Translations under genes and position numbers: made by a program
In this document: positions 1 to 64,000 of the stretch, one piece after another
Layout: every line of letters starts with the position of its first letter
How positions within the stretch are numbered: position 1 is the first letter of the stretch
Assembly (NCBI GenBank): GCA_008632985.1
Contig: QPGO01000010.1
Location: forward strand, 620,001-684,000
Direction: 5' to 3'
Source of the DNA: Psammoneis japonica
Lineage: Eukaryota
DNA length: 64,000 nucleotides
Notes under the pieces: model-generated
The model's database searches: none
Seen by the model: the letters and a program-made list of their open reading frames with translations, nothing else
What the model was told of the DNA's origin: nothing

Positions 1-2050
1 AAACTCTTCCATGCCAGCTGCAGCTCCATCATGCCAACCAATGCCCGACTCTGCACCATGCCCTGGGGCCCTGCCAACACTGACGCCTCCTCAGACAATG
101 TGATCAGTGCTGCCAGCCACACCGGGGCCAATGCTTCCACCTGCATGGGAGCCTGCTGCATCCTCCACTGCTGATGCCTTGGCCCACACCGTTCCCCGTT
201 GCCTGGACTTACGCCATCACCAATCTGGGCAATGAGCCTCTCACTGACGCAACGACACAAGACAGCAAGGGAGATTGGTCACAAACCCCGTCCGTGGTGA
301 TTCAAATGGGGACGGAAAGTTGGATCCAACCAAAACGTGGGTGCACGAGGCCTGTGGAACCACCAATGAGGGTGTGTCACCTCCTCTGCCAATGCTGCCA
401 TCCAATGCTTCCACCTCCACTGGATCCAACTGCGTCCAATGCTTCCACCTCCATTTGAGCCGGCTGTGTCCTCCACACCATTGCCGACACTGCAACTCTG
501 GGTCTCACACGATGGCACCGCACACTCTAGATCCTGCAATGCCTCCTTCACCACCTCCAGCACCCTCAAAGCAGCTGTCTCTCCGCCAGCATTTCCACCC
601 AAAAGCCACCATTGATGCCTCAACCCACACCATTCCCAACACAAACAACGGCCACTGCATCATCAACCTCCCACCCGTCTCCAAGCCCGCACCTCTGCCT
701 GTGCCACCATCCACCCCTCCACAATGCCAATGCCAACTCCAACTCCAGGACACACCTGACAAGCCCCCCCTGCCATTCAGCATCCCACACCCCTGCCTGC
801 TCCAGGTCCTGCAATGCCTCCTTCGACACCACCAACAACATCGCCGTTTTCAGCCTCCACTCCAACAAACGACTGGCACTCGAATCTCGAATCCCAACTT
901 GCCCCCCACTCTCTGCCCTGCAGAGAGTCCACAGAAATGCCAACACATTGTGAACAGGATTCTAGAGATTCCAAGCAAGCCATGTGCAATGCGACCACTC
1001 TGCGACAACATGGCATGCATGTCAATCTCATCCACGTGTCATGAACAATCAAGAGCCGCTCGACAAAAATCATGTGGAGCTGTCTTTGTTCCACTGAACA
1101 ACACAACAAACTCAAAATTGCGAGCGCTGTTTCCAAAATTCCAGACATCGCCAAAGATGCATCACAAAGCATCTGTTGGCTCAACCCGGGAAAAACCGTG
1201 TGAAGCAAATGCGCACCACATGCATCGGATCTTTTCGCTGCAAAGGCATTGATGCAAGAGGGCACTGCACCAGCCAAATGAACAATGGGCAAGTGCCAGA
1301 TGCTCATGCAACCCTGGAAACCTTCAAAGCACGAATGTTCCAAATCGGCACAGCACACTTGACACAGACAACCAAACAGAAAAGATGAAATGACTTCAAG
1401 ACAACGCCATGCCTCGAGTGCAACAAAGCGCAAGACACACAGTGTGTTGAATGATTGACACATTTTGAGAGTGGAGTGCTTGAGTTCTTCTTGTTCTGCC
1501 ATGGGGTTGCAATTGGCTTGCTTCTGCTCTCTCTCTCTCTCTCTTCTGAAGAATCAGACATCCACACCGGCATCTGTTTGAGCGCTGCTGTCCTCTCTTG
1601 TCTCCTTGTCCTCGCGATCAAGCACACACCCGAACTCAGAAAATTGAGCAGCAATGGCAGGACACATGCAAGGATCTGCAGGAAAAGACACACAGATTGA
1701 AATGATGGTGAGACAATGATTCCCCAAACACAGCAGATGCGCACCACATGGCTTTTCCAATGTGCGGAACGAGTGACTTGCACTTTTGAAAGGAGAACAC
1801 TCGAGTGCTTCCAACTCGTCTTCACCCCAAGGATCGGATGGGATCGCTCATCTTTTGCACAGGTGGTTTCGTTGACAAGGAGGCAATGCTGTGGAGGACC
1901 GCACCGCCGCTTTGAACATCGTGTTGACGGAAAATGCAGAAAAATGCTTTCGATCAGCCAAACGCAGGGCATCACAGTTGGACACGTCACAATTTCAGTA
2001 CAAATCATCGTGCAAAGCTACATACACAAATTCACGTAGAAAATCAAATT
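1..2050 (+). pseudogene. Degenerate 5' part of a secreted repeat-domain protein (Pro/Thr/Ser linker plus Ig-like repeat), lying in a TpA-depleted block
   Basis: Fragments in different frames read WTYAITNLGNEPL...GDSNGDGKLDPTKTWVHEA (200-350). These match the intact repeat FDYTVTNGGNVPL...GDTNNDGKLDLDEVWRYAE at 2110-2260, with Y->H. Frameshifts and stops are present. Confidence 0.6.
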
Positions 2051-2051
2051 T

Positions 2052-3050
2052 TTGTACCACGCCACCAAAACTGGAAAATCATGGCAATCGCACCAGGGGA
2101 GACAGTTGGTGTTTGATTACACTGTCACGAACGGAGGCAACGTTCCCCTCTCCAATGTTCAAGTGTATGATAGTACGCTCAATAAATTTCTGACGCTGGA
2201 ACAAGGAGACACAAACAATGACGGAAAGCTTGACCTTGACGAAGTTTGGCGATACGCAGAAAGCGGCACCGCAGGTACTGGTAGGTATGAAACCACCGCT
2301 ACCGTTACAGCAGAGTACACGGAAAACGGCTTGGATCTTGATGCTGACGATTCGGACATGACATCGTATAGCAATGTGGCCGTAGGTTGCAGTGTAAGAT
2401 TCTGGAAGAAGAACACTGACCAGTGGGACCCGTACAATCCAAACGAGTTGTTCAGGAACGTGGTTGGCATCAAGGCCTATGGAAGGAAATCACTGCAAAA
2501 GGTGTTGACACAAGGAGGCACTACCAGGCGTGGTCTCGGGAAGCAGACAGTGGCTGCTCTTTTGAATGCGGAGAAAGGCAATTACCCATTAGAGAAGAAT
2601 GAGATAATTGATGCCTTTGTTGACGCGTTCAGCAGCCGAAACGAGCAAAACTATGCTTCACTGAGAGACACCTTAAAGGCTTTCAACAACAATGGAGAAT
2701 GCCCGTTGGATCCCAATCCGCCGCCGCCACGTCCTACTCCTCGGCCTGGTCCCCGTTCGACTCCTCGGCCCGGTCCCCCACCTCATCCCCGACGTCCTCC
2801 CCGGCCGTCATCCCGACCTCGGGGAAATGGCAATTTGTCCTGGAGGAGACGACTGCAAGAGACCTTGCCGGACGACCGAGTCCTTGAACCCGGTCGCCCT
2901 GGGAGAATCAACGGTAAAGGAGGCAAAGGTGCAACAAGGGACGCCTTGACGGATGGTACGGGTACTGCTGCACGAGGTGGGCAACGTAAGCTTCGACGAC
3001 CTTCACGAAGATTCCGCGACAAAAGGGGATATGTTGAATGGAATGCGTAG
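2052..3050 (+). CDS. Intact C-terminal part of a secreted/cell-surface protein (DUF11/DUF7507-like Ig repeat, helical domain, Pro/Arg tail)
   Basis: Open frame containing the YTVTNxGNVPL...GDxNxDGxLD...ExW motif, with normal Tyr content. An apparent +1 frameshift near 2108 joins MAIAPGETV to VFDY. Confidence 0.65.
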   Translation: MYHATKTGKSWQSHQGRQLVFDYTVTNGGNVPLSNVQVYDSTLNKFLTLEQGDTNNDGKLDLDEVWRYAESGTAGTGRYETTATVTAEYTENGLDLDADDSDMTSYSNVAVGCSVRFWKKNTDQWDPYNPNELFRNVVGIKAYGRKSLQKVLTQGGTTRRGLGKQTVAALLNAEKGNYPLEKNEIIDAFVDAFSSRNEQNYASLRDTLKAFNNNGECPLDPNPPPPRPTPRPGPRSTPRPGPPPHPRRPPRPSSRPRGNGNLSWRRRLQETLPDDRVLEPGRPGRINGKGGKGATRDALTDGTGTAARGGQRKLRRPSRRFRDKRGYVEWNA

Positions 3051-3605
3051 GTTGAAAACTGCGCGATGTATAGGGGATGAGAAACGTCCCGAAGCTGTTG
3101 TGTCTCATGACAAACCTTCTGGAATATTCCATACAAGTTCAGACAACGAGCTTCACAATATTCGTTACTGCATTTACCTGGCAGTTTGGATACAGCGACC
3201 CTTCTGACAGATAACAGTTAGTGTTTGGGTCTCGGCTGTTGCTGGTACTGTACGCTACGAATGTTTGTTACATTTTCGTGTTTGAACTTTTCTATAGAAT
3301 TTGAAAATACATTTTCATCTCGCATGTAAGATTCAATTGTAGCAGGGGCTCTTGCTGCTTTCAGAAGGACGAGAGAAGCTTGTCTTGAGCTGATCGTCGC
3401 ATGATGCTGCATACTGTATTACTCGAGCATGACCATACGGTATCCCATGGCCCATGGGACAAGTACAAATCAAAACACACACACAACACCAACAACACAA
3501 CCTCGTGAAAACGGTTGTACATTGAATCATTGAATGACCTGCGTTGCGTCGTTGAGCTCCTCGTCAAAGCTCGACGCATTCTTCCTCTCTAATGTTGGGA
3601 AAAAT

Positions 3606-3847
3606 CAACGCATCCAACGCTTCTACCGTAAATGTTCATTGATTGATATTTGTATGTTCACTTTCTCATCGTGGCCCAGCAATTCGCAATTGTGGCCCAC
3701 TCTCAACGCATTCTTCTTAATTGTTGGGCAACAATTCAACGCATCCAACGCATCCAACGCTTTTACTGTAACTATACTCATTGAGTAATGTTTTGTATGT
3801 TCATTTTCTCATTGCGGCCCAGCAATTCTCAATCGCGGCCCAGTCTC
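3606..3847. repeat. Imperfect local tandem duplication, period about 140 bp
   Basis: tgtatgttcactttctcatcgtggcccagcaattc (3651) versus tgtatgttcattttctcattgcggcccagcaattc (3794). aacgcatccaacgc is also repeated. Confidence 0.7.
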
Positions 3848-3879
3848 TGCTCTCAGAGCTCTTGTTCCTGTGAACTCCG

Positions 3880-4010
3880 GACCGCTTGGAAGTTGGGTAG
3901 CAGTACAGCGACGGCAGTAGACGCATTGCCCAACGACAGAAAAATAGAATTGGAAAAAAGCGGCTTCGTTTGGGATGTTTTCGAAAATCTGTGGGAGAAA
4001 CAATGAACTG
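3880..4010 (+). pseudogene. Helicase-associated (HA) domain fragment
   Basis: PLGSWVAVQRRQ* followed in another frame by LPNDRKIELEKSGFVWDVFENLWE. This is the typical HA-repeat signature, broken by a stop and a frameshift. Confidence 0.55.
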
Positions 4011-4243
4011 TACCGTACATCCGGGCTACTTTTTGCTTTTTGCCCGCCTTTTTTCGCGTCATCCGCTCCGCTCACCATGGCGCGATAGATGGACCGGCAG
4101 CCATCGCAGCAAATCATTCCACCCTTCAACCTCAGGGACATTACATTGCAGCTGATATCCTTGTCTCGTACAAAAGTAGTATTTTGCATCTTGAATACAG
4201 ATACCGGTAGTGACCTGGACAAAAGGAACACTACCATATCAAT

Positions 4244-4891
4244 ATGAAATCCTTGCGAATTGGATTTGTTCTTTTCTACTGCATGGCTTTTGCATCATGC
4301 TTTTCTCCACATCCCCTCCTTACAAAAGTAGTTAGGAGTGAAAGGTATATCCCTCACGAACGCATAACAATAGAAATCAGATTGTCAAGGATGGATGAAA
4401 GCGTGCCACCGCCAGAGCAAAAGAGTTCGTCACACATCGCCTTTCAGGGAGCCGGCGAGCCTCGCCCAGACCTCGAACCAGAAGAAATACCTTCCCTCTT
4501 GATGAAATCGCTAGAGCTTAACGATTTTCCTACCACCGATGCTGGCCTTAAATCCATGTGGGCGTTTGCTGGAGACACGACACGTCATATCTTTCAACAG
4601 AACTTGACAGACTTTATTGAATCGGCACACGAGACTGCCGATCTACTACCAACTTCCTTCTATGGCGCCGCCATGTGTGGAAACTCGTGGGTCATGGAGA
4701 CTGAATTAAACCGTGTGGGAGGAAAAGACGGGTGGATTGCAACTCAAGTCATGAAAACAATATCTTCGGATGGAAGGCTTCGGCGGTGGCAATGGGAACT
4801 ACGAAAGAACCGACGTCCGCCCAACCTGAATTGCTGGTTTATCGAGAGCATCGGTTCATCCGACCGCAAAGGAAAATTTGAACCTGAATAA
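4244..4891 (+). CDS. Conserved hypothetical protein, probably plastid-targeted
   Basis: 215-aa ORF with a hydrophobic signal peptide ending ASC-F (ASAFAP-like) and a globular Trp-rich C-terminus. Confidence 0.7.
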   Translation: MKSLRIGFVLFYCMAFASCFSPHPLLTKVVRSERYIPHERITIEIRLSRMDESVPPPEQKSSSHIAFQGAGEPRPDLEPEEIPSLLMKSLELNDFPTTDAGLKSMWAFAGDTTRHIFQQNLTDFIESAHETADLLPTSFYGAAMCGNSWVMETELNRVGGKDGWIATQVMKTISSDGRLRRWQWELRKNRRPPNLNCWFIESIGSSDRKGKFEPE

Positions 4892-5005
4892 TAGAGATGA
4901 AACTGGGTTGGAAGGTAGTTAAGCTCGTGACAGAACACAAGACTTCTACTTCAATATTGTTTGAGCCGACGCATTTTTATCACTAGTATCAACAAAAAAT
5001 AGATA

Positions 5006-5428
5006 TTAACCATCGTCGGCTTCCATAACGTCTTCTTCACCCCCTTCTTCGTCAGCATATCCTTCCTCTAGTGCAATCTTCTCCATCCGTATCCTATCCT
5101 CCTTGACCTCTGGCAGCATATCTTCGAGTTCTTCCAGCACAACAGAGCACTGATCGTGAAGCGTTTGACATGCCTCCTTGAGCGCCTCGACAGCCGTCGT
5201 TTTACCATCACATGTTTGCACACGAATTTGAACAACTGGTTCAGATGGATGAGGTACAGAATATCCGGCGAACCCAACCTTTTTGTCTTGCATCAACACG
5301 TGTCTCAGCGAATTACCAAGCGTATGGTCCTCATCTCCTAAACAAAACGTTCGACTTCCTACAGGACCAGTCCCTCGTACCTCAAAGGCTACCGGTGCTT
5401 GCTGAACTTTGACTTCATTGACGCTCAT
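5006..5428 (-). CDS. POLR1D: RNA polymerase I/III shared subunit AC19 (RPB11/RpoL family)
   Basis: Motifs TFCLGDEDHTLGNSLR, FAGYSVPHPSE and IRVQT. The true start is taken as MSVNEV (ATG at 5428). Confidence 0.9.
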   Translation of the reverse strand: MSVNEVKVQQAPVAFEVRGTGPVGSRTFCLGDEDHTLGNSLRHVLMQDKKVGFAGYSVPHPSEPVVQIRVQTCDGKTTAVEALKEACQTLHDQCSVVLEELEDMLPEVKEDRIRMEKIALEEGYADEEGGEEDVMEADDG

Positions 5429-5659
5429 TGTGGCAAACAGCAGACAGCGGCAAATTAAATAGTGGTCGTGAACGAAATGCGAAGGTGAAAGTCTCTCCTG
5501 CCTGTCTGCCTGCTCGCTCGCCTGTGAAGCAACAGCATTCTTGGTCGGCAGAGTGGATTTGGAGAGTTTTGTGCTGTTTTTGTAAAAATCCCTGTTTTGA
5601 CGAAAAAACGCAACAAAGCGCGCCACAGCCAGCCCACCTCATGGGCGGTGGTTAGTTGG

Positions 5660-7720
5660 GGGCAGGGTGGGTGCTGCTGGCTGGTGTCCGTCCACAGGCA
5701 GGTGAGATGCAGGTGGCAGCTGTCAGAGCAATGGTGGCAGCTGGCAGCAGCTGCTCTGCCCTTGCTGTGTGCTGGGGCACTGCCAGCGGCTGCTGTGCTT
5801 TTGCTGCTCATCCCGCTCTCTCTTTTGCTTTTTTTTGTGAAAAGAAACAATGTGCACCGCAACACTGATCTGGGAGAGAGCTCTCCAAAAGAGAAGCTGC
5901 AGCAGCAAAAGGGAAAAGAGAAAAATGTCTGGCATTGCTGTGCAAGCCCAGAGGCAAGGTGGCCACAGCACCCTCAGCCATTCTTGCAGCACTGGGAAGT
6001 CTTGGCAAGAGAAGAAACTCTCAGTGCCACAAAAAAGTTCTCTTGGGTGCAAGCACACACAAAAGCAAGGGAAGCAGCTGGGGCTCTGCTTTGAGCAGCT
6101 TCTTGGCATTTCCAGCCACACAGGTTGTGCCTTGAAAGAGCTGCCTCTGGTTTTTTCTTTTGCACCAATCATGGCATCAGGAAAGAACAAAAAAAAGCTT
6201 TCACCAGATGCAAAAACCAGCATGATCTGGAAAAGACGAGCACAGCATGACATCCATGTGAAAATGCTGTTGCTGCTGAAGAGCACTTTCTGTTGCATCA
6301 TTTGCAAACTGAAACTTGTGCCTCATTTCTTGGATCTCATGTTTTGAGCAATGTTCGCCACACCTGGCCATTGATGACATGTGTGCCAGCTTGCTGGGAT
6401 CTCCAGTGGCTGTGCCATTGTGGTGCGTGCATGGCTCAAAAGTGTGCTTGAGACAACAGTGGCAAAAAAGCAGTGGTGAGAGCTGTGCACATTGGCAAGA
6501 CCTCTGTTGCTGAATGAGAAAAAAGTTTCTGCCTTCTTGCACAGAGTGAAGCAAGGCATCATCACACAAATCTGGGATGTTGCTCAAGCTCTTGCTTTGC
6601 TTTGCACAGCACAAAGCCTGATGTGCTTGTCTGCAGGCTTCTTCTTTCTCACATTTCCCATGAGAAATTTTGTTGTTGCAACAAAGCAAAAAGCAGCGGC
6701 TCCAAAAAGAAAAGAACATGCTGCCCACACCATTGTGCCCTGCTTTGTAGGAGCATGGCGGGCAGGGCCTGTCGTGCTTGTCTGTGTGCTGCTTGACTGT
6801 CACACACACACACTCAAAGCTGAGCAGAGCCACTCTTTTGTCTCCATGACAAGCTGATGCAGTTGGCTTTTTGACATGCAGCAGACACCAGCACATTTTA
6901 CAAAACACTCCAGTGCATGGCCAAGGCTGTTTTCATGTTGTTCTTAAAAAAAAAAACAATTTTCAACCAAAACACTGAAGGATCACAGCCTCTTTGGCAA
7001 CCTGCCTCTGCACTTTCAACTTCTCAGTCCTGAGGATCTCATCATTGGTTTGAGCACAGGGAGGACTTCATGGCAGTGTGAGCACCTGTCTGCAGTTCTC
7101 ACAGAACAAGGGCGGCAGAGGCAGGCTGCTTCTCACCCTTGCAACTCATTGATTGCAAGGGTGCCACATTTTTGCAGCAAATGCAGAGAGACACTCACTT
7201 GCACAACTTGCAACAATGCGATGATCCTGCATGCTGCCTGTGTTGCTTGCAGAGACAATGCACACTGTGTTGTCTGTTCTTGCACTCAGCATGTTTTGCA
7301 ACTCGCATCCAGTCTTTTGGCCAGTGCTCCAGTGTGGTTCGCAAAAAATTTTGCAACAGCAAAGATTGCAGCAGTTGCAATGTCCCACTCTGCAGTGCAG
7401 GTTGTGCTCTTTTGTGCTGACTGCTTGTGCATTGACAGCAGCAGCTGTGCTTTCTGTGACATGTCATTTTGTGCTGTGATGTCAAGCTCGTGCACATTGA
7501 TGTGACAAATGTCCAGCTGCTCACTGCCAGATTTGCATTGGCACTTTCAAATGTTTTCTTGTTGGGAAGACTCCCACTGCAAACGATGCATTGCAGTGCT
7601 GTTTAAATTGCAGCATGCAATGACTGCGACATGGTGAAGAAACCGGCAAAACATGACTGCAGTGGCTCGTGTTAAAACTGTGGCATTGTCTGTGACTGGA
7701 TTTTGCCGTGTGCAATGACA
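5660..7720. other. TpA-depleted, CpA/TpG-rich hypermutated block of decayed repeats
   Basis: Only a handful of TA dinucleotides in about 2 kb, mostly TTAA. Many overlapping Cys/His/Gln-rich spurious ORFs. Confidence 0.85.
6200..6430 (+). mobile_element. Possible PIF/Harbinger transposase N-terminal remnant
   Basis: Weak resemblance of DIHVKMLL..STF..SPHLAIDDMCASLLGSPV to Harbinger N-termini after reverting H/C to Y. Heavily decayed. Confidence 0.25.
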
Positions 7721-8008
7721 TGTCATTACATCATACTTTTTCCAAAGGGATGGATCGCGAAGAGAACCCAAATGTCGCCGCATTTTTTAAACTTTTTGAG
7801 TTTGAAAGGTCTTGCTGTATCGGGGTTGACGATTCTTTTCCCTGGCGTGTTCGGTGTACAGTACGAGTAGCATTCAATCGGTGTAACGCGGGCCTTCTCT
7901 TGACAGATGAGACGGGTCTCATTGGGAGAGACAGCTTGTCTCTTGACAACGAAGATAGAAACATGCAATAGAGCGATATTCCATACACGTCTGACTGAAT
8001 TTTATAAT

Positions 8009-10471
8009 TTAGCTTTGCCCCATTGACGTCACCGTGGGCGGCAGTATGTCTCGTAAACCGCGATCGAAGCTCATAGGGTGTTCAAAGAGAAACGTACCGG
8101 CGACTAGGATATCTGCGCCGTGTTTAAGAGCTTGTGGGGCGGTAGAGGCATTGATCCCTCCATCAACCAGCAGCTTCAGATCGGATTCACCATGCGACTG
8201 GATTCGTTCTTGTCTCCAATCTTTCAACTTTCTGAGTTTGAGAAGAGCCGATTTCTGAAACTTCTGGCCACCAAAACCTGGTTCGACGGCAAGAACATCC
8301 ACCAAATCGACAAATCCTGTCGCCAACAGTGGATAGATGTCTTCGACGTTTGTGCTCGGGTTGATGGACACACCGCATTTCATACCCGACTCCACAACTT
8401 CTTGAGCTAAGCCACATGCTCGATCAACCTGGGTCCTAGACTCGTCACTAGGGCTTTGCATTGCCTCCCACTGAAAAATGAAACGATCAGCACCGGCTTC
8501 GGCCATAGGTTGAACGAAGCGAGCTGGTTCGTGAACGCAAATATGAATATCTAGATTCGCTGCATTCTCATTCGCCGTGAAAGCGTCGCAGCTTTTTCGA
8601 ATGGCTTGTACCATCCGAGGTCCAAAGGTAAAGGCATGGGGTGAGTCTAGAAAGACACCGTCAAAGACATCAATGTGCAAGTGCGTCGCTCCAGCCAATA
8701 CGCATCGTCTTACTTCTGAACGGATGTCTGACCAGTCACACGCCAAGAGAGAAGGTGAAACAATAGGATTCGTATTCGAAGATGCGTCTGTGGTCCTTGC
8801 AGTTTCTCCTCCACGAATAGCTGACATGGTATGCACAACAGAGCGTACTGACGGGCTGACGTTGCTGTACACTTTATCAAAAAGTGTCGTATATGTGCTC
8901 GCCACTCTTTGATCAGGCTCTATTCTTTTGGCAGTTCGAACCATAGCGTTCACTGCGTCATCAACAGATTTGTGTATTCCAGCTCCAACACTTGCTAAGA
9001 TTGCACATCCTAACAGAGGAGCGTCGGCGTTTTCACATACAACGACTGGCAATCCTGTCACGTCGGCGTGCATCTGCAACCAAAGTGGTGAACGTGTTGC
9101 CCCGCCGGCAATGACAATCTCATCACAAACATGGCCTGCGCCAGAGAGGCCCTGGACACATGCTCTAGTTCCATAGCAGACAGCTTCCATTAACGCACGC
9201 CAAATATGGGCTCTGGTGTGCGACAGCGTCAATCCAATCAACGCTCCACGAGCCAAAGGATCAGTGACGGGAGTACGCGATCCTTGATATGTTTCAAGAG
9301 CCACTAGTCCATCGCATCCAGGAGAAATTTTTTCAGCTTCCTCATCCAACGCTCTGTAGTCCATGTCTTTGCCAAACAAGTTCTTTGCCCACCGAATGAT
9401 AGAGCCGGTCGACGACTGACCTCCCTCCGCAAAGTTGATCCCGGGCAGGGGAGCTCCTCGGTAGGCTCCCCACGTCCCTGGTGCAGTTGTCGGCTTTGCA
9501 GTCACCACACAATGCAAATGTGAAGATCCCGTTATTAGGCAAAGCTGTCCCGGATGAATGCAACCCAATCCAATCATTCCGACAAATGCATCAGGGCCTC
9601 CTTGAGCAACGGGCAATCCCTCTTGCAAATTCAAATGTTGTGCAGCCTCGGGAGTTAGTCTTCCAACGAGAGTGCCCATTGCCAAACAGTTTTGAGGCAG
9701 CTTTTCTGTCAGATCGGGAATACCCAGCTGCTTGTACATGGACATGGGTCTCCCAGGAAATCTATTGTCAGGTGATGGGTCAGTCAAGCACTCTTGTCCA
9801 TTCCAGTGCCATCGAACGGCAGCATTGCAAGAGCTGGCGCACATAACCCCCGTTAGTCTGTAGTTGATGTAATCCTGGTATTCACAAATTGTTTTAGCAG
9901 CATTCCATATATCCGGTTCGTTCTGTTTCACCCATAATGACTTGGGTGTCATCCATTCGGCCGACAGCGGCCCCTCTCCTCCACAGTTTATCGAGAGAGC
10001 GTCGTTTCCTCTACATGTCTTTAGAATTTCTTCAGTTTGTGGAGCCGACCTCGCATCCATCCACAAGAGAGCGTTTCGAAGTGGCTCGTTGTTATCATCT
10101 AGTACAACCACAGAACAGCAAGTGGTGTCTACACAAATGGCGCAAATATCATAGTCGTTTTCGTTCGGAATCGACTTGACTGCGTTTCTAACAGCTTTAC
10201 CAAGGTTGTCATACCACTCGGCTGGATCTTGCTCTGCCCAACCAGGATGAGGATGATAGGTAGTGTATGGAACGGCACATGACTCTCCTACAACTTTTCC
10301 GTTGGCCGCATCAAAACAGCATGCTCGAATCGACTCTGTCCCTCCGTCAACGCCAATGACTAGCTTTTGCCGCGTTGAAGTCGTTTGTGGTGAAGAGGAA
10401 CAACATGACACGAGAAACGACAAGAAAAGCGTTGCCAGTAGAAAGACTGCTTTACAGATAAGCTTCTGCAT
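8009..10471 (-). CDS. FGGY carbohydrate kinase (ribulo/xylulokinase-like) fused to ribulose-phosphate 3-epimerase
   Basis: FGGY motifs IGVDGGTESIR, PGWAEQDP, WMDARS, GGPDA and GGATRSPLWLQ. These are followed by RPE motifs SPSLLACD, HIDVFDG, LDIH, VEPGFGGQKF, VDGGIN and VAGT. N-terminal signal peptide from the ATG at 10471. Confidence 0.9.
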   Translation of the reverse strand: MQKLICKAVFLLATLFLSFLVSCCSSSPQTTSTRQKLVIGVDGGTESIRACCFDAANGKVVGESCAVPYTTYHPHPGWAEQDPAEWYDNLGKAVRNAVKSIPNENDYDICAICVDTTCCSVVVLDDNNEPLRNALLWMDARSAPQTEEILKTCRGNDALSINCGGEGPLSAEWMTPKSLWVKQNEPDIWNAAKTICEYQDYINYRLTGVMCASSCNAAVRWHWNGQECLTDPSPDNRFPGRPMSMYKQLGIPDLTEKLPQNCLAMGTLVGRLTPEAAQHLNLQEGLPVAQGGPDAFVGMIGLGCIHPGQLCLITGSSHLHCVVTAKPTTAPGTWGAYRGAPLPGINFAEGGQSSTGSIIRWAKNLFGKDMDYRALDEEAEKISPGCDGLVALETYQGSRTPVTDPLARGALIGLTLSHTRAHIWRALMEAVCYGTRACVQGLSGAGHVCDEIVIAGGATRSPLWLQMHADVTGLPVVVCENADAPLLGCAILASVGAGIHKSVDDAVNAMVRTAKRIEPDQRVASTYTTLFDKVYSNVSPSVRSVVHTMSAIRGGETARTTDASSNTNPIVSPSLLACDWSDIRSEVRRCVLAGATHLHIDVFDGVFLDSPHAFTFGPRMVQAIRKSCDAFTANENAANLDIHICVHEPARFVQPMAEAGADRFIFQWEAMQSPSDESRTQVDRACGLAQEVVESGMKCGVSINPSTNVEDIYPLLATGFVDLVDVLAVEPGFGGQKFQKSALLKLRKLKDWRQERIQSHGESDLKLLVDGGINASTAPQALKHGADILVAGTFLFEHPMSFDRGLRDILPPTVTSMGQS

Positions 10472-10879
10472 ACTTTTGGTGAACAATCTGTCTCGACCTT
10501 GGTTGAACGATAGTGCGAGACGACTTCACACTTCACACGCCATGAGCAAATGAGAAACGAAACGTCACCCTCATTTTTTGTTGGCGGGAATTTTGGCGCT
10601 AGCGGATGATGAGCAGACGGTGCTTGTGCTCGAGGAGCGAGCGAGGAGGGGAATGAATTTTCAAAGTTCCAAATTCCAACCTCAGGCGTTTGAAAATCCT
10701 TTTCAGGCTGATTTTGAAATCGTTCGGCGTAGCTTTCTACGTGCTTCTACTACGTAAGTGTCTGTTGGGATTTTTGGCGTGTCGCCCGTCTCCGCTTCGT
10801 CGTGCTCACAACTGCAACTCTTGTCGCGAGAGAACGCCAGTCACGAAGCTCTTTCTTCCTTATCCCTTTTCTTTCCAAC

Positions 10880-12494
10880 ATGCGTGGTAAGTTAGCGGGT
10901 GTCGTTCATATTTATAATCGTACCATGGTGGTGGAATCGGCGGCGCGGCGTCGTCGTCTCGTTGCGTGACTTTGAAACTCATGCTGAATCAATCCGGGTC
11001 TTCGGATTTTTGCCGTAGAAAATGTACAGGGTTCTACGTATCGGCATTGCTGCGATTTTCTGAATTTCTGCCTTAGTTTGACGTTGTTTGACTCACTTCT
11101 TCCGTCGACTTGCTTCACCTTCTATACGTTCAGAATGTATCTCGATCCACCTCGGTCAGGCCGGTATCCAGACCGGTAACAACTGCTGGGAGCTCTACTG
11201 CTTGGAGCACGGTATCGCCCCTGATGGCCAGATGCCTTCTGACAAGACGTTGGACGGCGGCGATGACGCTTTCAACACCTTCTTCAGCGAGACGGGGAAC
11301 GGGCGTCACGTCCCCCGTGCCGTCTACGTAGATCTCGAGCCCACTGTGTGTGACGAGGTCCGCTCTGGCACTTACCGTCAGCTCTACCATCCTGAGCAGA
11401 TCATCAACGGAAAGGAGGACGCCGCCAACAACTACGCCCGTGGTCACTACACCATCGGAAAGGAGATTGTCGACTCGGTCCTCGATCGTATCCGTAAGCT
11501 TGCTGACAACTGCACCGGTCTTCAGGGTTTCCTCGTCTTCCACGCTACTGGCGGTGGTACCGGTTCCGGTCTCGGTTCGCTCCTTCTCGAGAGGCTCTCT
11601 GTGGACTATGGTCGCAAGTCCAAGCTTTCCTTCGCGGTCTCGCCCTCTCCCCAAGTCTCTACCGCTGTCGTCGAGCCTTACAACTCGGTGCTCTCCACCC
11701 ACGCGCTCTTGGAGCACACGGACTGCACCTTCTGCCTTGACAACGAGGCTCTCTACGATGTCTGCCGCACCAACTTGGGCATTGAGCGTCCTACCTACAC
11801 GAATCTCAACCGCCTCATTGCTCAGGTCATCTCCTCCCTCACCGCGTCGCTTCGTTTCGATGGTGCTCTCAACGTTGATGTCACGGAGTTCCAGACCAAC
11901 TTGGTGCCCTACCCCAGGATTCACTTTATGTTGACGTCCTACGCTCCGGTGATCTCTCAGGAGAAGGCCTTCCACGAGCAGCTCTCGGTTGCCGAGATTA
12001 CCAACTCGGTCTTTGAGCCGGCGTCCATGATGACCAAGTGCGATCCTCGTCACGGAAAGTACATGGCTTGCTGCCTCATGTATCGTGGAGACATTGTCCC
12101 CAAGGACGTCAACGCTGCTGTTGCGACCATCAAGACCAAGCGCACCATTCAGTTTGTTGATTGGTGTCCAACCGGTTTCAAGTGTGGAATCAACTATCAG
12201 CCTCCCACTACCGTTCCCGGAGGTGACTTGGCCACTGTCCGTCGTGCCGTGTGCATGGTTGCGAACACGACCGCGATCGCCGAAGCTCTCTCCAGGATTG
12301 ATCACAAGTTCGATCTCATGTACGCCAAGCGTGCCTTTGTGCACTGGTACGTGGGCGAAGGTATGGAGGAGGGTGAGTTCTCCGAAGCCCGTGAAGATCT
12401 TGCTGCCTTGGAGAAGGACTACGAAGAGGTTGGCTCTGAGACTGGCGAAGGTGCGGATGCCGGTGATGGCGAGATCTTTGATGAGGAGTACTAA
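10880..12494 (+). CDS. TUBA: Alpha-tubulin (exon 1 10880-10886, intron 10887-11133, exon 2 11134-12494)
   Basis: ATGCGTG|gtaag...cag|AATGT gives MRECISIH. GGGTGSG motif and C-terminal EEY are present. Confidence 0.98.
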
Positions 12495-12582
12495 GGTCTT
12501 TCCTGCTTCTTCAATGCAGATTAGCTGCAGCATCCTTAGGTTTGGATAATTATAGGGAATCAGTTTGATTTCAAATGCCATG

Positions 12583-13020
12583 CATGTACTCATTGTCGCA
12601 ATGCTAGTTGAACTGTAGTTAGAAGTGTTTGCGTGTTTGAATATAATTTGAGACGGACAACGAGTTCCTGTCGAAGAAGAGGCGACCTCATCTCCGTTCG
12701 TTCGTCTTACGAATGTAGTCGCTGAAGTCACACTACCGTACAAGAAGTAGCAGTCTTATGACTACCTAAGGTACTAATGTTCCGAAAGAGTCGTTGTCCT
12801 TTAGATCCTAGCTACAGCTAGTCCAATACATGTATTCATTGTCGCAAGCTAGTTGAACTGTACGGTAGTTGGAAGTGCGTGCGTGTTTGAATGAGAATTG
12901 ACACGGACGGCGAGTACGGTACCTGTCGAAGAGACGCTCCGTTCGTCTTACCGTAGGGCCCTACGCAGTCGTCCCTCTTGGCGGATGTAGAGCCTACTTC
13001 TAGCTACAGTTATTCCAATC
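12583..13020. repeat. Imperfect tandem duplication (about 245 bp) downstream of tubulin
   Basis: catgta(c/t)tcattgtcgcaa..gctagttgaactgta..gcgtgtttgaat..cctgtcgaaga..cgttcgtctta..ctagctacag occurs at about 12583 and again at about 12829. Confidence 0.8.
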
Positions 13021-13101
13021 TATCAAGTTGTCAAAGCTAGTGTGCGTACCGTAGACACTAGAAATGCTTTATTCAAGCTGGGCAAGCAGGTGAAATTGAG
13101 T

Positions 13102-14337
13102 TTATACCAACATGAGTGCCAGCAAAGATATTATCCCAAGGGCTCCGTAACTTAGAAACGATGGCGACCTTAAGCTTTGGCTTGGCATCTCGTCGATCGC
13201 AGTAAGAGTACCTCCAGGGTTTCTTTCGTCCTCGTCCAATTGGATTGCCGGGCGCTCGGTTTGTGTTTCTGCCTGACACGTTTGATTGAAGGACCCACCG
13301 CTTTTGTAGAATATATGTGTCACGTCTGCATCAGTGTTGGTATCCCAGCACAAGGCGTGGATAAAAGAGGACGAACCGCTAAACATATGGCGAAAGGAGC
13401 GAACGAGCCCAACATTCCACGATTCAATGTTGCTGTTGAAGCTTCTTGCATCGCGAAACATACTACTCATGTCCAATACAGCAAAGGTTTGCCAATCTTC
13501 CATGTCGCCATTAAAGGACGTAGCTCCGTGAAACATTGAAGACATGTTCTGGGCCCACTTTACCGTGATACCAGTGCGGCCGCCTGACACTCCTGACACT
13601 GGAACCGTCCATTGAGACACGTCCCCGTTGAAACTTGTGGCTCCTTTAAACATATGCGACAAGCTGTGGGCGTTTGTCACATCCCATGATGAGACGTTTC
13701 CGTTGAAGCTAGACGCTCCCGCAAACATGTATGAAAAGTCAAAGACATTCGAGGTGATCCACTTGTCTAGGTCACTGTTGAACGACCTGGCGCCATGAAA
13801 CATGTGGCTCATATCGGCAACGCCAGTAGTATCCCAGTTTCTCAGCGAGCTGTTGAAACTAGAAGCACCACGAAACATAGAGTTCAAATTTCGGACACTT
13901 CGCACTCTCCATTTGGAAAGGTCGGCACTGAATGTCGTCGCCCCGTGAAACATGTGGCTCGTATATCGCAATCGTCGGACATCCCAGTTTGAAATATCCG
14001 AGTTGAACGTCGCGGCACCAAAAAAGGCATAACTCATATCCAGCACTTTCTCTACGTTCCATCGAGAAAGATCTTCATCGAAATCCCAGGCATGCTCGAA
14101 CAGTCTCGACATGTTTGTGACCAACGATACGTCCCAATCGGAAATGTGACCATACTTTTCTTCCGCAGATGTTGCATTGTCAAGCCATGCTGCTGCGGCT
14201 TCGCGAAGATATTCGTCTGGGTCAGAAGTTGTGTAATGTACTAGTTTGTCTTTCAACGCTCCTTCCACTTGCATGTTTCTATTGCATAGTAGGTTGAGGA
14301 AGACAGTGGCCAAGGTCAGAATTACACGAGATCTCAT
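13102..14337 (-). CDS. DUF285 (BspA-like) repeat surface protein, probably GPI/TM-anchored
   Basis: About 25-aa repeats WDVSxVTxMSxMFxGAxSFNxD, a signal peptide from MRSRVIL (ATG at 14337) and a hydrophobic C-terminus. Confidence 0.9.
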   Translation of the reverse strand: MRSRVILTLATVFLNLLCNRNMQVEGALKDKLVHYTTSDPDEYLREAAAAWLDNATSAEEKYGHISDWDVSLVTNMSRLFEHAWDFDEDLSRWNVEKVLDMSYAFFGAATFNSDISNWDVRRLRYTSHMFHGATTFSADLSKWRVRSVRNLNSMFRGASSFNSSLRNWDTTGVADMSHMFHGARSFNSDLDKWITSNVFDFSYMFAGASSFNGNVSSWDVTNAHSLSHMFKGATSFNGDVSQWTVPVSGVSGGRTGITVKWAQNMSSMFHGATSFNGDMEDWQTFAVLDMSSMFRDARSFNSNIESWNVGLVRSFRHMFSGSSSFIHALCWDTNTDADVTHIFYKSGGSFNQTCQAETQTERPAIQLDEDERNPGGTLTAIDEMPSQSLRSPSFLSYGALGIISLLALMLV

Positions 14338-14877
14338 CTTTCTAGTTTCTCTGAATATGAGAACTGTCATTGTGAAGCTTACCTCGACAGAAAATGATAG
14401 ACTAGCCATTTACATATCGATTCCGTCATTATTTGTAGCGTTTCTGGTATCTTTTCTGAACTGATCAGAGGTTGCAGGTTTGTTTGTCGAAGAATGTGAC
14501 GGCATTGGACATGGACCGAGACAGCAATTTTTTTCGAACTCGCACCCTGCGCGCGCGCGCACAAGAGTGAAACGACGTCTGGCTGACGGTACGGCAGGAT
14601 AGCATCCATCACGCATCACCCTCAAGAAGTAGTAAACCAAAACTGCATGTCCTGATATGCTGGTGTTCCAATCGACCCCTACCGGTCACTATCTTGTGAT
14701 TGCATACCATGGCAAAAGCCAATGGCAAGACATCCATCGAGAATGACGAGCACCAACCGCAACGCTAACCTGAAGGCACAACGGGAAATGGATGTGGCGA
14801 AGCAAACCGGCAATGCACGAGATTGAATGTACTGGCGGATTTGCCTCGTTTTGAAATCACCAAAAAGCACCTCCTGC

Positions 14878-15375
14878 CTACACTTGCTTGTGATAACATT
14901 GTCCAGTTCCCAATCGAAGAACGGATTCTGCGCCTACGGACATTTTGCACAACAATAGCTCGTGAAAATTGGCAAGCGCTCTTTTCGTAAACGCAATGTC
15001 AGGCGAGGTCCACAATGCAAACATTTACTCGGGCTTACCTCCAAACGACTTGAGAAGTCCCGGGGGCAAAAATCCACCTTCACACGCGCATCTCCAATTG
15101 TCATTGTTGTTTTGTTGCGCCCGGCTTATAGCATCGTCATGGCCCTTATCAAGCTCATCACCTTCATTTGCGTTGTCAAGTTTCTTTTCTCTTGCCATAG
15201 ATTTTATCTGATTTTCTTCGCTCAGAGTAGTGGGGCTTTTATTAGATTGCCTACCGGTCGATAGCGATGAAACAACATGCCGTCTTGTCCTGGCAACCGC
15301 GACGGATAAAACGAGAAAGACAAGTGCGAAAACTCCCGCCACAGCCACAAATGCCACATCAAAGTTTCTGAGCAT
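14878..15375 (-). CDS. Small single-pass membrane protein (intron 14934-15038)
   Basis: N-terminal TM helix. WRCACEGGFLPPGLLKSFG splices (gtaag...tag) to GAESVLRLGTGQCYHKQV*. Confidence 0.75.
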
Positions 15376-15799
15376 GCTTCTCTTTGACGTGCCTGAGCTT
15401 GATGCTTTTTAATTTATTTATCCTCCTGAATTCTTTTCGTCGTCAGTCCGCAACACAAACTACCTCGTACCAACTCTCCAGCTGCTAACTACTTCTGCGG
15501 CTGCGGCTGCGGAAGAAGTCTAATTCCTTGATTTTCGTTAAAGAAGAAAGTAAATAGCAACACGCAACACCGTCAATAGAATGTCCAGTGGATATGAAAT
15601 AAAGCTTAGGTAGCCCTGCGGTCTGCGGTGACTGCCGTGCGGTGATGGCGGTCCATTGCCGAGCGGGGGCACATCGCGTTGTTTTAGTGGCAAATGCGGT
15701 AGCCACGAGCTCGAATTTATTGGTCGCAGCCGACAACAAACAAGAGCTCAAGGTTACCGGTAGAAGTTAGAAGTATTTGTATTATTATTTGCGTTAACC

Positions 15800-16503
15800 A
15801 TGGGAAATTGCCTTTCTCAAGCCGCCAACGTGGTGCAAGAAGTATCTGCATCACTTGCGGAGCAGCAGCAGCAAGGAGCGGGCGAACAGCAACCAATTTC
15901 TTCCGGTGGACTGTCACCAGTTTATGATGAGTTGCCCAGTGGGGCCGAAAAACATTCTGTAAGGAATGTTTATGATGGTGATACTCTAACATTGTCGGAT
16001 GCAGGCGAACAGCGTGTTCGATTTCTTGGAATAGATACTCCTGAAATTAAAGAAAATCAACCATTCGCTCAAGAAGCAAAGGCGTATACGAAGAACTTGT
16101 GTCATCATAAAGACATCTGGCTTACTTTTGAGTCAGGCGGAGATAAGAAGGATCATTATGGACGTCTTCTCGCATTTGTATGGGTACCGCAGGGGGACAA
16201 ATGGCTTTGTGTAAACGAAGGTATTGTAGCAGCTGGATTAGCCACTGTGTACATTCCCAATCAAAATTCCAGACTTCACAACATTGACAAATTCATATCA
16301 CTACAAAAGCAAGCACGAGCTCAAGGACGGGGGATGTGGGCGTCCTTTAATGATTACGAAGTCGTAAGACGGCAAACGGGGCAGCATATCATAAGCGTTC
16401 TTGTAAACATATTGGGAGTATCAGAAATTTAAAAGAGTTGAAAGCATCGGAGGCGATGGACATGGGCCTGCACCCATGTCGCACCTGTCTCGCCGACGCG
16501 TAG
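15800..16503 (+). CDS. Staphylococcal-nuclease (SNase) family protein with an MGNC acylation motif and an Ada-like metal-binding C-terminus; frameshift near 16367
   Basis: Motifs VYDGDT, VRFLGIDTPE, DHYGRLLA, NEGIVAAGLA and AR..RGMW. The shifted frame continues KTANGAAYHKRSC...EAMDMGLHPCRTC to TAG at 16501-16503. Confidence 0.85.
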
Positions 16504-16542
16504 CAAGCTATCCCAGTCCTAAAGTTAAAAGTAAGGTACCTT

Positions 16543-19500
16543 CTAACCTAGCTGAGACGTCACCATCGAACCTTTGTCATCAATTGGTGAAGCGGGAGTA
16601 CGAGTCGAGTACATTTCACTGGTCGACACGGGAAAGGACATACTTATGATTTCACCATTTTCATCACAAGTGATACCACTCCATTCACATGCCGATTTAT
16701 ACTGTTCAGGATTTTTCCACCCCTCTTGATGCTCCGCAGGCCAGTCTTCACCATGCATTACTTGATAAAATATGCTTAGAATATCCTCCTCCGACAACTC
16801 GAGGCAAGAATCACTGCCCAGGTACATTGTAGTTTCACCCGGTGGACAAGGCGAACACGCGACAGTGTCAGACGCAAACCCCGCGTCTGAGTAGGTTCCA
16901 AGAGGACACAAAATGGCATCACAACCAAACTCCTTGGTATGACCACCGTTTATTCGTGGATTGGAACACAGTGACGGTGGTATTGGATCGTACAGCCTAT
17001 TCCCACCTAATCGGAGGTCAGCAATCTGCGACGATTCAAACGGAGGGACCACACCATCCAGAAGATTAGATGAAGCATCAAACCACGACAGATGCGGTAA
17101 GGCCCCTATGCTTGCAGGAATTGTGCCGTCAGCGAATTCCGCTTCAAATGTAGTATCTGAATCTGCGTGTTAGATCCAAATGACGCTGGGATGGTCCCAC
17201 GAAACTTATTGTTAAAGAGATCTGCAGTAGCACAAGAGGACTAATTAGCACCCAACGTAAGAGCGCTAGACAAGCTTTCGATTATCCTGAGGGAAGACTT
17301 ACCGGCTCGTCTCAACTTCTGGCAGTTCCCGATCGTGTCAGGTAGCTGGCCAGTGAATACTAGAAGTGCATGATTCCAAGCATTACATATTTAGAAATAG
17401 TTGGCGGACATCACACGGAAAGAGACAAAAACGACCTGAGACTCACCGTTACTGTATAGTTCCAAGTTTTCGAGAAGTGATAGCTGCCCAATCTCTGAAG
17501 GAATTGACCCGCGGATTAGAGACCGAGATAGCATCAACTCTCGCAAATTTCTTAAACCCGAAATAATAGTGGGCAGTGTTCCACCGATACGAGTTTGGCT
17601 GAGGTTTAGTTTTTCCAATAATGACAATGAAAATACTTCGTCTGGAATTTTTCCAGTCAAGTTTGTACCATAAAGATGCATTACCCGAAGATTGGTCAAA
17701 GATCCAACTTCAGAGGGAATTGCACTTGATAATTTTGGGCAATTTGACAAATCAAGCAATCTCAAGGATTTGAGAAGACCGAACTCAGACGGAATAGATC
17801 CAGTTAGCTCCTTCTGGTTACTGATAACAACAGCTTCAAGAGAGGACAGCAAGCTTAACTCTGGCGGCAGTCCTAAACACTCCTTTTCGGCGCATTCGGT
17901 GGAACGCACCGAAGATGCCAGTTCGATCTTTGTAACCTCGCCGTTAGCGCAGGTAATACCGGGGAGACTGCATTCATTGACATTCATGTTTTTCCAGACT
18001 TTGAGCTCGCCGCTATCCCACCCTAAACAGGTGTTGATGTAGAGCATTCGCAGCGCCTCTCTTGGCGACACTGCACCGTCAGCATTCATGTCACCCCTCA
18101 TCCACGAAACCCCTTCACAGGATGTGCGGCCAAGCAGAAGAGAAGACGACACCTCGCCTCCCTCTACAACTTCGTTGGTTACCGAAAGGCATGGCTGACA
18201 AACTCCCGACATACTTGCAGCACCTTCGGGGTGAAAAGTTCCTGGTGGGCATAAAACTGCGTCACAGCCAAATTCCTCGATGAGAACCCCATTGTGATAT
18301 GAAGTGTCACAAAGGGAACTAGGGACGGTTCCTATCAACCTAAAACCAAAACAACAACAACGAAAGCACCAAAGTCAGCATTCTCGAGAAGGATCAGTGA
18401 TACAGACATGGAACATTCACAAACACGTACAAGTTGGCCGTGAGATTAATGTCAACCAATTCTTCGGCGAGGTTTTTGATTTCTTCTGGAATTGTGCCGG
18501 AGAGTTTGTTGGAAGGAGCTGATATTCTCTCCAAGAGAGAAGCATAGCCAAGCTCTACAGGGAGGGTGCCAGTAAATTGGTTGAACCCAATGTCAAGGCT
18601 TTGGTACCAGCGGAAACGAAAACCAAAAGAATGAGGATATTGACATTGAGCAGCACCCTCATACCGACCAGCACAACTCACCCGGTAAGCGACAGACCCA
18701 ATCCAATAAACATATCTGGCGGGAGCTTCCCGCTGAATTGGTTTCGATCCAACGCGAGGGTTCCAAGATTTGACAGCTTTGTCCAGCCACGCACAGAGAC
18801 ATCCTTCGTGTCGTCTTGTGGATCACTAGGAATGGCACCACTGAAGCGGTTCTGGCTCAAAATCAGGGATTCCAAATTGGTCAACCGCCACAGCTCTGTT
18901 GGCAAAGTTCCTTCCAATTTTTGAGATACAAGAGTGATGTCTGTCAGTGACTTCATAAGAAAAAACTCGGTCGGCAGGGTGCCTGTCAGCTGGTTGAATC
19001 CAAAATCAATGACCTTTAGGTTAGTCAAAAGTCCGAGTTCAGTAGGTAGTGTGCCCGTAATTCGGTTTTCTTCCAAAAAGAGCGATTCAAGTTGACTTAA
19101 CAATCCGATCTGAGTGGGTAACGGTCCTCCGACAGAGTTCTCACTAATATCGAAAAACTCGAGTCTTGTCAGCTTTGTCAAATGTAATGGAAGGGACGTT
19201 GCGGAAAAGTTGTTACGCTCACACCAAAATTCCTCAAGCGTTCTATTCAACAAGGCAATCTCTGTCGGGAACGTACCCTTCGAACAACAATACAGATAGT
19301 TTCAGGTCGTTAGAAATAGCAACGGTGGCATGAAAAAGAAATCAAAACATTCGCTGTTTTCGCACCGTCAAACGATTGACACCAATATCCATAAAGGCGA
19401 GACTCTTCATCAGCCCGAATGTAGAAGGAATGGTTCCACGAAGATGGTTGTCATTCAAGTTCAGTCGATACAAGTACTTCAAGTGATAGAGCTCCGAAGG

Positions 19501-20193
19501 CAGTGTTCCCTGGAATTGAAGGTCTGTGAAATCCAGCTTAGACACGCGATCTGACGGAGGGATTTGTAACTCCTGCGTATCAATGCTCTCAAAGGCTTCG
19601 TCACCCTTGATTTCGTGCATCATGTTGCAAGCGTGCGAGTTCGTTTTGATTTCTTGTGCACATCCTGTACCGCATCCACATGTGACGCCGTCCCATTTGC
19701 AAATCGAAACGTCGTCCTTCAACCAATTGCCAGCAGTCAGCATCTGTTTTTGTACCTGCGGTAGCTCATCATGATCGGTTGGCTCATGATCGGTGCCATA
19801 CACAACAGCATAATAGAATAGCTCTAGCACAACACGTTCTGACCACCCATCGCCATCCTTCACATAACGTTGATAGTCCATCTCTTTCGCGAGTCGCTCC
19901 TGTGACAAATGTTCAAAGTACCTCGGCACGTTCGCGACGACATTGTAGTTCTCTTCTATGTCCAAGTATTCCACCTGTATCCTCGGCTCAGAAAGTTCAT
20001 TGCCATCCTCATCGTGTTCAATTCGTACAACCTTTACATCCTTGACTCTGGGTGGAAGCGAGTCAAGTGCTACCGCTCGCTTCTCCTCGTCGTCTTCTCC
20101 CTGTTGATGAGAGAGCTGATTCCCATACTGTTTTTGATCTTGCTGACTAGATACAACCCAAATCAACAAGAGCAACTTCAAGACAAACCGCAT
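16543..20193 (-). CDS. Multi-exon leucine-rich-repeat (plant-type LRR) secreted/receptor-like protein
   Basis: Repeated LxxNxLxGxxPxExxxL units, CxWxGxTC caps, Cys-rich GCDAxLCPxGT modules and the signal peptide MRFVLKLLLL. Several GT-AG introns and a -1 frameshift near 17126. Confidence 0.85.
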
Positions 20194-20807
20194 CGTAAGA
20201 TAGCGCTTTGTTGGAGCGGCGGTCGATGCAATCATCGTGTTGTCGGTCGGCTTGGAGCGAAGTTGGGAGGAGCAGTCCTCAGTCCGCGAGCGTCTCAATT
20301 CGTTGCCGCGCAAGGATCGTGCATGCGACGGGCGGAGGAACACCCGACCGCTGTTTCGAAATTTTAGATTTGCTCATGTCTACTCTCTACCGGTACTCTA
20401 GAGGCCCTCTGGTAGGCATACGTTAGGGTAGGGCCCTAGTAACAAGTCCCAGCAGTGCTACCAAGGACGTATCTGTCATTTTCGAATCACAAGGCGCATG
20501 TCGAGAGCGAAAAAAAAAAACACTCCGGATGATCGTGCGCTGAAGAAAGTTAACGCCTTGCATGCCGGCAGTTAGGGTTAGGCTGACTGTTCGACGGTGC
20601 TGATAGCCTAAGATTTACACTTTCGATACCTGATTATCACAATGCGAAAAGTTGCTCATAAGTAGATTCATTAACGCTACTTGTATGTAAGACAGAGCCA
20701 TTCTTGTAGCAAGCTCAATTTCTCCAATGGTAGTCTAGCGCATACACCATCCCTTTGACCCAGCTTGACGGAGAAAATCTGAGTATCGCTACTATGACTT
20801 GTTGCAT

Positions 20808-22127
20808 TTATGGCACATGCCCCGAAATGTGTCTTGAAAGTGTTTGAAGCCATTGTGGCTCTTCCAGGGTCGCCACAGTTTCTTTTCTAGTGTCTGGATG
20901 GGGAAATGAGATTTCCATTGCCCAAAGGCACATGTAAGCGTACGGATCCTTCTGAACCAGTTCTTCCTTGCTAACGTTGCCTTTTCTGTCCTGAAAATCA
21001 AATTCTTGTCGGTTATTCTTCTGCATAGGTGGCCCATACCGCATATCGCCCCAAATGGGATGCCCAAGAAACTTCATGTGCTTTCGCAACTGGTGTTTCC
21101 GCCCTGTAACGGGAAAAAGATCGACAATCGTTGCGTTTCCCAATAGACTAGCAGACTCAATGCATTGTACGACGCGGTACTTCGTCGTGGCTTCCTTTCC
21201 GGAAATGGGTTGGTCAATAATGCCTTCGCGTGGTTGAAGTTTCCCAAACACAAGAGCACGGTATCGCTTACGACAGGACTTTTTTGCAAAACACTCTTTC
21301 AAAAAGACCTCAGCCTTTTTGGTTTTGGCCACAACCAAAAGCCCACCCGTAGCAGCATCCAACCGATGGACTGCGATTGGCTTCCGCAATCCACAAGGCG
21401 AGGCAAAGGCCAGAAATAGGTCGGATCGAGCCAGCGTTTGCTTGTCACCCATTACGGGTATTCCTTGAGGCTTGTTGACAACAGCCAACGCGTCGTCCTG
21501 ATATATGACTTGCAAGGGAGTTTTCAACAAGGATTCAATCGCAGATGGGTTGGAGCCTTGCAGGTCATCAGATTCCCCATGGGTATCCTTGCGATGAAGT
21601 TGAATAGATTGTACGGATTCATAGCGGCGTTTGCACAAGACGCACATTAGAGGCTTTTGGGGGGTTTTGGGAGCATCGGCCGTGTCAAGCTGGATAGGGT
21701 GCTGAAGTACCAGTCGCCAACGAAAACTTGCACAGCAACATGGCTCCTCGACACCATTGCTAGGTTGCGTTGTTCTCACCACAGAGACAGCGGTATCCTT
21801 CTCAAAGAACAAAAGCTTTCCTATATCGACACAAATGATTGCGATAGACATAACATCAACAAAAGGCAGATTCAACGAAGTTGAACTGCGCTCCTCGTTA
21901 TCTGGAGTCTGAATCTTCACCGCAAAGCTACAGCGATTGGAACATTTTTTTGTTCTTGTATCCGGCCGCGCCGTCACCTTGCCAAAGCAAATACCATACC
22001 AGCCACGAAACGGTACAATAATAGCAGGATTCTCTTGCGCTCTATTGTTTTCACTCTCCTTTTGCTCATCCTCGTGGGCGTGCTCTTCAGTAACAGGTGA
22101 AAGCAAATCGGTGCTCCAACTCTTCAT
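20808..22127 (-). CDS. RluA-family pseudouridine synthase with a C2H2-like zinc finger
   Basis: Motifs VVNKPQG, VHRLDAATGGL, TGRKHQLR and GHPIWGD. A CVLC...H...H finger lies upstream. The 5' end is uncertain. Confidence 0.9.
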   Translation of the reverse strand: MKSWSTDLLSPVTEEHAHEDEQKESENNRAQENPAIIVPFRGWYGICFGKVTARPDTRTKKCSNRCSFAVKIQTPDNEERSSTSLNLPFVDVMSIAIICVDIGKLLFFEKDTAVSVVRTTQPSNGVEEPCCCASFRWRLVLQHPIQLDTADAPKTPQKPLMCVLCKRRYESVQSIQLHRKDTHGESDDLQGSNPSAIESLLKTPLQVIYQDDALAVVNKPQGIPVMGDKQTLARSDLFLAFASPCGLRKPIAVHRLDAATGGLLVVAKTKKAEVFLKECFAKKSCRKRYRALVFGKLQPREGIIDQPISGKEATTKYRVVQCIESASLLGNATIVDLFPVTGRKHQLRKHMKFLGHPIWGDMRYGPPMQKNNRQEFDFQDRKGNVSKEELVQKDPYAYMCLWAMEISFPHPDTRKETVATLEEPQWLQTLSRHISGHVP

Positions 22128-22586
22128 CGCAGAAACTTACGAAGCGCTCACACGCAAATCCAATGACCAGGGCAAGCCCACGCGCCGGTAAAGATGATAA
22201 CGATCAAAACAAGAACTATAATCAAGGCAATGCACCGCGTCGATACAGCACAGCCACATTCACCGCATGTTACAGACGGCATTGTCAACGCCACAAAACC
22301 AGCATGTTTTGGCGACCGACTGCTGCTCAAAGAAAGTCGCAGGAAAGAAGAGGTCTGTTTTCCTTGAGCTCGAACCTCGCATGATAATTTTTTCGTACTC
22401 TTTCTACATACATGATATTCACGTAGACTTGTAGTATGAATTAACGGTATGTAGTCGATCGGTGGCTGAGTGATGACGTAGGTTCTCGTACACTTTTTAC
22501 GTGAAATCTGCGTGGGTGCGTCGGGATTCGCGTTCGTTGCCCACTGCCACTGGGACCGTCATCGCACCGCCGCAACAACAAGCAGG

Positions 22587-23558
22587 ATGTTGTCTACAAC
22601 CGTTCGAACGTAAGTATTAGATACACGAGATACCATGAGGGTCGTATTCGTTGTGTTTATATGAGCGCAAAGCTTGTTGCTTGGAGGTCATGGGAACGCT
22701 TGGCGATCGAAGACCGGCATGTTGGGGTCTATCCGTCTGTCCAATCATGTAGGTTTCTACGTGATTGATACTGCGGTCGGATCGCGATGAGCATGTTCAA
22801 TGTTGCTTTGGCCTTCCTCGGACGACGCGATGATCTGCAGTGAATACCATGGCATTCGAGCTTTCTTACACGATCACACGGGGCATTTCTTGTGCTATGC
22901 GGTGTCGTATCTGACGAATTGCCGGTAGATTGTGTTGTTGTTGTCTTCGTTCTGTTGTTTCTGGTTTGCTCTGTGCTTTTCTGATGAATCCAGCCTCACA
23001 TTATTGATTTATTTGTGCTGTTTGCTACTTTGTGATATCCCTCTTCTACTCGACCTTACTTGATAATACAGAGCCGCTCGGGTTGCCCGCCGGCATGGAG
23101 TTTCTGAAGCGTCTCTTCTGGCACCAACGTCTCGAGCCATGTCGAACCTCCCTTTTGGTTTGGGAAAGATCCTTGGCGAACCGGACGAATTGATCCCGAC
23201 GGACAAGGACCGCAAGTCCAAGAAGGGCCACATGCCCGAATTCGCAACTCCTGAAGTGAAGAAGGACATGGAAGAATTGGGATTGGACGGTATTGAAGAT
23301 CTTGATGAGATGGAGGAGAAGAACATGGAGGGATACAACGATTTGGGATTGGTGCCCCCTGAAGGCGCTGGCTCGTTTGCGTCTCCCATTTTGATTCCTT
23401 CACGATATGATACGCGTCAAGTGGGATACTGTGATCCCGAAACCCACGCTATGTACTGGTTCAACATCCATAACGACAACAACACCTACTACATCAAGGA
23501 TCTTGGTTTATTCTTCAAGATGCTTCACATTCCTGATGAGGAGGCCCATGCTCATTAA
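22587..23558 (+). CDS. COX5B: Cytochrome c oxidase subunit 5b-like mitochondrial protein (intron 22610-23071)
   Basis: Splicing gives the Arg-rich transit peptide MLSTTVRTAARVARR. The core GSFASPILIPS..TRQVG..MYWF..GLFFKM resembles COX5B. Confidence 0.65.
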
Positions 23559-24040
23559 ATCCAAACTCGATGATTCGTGCCATTGGGCAGAAGGTATGAA
23601 CATGCTGTAAGAGTTTAGGTTAGGTGGTGAATGGTATACGGCGGTAAAGCTTCGTTGCACACTTTTGCAACCGCCCTGTTTAGTTCTTTTAACTTGGTAC
23701 TAGAATAGTTTCTCTAATACCATTCAATATGCACGGGCTTACTAGTCATGAGACTTCGTGGCTGGCTTGCTTTAGATTGATTGAAATACTGTATGTTCGA
23801 GGGCATGTGCAATAGTTTGTTCATCAAAATCGCAAGCGCCGCAAACCCAGAGGCGGGAAACGGTTCAATGGCAGACATTCGAAACGACAACAATTTACTT
23901 CTTCTTATTGTCCGTCGCTTCGAACCACTTCAATGACCACTTGTCGGCACCTCATTTTCGTTGCACCTATCATTTATCTCCAATCCTGATCACCGTCCGA
24001 TCTCCTCTCATCACAATCCCTAGATCTAACGTTCGAAATT

Positions 24041-24919
24041 ATGAATACCGGCGCTGCCATTGTCACTGATGATGTAAAGTTTTTTGAGTTGACGGAACCC
24101 AAGGAGTTCAGTCGGTTGCTCTACACAAATCCCGTTTGTCTTCTTTCCACAACATACCCGATTGACGGTCACGAGACGCACCCAATCAGTCCGAGTGAAA
24201 ACGAAAAGAAATCCTCAAAAGAGGACCGAACGAAGAATGCTATTGATGTGCATTCGATACCGGCAACATATCGAAATGTGATGGTTTTATCATGGCTAAC
24301 AGCGACCAACAACGCAGGGCGATTCATGTTTAGCATCAACAAAAGACGACACACGGTATCAGCTCTGGTCAACGACATCCAAAACAACGAATTCTCTATT
24401 GATAATACTACAAACAATAATGTAGAGTTTGTACTTTCTGTACCAGTAAAGGGAATGGAAGATCTTCTTCGCAATGTTGGTCAAACATCGGGGAAATTCG
24501 GTAGCAAATTCACTCAAGACCATGATCCCGAAACCAGCTCTCCCAATGATGATGCAACCCAAAAACCTACTCGACCCATGAGCAAACGACAAAAAAAGAA
24601 ACAGCCCCGGTTTCCACGAGGTATTCCTGGTTTAACAGCCGTCGTACCAGGAGATCCGTCCTCACTTGCCTCACAATCCACATCTCTCTTTGCGATCCGC
24701 GGCACGGTCGCCCACTTGGTTTGCGAAACCTATAATGTTTTACAGAACAGTTCCGTCATTGATGAGGACCACATTTTGGTGCTGGCAAAGGTGACAAAAG
24801 CATTCGTGCATCCCTCTTATTGGGACAAAGACAAGCTGCTGTTCACGCCGCAGAAACACCATCCTCCTTACCTGTCGTTCTTCGGATCACAAACATTCGG
24901 CTACGTGGAATGTGGATAA
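24041..24919 (+). CDS. Flavin reductase-like FMN-binding split-barrel protein
   Basis: Motifs RLLYTNPVCLL, NVMVLSW, FVLSVP, VGQTSG..SKF and DEDHILVLAKV. Confidence 0.75.
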   Translation: MNTGAAIVTDDVKFFELTEPKEFSRLLYTNPVCLLSTTYPIDGHETHPISPSENEKKSSKEDRTKNAIDVHSIPATYRNVMVLSWLTATNNAGRFMFSINKRRHTVSALVNDIQNNEFSIDNTTNNNVEFVLSVPVKGMEDLLRNVGQTSGKFGSKFTQDHDPETSSPNDDATQKPTRPMSKRQKKKQPRFPRGIPGLTAVVPGDPSSLASQSTSLFAIRGTVAHLVCETYNVLQNSSVIDEDHILVLAKVTKAFVHPSYWDKDKLLFTPQKHHPPYLSFFGSQTFGYVECG

Positions 24920-24984
24920 TGTATACCCGAAATACAATAATGTAATGAACAACCACAAAGCGAAGCGTTTCCAACCATTTGAAG

Positions 24985-26259
24985 CTAGAGAGTGTTTGCG
25001 TCATCAAAGTCTGATGACATACTCGTGCCTCGACGGGATGCTCTTCGCTTGTTCCTCGAGTGCCTTCCCAATTCCTTTGACGACGGCATTTTCTTGTAAG
25101 ATCCACTCCTTTCGACACTGCGTTGCTTACTTCTTGAGCGATCCTTGTTTGATTTTCTTTTCGATTTGTTTGTGCTCTGATGATTCTTTAAACTGCTTGA
25201 CACTACCTTCTGGGGGCTTGGCGGAGGCGCAGGGACTGGGTCTTTGCTCTTGAGGTCCAGTGCGCTCGAGACCAAGCACGCAAGGTGAATTTTCTGATTC
25301 TGAAGCTCTCGTCGTTCGGTGTAGGAAGGCTGCTTCTCGGGGACAAACGTTCGAGCCCATGCAGGTACAGACTCGTCGACCTTCTTTTTGATGGGTTTCT
25401 CAATCTTTCTGAACGTCTGAAACGTTGGCTTTTCAGCTGCAATGGGATTGCCTTTTGAACTCTCCAAGGCCCAGGGGTCCTCGACCAATGCATCAGCAAG
25501 ACGACGTATTTCGCGTGTACTCGTTGACACGTGGGTCGCATCAGCTCCCACCGCGCCGTCCCCAAGCACACTAGCAGTCGTAGATTCGTCTTTGGGATAT
25601 CGTCGCTGCACAACAACTCTGTCCAAATAATCAGATATTCTCTGCACTGATTCATCATTCTCGCTATACTCTAGACTGTCTGTTGTCCCCGTGAGAGAGA
25701 GAGATGGGATGGGTGATTCCAAGACCTCGACAAGCCGCGACAGAGCAGAGCCCTTCTGATGCCGCATGTATCTGCGACTCTTTGATGCAATATGCTTTCC
25801 CTGGATAGATTTCCCAGCCATAAGTTGATGGTTCAATGAAGGAGTCGATCTGACTGACATTTGACTGCTAAAGTTGGAACATAAGGATGCCGTGTCTTCG
25901 TCCGAGCTATCGCAAACGGTACTTGGAGTACCTACCGGTACTAGGACATCTTCTTTTCCACCATATCTTGTCGCTTTTGACGGAGGAGACTGTACGTTCT
26001 TGATAGAAGAGAAATCGGCGAACTGTAGGGACTGATCGTTTTGTTTTCCGACAGAAGAGAACTCTGCAAAGTCGACTGACTGATGATGCTTCTTGGACTT
26101 GAACTTGCTCGTTTTCTCGCCGGCACTCTTCATAAATTCGCTTCCTTCTAAGAACTTATCATTATCGACAAACATAAGTCTCTGTAACACCTTGCTTTTT
26201 CTATATGAGCCTACGCTCCTTGATGAGCTGGATGGTAACACCACGATGTTATTCTCCAT
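24985..26259 (-). CDS. Ser/Lys-rich hypothetical protein, paralog of 26895-28043
   Basis: 424-aa ORF sharing the NIVVxPS, FLEGxEFM, LSRLVxVLE and WxRxxVPxK blocks with its neighbour. Confidence 0.7.
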   Translation of the reverse strand: MENNIVVLPSSSSRSVGSYRKSKVLQRLMFVDNDKFLEGSEFMKSAGEKTSKFKSKKHHQSVDFAEFSSVGKQNDQSLQFADFSSIKNVQSPPSKATRYGGKEDVLVPVGTPSTVCDSSDEDTASLCSNFSSQMSVRSTPSLNHQLMAGKSIQGKHIASKSRRYMRHQKGSALSRLVEVLESPIPSLSLTGTTDSLEYSENDESVQRISDYLDRVVVQRRYPKDESTTASVLGDGAVGADATHVSTSTREIRRLADALVEDPWALESSKGNPIAAEKPTFQTFRKIEKPIKKKVDESVPAWARTFVPEKQPSYTERRELQNQKIHLACLVSSALDLKSKDPVPAPPPSPQKVVSSSLKNHQSTNKSKRKSNKDRSRSKQRSVERSGSYKKMPSSKELGRHSRNKRRASRRGTSMSSDFDDANTL

Positions 26260-26894
26260 GTTCTGTTGTCAACAACGGGAATACTTGAGAACGCGAATAC
26301 TGTAACCTTGGCGACGAATCACTGTAGTCGCTGAACATGCACAATTCCACTCTCCTCAGTTTTACAAGATGTTTCGATACACTACTGCTGCTAGAGTGGG
26401 TTACGACGGCGATGAACTTCCAGTGTCCCTTGTATTTACAGTGGCTTTCGACAAAAAATGAAAAACGAGAGCAATCCCGCGATGCTCTGCTTGTCGTGAC
26501 GCGCGTGGTCGATATCTTCTCTCTTAAATGTGTAATCGTAATAACTAAGTATTTGTGTCCAAAGCGTTAAAAAATATATTTATGATCGGACATTTGGTAA
26601 GTATGAGATCAAAAGTCATTTAACGGTACTGTTTCAATATCGGTTAAAAAGAGAAATTTGAATCTGTTGGTTCTGGTTTGACGTGGAGTACCGTCCGTCG
26701 TCCGCGCTCGCCGCTCGCTCTCACAAAACCAAAGGGACCAAGCAAGGAAAACCTGCTGTAGACTACTGTACAGTACGAATGCAGACTCATTCAAGGGACA
26801 ATCAACCAATACCTAGTTCTATGTTGTGTCTCTAATATGTCAAAGAAGTCGCTCTGGCCCAGGAGTGGTTAGCTTTGACTGCGGATTTCTCTCT

Positions 26895-28043
26895 CTAGTC
26901 TTCAGTGCTCACACCCGACGACAGGAAAGACGAGCATGACGAGAGCATGTCGTACGACGCATCATCCGCAGAAAAACCTAGCTGTTCGATAGTTGGAATC
27001 TTTCGATTGGGTTGTGGGCATATGTATCGGTAGGCGCATCCCGGATTGCATTGCTGCAACTGGATTTTACAACGTCTCTTCTGCGAACGGTGCTGCTTTT
27101 GCTTTTCAAGCTCCATTGCACGTGCAATGAGCCACGCCAAAGTCAACATCTGAGATGCCTTTTTCTTCTTTTCTACGTGTGACAGCTCTTTCTGAGGGAC
27201 CATGAGACGACCCCATAGAGAAGGAAGGCTTTCCACTGGTGTTGGTTCCTTTACCATGACATTGCGTAAAGAAGATTGAAGAGAAAGGCTGCTGACGGAG
27301 CTGTTGATAGTCCAAGAGTCAGAATCGTCGCTGGAGACCGTAGTGTCGTCTTCATCATCTGAATCGTCGCCCGTGTTTACACCAAGTAACTTCAAGATAT
27401 TGCGCATAGATCCTTCCCGTTGGAAGGAGTGCTCGTCAGTGCCTCCTTTCTCGTCAACGATGGCAGGCACCACCTTCTTGCTTTCTGAGTGTTTGTTCCC
27501 TCGGGAGCTGTTGACTTTGCGACGAGTGAGAGACCTACCCCGTGGAGGGTTAGTTGGTGTTGTCTCGAGGACGACAACAAGTCGAGAAAGTGGCGAAGAA
27601 CAGGTTTCATTACTTGCATTTGATGAGTGCTTCCTTCGATGACTTGCAAGATGGTACCATGACATTGTCGATACTTTCGTGGCGCTACTGCTATGTCCAG
27701 ACGACAATAGACTTCTTTTTGACCGAAAGGAGCTATCAGCACTTGCGCCGACAGATTCCATATCGTTGTCTTCCAATCTGAGACGTTGCGTACTCAAGAA
27801 TCGAAGCGAGCTTGGATCTTCCTCCGGCATTTTTTCTGATCTACCTTCGTCTCCAGCACCTCTACTCTCAGTTTCTTTAGGCATAAATTCACCCCCTTCT
27901 AAGAACCTGTTATCGAATGGTAATTCATTCATTCCAGTTTTTGCTTTCTTGCGGCTGGACCTAGCGTCATTTCGTTGTGTGGATGGAACGACGACAATGT
28001 TGTCGAGACCTCCAAAGGAACGGTTGGTCGGGTTTTCGTTCAT
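26895..28043 (-). CDS. Ser-rich hypothetical protein, paralog of 24985-26259
   Basis: 382-aa ORF with the same four conserved blocks in the same order. Confidence 0.7.
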   Translation of the reverse strand: MNENPTNRSFGGLDNIVVVPSTQRNDARSSRKKAKTGMNELPFDNRFLEGGEFMPKETESRGAGDEGRSEKMPEEDPSSLRFLSTQRLRLEDNDMESVGASADSSFRSKRSLLSSGHSSSATKVSTMSWYHLASHRRKHSSNASNETCSSPLSRLVVVLETTPTNPPRGRSLTRRKVNSSRGNKHSESKKVVPAIVDEKGGTDEHSFQREGSMRNILKLLGVNTGDDSDDEDDTTVSSDDSDSWTINSSVSSLSLQSSLRNVMVKEPTPVESLPSLWGRLMVPQKELSHVEKKKKASQMLTLAWLIARAMELEKQKQHRSQKRRCKIQLQQCNPGCAYRYICPQPNRKIPTIEQLGFSADDASYDMLSSCSSFLSSGVSTED

Positions 28044-28250
28044 TGCGAAGTTTCAAAATCTTTGATCAACACATTAGAAATCTCGTGAAGTACACTGCGT
28101 ATTGACATTGTGATCGTTGCATCAAAAGTACAGATCGGACATCCGAGATGAAACGAGGGACCTAAATACCTTTGTCGAGAGTGTGGGAACAAGGCAAGAA
28201 TGGTCGAAATCATGCGACCCGCACGACACCAAAATTCAAAATCAAATTTC

Positions 28251-31200
28251 ATCTGGAAACTAGCGCCGCGCGCAGCGGTTCCGTCTGGACTTCGTCGGGG
28301 TACTGCAAAAAAGCACTTTTTGAAAAACATCAAAAAAACGCACGCCATGACGAGCGCCGTCTTGCGGACGTTTATTTCACAATAACTACAAGGCTTATCA
28401 CAGTCATACTAAAGGAACCGTTTCTTCTTCTACACTCAAGTGACACTGTATCTTCAAATTTTTCACAGGATGTCACTGTCAGCAAAGAAAAGGGCTCGGA
28501 GAGTGTACGGTGGTTCGTCTCGGTCAAACGGGGTGACTGTTGAATGTGAGCTTGGATCGCTTTATTCGTCGGAGAAGACGTGTACAAGTTGTGAGAATGC
28601 AACACATGCTTCAATGGAAAGCTATTATGAGCTGGGTTGTGCCTGCAAATGTGCAATGTGCATCAGTTGCTTCGGCAGCACTGTCGCACTGAGAGGCTGT
28701 GACGCAATGCTGTGCTGCGGGGCATGCAACAGCCAAACAACGGAACATGCAATACATGCAGTCCGTTTTGAACGTCATGATGGCACTGTCAAACCAATTC
28801 AACAACCCAGCTGTCACAAAATCACTCCTCCCAATTCCAAGATGGATCCGGTGCGTCATTTCATCCGAAACAAGGAAACACCGGACCAACTCTTCGGAGA
28901 CAACACTCACATCGCGTCATCAAGGATTCAGGATTGTTCTTCACTGACCTTTGCTGGATACAAAGAGGACGGTGATGTTGCGGTTGTTTCAATGGTTCTG
29001 CCCACTTGCTCGCAGGATGATTGGACGAGCGAAATGAAAGAAGCGCTCGAGAAAATCTTCAAGTTTTTTCACACCATCCTGATCACCCTTTGCCCGACGA
29101 AAAAGTTTGATTCATTGGAGCTGTCGAATCAGTCAACTTTAACAAAGCTTGCATGCAATCAGGAGTTCATTCTCCTCAGATGTCTCTACGCTCTTGGGTG
29201 TGGAGAAATGCTGGACGATGGCACACCTGCACGATTCGTGGACTGCTTTGAGAAATTCATTGTAAATGGCGATCCATCTGATTGTGCACGTCCAGAGACA
29301 GGTGAAGACGAAGTTGATGTTTCACTGACACTGCCAGAAGCAGACAAGAAGGATGCAGCACTCGAGGATGAGCTGAAGCGATGCTGCTCAGAGGACTGCA
29401 GCTTCTTGATGAAGCGATTTGTCTGCACAGTGCCAGAGCTTGACAAGGAGCTGGCATGTCTGGCAGCAAAGCTTGAGCCGTCGGAGTGGCAAGGAATTGT
29501 GGCGGCGCACCCGAAACCTGTCAAAGGGGGTTTGAACAAGCCTTTAAAAGTCCACAGAATTGTCCCAGCGAGGCAAGCAATGCGCAAGATGGATCCAGAA
29601 TGGCGGAGTCTCGAAAGGAGGAGTTTGAGGCGAAACGACAGTCGGAGAGAGCTCTGGCGAATTTGCCGAATTCGAAGCAAGACTGAAAGCAGAGATTGAC
29701 CAAGACATCCTGTCCGCAAATGAACGTGTCCGATCTAAATTTACTTGCAAGCATGCGATCACACGCAAGCGGCAAACTGCTGATCACACTGCAGCTGTGC
29801 CACCCTCGCCTGCATCCCGAGAGAGTTCAGCAGCTTTCTCTGTTTGGTCTGATCAATCTGCTGTGCATGGATTGACGGGATTTTCTCAGTCTCCAGCATG
29901 GCTTTGATTCTAAGTTGAGCAGCACGATGCTTTGTTTGTTGAAATGTTCTTTGCATGTGGTGTGCGTAAGCAGTGGCTAGCACAGACTAGTCGCGCAGTC
30001 TGGCTGCAGCTCTTCGACGACTTCAGAGTGGTCTCTAGGCGTTTTGGACGGTTTCGCATGACTCTTCTTGAAAGATTCAATGCAGTCTTTGACGGCAGGC
30101 GAAACCAAACCGTCTTCACCCACAGCTGGTGGGCAGAAATGAAAAGAGTCATTGCACCGGCTTTCACTCCCAGCGACTGTCTTGAATGCTGTCATGACTG
30201 GCTTTGTGTCATGCTTCGAATGCGTCAGTGCCAACAACTCAGGTTTCTTCGCCGGAAGGTCAATGGGATTGCGTTGTCCACCGTCAATGTCGGTTGGTTC
30301 AATTTCATTCAGTGCTGAGCATGCAATGCGTGCACAAGGCTCATCATCAAGCCAATCTGGATGATGTGAAGTGCCAACAGCAGTCCCCACTTTCCTCAAC
30401 AATCCGTGGATCAATTCAATGACGTGTCTGTCTGCCTGTTGACACAGTGTGGTCAGCCTTTTTTGCCAGTGCCATGTGTTCCTCTTCTGGAGAAAGAAGT
30501 GGTGTGGCCTTCAGATTGAAACTTGTGCCACCATCATCGGCGGCGGCACTTGCCTGCTCTTCGGAATCTGGCACTGGGGGTGTGATGCGATGCTTCTTGT
30601 TCGCAGTGCCTCTAAAAAAATTTCTCGACGATTCCAACAAAGTGGGTGATGTGAGCCTTTCATTGGGTGGAGTGTCATTCAAAGAAGGTTCTTGTGGCGA
30701 CTCTCTAGCCAGTTGACTTCCTCCAACACATGCGGTTTGTTCCGAAGCAGCACCCGGCATGGGTGAAACTGCTCGCGGCAACGCCGCAGCTCCGTTGTCA
30801 ACTGGAGCAAGCTTGGCTTCAATTGCAGCCTTTTGATCCATCAAAGTGCGAAGTTGTTGCTCATGTGTGTTTTTCTCCCATCGCGGCATCTTGCTCCAGC
30901 GTTTTTCTCCAGCTTCTGCTCGGCGGCATCCGCCTCAACAAAACTTTGAACCTTCTTGAAAACGGCGCGCCAACTCGTGTCACAACCAGCCATGTGGTGT
31001 GGTGTTGTGCCTCCATCATGTTCCAACTTGAGTGCAGCAACGATTGACAAGCTGTCTGCAGCATCAATCAGCATTGTTTGCCTCTCTTCGGTCCGATTGT
31101 ACGATGGAACAGCATTTGGTGCATCGCATCGGGTGACCCCATTCAACTGTGTGTCGCTGGATGACGGTTCCATCTCTCAACAATCTTGGAAGTTCAACAG

Positions 31201-31390
31201 TCACTTGAACACTCTTAGATTGTGTGTGTTGTGTGTGAGAGCCGCAAGCATTGTTCCAGTGGAGCCACAAGACGACGCGTCGACGGCGCTCGTCATGGTG
31301 TGCGTTTTTTTGTGTTTTCCAAAAAGTGTTTTTTGCAGTGCCCTGACGAAGTCCAGATGGAACCGCTGCACACGGCGCCAGTTTCCAGAT
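28251..31390. mobile_element. About 3.1-kb element bounded by ~110-bp inverted repeats (28251-28361 / 31282-31390), with convergent internal ORFs
   Basis: atctggaaact(a/g)gcgccg...cgagcgccgtc is present in opposite orientations. No TSD or transposase was recognised. Confidence 0.55.
28440..29699 (+). CDS. Element-borne ORF with an N-terminal RING-like Cys cluster, partially mutated
   Basis: CTSC...CACKCAMCISC...CCGAC. Tyr codons become rare toward the 3' end as TA depletion increases. Confidence 0.4.
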   Translation: MTLYLQIFHRMSLSAKKRARRVYGGSSRSNGVTVECELGSLYSSEKTCTSCENATHASMESYYELGCACKCAMCISCFGSTVALRGCDAMLCCGACNSQTTEHAIHAVRFERHDGTVKPIQQPSCHKITPPNSKMDPVRHFIRNKETPDQLFGDNTHIASSRIQDCSSLTFAGYKEDGDVAVVSMVLPTCSQDDWTSEMKEALEKIFKFFHTILITLCPTKKFDSLELSNQSTLTKLACNQEFILLRCLYALGCGEMLDDGTPARFVDCFEKFIVNGDPSDCARPETGEDEVDVSLTLPEADKKDAALEDELKRCCSEDCSFLMKRFVCTVPELDKELACLAAKLEPSEWQGIVAAHPKPVKGGLNKPLKVHRIVPARQAMRKMDPEWRSLERRSLRRNDSRRELWRICRIRSKTESRD

Positions 31391-33110
31391 CCGAAATTGT
31401 CTGAGATGATGACACACATGTCCGCATGAAGTCTGTTTTCAAATTGTCACACAGTGCTGCGCGACGACAACAGTGTCGTGCGCGTGCGGTGGACACGACA
31501 GATTTCGGAATGGATTTTCATGATGTTTCATGCCATGTCGTGAATGCATGCCGGTTGACTCTCTAGCAGGGCCCTAGATGCGATGCATTTCGGACCGAAT
31601 TCCATTTTGACTGAGATCTCTGTCGCAGATGTTGATGTTGTCCATGTGCTCCCTGAGGAACTCCGATCCTCTGCCCCCCACACAATCTCTCACCCATGAT
31701 GTGTGAGCCAGTGCCGAGCAGCCGGTGGAGCAACAGTGCTGTCCTTTGACCATGATTTAAACCTCTTCATCCAATTCTCCATTGATGCACAGCTTCCTCC
31801 TCAGTGACATCATTGTCCTCTTCTTCAACACAGGCAACAGCAGCAGGCTTGCCAAGAGCAGCAGCTTTCTCAACAAGTGCAAAATCTGACAGAAAAAACA
31901 ACATCTTCAGCAGTGTTGGGGTCACCAGCAACAGCAACAAGTCTCAACAACCAGTGCCTCAACAAATGCACCCACATCAGCAGCCATGGCAGGATCTGCA
32001 ATTGGCGGTTCAGCGGGGGTGCATCTTCCAGAAAAACTTCCTCCACAGGAGGACAGTGACAGGACTGCTGTCAAACAATGACAAGACTGACAACAGGTTC
32101 CCCTCTTGACCACTGAATCAGCCAGAGCAACAAAAACCTTGGCCAGCTCAACTGCCACTGGAGTTCACACCCATCCATGCTGGTGGCAAAACCTTGGATG
32201 AGTTTGATGCTCGTGAGTGCATGTGCCAGTCTTGTTTCCTGTCAAACTTGAGCAGCACAGCAGACAACTGCTGATCATTTGAGGTGGGACAAAAATGACA
32301 TGGTTGCATCAAGGGATCTGAAGACTTTGCAGAGCAGCCATGTCAGTTAGAACTTGAGGAGCATTGCAAGTGTGCAATTGTGTCTGAGCATCATCAGGCG
32401 AGGAGGCTCCAACTGATGTGGTGCCCACATCCAAGAAACAATTTGTGCTCCACAACAGTGGCAGCAAAGGGGACAAAAACCCCAAGGGAACATGGATGAA
32501 GCAAAGAAGCCAATGCATGGTGCCTGAACAACCATCCTGCAACTGCAAGGGTGGCTGCAATGGCACCACACACTTGACCCCAAAGAAGAGCGTTGAGGTC
32601 ATCAATTTCCAACATTCAGCAGTGCAAGAAAAAGACATTGCAGCCAACCAACTTCAGCAAGAAGCAAATGAACACCAGCTCAGCAAACAAAACAAGGGGA
32701 GAACTTCACAAATTGCAAGGACCAAAAACACCAATTTCAATTGTGCCGAAAATCTTGTTCACAAAAATGCGTGAAAAAATCCACAAGTCTCAAAGGAAAC
32801 TGCCAATGACCCAGCCATCATGTTCTGCTCTCATTGTGAAACAACACGCAGCAAAGCAGGAGATTGACAAAGACAATGAGAGCAACAAAACACACGCAAT
32901 GAAGATGGGGGTGATGGTGTTGGAAAAGACAGGAGGTTGGAAATGGTGTGTGTGTGTCTCTCTGTGACAAAAGACAAAATTGTGTGGTGAGTGGCAAGCA
33001 GATCCGGTTGCTCATTGTCAAGACTGGTGCTGTTTGTGAACACACAGAAACTGCACTGGAGAGAAGCCTGCAGAAAAGCCAACACCCTTGTGCAGCATGC
33101 ATGCAGACAA

Positions 33111-33430
33111 AAGGTTATTTTTGTTACGCCCTTTGTGACATTTAAAGGCTGTAACACGTCGCCGTGATACATTGGCTCTTGTTAGCAGCTGTGTGTTGCA
33201 CTCCTCCCCATGTATCACGCGTCCATACGGCTCTTTACTAACGTGTGCTGACACTTGCACGGTTTTGGCGGAACAGTGTGGGTGCGTACGAAGGAACATA
33301 CAGAACTGCACAGAGTTTTACGCGTTCGACAGTGATCAACGTTGCTGCAGACAACTCCCACTCAGGGTTTCGAACCCCTGGCCTCCTGCCTAATGGTTGC
33401 GAGATGAACCACTCCGCTATGAATTCATAA
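33111..33430 (-). mobile_element. tRNA-derived SINE or Pol III ncRNA (320 bp) with a 20-bp target-site duplication
   Basis: On the minus strand: A box TAGCGGAGTGG, B box GGTTCGAAACC, internal stem CGTGATACAT/ATGTATCACG, a 3' hairpin and TTTT. Flanking direct repeats TGCAG(CA/TG)TGCATGCAGACAA at 33091-33110 and 33431-33450. Confidence 0.75.
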
Positions 33431-33449
33431 TGCAGTGTGCATGCAGACA

Positions 33450-33526
33450 ACGCCCTTTGTGACATTTAAAGGCTGCAACACGTCGCCGTGACACATTGAC
33501 TCTCATTGGCAGCTGTGTGTTGCACT
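33450..33526 (-). repeat. Older, mutated 3' fragment of the same SINE-like element
   Basis: 77-bp match to 33126-33202 with 6 substitutions. Confidence 0.85.
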
Positions 33527-35699
33527 TGCTCACAATGGTTGAATGCTGGCATGTTTGCACTCAATTCCTTGCAGGCTCCAGGCAAAAACAGTCAGTGATG
33601 GCTGGCTGGAGCCAATGTTGGATTTGTCCTCATTGACAGCTTTGGAGCTGTTCTCCCAGCAACACATTCTGTGTTGCTCATTTTGGGTGCATCCACAATG
33701 GGCACTGTTTGCTTCAAAGCTGTTTTCTGCAATGACGCTCTGTGTTGCATTGACAGAGCCCACTCCATTTCCTGTGCATTTGAAGCACTTGAGTGCACTC
33801 TGCAAAAAAAACCACTGCCAGCCCAGTTGGAAAGCAACACGCAGATTTTGTGCTTGCTTCTGCAGCACATCAGGCCTCAAATGCATTGAGCAATCCTCCT
33901 GGCAATGGATGGTTGGCTGTCAATGAATGAACCCTTGGTCAAACATCATGTGGGCTGGGTCATCTGATCTTGATGGCAAAGGACCCACAACCCAGTGGTG
34001 GTGTTGGAGTCTGGCGAAGAGTGCAAAGTTCTTGATGTGACAACATGAGTGTCAGTGCTTTGCCAGAGGGAGCACTGAGAATTGGAGCCAATCTTTTCAA
34101 ATCATGTGATTTAAAAGAGTGGAGCATGCAGTGGACACAGTTGTCACACCTGCTGGGCACTGATTGCCTTCTGTCTTTGACAACAGCTTGCACCAAGGAG
34201 ACTGTCTTTTGCTCCAACAATGTTGAAAATTGGATGGCAAACATGGCTGCAATCAAGCCAGTCAATGCAATCTCCCGCTGTTTTGGGCACCAAGCATGTG
34301 TCTCACCAGAAAGGTCCTTCAAACATTCTGTGAGTTCTGCCAAGGTGCCTGGATTTGGGGTCTCTGTGACAATGTGCGCGCAGCAATTGCGCACAATGTG
34401 AGTTGCTTCAAAAGAGAGGAGTCCCTGCAAAGCACACAAAAGCTGTGCATTGACCTGAGACTGCTCTTCTTCAGACAGGGTGGAGATTGAGGCAAGAGGA
34501 TGCACAGAGTGTGACAACAGCTGTGCAGTGGGAGCACCGCAGCAGCGCACCTGGAAGAGGTGCAGATTCTTTGCTGGTTTGCTGGTCTTCCCCTCATCTT
34601 TGGTGTGCCAACTTAGAAAGTTCCTGGTGGTCTTGCTCACCTGTTGCAGACAAAAGAGTGTGAGAAACAAGACAAAGAACAGTGATGGAATGCAGCCTTT
34701 CTTGCAATGTTCCTTGCACATCTTGCATGCAGCACTGCAAGCAAAGGACCCTCACCATGCTGCAAACCTTTTGCTGTGTCTGTGTGTGCCCATCACCCAA
34801 CTTGGCACTGACTTTGTAACCAACCACCGCACATGCTGTGATGACAGACTTTTGTCATCCCATCCTTGCCATCAGTGCATCCAAGGACACAAAGAGTGTG
34901 ATTTTCAGCATCCATGTGAACAACAGAGTCACAAGAAGTTTTGCAGCAGTGCCAGCACTGTGGCTCTTGATTCAAAAGTGCTTGGTCCAAGCTTTGCATC
35001 ACGAGCTCTCTTGTGTTTTTCAAAAGCAGCAAGCCAGAGCATGTGCATTTCCAGTTGAATCCAATGGCCACAGAGCTCAACAATCTGCAAACTGAGGAAC
35101 AAAACAATCTTCCCTGTGCCCCTGTCTTCATCATCCACCAGCCTGGGCTCCAGTTGAAACCAAGAGCCTTCTGTTGAGTTTTTGACAACCTTCCCCTTTC
35201 TGCTTCCAGCAAGGCAAGAGCTGTGTTTTTGGTTTGGAGCACTTTTCCACACATTTGACAGATGTGTGCTGCAGTCACACCACAGGAGGTTGCAAGCAAT
35301 CTTGGGAAGCACATGACCCCCAGCTGTTTCATCCCCAACCATTTGAGAGAAAAAGCACACTCTGGAAAGACAACACATCCACACAATGACTCATGTTTTC
35401 CCCTGTGCTGTGCCCAGCTCATGATGGTGCTTGGTGGGTGTTTGCCAAAACATCAAAAGAAGAGCGCCAATTGAGACACCTCCACAAAGCTCTGGTGATG
35501 CTGTGGCAACTCTCCAGTGACCACAATGTTGGCAGGCAGAACAAACAACCTTCACAGAAACAACTGAAGCAACAACAACTGCATGCCAACAACATTTCAA
35601 AACTCTCACCATCTGGGATCACCACAATCATGTTGCTCACCACCCCACCGCACCATGGTTTTGAAGTTAGAAGTTGTGAAGGTCTGCAGCATTGGAAGG

Positions 35700-37660
35700 G
35701 ACAGACATCTGGAGAAACATGTGGTGGGAAAGTTGCATGGAGCGCGCTTGTTGGGGATGGGGAGAGAAAGGTTGGGCCCAAAGTGTGGACAGACAGCCAA
35801 GAAGAGGAGTCATTGGCAACAGTGGGGTGGCAGAGAAGAAGAGCTTGGTGTGCAGAGAGATGGTTGGAGAGAGCAAAGCCAAAGTTGAGGCTGAGGATTT
35901 GAGAGGCCCAAAGTGGAGGGGTTGCAGTGTGACAAGAAGAGCCGAAGCGGTCCAGTGAAAGTTGTTTCCAGGTCACATTGGAGTGGGCAAGGAGGTTGGA
36001 AGAAGGTGTCAGCAGTGAGTTGGTGAAGGCAGAGAAGGATGCTTGAGGGTCAGAAAGGAAAGATGGGCTTGTCCAGGGTAGTTTGGGAGGAAGGGGTGGG
36101 ATGGAGGAAGATGTTGTGGTGGAAGTGCCGAAGAAGAAGATGTGGAAGTGATGTGTGATTCCACCAAGATGGTCGAATGTGAAAGGGAGGAGGAAAAATC
36201 AAGCTTGATTGACAGTGTTGACAATGTTGAAGCTGTGGGTGGATGATGCAGAACAACCAAGAAGCTTGTCCCATGTGCTTCTGAGGTGAGCCTCTTGCTT
36301 GATGGGTTTTCAGGGGTGAGCAAACCAGGTGCAGGAGGCGGGGGAGCTGGCGGTGCAGTGACATGAATGGCCAAAAATTGGTGAGTGGATGGGGCATTTT
36401 TTGGTGCAGAACTGGGGATGAGTTGAGCGCCAACATTGGCAGGGCATTTTGGGGGTGGTCGGCTGAGCGGCCTGGAGGATCAAGGCAGACTTGTTGGCAG
36501 GAACGGCACAGACCGCAAAGGGGGGGGGGGGGGGGGCTGGTGTTTCAATGATGGTGCAAACAGTGTTGCAAATGTGATTTGACAGTGGGCCCTTGTGCAT
36601 TTTGGAGCATGCAAAGGTGTGGTCTTGGCAAGGGTCTGGGCGAGTGTGGCCACATGGGCCCACTGGGCAACAGTGTTAGAGCAGATCGGAAGGGATCATT
36701 TGGAGGCGCAGCACGCGGACGAGAAGAAGTGTGAACAAGTTCGATGGGAGTCAGTTGGAGGCAGGGGCTTGGGCGGAGTGAAGGCACAGGCTTGTTGGCT
36801 GAGACAGCAGTGATGGAAGGACTGGTTGCATGGAAGGATCAACCAGGATCTGGGGGAGAGTGTTGTTCTTGTGATGGTGTGGGTGAAGGCGTTGTGCCAG
36901 ACCACACAGGTTGTGGTGTTTTTGACTGCATGTGCCAATGAGGTGAAAAGGAAGAAGAGTCAAATCAGAGGAGGATGGAAAATGTGACAGAGGGAAAGGT
37001 TGGAGCACCAGTTGGACCGTGAGCCGAGAGCAGCAGAGCGGCTCAATGGAAGATGGAAGACATCGCCGCCGGTGAGCGTGGGATGCCATGTTCAGCGTGG
37101 TGCGTGGATCTTGCAAGGAAAGTTGTGAGAGCTGGGATGGCAACAGAGGAGATGTCACAGCAGCCAACACTGCCCAATGAAATGGGCAGGCTGGCGATGA
37201 GTTTGGTGTCGGAGGGAAATGGGTTGGTGTGTTGGGTGAGATGGGCAAGAAGGAAGCATGGGGAGTGACCGATGATTTTGTCAGTGAAAGGAGATGCCCA
37301 TTGAAAAGGGGGCGGGAGGTCATTGGATTACACAAGGTTGCAGCATGCATCAGCTGATGGGAGATGGGCAATGGAAGGGATGGAGCACTTGCGGGAGAGT
37401 GTGCTTTGTGTTTGTTTGTCGGCGAGGCGGGCAGTGAGACATTGAAGGTCTGTGGCGAAGGAAGCAGCTTTGTTGTGGAGGAAGTTCATAGCAAAGGCGA
37501 ATGAGCCGATGGGTTGGCCGAGAAATCGAGCACCGGCGGTGATTTCAGGTTTGATGCGTGGGTCGTTGTTGGGATTAAGGAAGGCTTTGGAAAGGGCTTC
37601 GGCATCGGCGGGTAAAATAAAGGCGGTCGATGGGAGGAGAGGTGCGGATGGCTGACGCGC
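35700..37660 (-). mobile_element. 5'-truncated, decayed non-LTR retrotransposon (CRE-like: RT end plus CCHC/restriction-like endonuclease)
   Basis: GARFLGQPIGS (late RT motif), PCGH..DPCQDHTFAC..HICN (zinc knuckle), AIHVT (~AIDVT) and DRFGS. Multiple frameshifts. Confidence 0.7.
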
Positions 37661-37746
37661 GCAAGGCGTTGAGTGTCTGATGCGAGTGATCAGAGCATCG
37701 AGGCGAGTCTAAAGGCTCTAACAAACAACAAAGCCTTGTCCAGCTG

Positions 37747-39681
37747 ATGATATCTTCTAAAGCGTCATCCATTCAAGCTTTTCTTCTCCTTTCAATCGTT
37801 CAGTTGGTCCTTGCTGTTGGTGCATGGAGAGGAGGAAGTTCCATTGGAAGAAAACTGGTGACGACAATGAAAGCGATTCCCCCCAAGGTCGCAGAGCCCG
37901 AGATGAAACTTTGCTCTGTTCATCGTTCAGTTCCGTGTGGAGATGATGGTTCAAACCACATGATTCTGAAGGTTGTGTATGATGAAAATCGGCTCGCATC
38001 TGTAACGAGCGAACAAAAGATGCCCGTCGTTTTGTTTCTGAGCGGAGCAGACTGTTCTCACGAATCTTACATGTGGCTGGCCACTCGTCTTGCTCATGCT
38101 GGGTATTGCGTGGCGCTCTCATCCTGTGTAATGTCTGTTGGACCAAAGTCGTTTTTATTGTCTCACGTCTTTGACATGAGCATGCTCCAGACCTTGGACG
38201 GTTACAAACAAGGACCATCCAACGCAGGTATTGCATCCATTCTGAACGGCATCGAAGCTCTCAACTCTGATGAGGCATCCGTCCTGTCGGGCAAACTTGA
38301 TTTGAAGCGAGTCATAATTGGTGGGCACTCTGCAGGAGGACGAACGGTGTTGGACTTGGTTGCTTTTGATAATCCTTTTGAGCTTGTAGCGGCGTTTTCA
38401 TATGGTGCTTCTCTAGTGGTTTCCAACGCCATGTTTGCCCCTGTGGGCACTGTTGTCCCCCCTGAAGCCACCAAACCTCCACCTCTCTTACTTATGAGTG
38501 GGTCCGACGATGGTCTTTTGGCTGCTGCATCCAAAGCATCCGATGCCACTGAAAATATGCTGCGGACAATGAAGGAGGGCTTTCAGAAGAATCCGGGAGG
38601 TGACGTCGATCTCATAGTGTTCAAAGGCGCCAATCACATGATGTTCTCTTCGCCAGTCGATCCATCATGCGGTGCTGTTGCCAGAGACAGAAACGTCCCT
38701 CTGCAGGATGAAGGCGATGAGTTCCGTCGGGTCGTTGGTGACGTTATTTTGAACTTTTTGGCTAGTCACGGCCTCCCGAATAATGGCGGTATTGCGAACG
38801 ATAGACCACCGTTTCAACCAAGAATCCCATCCTCCATGGTGCATACGACGGATTCGATTCGGTCACAAGATAGCCAATCACCAGAATTGTCAATAATTGA
38901 CTTGGAGAATGAGCGGCAAGAAGAAGTTTGGAAGCAACTTTCGTCGGCCTTGGACAGTTGGATATCAAACGTAGTATCAGAGCTCGGATTGCTGCCGTCC
39001 ACAAGATTGGCCGATAATGTCAAACAATGGAAAACCACTCAAGGTGCTCAGTTCAATTTAACCGGAGCTATTGAAGCTTGGGATTCAACAAATGTCGATT
39101 GGGCTGTTCGGTATGGGAATACTATTGTGGGAGACAAGTTTGGCACAAGCGTGGGATTCAATGTGTGGCTCAATCCGACGCTGGACGTTCCCCATTTGAC
39201 TGTTCATGTGGGCGTTCGCAACAATCGTGCCACACTCATTGTAGACTATCTTCCTCGATGTGATCTTGCGATCAACCAGAAGTATCTTGAAACCTACTAC
39301 GGAGGCGACCGCTCGCTCGTTTGGTCGGAACTGCAAAAATCAAACCACGTACATCCATTCCCGAGCGTGGATCCTGCTCTACGTGCTCTTCAAAGTCCTA
39401 ATGCGTTGGCAATGTCGGTGTCACTTGGTCGGGGTGACGATGGTTCTGAAACTGAAGCAATTGATTCTCTGCTTGATATACTTGCTGACCACGTTACCTC
39501 TTGGATGGGATTTGTTCGCGACGCGACGCCATTGGCAGAGAAAGAATCTCAACTTATCGCTGAACGCGATGTCGCCATTCGACAGATACTGTGTGACCAC
39601 GAACGAGCGGCAGGAGAAGCCGTTATGGGCGTTGAACTTTCCTCGCTTCTTGCAAACAGTATGGCAGGATTTAGCCCCTGA
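37747..39681 (+). CDS. Chlorophyllase-like alpha/beta hydrolase fused to a red chlorophyll catabolite reductase (RCCR)-like domain, with signal peptide
   Basis: Hydrolase motifs PVVLFLSG, DLKRVIIGGHSAGG and GANH. C-terminal VDW..FNVWLNPTLDVPHL..VDYLPRCDL..YLETYY..PFPS..SPNA..ERD is the RCCR/ferredoxin-dependent bilin reductase pattern. Confidence 0.75.
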   Translation: MISSKASSIQAFLLLSIVQLVLAVGAWRGGSSIGRKLVTTMKAIPPKVAEPEMKLCSVHRSVPCGDDGSNHMILKVVYDENRLASVTSEQKMPVVLFLSGADCSHESYMWLATRLAHAGYCVALSSCVMSVGPKSFLLSHVFDMSMLQTLDGYKQGPSNAGIASILNGIEALNSDEASVLSGKLDLKRVIIGGHSAGGRTVLDLVAFDNPFELVAAFSYGASLVVSNAMFAPVGTVVPPEATKPPPLLLMSGSDDGLLAAASKASDATENMLRTMKEGFQKNPGGDVDLIVFKGANHMMFSSPVDPSCGAVARDRNVPLQDEGDEFRRVVGDVILNFLASHGLPNNGGIANDRPPFQPRIPSSMVHTTDSIRSQDSQSPELSIIDLENERQEEVWKQLSSALDSWISNVVSELGLLPSTRLADNVKQWKTTQGAQFNLTGAIEAWDSTNVDWAVRYGNTIVGDKFGTSVGFNVWLNPTLDVPHLTVHVGVRNNRATLIVDYLPRCDLAINQKYLETYYGGDRSLVWSELQKSNHVHPFPSVDPALRALQSPNALAMSVSLGRGDDGSETEAIDSLLDILADHVTSWMGFVRDATPLAEKESQLIAERDVAIRQILCDHERAAGEAVMGVELSSLLANSMAGFSP

Positions 39682-39836
39682 GGACCATCGTAAAGCAGGA
39701 CAAATGATTGCAATGAATGATTTGTATATCGCAGAAACATGACGGAAACTGACGGCCGTTCTACTTGACATGCTTTTGCTAATAATTCCGCTTATGATCC
39801 CCGCAGCTGGGCTTGTACGATATGGCTTACACTATC

Positions 39837-41543
39837 TCACTGGACGATCATCCCATTTGCCCTTACAAAAGCGGTGATGGACTCCCGACACAGGGGGCAT
39901 TTACGAAGGCCGCTGTGTGTCCCGAGGAGCTGGTTTATGTTGGCATGATTGACGCACTGGTGTCCGCAGGTGCAGATAATGGTATCCGCTTCCGATTCCA
40001 AATCAATGACGCAAGTTTCCGACTTGAAAACGGCGTTCAACGAATTGATTAGGGCCTTCCCTTCATTTTCAATCCATTCCTTTACTTCTGCTTCTAGTCC
40101 CTGCTCGATGGTTTCGTTGAGAGGAATGAACTTCATGTCTTCCCAGATTGACATGCACAGGACTGCGGGCTCCGACGCGTGGTCGTAGGCGTAGTCGCGT
40201 CCCGAAGAATAGCTTTGTACATTGACGTGCTCACCATAGGTCAATGATCCTGCCTGGGTAGATCCAACATCAACGTCCTTGGCAAGGGGTTGCATGAATG
40301 AAGCTTGCGCGGGCGTCGGTGGTGTGGCCGCGGTCAACTCACCTGGGATCCTTGCTCCCCCGGCACAAGACTCATGTTCAAAGTCGATAGCACGCCCCGC
40401 ACCACCACGCGAGGCGACGGCACGCCCTGTATTCCTAGTAGGACGCCGCCTAGGATACATTGGACGCACGACATTGTTAGGCTCATCTTCAAAGTCGATT
40501 GCACGCCCCGCACCACCACGTGAGACGACAGCACGCTCTGTAGCACTACCAAGGTCGATTGCACGCCCCGCACTACCAATGCTCAAGTATCTATCTCCGG
40601 GGTCCGCATCTCTAGACCTGCTTCTACTATGCTCATCATTAAGTGCCCCGCGTAGAGGACCACGCATGCGCGAAGGAGAAGGATCGTCGATGTGTTGGCG
40701 AGCTGAGGGCGGTGCCGCACGACGGGCGTGGTTGACCCTGCCCACACCATTACTAAGACGCATCATACGGTACATGGGACGCACGTCGTTATCTTCGTCT
40801 GGTGATGGACGCCCGACCGCGCCGTCTATTGACAGCCCAGGGCTACCGGCAAGCGCACATCCGGCTAGGATTGGCCGCGGCGGAGACACCTGTGACCGAG
40901 GCAAGCGGCGCACGAAACCTGGTACAACCTTCCAGATTGTACCTTCCGCAAATTTGTTGACCATGAATCTACAGCCTTTTTCTGGAACGACTGACAAGAA
41001 AAAGTAGAGCCCTTCCATCTTGTTGTCAGACTCGCTCTCCTGAACTGTTACTGCAACCTGCTTTTCCTGGCGACCGGAAGGTTCTTTAACCATTTTTGTC
41101 ATGCCGGCGAGGACCATTTTCCGGTTGCTTCGTTGATCTGCTGTTATTGTGTATGACTCATTGGGATGTAACTCATTTACTTCATTAACACCATAGGACG
41201 GTCCTGGATCGACGCTTGAGACGCGATGAGGGGTATGAAGAATGTTAAAATTGATTCCTCCTTGATCCGATAAGTTGGATATTGTAAATTGGAACACCTG
41301 GTCTGGCATATTCAGCATACCCTGAAAATACTGTTCCTTAGCTTCATGAGGAGAAGGTCTACCAGTAAACATACTCATACACCCCATGTCTTGGGTAGAG
41401 AGAGTCAGTGCTGCGAGAGGAGTTCGCGTCTTGCGCGAGAAGAGCACCATTGTGCTGCGAGCGTAGACCGCCTTGTACGATTCCAATAGAAAACCTTTTT
41501 GCCTCGTGCTTCCGCATTGCTCAAAGAAACGTGAATTTAACAT
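39837..41543 (-). CDS. Protein with a C-terminal RING-like finger and an internal repeat (GxAGRAID x3)
   Basis: CVID...CTCGHQC...CPLCR at the C-terminus. tcgat(a/t)gcacgccccgcac is repeated at 40385, 40495 and 40555. Confidence 0.75.
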   Translation of the reverse strand: MLNSRFFEQCGSTRQKGFLLESYKAVYARSTMVLFSRKTRTPLAALTLSTQDMGCMSMFTGRPSPHEAKEQYFQGMLNMPDQVFQFTISNLSDQGGINFNILHTPHRVSSVDPGPSYGVNEVNELHPNESYTITADQRSNRKMVLAGMTKMVKEPSGRQEKQVAVTVQESESDNKMEGLYFFLSVVPEKGCRFMVNKFAEGTIWKVVPGFVRRLPRSQVSPPRPILAGCALAGSPGLSIDGAVGRPSPDEDNDVRPMYRMMRLSNGVGRVNHARRAAPPSARQHIDDPSPSRMRGPLRGALNDEHSRSRSRDADPGDRYLSIGSAGRAIDLGSATERAVVSRGGAGRAIDFEDEPNNVVRPMYPRRRPTRNTGRAVASRGGAGRAIDFEHESCAGGARIPGELTAATPPTPAQASFMQPLAKDVDVGSTQAGSLTYGEHVNVQSYSSGRDYAYDHASEPAVLCMSIWEDMKFIPLNETIEQGLEAEVKEWIENEGKALINSLNAVFKSETCVIDLESEADTIICTCGHQCVNHANINQLLGTHSGLRKCPLCRESITAFVRANGMIVQ

Positions 41544-41881
41544 GACAGGATTAAGAATCTTTTCATTTGCTGTGGTTAGTGGTGTTGATCTTGATCGTCT
41601 TCAATTTTATGCGGTGATTCGATTCTTTCGGTGGGAGTGGTGGTCGCGGGAGAGAGCAAACGCGAACTTGAAGTTGAGTCGTGCCACGAAGTAAACAGAG
41701 CGCTAAAGTTTCAACACAGGCTGGAAGGACCAACGCACGGAATACTCGACGACCGACTTGACGACGACGGCTTTGAGCTTGCTACTAGCTAGAGGGCTTG
41801 TCGTTTGGCGACGACGCGAGAACTTCTTGCTTTACAGTTTTGTAGAGAACATCTTCACACAACTCAGCAATCAGAAGTTGG

Positions 41882-42764
41882 CATGACCGGAAAGATAAGA
41901 AATTTCCTGCTCTTTTTTGTCGTCACACCTTGGTCTTCGACTTCATTTGTTCTTCTTTCAAGCGACGGAGACGCATCACGTCACGATCGACAAAGCTACG
42001 GTATTTCTTCATCAATGTTGCCTCCCCTTCCTTCTGGCAAGACTCTTCAGCTTCTCACATCTCCAAGCAGTGGGTTGTTGGGTGGTACCTTGTGGCCTGC
42101 TGCTGTTTTTCTGTGCTCATATCTGCTGGAGAACCGGCAAGACCTTTCATTGAGCAGTGCCAATTGCATTGAACTCGGATCGGGAACGGGGGCGGTTGGA
42201 CTGTATGCAGCGGGTCTTGGAGCGGCACGTGTCACTCTTACGGATTGTCGCCCACCCCCAGATTCTGCAATGTACACGACGGATGGATCATCTTCTCTAC
42301 CAGCGGAAGGCAGTGACGACATCCTGAAACTGTTGAAGAAGAATGTTGAGGCCAACAAAGGGGCTTTTCCAAACAGCATCCCACGCGTTATGGAGTTGGA
42401 CTGGACGAACCAAGATCATGTCACGGAATTGGCGAGAAATGGAGGTTACGACATTGTGTTGGCGAGTGACGTGACACACTTTAGCATGATGCATCAGCCT
42501 TTGGCTGCTGCAATTGCTCGGCTATTGCGACCGAACGTTGGTAGGTGTCTCTTGTCTCACCAAGAGCGCATGGTAGATTTAAAAGGCATCGACATGCAGC
42601 TCCATCAGTTCCAATCTACGGCGGAGTCTGTTGGCCTTGGTGTCGAACATGTGCCTTGTCCTTCCTCGCCGCTGCCTCGTGGTGCCGAGTCGCAGGCTCG
42701 TGGTATCAGGACGTCAATACTGCTGTTGCGTCGCATTGATTCTGACTCTACGTTGCATACTTGA
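41882..42764 (+). CDS. SAM-dependent methyltransferase (METTL21/family-16-like), with signal peptide
   Basis: Motifs GGTLWPAA, IELGSGTGAVG, LTD, ELDW and YDIVLASDV. The ATG at 41882 is followed by a hydrophobic segment. Confidence 0.85.
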
Positions 42765-43013
42765 CAGCAGAGATTGCACATGCAAAATCAGGCATAAACA
42801 CGGATATTATTACAAGGTGCCTTACGGCTGGCAGACGGCGCTTATAAGTACATTCTGGTGCCTGATCGTTTCACACGGCCTGTTGGTTTCTCTGTGGTGT
42901 ACAGTATGGAGATGTCACGCGAAGTTTCCGTTCAAGGCTGAACCACCGTTTGTCATTCTATTCAGTTGCACCAGCAGACTGATACAGGACGCCTTCATTT
43001 TGGAGATGTGGTT

Positions 43014-44165
43014 TCAACCCTGAGTTGCAATGGTAAAGTTATCAAACCCGAGATCTCGATTTCCCCAACCCGTCTCTTTCAAAAAATCACCAAAGTTTGT
43101 CAACAGATTTGGGAATTCCTCCTTCAACGCATCAATATCTGTGGTTTCCGTTGTTGTACGGTAGAATCTAATTTGCTGAAACAAGTCACGAAAGAACAAG
43201 CGCGCCATAAACGCAAAGAATCGACTCTGTTTATGAACGCAGGGCGAATCCTGTGCCTTGGCAAACGCCGCAGCAATATCTGAAGCAGACAAGGCATCAC
43301 CGGCCTATGCACAAAAAGAAAAATTGTGAGAATGCTACTAAGTCGCCGTGATACACGATACGCTGGTTCGCCGCCGTGGACTTACCACGTTGATGGTGCG
43401 ATTTCCAAAAGCGTCGGGTTGCAAGAGACATGCTCCTGCCAATCGTCCCATATCCCTGACAGATGTGAGATAGATTCGTCGATCCGGTTTGACAGAGAAT
43501 GGAAAGCTCCCCTTGAGAATAGCTGGCCGAGTGTACTTTTTCCACAATTCTTCCATGAAAAGGTTAGCACGTAAGCTTGTAAATTTAATATCGTCTTGGA
43601 ATGCGTCATAAAATACTTGTTCTGAATCTTGCTTTTGTTGAGCGCGATCCAGTCCGTGATTTTCTTCACCAACAGCTGAATTGTATACAACGTGTTGAAT
43701 TTTCTTGTCCTTCTTGTGAGCTTCAACAATAGCCGCTGCTACATTTCTTGCAGAGCTGATTTCGTTCGTATCAAGCTCTTTTGTGTCGCTCGAGAGTGAA
43801 TGGACGTAGCATCCCCAGCAGCCATCCATGGCTTGCACAAGAGAATCGCGATCGTCCAAGTTTGCTTTGCACAAGTCAAATCCCATGTCTCTCAATGGGT
43901 CAAGCGACTCCTTATCAGGATTTCGCGACGCTAATCGAATCTGTTGCGGAATGTAACCTACATCCAAAAATCCATTCACCGCCCGATTGCCAGTACCACC
44001 AGTTGCACCCACCAAAAGGATCTTGCCTGTATTGGGTGGCTTGGGTAAGGATGACATTGCTTCTGCTCCTATGCATCCTGCTCCAAGAAAATACAGATTA
44101 TGTGACGCGAGGAATGCCCATATGAATAGGCCGGCATGACCATGACAGTAAAGGGATGACACCAT
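43014..44165 (-). CDS. NmrA-like NAD(P)-binding protein (intron 43305-43385)
   Basis: Motifs LLVGATGGTG, HVVYNS, LRANLFMEE and SVRDMG. The gtaag...tag splice continues AGDALSASDIAAAF to TGA at 43014. Confidence 0.85.
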
Positions 44166-44667
44166 TATCAAAAAACGAGCTGTCGGAAGTCGGAATAATG
44201 ATGTTGCTGGTTTGTTGTGTGAGAATTCTCGTGTCAGTTGCCGTTTCCAGTCCACGTGGTACAAAAGGTGTGTATGTAAAAGCTACGTCCTTTCATACTA
44301 ACAAAAACTCCCTCCAACCCTTGAGCCCAAAATTTAAAAAAAAATCGCAGAATACCAAGGTCGTACAGTAGGATTCTACAGTACAGTACGTGATTGTCAC
44401 AACGAACAGAAGATGCATGCACGAGCAAAAGAATTCTCACAAACTGGGGGACGTTCGAAGAAAGTTACGTAGAATTTGTACTAAAACAGTCTGTCAATCA
44501 GTGCGATTGGGTATTTGGGACCTCTGGACAGATCCTACGTGTTTTCTTGTGCGTACAAATTGTACTGGGAAAACCCCCAAACGCACTGGCGATCAGACCG
44601 CCTTCGACGCTCTCACTTCCAAAGACGCCCCCCCAAACGCGCTGTCATGAGTGTCATTGCATCGATC

Positions 44668-45963
44668 ATGAGATTGACAGTCGCGGCTGCGATGCTTCAA
44701 TTGTTGTGTTTCCTTTGGTCATTGGCCTTCTCTTTGGCCTTTGCGTCAGTATCCTCATCGGCTACCAGTCGTACTTCGATTACGCGTCTTGCATCGTCGT
44801 CGGCAGCGAAACAATCTCTGAGCGAAAAGGAGTTGTTGGAACTCATTTCTGATGATTCTTACGCTATGGATATTTCGAGTATCACGGAGGGAAGTGAATT
44901 AGAGACTTATATTGGTCAAGGATCGGGGGTCAATGAAGGAACAGGAATTGGTGCCTTGGCCAAGTGGGTTCAAGGTCTCGTTGGAAAGTATCTGACTTGG
45001 AAGAACCGACCAAAATACGAAAAGTTGTGGGGCATTATTGAAGATGATTTGTTGAATATGGTGCAAGAGTGTACTCCCGATTTGACTGACAGAACCTCAT
45101 TCTTTTGCTACTGACGATGGCACGTGTGATGGTACGATTGCTTGCTACAAGGGAGGCAAGATTGATTGGATTACCACGTGCAAGTTCTTTTCGAAAAGTC
45201 TTGGCTTTGGCAACATGCGCATTGATGGATGGACGACACGTGATACAAGAGCACCTCACATGTCTGTGCACTTGTGTATCGTGTTTAACGTTATTTTCAT
45301 TTACATTTCACTAATCCCAAGGAGCAATCTTCTGCTTGACGACGAATACAATGACTATGGTGAGCCGCGAATCGAGAGGATTCTGCATTTCTTGCTACGC
45401 TTGTATCTATAGCTTATATTGCTTTGTCTCTTGACCTACAAGTCTACGGTTCGCCAAAGAAAGCAATGGATGGAAAATCACTCAATGATATTCATGTAGC
45501 TTGCGTCGAAGACAAGAAGTTCAAACAGTATATTTCCAAATCGGTGAGGACAGCTCTTCGCTGATCGTCGCTATTTCCTTTTGCCGCACGTTATCAATCT
45601 AAGCGATCCGATTCTTTTTTCGCTTTGCAGCATGTCGTCAACGCCTTCATGGTGGCACCCACGACTTTGCTGTATACCATTCCTTTTTCAAAACAAAACT
45701 TTGAAAAAGTACAACAATTCAGCAAGGATTACGTTGCAACTTGGTTAGACATGTTGGACGAAACGTCAGGTGTGCTTGTCAAGGACATTGATTCCAAGGA
45801 AGTGCAAACCGAGCTGCTCCGTCTGGATGTACGTACACGTCAGTTTTGTGGTCGTGATCCCGACACCAAGAATGTCGTGAAACTCTTTGGTCCAGAGGTT
45901 ACCGACAAGTTAGTGCGTACCTTGTGGGGTGATCCTCATGATACCATTTGGACGTCAAGGTAA
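44668..45963 (+). CDS. RCCR-like (ferredoxin-dependent bilin reductase family) protein; introns 45360-45442 and 45544-45630; +1 frameshift near 45105
   Basis: Reconstructed as FATDDGTCDGTI..GKIDW..GFGNMRIDGW..APH..LIPRSNL..YISKS..APT..TWL..RDPDT..LFGPEVTDKLV. Signal peptide ending LA-F. Confidence 0.7.
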
Positions 45964-46536
45964 CTTTTGAGGATAATGCATGCGTATTGATATAGTAATG
46001 CATGGATTTCGAAAGGGGGGAAATGAGTGAGTGTTGAGTAGTGAATCATCAGACGGGAGAGGCGAACGGACACAAGTATCTGCATTATCTGCGAAACTTT
46101 TCATGGCGATGGAGTACTGTAGTTGGTAATGAATCCAAGCGTTATGCCTGATCGTGTACAAAATGAGTGTGTTACTGTAGTTGTTACAACATACAGTAGA
46201 AAAAGCTGCATGGTAGGCGCGCTCGGATCGCAAAATTCATACCTTTTCTGAAGTTCTTCAGAGCATGTCCCTTTCCAGTCGATCAGTGTCTCGTTGAAAG
46301 CAACATTCAAGTTGTGAATCTAGAGTAGAGAGTGCTGATGTCAAAGGTAACATCGAAAAACCGATGTCTGGATTTCACGAGAGTCCAATCACTACGCCGA
46401 ACAATCGGGAATCCTTTGGGTATGTGGCTGGAGTTGCATCGTCTCACCATTTGCGCAACCTAACATATATCAAGTTGAAAACGGATTGAGAAAAGGCCGA
46501 TACAGTCTCCGATTTCACCAAAACTGAGCTTACCAA

Positions 46537-47643
46537 TTAAAATAGATATGACTCGATTGTATGGGCCGCCTCCTTGGCCCCATTTGGTATTACTAGACTT
46601 TTAGTCCAGGACCGACCTAGCATGCTCAAAACAAGTTGGGTAAAGTCACTCGTCCCAACTTGACCCCAATCAATAAAGGCGACCTCACCAGCTTCCTCAT
46701 GCCAATTCTCAAGATTCTCGTGTTCTGGCCAATCATGACGATTGATGCAAATAGCTGGCACTTGATTTACGACCGCTTCGGTTTGTGTTCCGTATCCCGT
46801 CTTGGTGACAATCAAATCACAAGAGGACAAGAGATTGACGTATCCACCCAAGGACGCTTCCACTTTTGATTGTGCTACAAAGTCCTTGCGGTCCAAGTGA
46901 TCATGGACCACATTGTCTGGGAAAATCCAAACGACTTGATCCATCACAGGCCAGCTATCCATGGGCATGCCTTGAATGCTCAAACCGCCAACTCCAATCA
47001 ACACAAAACGTGTTCCCTCGGCGCAGTTGGTTACTTGTCTCAACAAATCTCGTTGAGGCTGTCCCACCTTTGCAATAGGTGATATGGACTTTGCATTCGA
47101 CAAGCCAGCCATTGGCATGGACGGTGTTGGCTGCAGAAACGTGTTGGCCTTGGCGTAAGCTGCGAGCATGTCTGAATATATTTTGTCTGAACCTGCATAG
47201 TCACCACAGTATGCTTGAAAGACATCGGCCCAGTTAAGACTACACATTGCAACAGATGGTACTCCAATCATCGACGCCGCTTCCAGGGACAGGTATGGAA
47301 CATCAGACAAAACGAGATCCGGCTCGAGCGCCTCCAAGTCCCGGGCTGCTTCAGTAATTCGACTGTTGTAATTGTCATGAAAAGCTCGATAATACTCGAA
47401 TGTTTCCTCCTCATTGACACGTAGAGCATCATACATCAACATTCCCTTATCCAGCTCACAATTCACGTGTTGGAATGGATGCCGGATGCGTTGTTGCAGG
47501 GCCGAAACAGGAGCCGCAGTTCTCACCGTCAGTCGAAAGTCATTGTCGGTTTTCAGGCAAAGAGCATCAATGACTGCGGTGGCTTGAGCCACATGTCCAA
47601 GGCCATGAGATGATATATCGACACACAAGTGTCTTGTTGACAT
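46537..47643 (-). CDS. GT-B fold glycosyltransferase (GT28-C / arabinokinase-N-like)
   Basis: Motifs ISSHGLGH, PDLVLSDVP, DLIVTKTGYGT..EA and NGAKEAA. Confidence 0.8.
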   Translation of the reverse strand: MSTRHLCVDISSHGLGHVAQATAVIDALCLKTDNDFRLTVRTAAPVSALQQRIRHPFQHVNCELDKGMLMYDALRVNEEETFEYYRAFHDNYNSRITEAARDLEALEPDLVLSDVPYLSLEAASMIGVPSVAMCSLNWADVFQAYCGDYAGSDKIYSDMLAAYAKANTFLQPTPSMPMAGLSNAKSISPIAKVGQPQRDLLRQVTNCAEGTRFVLIGVGGLSIQGMPMDSWPVMDQVVWIFPDNVVHDHLDRKDFVAQSKVEASLGGYVNLLSSCDLIVTKTGYGTQTEAVVNQVPAICINRHDWPEHENLENWHEEAGEVAFIDWGQVGTSDFTQLVLSMLGRSWTKSLVIPNGAKEAAHTIESYLF

Positions 47644-48172
47644 TGATAGAATCATTCTCGGACCGATTCTAGTACTCTCTGCGCTACCAGCGGTTAGAAA
47701 TTCACAGAGCGTCGCAACTAACTCTTCGTTCCTTCGTCGATATGTTTTGAAAGATTGGGATTGTTACATCAAAACCATGCTCTTCGCCACAACATGCGGT
47801 TGACACGCAATAGGTACAGTATAGAACGGCGGCTTTATTTTTATTTTTTGTCCCATGGTTGGCGGTTTGGGGTTGGCGAGTTCCGTCGGCCGCCGGCTGT
47901 TGGCCTGCGCACTGTGCGCGCGGCAAATGCGATTATTACGAGCTCGAATTTAATAATTTTAGTAACCCGGGGATTGTTTCAATCGTTTGCCCTGTTTTTC
48001 CCGTGTACCGTACAATTGTACAGTAAAAAAATAACACGAGTTTTTGTCAGGCGGTGACAATAAGGGGCCACTTCAACCACGAGCTCTTTTACGTAGAAAA
48101 GTACTGAAATCTACACGTCCGGTATCTGTCGTGCGGACCATGACGCATGACGACCACATCACATTTGCCACG

Positions 48173-50029
48173 ATGCGATTGAGGCGACGGCTTCTTCGTT
48201 CATCTTCCACTACTATAAGTCTTCTATCGTTAGTTGGAATTTTTGCTAGAGTTTCCAAGTCGTCGTTTGTTGCACCTTCGCAGAACCTAAGTTTGATTGC
48301 AAGAGAAAAGAAAGTTCGTCATTCATACGAAAGCTGCGCAATGAGTGATAGTAATGCTGAGACACCCGTCGGAGACGTGGACGGAATTGTGAATAATGTG
48401 GCTGATAAAGCTGATGAATGGAAGGCTCTCCCCATCAAGGATAAGGTTGCTTTGTTGAAAGAGATTCTCCGAAATGCCGTGGAGCACCGAGAGGAATGGA
48501 TGGCGGAGCAACACGAAACCAGAGGCATCAGCCCCACCGATCCGTTGCATGGTTACGGGCGACTCGATGCGTTGGTATCAGGACCTGCTACATTGGGAAG
48601 CTATCTAAATGGTATTATTTCAGCACTTGAATCGATGCACAAGTCTCGTCCTTTGCGCACCACTGCCAACGGAAAACAAGTCGTGACGCTCTTTCCGCAA
48701 GGTTTGCTCGAAGCAGTCGAGGCCTACGGTATGAAAGGTGAATTGGTATTGTCGGGCGAGAGTGAGACTCTGCAAAGTAGTATTGGCGATGCTGCTGTGG
48801 GCGGCGTTGCTGCAGTACTTGGTGCCGGCAATTTTGATGCTCCGATTGACGTGCTTGGTCAGATGTTTCTCCAGGCAAGAGTTTGTGTGTACAAACCCAA
48901 TCCCATCAACCAGAAGACCATGCCGGTTTTGAAAAAGATTTTCAACCCTCTTGTTCGAGCTGGGTATCTCGCATTTCTATCTGGAGGCGGAAATGTCGGA
49001 AGTGCTTTGGTGAACCATCCAAGAATTGATGAGGTTGTGCTTACTGGCTCTGCAGACACATTGAATCGCATCAAGTGGGGCTCGACGGATCAAGAGCAAG
49101 AGAAAAACAAGCGCTCCAATTCTCCATTGGTGAAAAAGGCGATTTGTGCCGAGCTCGGAGCTGTCAATTCGTGGATTGTCGTGCCTGGCGAACAATGGAA
49201 CAAGCAAACCGTAGACAAGCACGCTCGTGCACTAGCTTTTGCAAAGATGGCAAACAATGGTTACATTTGCGCATCTCCGCAACTTGTGATTGTGGCAGAG
49301 GACTGGAAATGGAGAAGCGAGTTTATGGATCGTGTTCGTTATTGGCTCGGGGAGCATCCTGGTGCACCACCGTACTATCCCAATTCGGCGGAATCTCATG
49401 TGTATTTTCAAAAGCTTCCAAACTCGGAAGTCATTCCAGGAAAGGATGCGTACCCCAACCAGCAACGACCAATCCTCATCCCGAATGTAGATGTCACGAA
49501 CAAAGAGCAATCCGTCCTTCTACAGCGAGAGGCCTGGTGTCCAGTCCTGGCGGAAGTCCCGCTTGCATACAACTGGTCCAACAGCAGCGATCCTCTTGGG
49601 TTCTTGAAATCCGCCGTAAGCTTTTCAGAAAAGAAAGTGCACGGATCGCTCTCCATGTGTATCTTGATTGACGACAAGGTAACGAAAGCGAATGCCAAGG
49701 AATTTGATTCTTTCATTGCGACTATTCCCTACGGCATTGTGGGGATCAATATTTGGCCTCTGTTTGCCAATAGCATGCCCAAGCTAACTTGGGGCGCCTT
49801 TCCAGGCTACGAAGCGTCTGGCGAAGGACAGCTTGGTAACGCATGCTTGTACAAGAACGTGGAGAAGGCTGTGGTGCGAGCACCGTTTCGATATCTGGGC
49901 AGAAGGGCGGTAGAGATCATGCCACCCCGAAAGGCGAATCTCTTGTTCTCCCGTCTTACCACCTACAAACTGAGGCCGAACTTCACCACACAAGCAGCCA
50001 TGTTTGCTGCTCTCTTTGTTGGGCTTTAA
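48173..50029 (+). CDS. Aldehyde dehydrogenase family protein, probably plastid-targeted
   Basis: Motifs LGAGN, YKPNP, LTGS, AELG, catalytic NNGYICASP and EAWCPVL. The presequence ends SS-FVAP. Confidence 0.85.
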   Translation: MRLRRRLLRSSSTTISLLSLVGIFARVSKSSFVAPSQNLSLIAREKKVRHSYESCAMSDSNAETPVGDVDGIVNNVADKADEWKALPIKDKVALLKEILRNAVEHREEWMAEQHETRGISPTDPLHGYGRLDALVSGPATLGSYLNGIISALESMHKSRPLRTTANGKQVVTLFPQGLLEAVEAYGMKGELVLSGESETLQSSIGDAAVGGVAAVLGAGNFDAPIDVLGQMFLQARVCVYKPNPINQKTMPVLKKIFNPLVRAGYLAFLSGGGNVGSALVNHPRIDEVVLTGSADTLNRIKWGSTDQEQEKNKRSNSPLVKKAICAELGAVNSWIVVPGEQWNKQTVDKHARALAFAKMANNGYICASPQLVIVAEDWKWRSEFMDRVRYWLGEHPGAPPYYPNSAESHVYFQKLPNSEVIPGKDAYPNQQRPILIPNVDVTNKEQSVLLQREAWCPVLAEVPLAYNWSNSSDPLGFLKSAVSFSEKKVHGSLSMCILIDDKVTKANAKEFDSFIATIPYGIVGINIWPLFANSMPKLTWGAFPGYEASGEGQLGNACLYKNVEKAVVRAPFRYLGRRAVEIMPPRKANLLFSRLTTYKLRPNFTTQAAMFAALFVGL

Positions 50030-50830
50030 AATCCTAGAGTGCGAAGAAATCCTGTGAAGAGAGGTCGCTGCTATCGACACGCTTTCTGGCACAAAGTACG
50101 GTAGAGGCAACTAGTAAGTAGAAATGCGTGCTATAGAATCCGCGTGAAGAAGAAGCATTTCATGGAAGGGACTTCTATTGACGATAGTGTATCTTGATCG
50201 ATAGGGAAAATGCATAACTCTCGAGGTGTTCGAACGATCTGAGTCAGTTTCCTGTCCGCGTTTTTCGACAGGACATCCTTCATGGACGCTCAGATATGTG
50301 CCCGGACCGACAACTACTATAAAGAATACAGGATGCCTAACTACTAGACAATGCTGCGTTCTCCCGACAATCCAGAATTAAGAATCAGGAGGGGGAGCTT
50401 GATAGGAATGTTCAATGTAGGTGACAGAGGCAGCGGTACTACACTAACTCTAGAGTTAGCTCTAGAGAGATAGATAGACTAGCTAGACTCTTGTCTAGCT
50501 CTAGAGACAGAGAAGAGCGGCCAGTTTTACAGTCCAACATCAAACATAGTAGTTGGCCCAACAAACGGACGACGATGATTGACCGACTTCGATTTTTGGC
50601 ATTCGTTTTTGAACGGTCACTTTTTGTCAATGGCAATTAACGCGGTCATCCAAAGGGCAATTGCAAACTGGCACGACATGTTGACCATGAACTTTGCACA
50701 AGTTTCTCTCGACAGATTGCGACTGACGAATAAGAGAATGCATCCGCATACTGTACCTCGACTGCTAACTACTCGTAATAGCATCGCGTTTTTGTTGCTT
50801 GTCGCAGCAAATTGAGAGTGCAATCAAAGC

Positions 50831-51787
50831 ATGATGCAAGGAGGTCAAGTCATGGGCGCAAAAGGAGACCCCACACTGAAGGCAGCGTCTATTGAGGAGC
50901 TCAAGTCCCAGAAGCGAAAGCAAGAGGGGCAGTTTCAGGAACTCGTGAAATCTCCGGGAAATGTCGGCGGTGCTGGTAATGGCGTCTCTCCCTCTTATGA
51001 CCCTGCATTGCGAAGCTTATTGCAGCTGGCCAAGCATGATTCCGAACACAAACGCAACAAAGTGCGAGCATTGAAAGAGGGGACCGCCAACGGCGTGACA
51101 AGTTCCAGTACACGAACCGGAATTTCCACGACGCCGTCGTTCAGACAAGTGGCTTACGCTAGACCGGGAGCTTCAAAAACGTTTAATCAAATGTCCATGT
51201 CAGATCACCCAAGATCAAAGAGGCTAGCACAGCTTCATCAATTTTTCGAATGGGACCAAATTCACACCCCCAACAAGCCCCAAAAGAAACAAACGTCAAG
51301 TCGGAAGTTAATGTCCTCCAAATCCGAACGGCACAGACCGACTCCGATTTTGGAACATCCGTCAGAAGAGTTTAATGCTGAGGAGAAATGGAAGAGCAAG
51401 CAACGGAGTAAACACCGGCTCTCACGCAAAAAGTCGGAGACGAATGAGCTGCAGGAGTCACTGCTATTTCTAGTGCGAAGCAACAACACACCCCGAGAAG
51501 AAGGGAGTGGTGCGTCAGTAGGCCGTGGGCTTACAGAGTACTTAGACAAAGACAGAGCAAAGGGCAAGCACGGAAGTATACAGGACTTTATCGAGCGCTC
51601 GGTTGCAAGTGGATATTCATACGACGCTGCTCGTGATCTGCGACCAACAGCAAGGAAGACAATGAGCAGCGAAAAATCAGTAGGAAAAGCGGACCTTTTG
51701 AAAGACTTCACGGAGAAATACAAGGCACTACAACGCGAGCAAATGAAAAAGGAAAGTGAGACTCTAGGACCAAAGATATCTGTCTAG
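50831..51787 (+). CDS. Hypothetical charged/disordered protein
   Basis: 318-aa ORF with normal codon composition. No recognisable domain. Confidence 0.6.
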   Translation: MMQGGQVMGAKGDPTLKAASIEELKSQKRKQEGQFQELVKSPGNVGGAGNGVSPSYDPALRSLLQLAKHDSEHKRNKVRALKEGTANGVTSSSTRTGISTTPSFRQVAYARPGASKTFNQMSMSDHPRSKRLAQLHQFFEWDQIHTPNKPQKKQTSSRKLMSSKSERHRPTPILEHPSEEFNAEEKWKSKQRSKHRLSRKKSETNELQESLLFLVRSNNTPREEGSGASVGRGLTEYLDKDRAKGKHGSIQDFIERSVASGYSYDAARDLRPTARKTMSSEKSVGKADLLKDFTEKYKALQREQMKKESETLGPKISV

Positions 51788-52559
51788 TGGCAATGGTGCT
51801 TGAACCATGATCTGGACTACAGGCATATTTCAAATGCATGTCTTGCTCATCGCGAAAAATATCTCTTCTTACATAATAATGCGTAAGATGTTTGAATAAA
51901 CGGCAGAACTGTCAATTGCAATGCTGCGTTATTCGAGGGAAGCATTTTAATTTGGATATCGTTTTCGAATGGTGCAAGTGAAGCATTCCATAGCCCTGTC
52001 CATTTCTCAACCTTCTCTAGCAAGACTGAGACAACTCCCTGTGACTTGTCGCGACATCGCCACCAAAAACAGCGCATTAGTGCAATAAGACTGAGAAAAC
52101 TCCTTTGCCGCTGTGATGTTGTGGCAACATCAACCATCCATCATCCTTCATCACAAGTGAGCATGGCAGGCATCTGCTTGGACAGTGGGAGCCAAAGGAA
52201 TGAGCTCTTGGACTCATGTTGGGTGAGTGTCCAGCTCACGGTGCAAAGAGCTGAAGTCATCTAAGATGTGAGATGGTGGGGATGGTGGAGACAAGGCAAA
52301 CTAGTCCATTGAGAGTTGTGAGTCAGGGAGCTTCTTGCAAAACAGAAAACATTCTGCAACAAGATCCTGGGAGGCCAAGCACCATGGAACGCAGCTTGTC
52401 AAGGAGGCAGTGGCAGTCCTGGACAGAGGCTCGGTGGTGATGTGAGGGGAACTGAGCACAAAGAATGGAGACACGATGACAGCAGCATCAAGCAGTGAGA
52501 TGCAGGGTCATCAACATGGTGTCAATGAGCCAGCCTGGGACCTCCATCTGAGCAGACCA

Positions 52560-55500
52560 ACACTCTGCATTTCCTGTGCTCTTGTCTGGGGTGGCAAGAA
52601 TGTCGCTCGCTGGTCCAGAACATTTTTTTCTCAGCAAGAACAGCTCTTGTCCAGGCAAAAACATTTTGGGCCAGTCTGAAACATTCTTGTCTGGATGACA
52701 ATGTCTGGAACACTCTTGCCCTTGCAAAAAGATTCTTGTCCAGGCAAGAATGCTCTTGCTCTTGACAGGTGTGGAGCGCTCTTGTCTGGACGCAGGGACA
52801 TTGTTGTCTTGGCAAAAACATTCTCAACTGGTCTGGACCAATCTTGTCTGGGCAAGAACACTCTTGCCTTGGAAAGGATGTTTTTGACTCACCACAGGAA
52901 TCTGCACAAGAATGTTCTTGACAGGTTGGGAACACTCTTTTCTGGGCAAGAAAGTTTGGCAAGAGTTCATTTGATTGGTCACAGATGTCAAGGCAAGAAC
53001 ACTCTTGTCTGGGCAACTTTGTCTGGGCAAGAACAATCTTGTCCATGCAAGAACATTCTTGACCAGTCTGAGCAACAACATTCTTGTCTGTTCACAAACA
53101 TTTTTGGTTTGTCTGGTGCTAGAACATTCTTGTCCAGTGGGCGAGAACATTCTGAACTGGTCTGGAGCATTCTTGTCTGGGCAAGAAGAGCTCTTGTCTC
53201 CTGGGCAAGAACTTTCTGAGCTGGTTCAGAACATTCTTGTCTGGGCAAAAACATCATTGTCAAGGCAAGAACATTCTTGACTGGTCTGGAACATTCTTGT
53301 CTGGGCAAGAACATTCTGGGCCAGTCTGGAACACTCTTGTCTGGGCAAGATGAGCTGTTGTCTGGGCAAGAACAAGGTTCTGGGGGCGGGTCTGGAACAC
53401 TCTTGCACGGGCAGCCAAGAACATTTTTGTCTGTGTGTGAGCATTCTTGACTGGTCAGGAACACTTTCAACTGGGCAAGATCATTCTTGTCTGTGCAAGA
53501 ATGTTCTTGGCCAGCCTTTGATGTTGTTCTTGGCTGGCCTGGAACACTCTTGTTTGGGAAAGAACATTCTTGTCTGTGCAAGAACATTTTTAGCTGGTCT
53601 GAGGCATGCTCTTGTCTGATCTGGAACACTCTTTTGTTTGGGCTGGAATGTGCTTGACTGGTCTGGAACATTCTTGTTTGAGCAACAACAACATTGATGA
53701 GCTGAGAATGTTTGTGGTTGGTCAAGCACACATCTTTTTTTAGCCAAGAACATTTTTGACTGGCAAAGATTGTTCTTGATTGTTGAAGAATGCTCTCAAC
53801 TGGTCTGGAACATTCTTTTCTGGGCAAGGGCATTCTCTTGTGTGGGAACTGGGAATGTTCTTGGCTGGTCTGGAATGCTTTTGTCTTGGCAACACATTCT
53901 TGACTGGTTTGCAATGTTCCTGTCTGGGCAAAAACGTTCTTGGCCAGTCTGGAATGTTCTTGTCCAGGCAAGAACATTGTTGACATGCTGCGGGTGTTTT
54001 TGGCTGGTCTTCAATGTCTTTGTTTGGTCAAGATTGTTCTTGGCTGGTGAATTCTCAACTGGTCTGGAGAGCATTCTGGTCTGGCCAAGAATTGCTGGTC
54101 AAGAATGTTCATGACTGGTCTGGAACATTCTTGTGTGTGCAGGAATGTTTGGGTGGGTCAAGAACATTTTGGTTGGTTTTTCTCATGAGCCAAAAAGATC
54201 AAAAGATTGGCATTTTCAATGGCTAAGGTTGCAGCTGACCTTGCTTGCCATGCAAAATTGATGGGTCATCAGGAACATGTTGGTGCATGCATCGTGTGCT
54301 CTCTTTGCCCCAAACTCTGGTGGAGATGAAGCTGTTTTCTCAGAGGCCAGTCTGAGCCTGCAAACTGGAGATGGGGGGGGGAGGGGGTGAACTGTGGTTG
54401 CACATTGACAGGTGGCCCATTTGAGTTTTTTGCCAGAGTTGTGCCATTGCAACTGACAGGAGGCTGCCAACTCAGAGCTCTGGTGACAGCAGCTTGATGT
54501 GTTGTGAGACCTGCTGTTCTTCTGGATCATTGAGACAGGTTTTGATTGGGGTGTCTCTTAAATTTTGTGGTCACAAGCATGCTGCCACAAATCCATCAAA
54601 TCCAGAACAACAAGCTGGTGTGCTGTTGCCCACATGTTGGATGAATGCTCCCGGCATGCCTCTTGGGCAACGTTGTTCCTGGTGAACAAAGAAAAACACC
54701 AAGCCAAGATTTTTGGAAGGTGTTGGGTCTGGTTTCCAAGGCAGTTGATCCACCCGCTCTGCTGCTTTCACAAAATGGTGGCAGATGGCATTTTGGTTGT
54801 GATCTTTTGTGATCAGTCTCTTTGCAAAGTTTTTGGTGGTGTTGGCACAGTCACACATGTCAGAATTTTGCATCCCGAGTCATGGCAAGTTGCCACAAAC
54901 AACACTCTTCAATGCTCCTGGTGGGTGGGTGGGGGTGCAGGTAGAGCTGGAAGGCATGTGCAAAAAGAGGTTTGCTGGTTTTTGACATGTTTTTGTGACA
55001 ATGCATCTGTCTTCTCCAATTTTTGTTTCAAGATCCAGGAAGACCACAGAGGTGGAGAGTGGGGGAAGTGACCAATCAGAGGAGACCTGAGTTGTCAAGC
55101 TCATTTTAAGGGCTTCCCAAGAAGTCTCTCAGCTGCTGTTTCTGGCCCATTCTCCAAATGTGTCATCAACAAACTATCCTGGATGAGAACATTCTTTTCT
55201 GGGCAAGAACACTTCTGTCTGGTCTGGAACAATCTTGGGCCAGTCTGGACTGTCTTGTCTGGTTGAGAGAACAGCTCTTGTTGAGGCAAAAGCATTCTGA
55301 GCAGGTCTGGAACATCACTCTTGTCTGGGCAAGATCATTCTTGTCTGGACAAGGATGTTTTTGATTGCAATGGATGTTGTTCTTGGCTGGCATTGAACAC
55401 TCTCCTGCCTCAGCTGGGCAGGAGAACATTTCTGTCTGGCCTGGGACACTCTTGTCTGGGTCTGAAGCACTCTTGTCTGCACAAGAATGTTTTTGGCTGG

Positions 55501-55900
55501 TCTGGAACATTCTTGTCTGGGCAAGAACATCCTTGATAAGCTGTGGACATTTTAGGCCAGTTTTCAACACCTTTTTTTGACAAGAACATTCTTGGCTGGT
55601 GAGGAATGTTCTTGACTGGTCCAGAGCATTCTTGTCAGTCAAAAATGTCCTTAACTGGCCAAGAATGTTTTTGACTGATCCAGAGCTTTCTGGTGTGTGC
55701 AAGAACATTTGGATGAGTCAAGAACATTTTGGCTTGTCCAGAAAGGTCTTTTCTGGTCAAAAACATTCCTGGCTTGTCAAGAATGTTTTTGACCAGTCTG
55801 GAACATCCCTGTGTTGGCAAGAACATTTTGTCTGGGCAAGGATGTTCTTGACTGTGCTGGGGGAAATTCTTGTCTGGGCAAGAGTGCTCTTGACTGGTCT
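52560..55900. repeat. Palindromic ~20-bp minisatellite CAAGAA(CA/TG)TTCTTG with 6-bp spacers, interrupted at about 54180-55170
   Basis: Dozens of aagaacattcttg / aagaatgttcttg units separated by tctggg or actggt-type spacers. Confidence 0.9.
54540..55110 (-). mobile_element. Penelope-like retroelement fragment (RT thumb / C-terminal region), decayed
   Basis: VVFLDL..TKTCQKPANLFLHMP..HPPGALKS..QNS..FAKRL..PQNLRD matches the PLE pattern FLDL..TYQKPxNLxLYIP..HPP..LK..NLRD, with Y->C/H. Confidence 0.7.
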
Positions 55901-56949
55901 GGGACAGGAAAAGTAAAAAGAGTGCATCATGGAGCAAGCTTCTGAAGTTGTGCCATGGAGTGTGCTTTTCCCTTCTTTGTCGGTGTGCAAAAAATCTCAC
56001 CACTCTGATTGTTTTTTGTGGCTGTAAATTGTTGCAACACTGTGCATGTGCACAAGCAAATGTTGTTCTTGTAAAAACCTGGAAACTTTCTTAGAAAAGT
56101 TGCACAGGTGGTGTCATGACTGCCACAGCACTGCACATGAAGACAAGATGAAAAAACCTTTTCTTGAGGGGGTTCACCCCCATGTTCATCCAAGGGTTGC
56201 AATGGCATGTGAGCGACACTTCTGCAGTGTTCATTGTTGAGTGCAAAAATTGTTCTTGCTGTTGTTCACACCTCATCACCTGCCATGCACAAAAAAAAGA
56301 ACATCATGCATGGCAATTGACATGACAACAAGGACAATCATCAACACTTTAAAAAAACACAGCTTGCCATCTACAAACTTTCCATGCATGCAAGAGCTTT
56401 GATGCACAAAGAACACAAAGCAAATGAGAGTTGACAGATGGACCACCTCCAACACAGGTTTATGGTTTGCCATTTTTGCCATGGTGAAGCACAGTGAAAT
56501 TCAGGAAAAGTCATGCAAAACATGAGCAGCCACTCAGCCAATTTGAGCTAAATAAAAACAGCAGCTGGCCACCCTTAAAATGCACACAAATGGCAGTGGT
56601 GCAGCAGGAGGCCTGTTTGCAGTTCACCCCAAATGGTGTTTGCACTTGCAGCATGGCAACCACAGCAAGATGACAGATGTCTCCTCTTGGCCTGCTGTGA
56701 CACTCAATGAGCATCCTTGCCTCCTTGATCTGACAGTGGCTTGAGAGCCCTCTCTGAGCTTTTGTGCACCTGCCCACTTTCTTCTGAACTCTGCTGCCAC
56801 AACCCTGAGGGTGCAGTTCTTTAGGTGCCTTCTGCCTGGCACCTGGCTGGGTGCTTTTTGCCCACAGGTGCAAATGTGCACTTTGTTGTCTCAGCGCCAC
56901 AGAAACCAAAACAAGACAGAAGGTTTCTTGCTTTGGGCTGCTGTGGCAC

Positions 56950-57560
56950 CCAGCAAGCATCCTCAAACTACAACCCAGTGCAAGTGGAGCAACGTTTGAG
57001 AATCCTCAGAGACACAGCTCTTGTCTTGCCTCGTCAACATTCTCCAAGAGAAAGGTCCTGTCAGCAAAACAAGTCAAACATTGCACCGCACAATCTCTTG
57101 GCCACATCAATTTCCTTCTTGGCACCCAGCACTTCGACCATCTTGCTGCACTTGACAATGCAACAGGCCCACAGCAAGGTCTTGAGCACAAAGAGATTGG
57201 AGGCCCAGCAAAAGTGATCACCAAGACAGCAGACAGCACACAAGTCAAAGCTGCCCTTGCCCGGCATGGCTCCCACAACACTTTGCTGTGCCATGAACAA
57301 AGGAGGGCACAGCAAAAATGACCACTTGAGCTCCTTTGGCAATTTTGGGATTGTCAGAGATTGTTGCGGGCTTGCCAATGATGTCAGCACCCACACAATT
57401 TTGACAGGTGATGCCTTGGTTGGGCGCAACTGCAGTGAGATGATCAGCTTCGTGCATTTTCTCACTGGTGCCAGCAGGCTTGTGTCAGGGACATGCTGCC
57501 TTAATGGCACATTTCCTGTCTGCCCACCTGAAATTGCAAGCTCACATTTTGATGAACACG
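56950..57560 (-). pseudogene. Opine (octopine/tauropine) dehydrogenase pseudogene
   Basis: VIFAVPSFVH, GAMPGKGSFDL and KTLLWACCIVKCSKMVEVLGAKKEIDV resemble the family motif ETLPWACRIxxYGxxVEVLGTK. Frameshifted. Confidence 0.7.
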
Positions 57561-58090
57561 GCAACACTTTGAGAGCTTGGGTCATCAGCAGGACACATCA
57601 GCAAGGGTGGTTGTCTTGTTTTGGCTCCCATCTCTGCTTGCAGCACCTGCAACAATGCATGACACCAGCATGCATGGACAGGTCAGCCAGCTGTGATGGC
57701 TTTTGGAAATGCTGGCAGATGGCAGACATGGAGCCGCAATGGACAGAGCATCCGACACACCCACACATTGTTGGACATGTGACTCAAAAGGAGAAAAGCC
57801 TTTTGATTTCGTGGACCCGAAGTCATCCTACGTGTCAAATGACTCACTCAATCACGGATCGAAGTCATCCTATGATGTCTTTACTCTTTACGATTACGTA
57901 CTAGAATCGTACGTACGACTTTGACGACAAAGACACACTTGGGTTAAATAGGAGTATCAACCTAGAATGTCTGTGACCTGTAGAATCCTGAGTTTTTATT
58001 CGCGCCTATGGTGCACGATGCTAGTCGATTTAACCCCGGACAATTTCCGTTACTTATAGGCGTTTCTGTGAACATATTATACTGATTTAA

Positions 58091-58731
58091 CTTTTTCCGT
58101 ACCCGCGGGACAAAATTTTTTGTCCCGGTATTTTCTCTAATTAACTCAAGTGTAATTGTTATTTCATTATTATTATATATTTAATCACATATTTCCTGGT
58201 GTTATATTATTTGAATAGAAAATGTTGCCTTTCCTCTTTGTCAGCAGCTTCAGAAGAATGACTCGGCTTAACACAACATTTCGACCCATAGACATTTAGT
58301 TTAGACACTTATGAAGCAGGGTGCACAGCCCTGCTGACAAAACCTATGCATAATGCAAAACTTTGAATAGGACCGAAGATTTCGGAAATTATCGCCAAAA
58401 GTCACTCTTCCATGGTGTCTACATACGTCCCCAGTATGTATGCGTCTGTCCGTCACTTTTTTGCACCCTATTGCCCTAGTCCATTCAGATGTGTCGTCCG
58501 GTTGTGTACTGTATATCATATGGCACGGATCTCTTCGCAATTGTCCAAACTACAGGTCCAAAGTCTGTCCTAGGGCTTGTAACATAGACAAAACTGTCAC
58601 GGTCGAAACAGCACACATTTATTTGTATTTATTTGAATAGAAAAGTTTTGTTATTTATGTTGGTATTCTTCATAATTCAAAATTTTGTTTAAATAGGGCA
58701 ATCGCGCGAAACCGCGTGGGTACGGAAAAAG
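58091..58731. mobile_element. Non-autonomous TIR element (MITE) with TTAA target-site duplication, piggyBac-like
   Basis: TTAA|CTTTTTCCGTACCC (58087-58104) ... GGGTACGGAAAAAG|TTAA (58718-58735). AT-rich interior with no transposase. Confidence 0.85.
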
Positions 58732-59139
58732 TTAAGTTCAAAGTGGTCATCCAATCTTGTGGAAGAGGTCGGTTAGTTGTTGTCGAATTACGAAATGATG
58801 TGAGAGATGAGCACGAAGAACTGTTGAGCCCTCATCTTTTTCCAATCTTCCGTCGTGCTCCGAACTGTGTCCATTCTTTCCAGGTTGCTCAGCGCATCCT
58901 TTGGCCTTGTGTTGTGGCCATTGTGGAACCACACAATCAAGAAATTGTCATCAAACAGTCGTTGTCGAACCGCAACATGCAAGGAACTTGCAAAGGGAAA
59001 GTCGTTGTCTTGTCCTGTGCAGAGGGTGAACAGCAGACGCTCATTGGATCAGTTGGGGGAGCTTGTTTGGCAACTGTCCCAGGATGAGGCTTTTTGGGGC
59101 GGGCTTGTGTCTTGTGCTGATGTGCACAGGTTCCGGTCA

Positions 59140-62100
59140 GACTGATGAACCAAGTGACGTGCCTTCAACGATGCCCAGTGTTTTCCCTTCTGTTGCACCA
59201 TCAGAATCGCCAAGCAATGTCCCCTCGGCAATGCCGAGCAGCACGCCAAGTTCAGTGCCATCTTCGACTCCATCGGATGTTCCGAGTGGCATGCCTTCAT
59301 CAACTCCGTCAATGATGCCTTCCACCTTACCAAGCAGTTCTCCATCGGGCAAGCCAAGCAGCTCTCCTTCGGTGGTCCCTTCAACAAGCCCTTCCGACGT
59401 TCCCAGTGGCATGCCGAGCACAATGCCTAGCGCCATGCCGTCAGGAATGCCGAGTGCGGTCCCTTCTGATTTTCCGTCGACATTTCCGAGCAGCATGCCG
59501 AGCTCCATGCCTTCGTCAACTCCATCCTTGGCGCCATCGAGTCAGCCTTCTGAAGTCCCGAGTGCGGCACCCAGTGACATGCCGTCTACTAGTCCATCAG
59601 CTCAACCAAGTGATGTGCCCTCTTTGCAACCATCTACGGTACCGTCAACAAGCCCGTCAACTGTACCCAGTTCGGCACCCAGTGATGTCCCGTCTACTAG
59701 TCCATCAGCCCACCCCTTCGGCGCAACCGTCTTCGGTGCCTTCAACAAGCCCGACAGCTGTGCCCAGTTTGGCACCCAGTGACATCCCGTCGGCGAGTCC
59801 ATCAGATCAACCAAGCGATGCGCCTTCTGCGACACCGTCTACATTACCTTCAAAAAGCCCTTCAGCTGTCCCGAGTTCGGCACCCAGTGATGTCCCGTCG
59901 AGTAGTCCATCAGCCCAACCAAGCGATGTCCCTTCCGCGGAACCGTCAACGATGCCTTCAAAAAGCCCCTCAGAAGTCCCGAGTGCAGCACCCAGTGATA
60001 TCCCGTCGACTAGCCCATCAGCTGAACCCAGTGGCGTGCCATCCTCGACACCTTCAACGGTGCCTTCAACGAGCCCGTCAGCGGTCCCGAGTTCTGCACC
60101 AAGTGACATCCCGTCGACCAGTCCATCAGCCGAACCAAGTTACACCCCTTCTGTGCAACCGTCTACGGTGCCATCAACAAGCCCGTCAGCTGTCCCGAGT
60201 TCTTCACCAAGTGATATTCCGTCGAATAGTCCATCAGCCGAACCCAGTAGCGTGCCATCCTCAACGCCTTCGACGGTGCCTTCAATGAGCCCGTCAGAGG
60301 TCCCGAGCTCGGCACCGAGTGACATCCCGTCGACTAGTCCGTCAGATGAACCCAGTAGAGTGCCATCCTCGACACCTTCAGTGGTGCCTTCGACAAGCCC
60401 GTCAGAAGTCCCGAGTACTGCGCCAAGTGATATTCCGTCGACTATTCCATCCGCTGAACCGAGTAATGTGCCATCCTCAAAACCTTCAGCGGTGCCATCG
60501 ACAAGCCCGTCAGAAGTCCCGAGTACTGCGCCAAGTGATATCCCGTCGACTAGTCCATCAGCTGAACCGAGCAGCGTGCCATCCACAACACCTTCTGCCG
60601 TGCCTTCAAAAAGTCCGTCAGCAGTCCCGAGCTCGGCACCCAGTGATATTCCTTCGGCTGGTCCGTCAGCAGAACCAAGTAGCGTGCCATCCTCGACACC
60701 ATCAGCGGTGCCTTCAACAAGCCCATCAGCTGTACCCAGTTCGCACCCAGTGACATCCCGTCGGCTAGTCCATCGGCTCAACCCAGTGATGAACCTTCTG
60801 CGCAACCGTCTGTGGCGCCTTCAACAGGCCCGTCAGCTGTCCCCAGTTCGGCACCCAGTGACATGCCGTCGGATGGCCCATCAGCTCATCCCAGTTATGT
60901 GCCATCTGCGCAGCCGTCTACGGCGCCTTCAACAAGCCCGTCTGCTGCCCCGAGTTCGGCACCCAGTGATGTCCCGTCAGGTAGTCCATCAGCCCAACCA
61001 AGCGATGTGCCTTCTGCGGAACCGTCAACGATGCCTTCAAAAAGCCCCTCAGAAGTCCCGAGTGCAGCACCCAGTGATATCCCGTCGGCTAGTCCATCTT
61101 CCCAACCCAGTGATGTCCCTTCTGCGCAGCCATCTACTGTGCCGTCAACAATCCCGTCAGCTGTACCCAGTTCGGCACCAAGTGACATCCCGTCGGCTAG
61201 ACCATCAGCCCAGCCAAGTGATACCCCTTCCGCGCAACCGTCTACGGTGCCTTCAACAAACCCGTCAGCTGCACCCAGTTCGGCGCCCAGTGATGTCCCG
61301 TCTGCTAGTCCATCAGCCCAGCCAAGTGTTACCCCCTCTGCGCAACCATCTGAGGTGCCTTCAACAAGCCCATCAGCTGTCCCAAGTTCGGCCCCCAGTG
61401 ATGTCCCGTCAGCTAGTCCATCAGCCCAACCAAGTGATGTCCCTTCTGCGCAACCGTCTACAGGGCCTTCAACAAGCCCGTCAGAAGTCCCGAGTTCGAC
61501 ACCCAGTGACCTGCCGTCGACTATTCCGTCCGGACAACCGTCTACAATGCCTTCAACGAACCCATCAGCGATGCCGAGCTCGACACCCAGTGATATCCCA
61601 TCGGCTAGTCCATCTGCCCCAACAAGTGATGCACCTTCTACGGAACCGTCTACGGTGCCTTCAAAAAGCCCGTCAGCTGTCCCCAGTTCGGCACCCAGTG
61701 ACATCCCGTCGGCTAGTCCATCGGCTCAACCCAGTGATGAACCTTCTGCGCAACCGTCTGTGGCGCCTTCATCAGGCCCGTCAGCTGTCCCCAGTTCGGC
61801 ACCCAGTGACATGCCGTCGACTAGTCCATCAGCTCAACCAAGTGATGCGCCTTCGGCACAACCGTCTACGGTGCCTTCAACGAGCCCGTCAGAAGTTCCC
61901 AGTTCGTCACCCAGTGATATACCATCGGCCAGTCCATCTACAAAACCAAGTGATACGCCTTCTGCGCAGCCGTCTACGATGCCGTCAAAAAGCCCGTCTG
62001 CTGACCCCAGTTCGGCACCCACTGACATCCCATCGGCTAGTCCATCGGCTCAACCCAGTGATATTCCTTCGACACAATCGTCTACGGCGCCTTCAACAAG

Positions 62101-64000
62101 CCCGTCAGCTGTCCCCAGTTCGGCACCCAGTGACATGCCGTCGACCATTCCTTCAGCCCAACCAAGTGATGTGCCTTCTGCGCAACCATCTGCGGTGCCA
62201 TCGACAAGCCCGTCAGAAGTCCCCAGTTCGGTACCCAGTGACATCCCGTCGGCAAGTCCATCTACAAAAACAAGTGATACGCCTTCTGCGCAACCGTCTA
62301 CGGTGCCTTCAGCAAGCCCGTCCGACGTTCCCAGTTCGACACCTAGTTATGTGCCGTCGGCCAGTCCATCTACCCAACCAAGTGATACGCCTTCTGTGCG
62401 ACCATCTACGGTGCCGTCAACAAGCCCGTCAGCTGTCCCCAGTTCGGTCCCCAGTGACATCCCGTCGGCTATTCCATCGGCTCAACCCAGTGATGAACCT
62501 TCTGTGCAACCGTCTGTGGCGCCTTCAACAGCCCCATCAGCCGTCCCAAGTTCGGCACCCACTGGCATCCCATCAGCTAGTCCGTCAGCTGAACCAAGTC
62601 GCGTACCATCCTTCACACCGTCAATGGTGCCTTCAACAAGCCCATCAGCTCCCCCAAGTTCAGCACCCAGTGAGGCTCCTTCGACTGGTCCATCTGCACA
62701 ATCATCTGTGGCGCCTTCAACAGGCCCATCAGCTGTCCCGAGTTCGGCCCCCACGAGTGTCCCATCAACTAGTCCGTCAGTTGAACCAAGCAGCGTGCCA
62801 TCCTTGACACCGTCAATGGTGCCTTCCACAAGCCCATCAGCGCCCCCAAGTTCGGCACCCAGTGAGGCTCCTTCAACCCGTCCATCCGCGCAACCGTCTG
62901 TGACGCCTTCAACAGTCCCATCAGCTGCCTCAACTTCGGCACCCACTGGCATCCCATCAACTAGTCCGTCAGCTGAACCAAGTAGCGTGCCATCCTTGAC
63001 ACCGTCAATGGTGCCTTCCACAAGGCCATCAGCTCCCCCGAGTTCGGCACCCAGTGAGGTTCCTTCGACTAGTCCATCCGCACAACTGTCTGAAGCGCCG
63101 TCGGCAGGCCCATCAGCTGTCCCGAGTTCGGCACCCACTAGCATCCCATCAACTAGTCTGTCAGCGGAGCCGAGTAGCTTGTCATCCTCGACACCTTCAA
63201 TGATGCCTTCTTCAAGCCCACCAGCTCCCCCAAGTTCGGCACCCAGTGAGGCTCCTTCGACCAGTCCATCCGCACAACGGTCTGTGGCGCCTTCAACAGG
63301 TCCATCAGCTGTCCCAAGTTCAGCACCCACTGGCATCTCATCAACTAGTCCGTCAGCGGAGCCGAGTAGCGTGCCATCCTCGACACCTTCAATGGTGCCT
63401 TCTTCAAGCGCATCAGCTCCCCCAAGTTCGGCACCCAGCGAGTCTCCTTCGACAAGTCCATCCGCACAACCATCTACGGCGCCTTCTACAGATCCATCAG
63501 CTGTCCCAAGTTCGGCACCCACTAGTATCCCATCAACTAGTCCGTCAAATGAACCCAGTAGCGTGCCCTCCTCGACACTCTCAATGGTGCCTTCAATAAG
63601 CCCATCAGCTGCCCCAAGTTCGGCACCCAGTGAGGCGCCGTCGAATAGTCCATCAGCGGGACCGAGAAGCCAGCTGTCCTCGACACCTTCAACGGCACCT
63701 TCGAGGAGCCCATCAATTGTCCGAAGTTCGCCACCCAGTGAGGGACCATCGACTAGTCCATCCACTCAACCACGTGATTGGCCTTCTCTGCAACCGTCTT
63801 CAGTGCCTTCAACAAGCCCATCTACGGTCCTAAGTTTGGCACCCAGCACAATCCCGTCGGCTAGTCCGTCCGCTGGACCGAGTAGCATGCCATCCTCGGC
63901 ACCTTCAATGGTGTCTTCGACAAGCCCATCCGCTCCCCCAAGTTCGGCACCCAGCCATGCGATGTCAGCGATGCCATCTGATATGCCCAGCACAGTGCCA
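59140..64000 (+). CDS. Giant Pro-Ser-Thr tandem-repeat (PSxx) mucin-like extracellular protein, running off the window; frameshifts near 59712 and 60743
   Basis: Continuous PSxxPSxx repeats with a 12-nt basic and 108-nt higher-order period. The PS frame switches at an ~11-bp deletion and at a 1-bp deletion. Confidence 0.75.

Follow-up and report, generated by a model that had tools for sequence, protein, structure and literature searches.

Our analysis of a window of 64,000 nucleotides (the whole stretch of DNA studied here) from Psammoneis japonica indicates that transposon-derived intergenic DNA of this pennate diatom was probably hypermutated locally after its insertion. The A of 5′-TA dinucleotides would have been changed to G on either strand, apart from the decay of CpG.

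Depletion of TA in four intergenic blocks

A first-pass annotation, made from the letters of the sequence, had claimed that four blocks are almost devoid of TA and that adjacent genes have normal TA. Our counts and observed/expected (O/E) ratios bear this out for the following regions (no strand assigned):

1..1990: TA-poor block 1, extending past the window start; 3 TA; TA O/E 0.03; CG O/E 0.51
5660..7720: TA-poor block 2; 5 TA; TA O/E 0.04; CG O/E 0.16; CA and TG O/E both 1.91
28627..37488: TA-poor block 3; 45 TA, including 16 in an unmutated island (33111-33449)
52090..57820: TA-poor block 4; 26 TA; TA O/E 0.07; CG O/E 0.11; includes the arrays listed next
about 52779-53982 and 55305-55535: arrays of the 20-base unit, without TA in the unit, inside block 4

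At flank-level frequencies, blocks 1 to 4 would be expected to contain 63, 79, 318 and 230 TA, compared to the 3, 5, 45 and 26 observed (TA O/E of 0.03, 0.04, 0.08 and 0.07 compared to 0.58 in the remainder of the window). The sliding-window analysis of TA, CG and CA+TG ratios that had been recommended, carried out within the 64 kb, gave low TA and high CA/TG in the blocks: the median TA O/E is 0.049 inside them (60 windows of 1 kb) and 0.57, with a minimum of 0.21, outside (160 windows of 1 kb). CA and TG O/E reach 1.46-2.05 in the blocks (1.19 for CA and 1.17 for TG outside), and CG O/E falls to 0.51, 0.16, 0.43 and 0.11 in blocks 1 to 4 (0.97 outside). TA and CG are the only dinucleotides lost: AA is not depleted (1.15-1.37 compared to 1.13 outside), AT lies at 0.66-1.03 and GA at 0.79-1.04. 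All blocks are intergenic and have sharp borders, TA loss ending about 100-400 bases from the neighbouring genes, in agreement with the domain restriction proposed initially. For block 3, first delimited at 28630-37480, the block itself stands but its exact border is better placed at 28627-37488.

The following elements overlap block 3 or lie within it:

28245..31398, plus strand: DNA transposon with terminal inverted repeats (TIRs), internally deleted and multi-copy (depth 141-820 compared to about 60 for single-copy DNA)
28245..28361, plus strand: left TIR, unmutated; 2 TA and all CG retained
28413..29696, plus strand: transposon frame P0121, 428 codons from stop to stop; resembles proteins 1014-1136 residues long in its N- and C-terminal regions, the middle being absent
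31282..31398, minus strand: right TIR, mutated; both TA lost (to TG and CA) and five CG changed to TG/CA
33111..33449, no strand assigned: island of normal TA, a high-copy short interspersed repeat; 16 TA; TA O/E 0.75; k-mer depth about 75,700 compared to about 60
33450..33939, no strand assigned: older copy of the repeat, mutated; depth about 9,700; 1 TA
33940..37480, no strand assigned: TA-poor DNA with a run of long minus-strand frames; mostly single-copy depth (33940-35807); TA O/E 0.03; CG O/E 0.23

The recognised targets are one TIR transposon and high-copy repeats, the other block DNA matching no recognisable source; about 3.3 kb of block 3 is at single-copy depth at a likeness of at least 85%. 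Apart from this transposon, no credible Pfam match was obtained for the 174 block frames of at least 60 residues. Relatives were detected neither for the two block frames tested nor for the long minus-strand frames of 33940-37480. Since only TGA stops remain in TA-free DNA, such DNA yields long spurious frames, which calls for caution in the annotation of diatom genomes. Hypermutated repeats also evade homology-based repeat masking.

Direction, context and rate of the TA loss

The direction of change is from TA to TG/CA, as the first-pass annotation had proposed. Alignment of 28245-28361 with 31282-31398 recovered the differences noticed earlier in this inverted-repeat pair, the in-block arm showing ctag changed to ctgg, gtac changed to gcac and five CG changed to TG/CA, with one A>G outside TA. 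In the repeat pair 33126-33202 and 33450-33526 (92% identical), the second copy has lost three of its four TA (gtaa to gcaa, atac to acac and ttag to ttgg) and has retained all its CG. This loss had been correctly described, but the label SINE given to the pair was not confirmed, neither a tRNA nor an Rfam family being found when searched in the high-copy repeat. All five polarised TA losses of these two pairs gave TG or CA.

The frame P0121 leads to the same direction. Tyrosine accounts for 2 of the 356 residues of its TA-poor part and for 6 of the 72 of its TA-normal part, compared to 2.9% in homologs (range 0.9-8.4%). In the five columns with Tyr in at least half of the homologs, the codons of the window are CAT, TGT, TGC, TGC and GCA, i.e., no Tyr at all and a TGY or CAY codon in four cases. 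Codon 349 is TGT in the window and CAT in a paralog, each one step from TAT. The earlier claim of Cys or His codons at conserved Tyr positions therefore holds for one transposon protein (four of five columns) and not for host remnants, none of which were found in the four TA-poor blocks. Among the 40 listed of 460 differences from paralogous contigs, the window has CA or TG where the paralog has TA at eight sites, and the reverse is seen at one. Polarity was judged from the two short pairs, the five protein columns and these 40 of 460 differences. Together, the five of five pair losses, the four of five Tyr codons and the eight listed paralog sites compared to one are A to G or T to C transitions of the type known in the chlorarachniophyte Bigelowiella natans, CpG transitions representing a second process. 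The same 40 listed differences also include six TG-versus-CA pairs, which are compatible with ancestral CG as well as with ancestral TA.

Since TA to TG and TA to CA changes are interleaved within 40-60 bases in both repeat pairs and since both CA and TG are elevated in each of the four blocks, both strands were hit, as had been suggested. A tetranucleotide conversion model gave no clear preference, with r = 0.18 compared to 0.08 without conversion. The TA that survive in the blocks are YTAR in 40 of 63 cases, those elsewhere in the window in 281 of 1626 (p = 4e-16, binomial test), the loss amounting to about 96% of ordinary (non-YTAR) TA and about 66% of YTAR. This survival points to a putative T-A-Y target. 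Such a rule would be a preference only, since two of the five polarised events hit T-A-G.

The TA loss is separable from CpG decay and faster. CG to TG/CA decay does co-occur in the TA-poor blocks (CG O/E 0.11-0.51), as reported initially, and this component is as expected of methylated CpG. However, TA is also lost where CG is intact. The last 250 bases of block 1 (1740-1990) contain 16 CG and no TA. In the TIR element, the first 382 bases (left) have a normal TA O/E of 0.50, and the remainder has a TA O/E of 0.10 and a CG O/E of 0.75; survival is 0.17 for TA compared to 0.78 for CG, so that TA disappeared about seven times faster (from −ln survival). These two regions and the mutated repeat copy that keeps all its CG show that TA loss is independent of CpG decay, and methyl-CpG decay was rejected as sole cause because it explains the CG loss only. 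The argument that neither fungal repeat-induced point mutation (RIP) nor 5mC decay fits was thus upheld, since RIP creates TpA and 5mC decay cannot remove TA. By contrast, the description of the process as repeat-targeted was not supported in its homology-triggered sense. A trigger by duplication, as in RIP, was rejected: the left 382 bases of the multi-copy element and the repeat of about 1260 copies at 33111-33449 are spared, the latter unmutated though inside block 3, into which it was probably inserted later, and DNA of single-copy depth is mutated. Duplication is therefore neither necessary nor sufficient.

Proposed mechanism and rival explanations

We propose that transposon-derived DNA was inserted between genes and then underwent a local hypermutation acting on DNA, which would convert the A of 5′-TA to G on either strand and give TG or CA, a slower CG to TG/CA decay proceeding separately in the same blocks. 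A TadA/ADAT2-type enzyme preferring T-A-pyrimidine could be at work, deaminating adenine to hypoxanthine. It would be directed at foreign DNA or silent chromatin, not at sequence duplication, and may act in episodes, by analogy with B. natans.

A thymine-directed chemistry, in which the T of TpA would be modified in silent chromatin, for example by hydroxylation as in the 5-hydroxymethyluracil and base J pathways, and then misrepaired or miscopied as C, is an unlikely competitor. The outcome would be symmetric, A to G being inseparable in sequence from T to C on the opposite strand, and the domain limits are consistent with a chromatin-bound modifying enzyme. The simplest reading of the YTAR sparing is that the base 3′ of the adenine matters, although an effect of the base 5′ of the T is equally possible, and the authors of the B. 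natans study prefer adenine deamination, likewise as a proposal (bioRxiv 10.64898/2026.01.13.699255). One of the initial candidates, a Pol-eta-type enzyme of the Y family (WA to WG) carrying out error-prone repair synthesis in methylated chromatin, is very unlikely. It predicts A to G after a 5′ T, and the CpG decay of the blocks would provide lesions for repair, but it should mutate the A of AA as well as of TA, and AA is undepleted (O/E 1.15-1.37 compared to 1.13 outside). Moreover, the loss of about 96% of non-YTAR TA far exceeds what patch repair of CpG lesions would give where CG is still at 0.75.

It is highly improbable that the blocks were TA-free from the start, by a native foreign or satellite composition or by selection against TA. 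The arrays of block 4 are indeed built of a unit without TA and most block DNA matches no recognisable source, but the loss is common to unrelated elements (a TIR transposon, a short repeat, arrays and unique DNA), and the same transposon is TA-normal in its left 382 bases. In addition, homologs contain 0.9-8.4% Tyr where conserved Tyr codons read here Cys or His, and paralogs retain TA (8 of the 40 listed differences). A sequencing or assembly artefact, with modified bases of long reads misread as transitions, is extremely improbable. Methylation of the affected DNA is probable, given its CpG depletion, and the only run containing the sequence (X1, a public run whose library type is not on record) may come from the same sample as the assembly. 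However, X1 contigs, assembled from exact 31-letter words, match the TA-poor regions 31318-33115, 33500-35880 and 36520-37430 with 3, 5 and 0 differences (0-5 per 0.9-2.4 kb, which requires accurate reads), and their k-mer depth of 60-68 equals that of flanking genes (59.6 and 60.6), i.e., single-copy. Furthermore, a repeat with normal TA lies inside block 3 and the borders match element structure. Lastly, ADAR-like RNA editing (U-A preference) could have altered retroelement transcripts, reverse transcription then fixing the changes. ADAR does prefer a 5′ U (cited in bioRxiv 10.64898/2026.01.13.699255), which would favour this reading, but its likelihood is practically negligible: instead of one-strand A to G changes in elements passing through RNA, the only element identified belongs to the TIR DNA transposons, both strands are altered within tens of bases, unique DNA is hit too and no reverse transcriptase was found among the block frames.

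Significance and comparison with known systems

Our literature search found no description of a TpA-erasing hypermutation in diatoms. TpA-specific A/T to G/C hypermutation of invading DNA is reported once so far, in a 2026 preprint on B. natans (Mettrop et al., bioRxiv 10.64898/2026.01.13.699255). The diatom case would mean that the process is not confined to one species and that it may span the SAR supergroup, a group that includes main ocean primary producers. We tentatively suggest, with somewhat less than even confidence, that an old enzyme-driven defence is common to diatoms and chlorarachniophytes; it would edit adenine in chromosomal 5′-T-A-Y on both strands, be aimed through silent chromatin at mobile or viral DNA and erase more than 90% of TpA before methyl-CpG decay takes a quarter of CpG. 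If so, DNA adenine editing would be a widespread SAR counterpart of RIP and of APOBEC restriction and would offer natural DNA adenine deaminases, of interest for genome-defence research and for base-editing technology. With two distant hosts, comparative genomics could narrow the enzyme candidates, and new, testable mechanistic constraints come from the preference for T-A-pyrimidine and from how fast TA is lost compared to CpG.

Fungal RIP, which is premeiotic and depends on the RID enzyme, likewise hypermutates mobile DNA irreversibly through dinucleotide-specific transitions, wrecking it and leaving islands of skewed dinucleotides. However, it is triggered by duplication, which is neither necessary nor sufficient here, and its C to T change at CpA makes TpA, whereas the diatom process destroys TpA and produces CpA/TpG, so that RIP was rejected. 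The deamination of 5mC shares the CG to TG/CA changes of the same blocks (CG O/E 0.11-0.51) but cannot remove TA, which was lost about seven times faster in the TIR element. Similarly, AID/APOBEC enzymes carry out context-specific deamination of nucleic acids as an innate defence and leave hypermutated fossils in genomes; they act on C, mostly on single strands during reverse transcription, with asymmetric G to A changes, unlike the symmetric A/T to G/C changes found here. TadA and ADAT2-ADAT3, whose natural tRNA target is U-A-C, convert A to I after a 5′ U/T, which would match the putative T-A-pyrimidine preference. According to the preprint, a natural action on chromosomal DNA has been claimed for a few ADAT2 proteins only (cited in bioRxiv 10.64898/2026.01.13.699255).

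The closest system is that of B. natans. In its mutation-accumulation lines, 230 of the 231 new mutations of two integrated viral regions were A to G or T to C, all 230 on TpA, and its genome contains 124 TpA-poor, CpA+TpG-rich clusters (bioRxiv 10.64898/2026.01.13.699255). As described there, TpA is changed to TpG/CpA on both strands in a sharply local and apparently episodic manner, the clusters are several kb long, many frames cannot be annotated, and low-TpA sequences are enriched in transposase and reverse-transcriptase domains. The diatom changes are similarly confined to TpA (TA O/E 0.03-0.08, with AA, AT and GA kept), and all four blocks exceed the CA+TG threshold of clusters of this type, part of 28501-30500 lying at its edge (CA+TG 1.42-1.55). 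The two cases nevertheless differ. The host is there a rhizarian and here, according to the flanking genes, a pennate diatom (stramenopile). The targets described there are a giant virus and a virophage, compared to a TIR transposon, short repeats and arrays. Rho is given as 0.45 in the NCLDV region, whereas the diatom blocks are near saturation (TA O/E 0.03-0.10). CpG decay coincides here, and the term CpG has 0 occurrences in the preprint; the sparing of YTAR seen here is not described in its abstract, Results or Discussion (bioRxiv 10.64898/2026.01.13.699255). Finally, the rate was measured in B. natans, while the diatom process is known from its fossil signature.

TA-poor blocks and their authenticity

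A sliding-window count revealed four blocks in which TA is near zero and CA + TG are almost doubled (O/E, observed/expected dinucleotide ratio):

1-1990: block 1, three TA (O/E 0.03) compared to 63 expected at flank-level frequency
5660-7720: block 2, five TA (O/E 0.04) compared to 79 expected at flank-level frequency
28630-37480: block 3, 45 TA (O/E 0.08) compared to 318 expected at flank-level frequency
52090-57820: block 4, 26 TA (O/E 0.07) compared to 230 expected at flank-level frequency

These counts bear out the first-pass annotation, which had described TA-poor blocks next to TA-normal DNA (O/E 0.03-0.08 compared to 0.58 in the remaining 45 kb of the window). The median TA O/E of 1-kb windows is 0.049 inside the blocks (n = 60) compared to 0.57 outside (n = 160), where the minimum is 0.21. 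The summed O/E of CA, TG, CG and TA is about unchanged (3.7-4.05 in the blocks compared to 3.91 outside), as transitions within these pyrimidine-purine (YR) steps would leave it. A tetranucleotide conversion model of the blocks was confounded by the coding flanks.

The block borders are sharp: at the left of block 3, TA is found at 28623 and 28626 and then only at 28753 and 28959, and at the right of block 4, it is found at 57502, next at 57829, and is dense beyond. The blocks occupy intergenic space, and about 30-400 bases separate them from the adjacent reading frames. The stretch adjoining block 4 on the right (57830-58900) is the most AT- and TA-rich of the window (GC 41-43%, TA O/E 0.71-0.73), and the passage from TA-free to TA-dense DNA at this edge takes place within about 300 bases. 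TAA and TAG are almost missing from all four blocks, leaving TGA as the sole stop and therefore many long frames (150-430 codons) on both strands; the window has 69 frames of at least 150 residues, many of which overlap inside the blocks. Gene predictors are thus expected to make spurious gene calls in TA-poor blocks.

As a wider background, we used 80 metagenome loci around homologs of the FGGY kinase-ribulose-phosphate epimerase (FGGY-RPE) fusion encoded next to block 2 (486 kb). None of their 1668 1-kb windows has a TA O/E below 0.16, and the seven below 0.25 are confined to three loci with 59-72% GC and CA+TG of at most 1.42. These contigs are short and broken at repeats, and they serve as a background control; absence of the process from other diatoms cannot be read from them.

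Modified bases miscalled in long reads are an unlikely source of the TA-poor sequence, since it is matched by contigs assembled from exact 31-letter words of X1 (a public sequencing run, 2019), and such contigs require accurate reads. These contigs show three differences from the window in 31318-33115, five in 33500-35880 and none in 36520-37430. The run contains 81% of the words sampled from 28001-38000, and depth is 65-68 over TA-poor DNA compared to 59.6 and 60.6 over the flanking genes. X1 may be the source sample of the assembly, and therefore no independent isolate.

Direction of change in repeated DNA

Block 3 and its left border comprise the following features:

28245-31398: TIR element, with 117-base inverted repeats at its ends (90% identical)
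33111-33449: short repeat (island in block 3), about 1260x single-copy depth, with normal TA (O/E 0.75)
33450-33939: older repeat copy adjoining 33111-33449, mutated, depth about 9,700
31605-33005 and 33940-35807: DNA at roughly single-copy depth at 85% likeness or more

The TIR pair straddles the block border, its left arm being in TA-normal DNA and its right arm inside block 3. The right arm carries ctag->ctgg and gtac->gcac, the two changes (ctag->ctgg and gta->gca) that had been noticed from the sequence at first reading, besides five CG->TG/CA and one other A>G. In the short-repeat pair (33126-33202 and 33450-33526), alignment confirmed that the in-block copy lost three of its four TA, two becoming CA and one TG, and kept every CG, as first claimed. 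This repeat is framed by directly duplicated sequence (about 100 bases; 33100-33202 and 33440-33526), unmutated in one copy and TA-depleted in the other; 33100-33526 looks like the product of insertion of a young repeat copy into an old one, or of recombination between the two. Neither a tRNA scan nor an Rfam scan of this high-copy repeat gave a match.

The TIR element is multi-copy (depth 141-820 compared to about 60 for single-copy DNA in X1 contigs). A full HMMER search with its 428-codon frame (28413-29696) found 25 relatives (best E = 2e-21). Judging from relatives of 1014-1136 residues, which align to this frame only by their N-terminal (about 40-240) and C-terminal (about 850-1014) parts, the window copy is an internally deleted TIR DNA transposon. 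Among 20 of the 25 homologs, Pfam gave nothing above cut-off; the superfamily is left without a name because the sole match, a weak one to DUF6589 in homolog P0134, is below cut-off. A single-protein query of metagenome contigs with the transposon protein gave 122 pattern matches and no relatives.

Conserved Tyr columns of this protein (Tyr in 50% or more of the aligned homologs) were scored from protein alignment A3 up to residue 275 and from a separate alignment for the C-terminal part. Positions 336, 353, 356 and 375, where A3 aligns the window to a domain missing from the window copy, were left out.

Column 116: Ala in the window
Column 149: His (CAT) in the window
Column 263: Cys (TGT) in the window
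Column 278: Cys (TGC) in the window, Tyr in 11 of 11 homologs
Column 338: Cys (TGC) in the window, Tyr in eight of 12 homologs

Four of the five columns thus read Cys or His and none reads Tyr, in agreement, for this one transposon protein, with the Tyr to Cys/His replacement initially reported for TE and host remnants. Within the frame, the TA-poor part has two Tyr among 356 residues and the TA-normal start six among 72; the figure for homologs is 2.9%. Since Tyr ranges from 0.9 to 8.4% over the 25 homologs, the family is not natively TA-free.

Paralogous contigs were compared through 40 listed differences out of 460. Among these 40, the window has CA/TG where the paralog has TA in eight cases and the reverse in one; CG opposes TG/CA in 11 rows, besides four other transitions and four transversions. 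Six dinucleotides, also among the 40, pair a window TG with a paralog CA; likewise, codon 349 is TGT in the window and CAT in the paralog, each one step from TAT. For these TG/CA differences, an ancestral CG would fit equally well. At 30793-30794, the window has CG and the contig of run X2 carries both changes, apparently TA, so that a single dinucleotide differs by two transitions. The two adenines of a TpA might be convertible together (TA->CG), which, if true, would supply new CpG to hypermutated DNA.

The TIR element is the only one identified in the blocks. For the 174 block frames of at least 60 residues, Pfam gave no credible match: all matches of the 32 frames of at least 110 residues and of the 142 of 60-109 residues are below curated cut-offs. 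On the right of the island, frame 35422-36198 (-) has no relatives, and frame 33963-34751 (-) has an atlas recognition score of 1580, under the known-family level, with mixed matches and no relatives. Block 4 carries arrays of 20-base units in both orientations (52600-54150 and 55160-55830). The alternation of CA and TG at fixed unit positions indicates an ancestral YR step resolved independently in many units. At position 9-10 (n = 64 units: CA 52, TG 9, CG 1, TA 0, GA 1, CT 1), its identity is ambiguous, both CG and TA fitting.

Specificity, context and trigger of TA loss

The loss is specific to TpA: AA (O/E 1.15-1.37), AT and other steps are not depleted in the blocks. The undepleted AA disfavours a WA-type polymerase (Pol-eta), whose WA->WG signature had been put forward as a candidate. 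Editing of retroelement RNA is spoken against by changes on both strands within tens of bases (TIR and short-repeat pairs) and by the fact that a DNA transposon and unique DNA are both affected. TA loss can be told apart from CpG decay and outpaces it: survival in the TIR element is 0.17 for TA compared to 0.78 for CG (a 7-fold difference in -ln), 1740-1990 holds 16 CG and no TA, and the mutated short repeat kept its CG. Overall, the core of the initial reading is supported: a domain-restricted TpA->TpG/CpA change that affects both strands and accompanies CpG decay.

The surviving TA are enriched in YTAR (pyrimidine-T-A-purine; 40/63 compared to 281/1626 outside, p = 4e-16), with 14 TTAA, 10 CTAG, 10 TTAG and six CTAA. 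About 66% of YTAR were lost compared to about 96% of other TA. Each adenine of YTAR has a purine on its 3' side, so T-A-pyrimidine emerges as the favoured target, though not as a strict rule: two of the five polarised events are T-A-G.

The "repeat-targeted, RIP-like" trigger of the first-pass annotation found no support, and its TadA-like DNA adenine deaminase is a candidate enzyme. The process is not simply repeat-triggered, since the leftmost 382 bases of the multi-copy TIR element (TA O/E 0.50) and the 1260-copy repeat inside block 3 are untouched whereas DNA at single-copy depth is saturated. The untouched young repeat suggests episodic action, or its own very recent insertion.

Host and comparison with known systems

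The genes around the blocks are of eukaryotic, phototroph-like type (tubulin, FGGY-RPE fusion, DUF285, RCC reductase and PT-repeat protein). Among the best relatives of the FGGY-RPE fusion, those with a name come from pennate diatoms (Nitzschia inconspicua, Pseudo-nitzschia, Seminavis robusta and Bacillariaceae; 61-71% identity); the host is therefore a diatom and not Bigelowiella. Two flanking genes have additional features:

8009-10486 (-): fusion of FGGY carbohydrate kinase and ribulose-phosphate 3-epimerase, without introns; among its best 120 matches, nearly all have the three-domain architecture and those naming an identifiable organism are all diatoms
59063-64000: reading frame of more than 1100 codons continuing past the window end, in which a 108-base unit is repeated in tandem at least 39 times and encodes Pro/Thr/Ser-rich "PT" repeats (Pfam PT, E = 5e-62); GC 58%, well above the remainder of the window

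In outcome, no classical system comes closer than fungal RIP. However, RIP does not explain the loss seen here: its chemistry is opposite to that of the window, where its duplication trigger does not apply either.

A matching description is given by Mettrop et al. for 15 mutation-accumulation lines of Bigelowiella natans (bioRxiv 10.64898/2026.01.13.699255). Integrated giant-virus and virophage regions carried 231 of 302 new single-nucleotide mutations; 230 of these 231 were A->G or T->C, every one on TpA, at rates of about 6e-7 and in only 11 of the 15 lines. The B. natans genome has 124 TpA-poor, CpA+TpG-rich clusters, and DDE and reverse-transcriptase domains are enriched in its low-TpA coding sequences. 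The ADAT2-like DNA adenine deaminase is an unproven proposal of these authors. The preprint mentions neither diatoms nor CpG. Beyond it, literature searches gave no comparable case, in diatoms or in other organisms.

The window shows the composition and the TpA specificity described in that preprint; the mutation rate is a measurement from B. natans. With this precedent, TpA->TpG/CpA hypermutation no longer stands alone, and the window appears to be its first diatom case, near saturation. Its T-A-pyrimidine preference and a rate well above that of CpG decay are new constraints on the mechanism.
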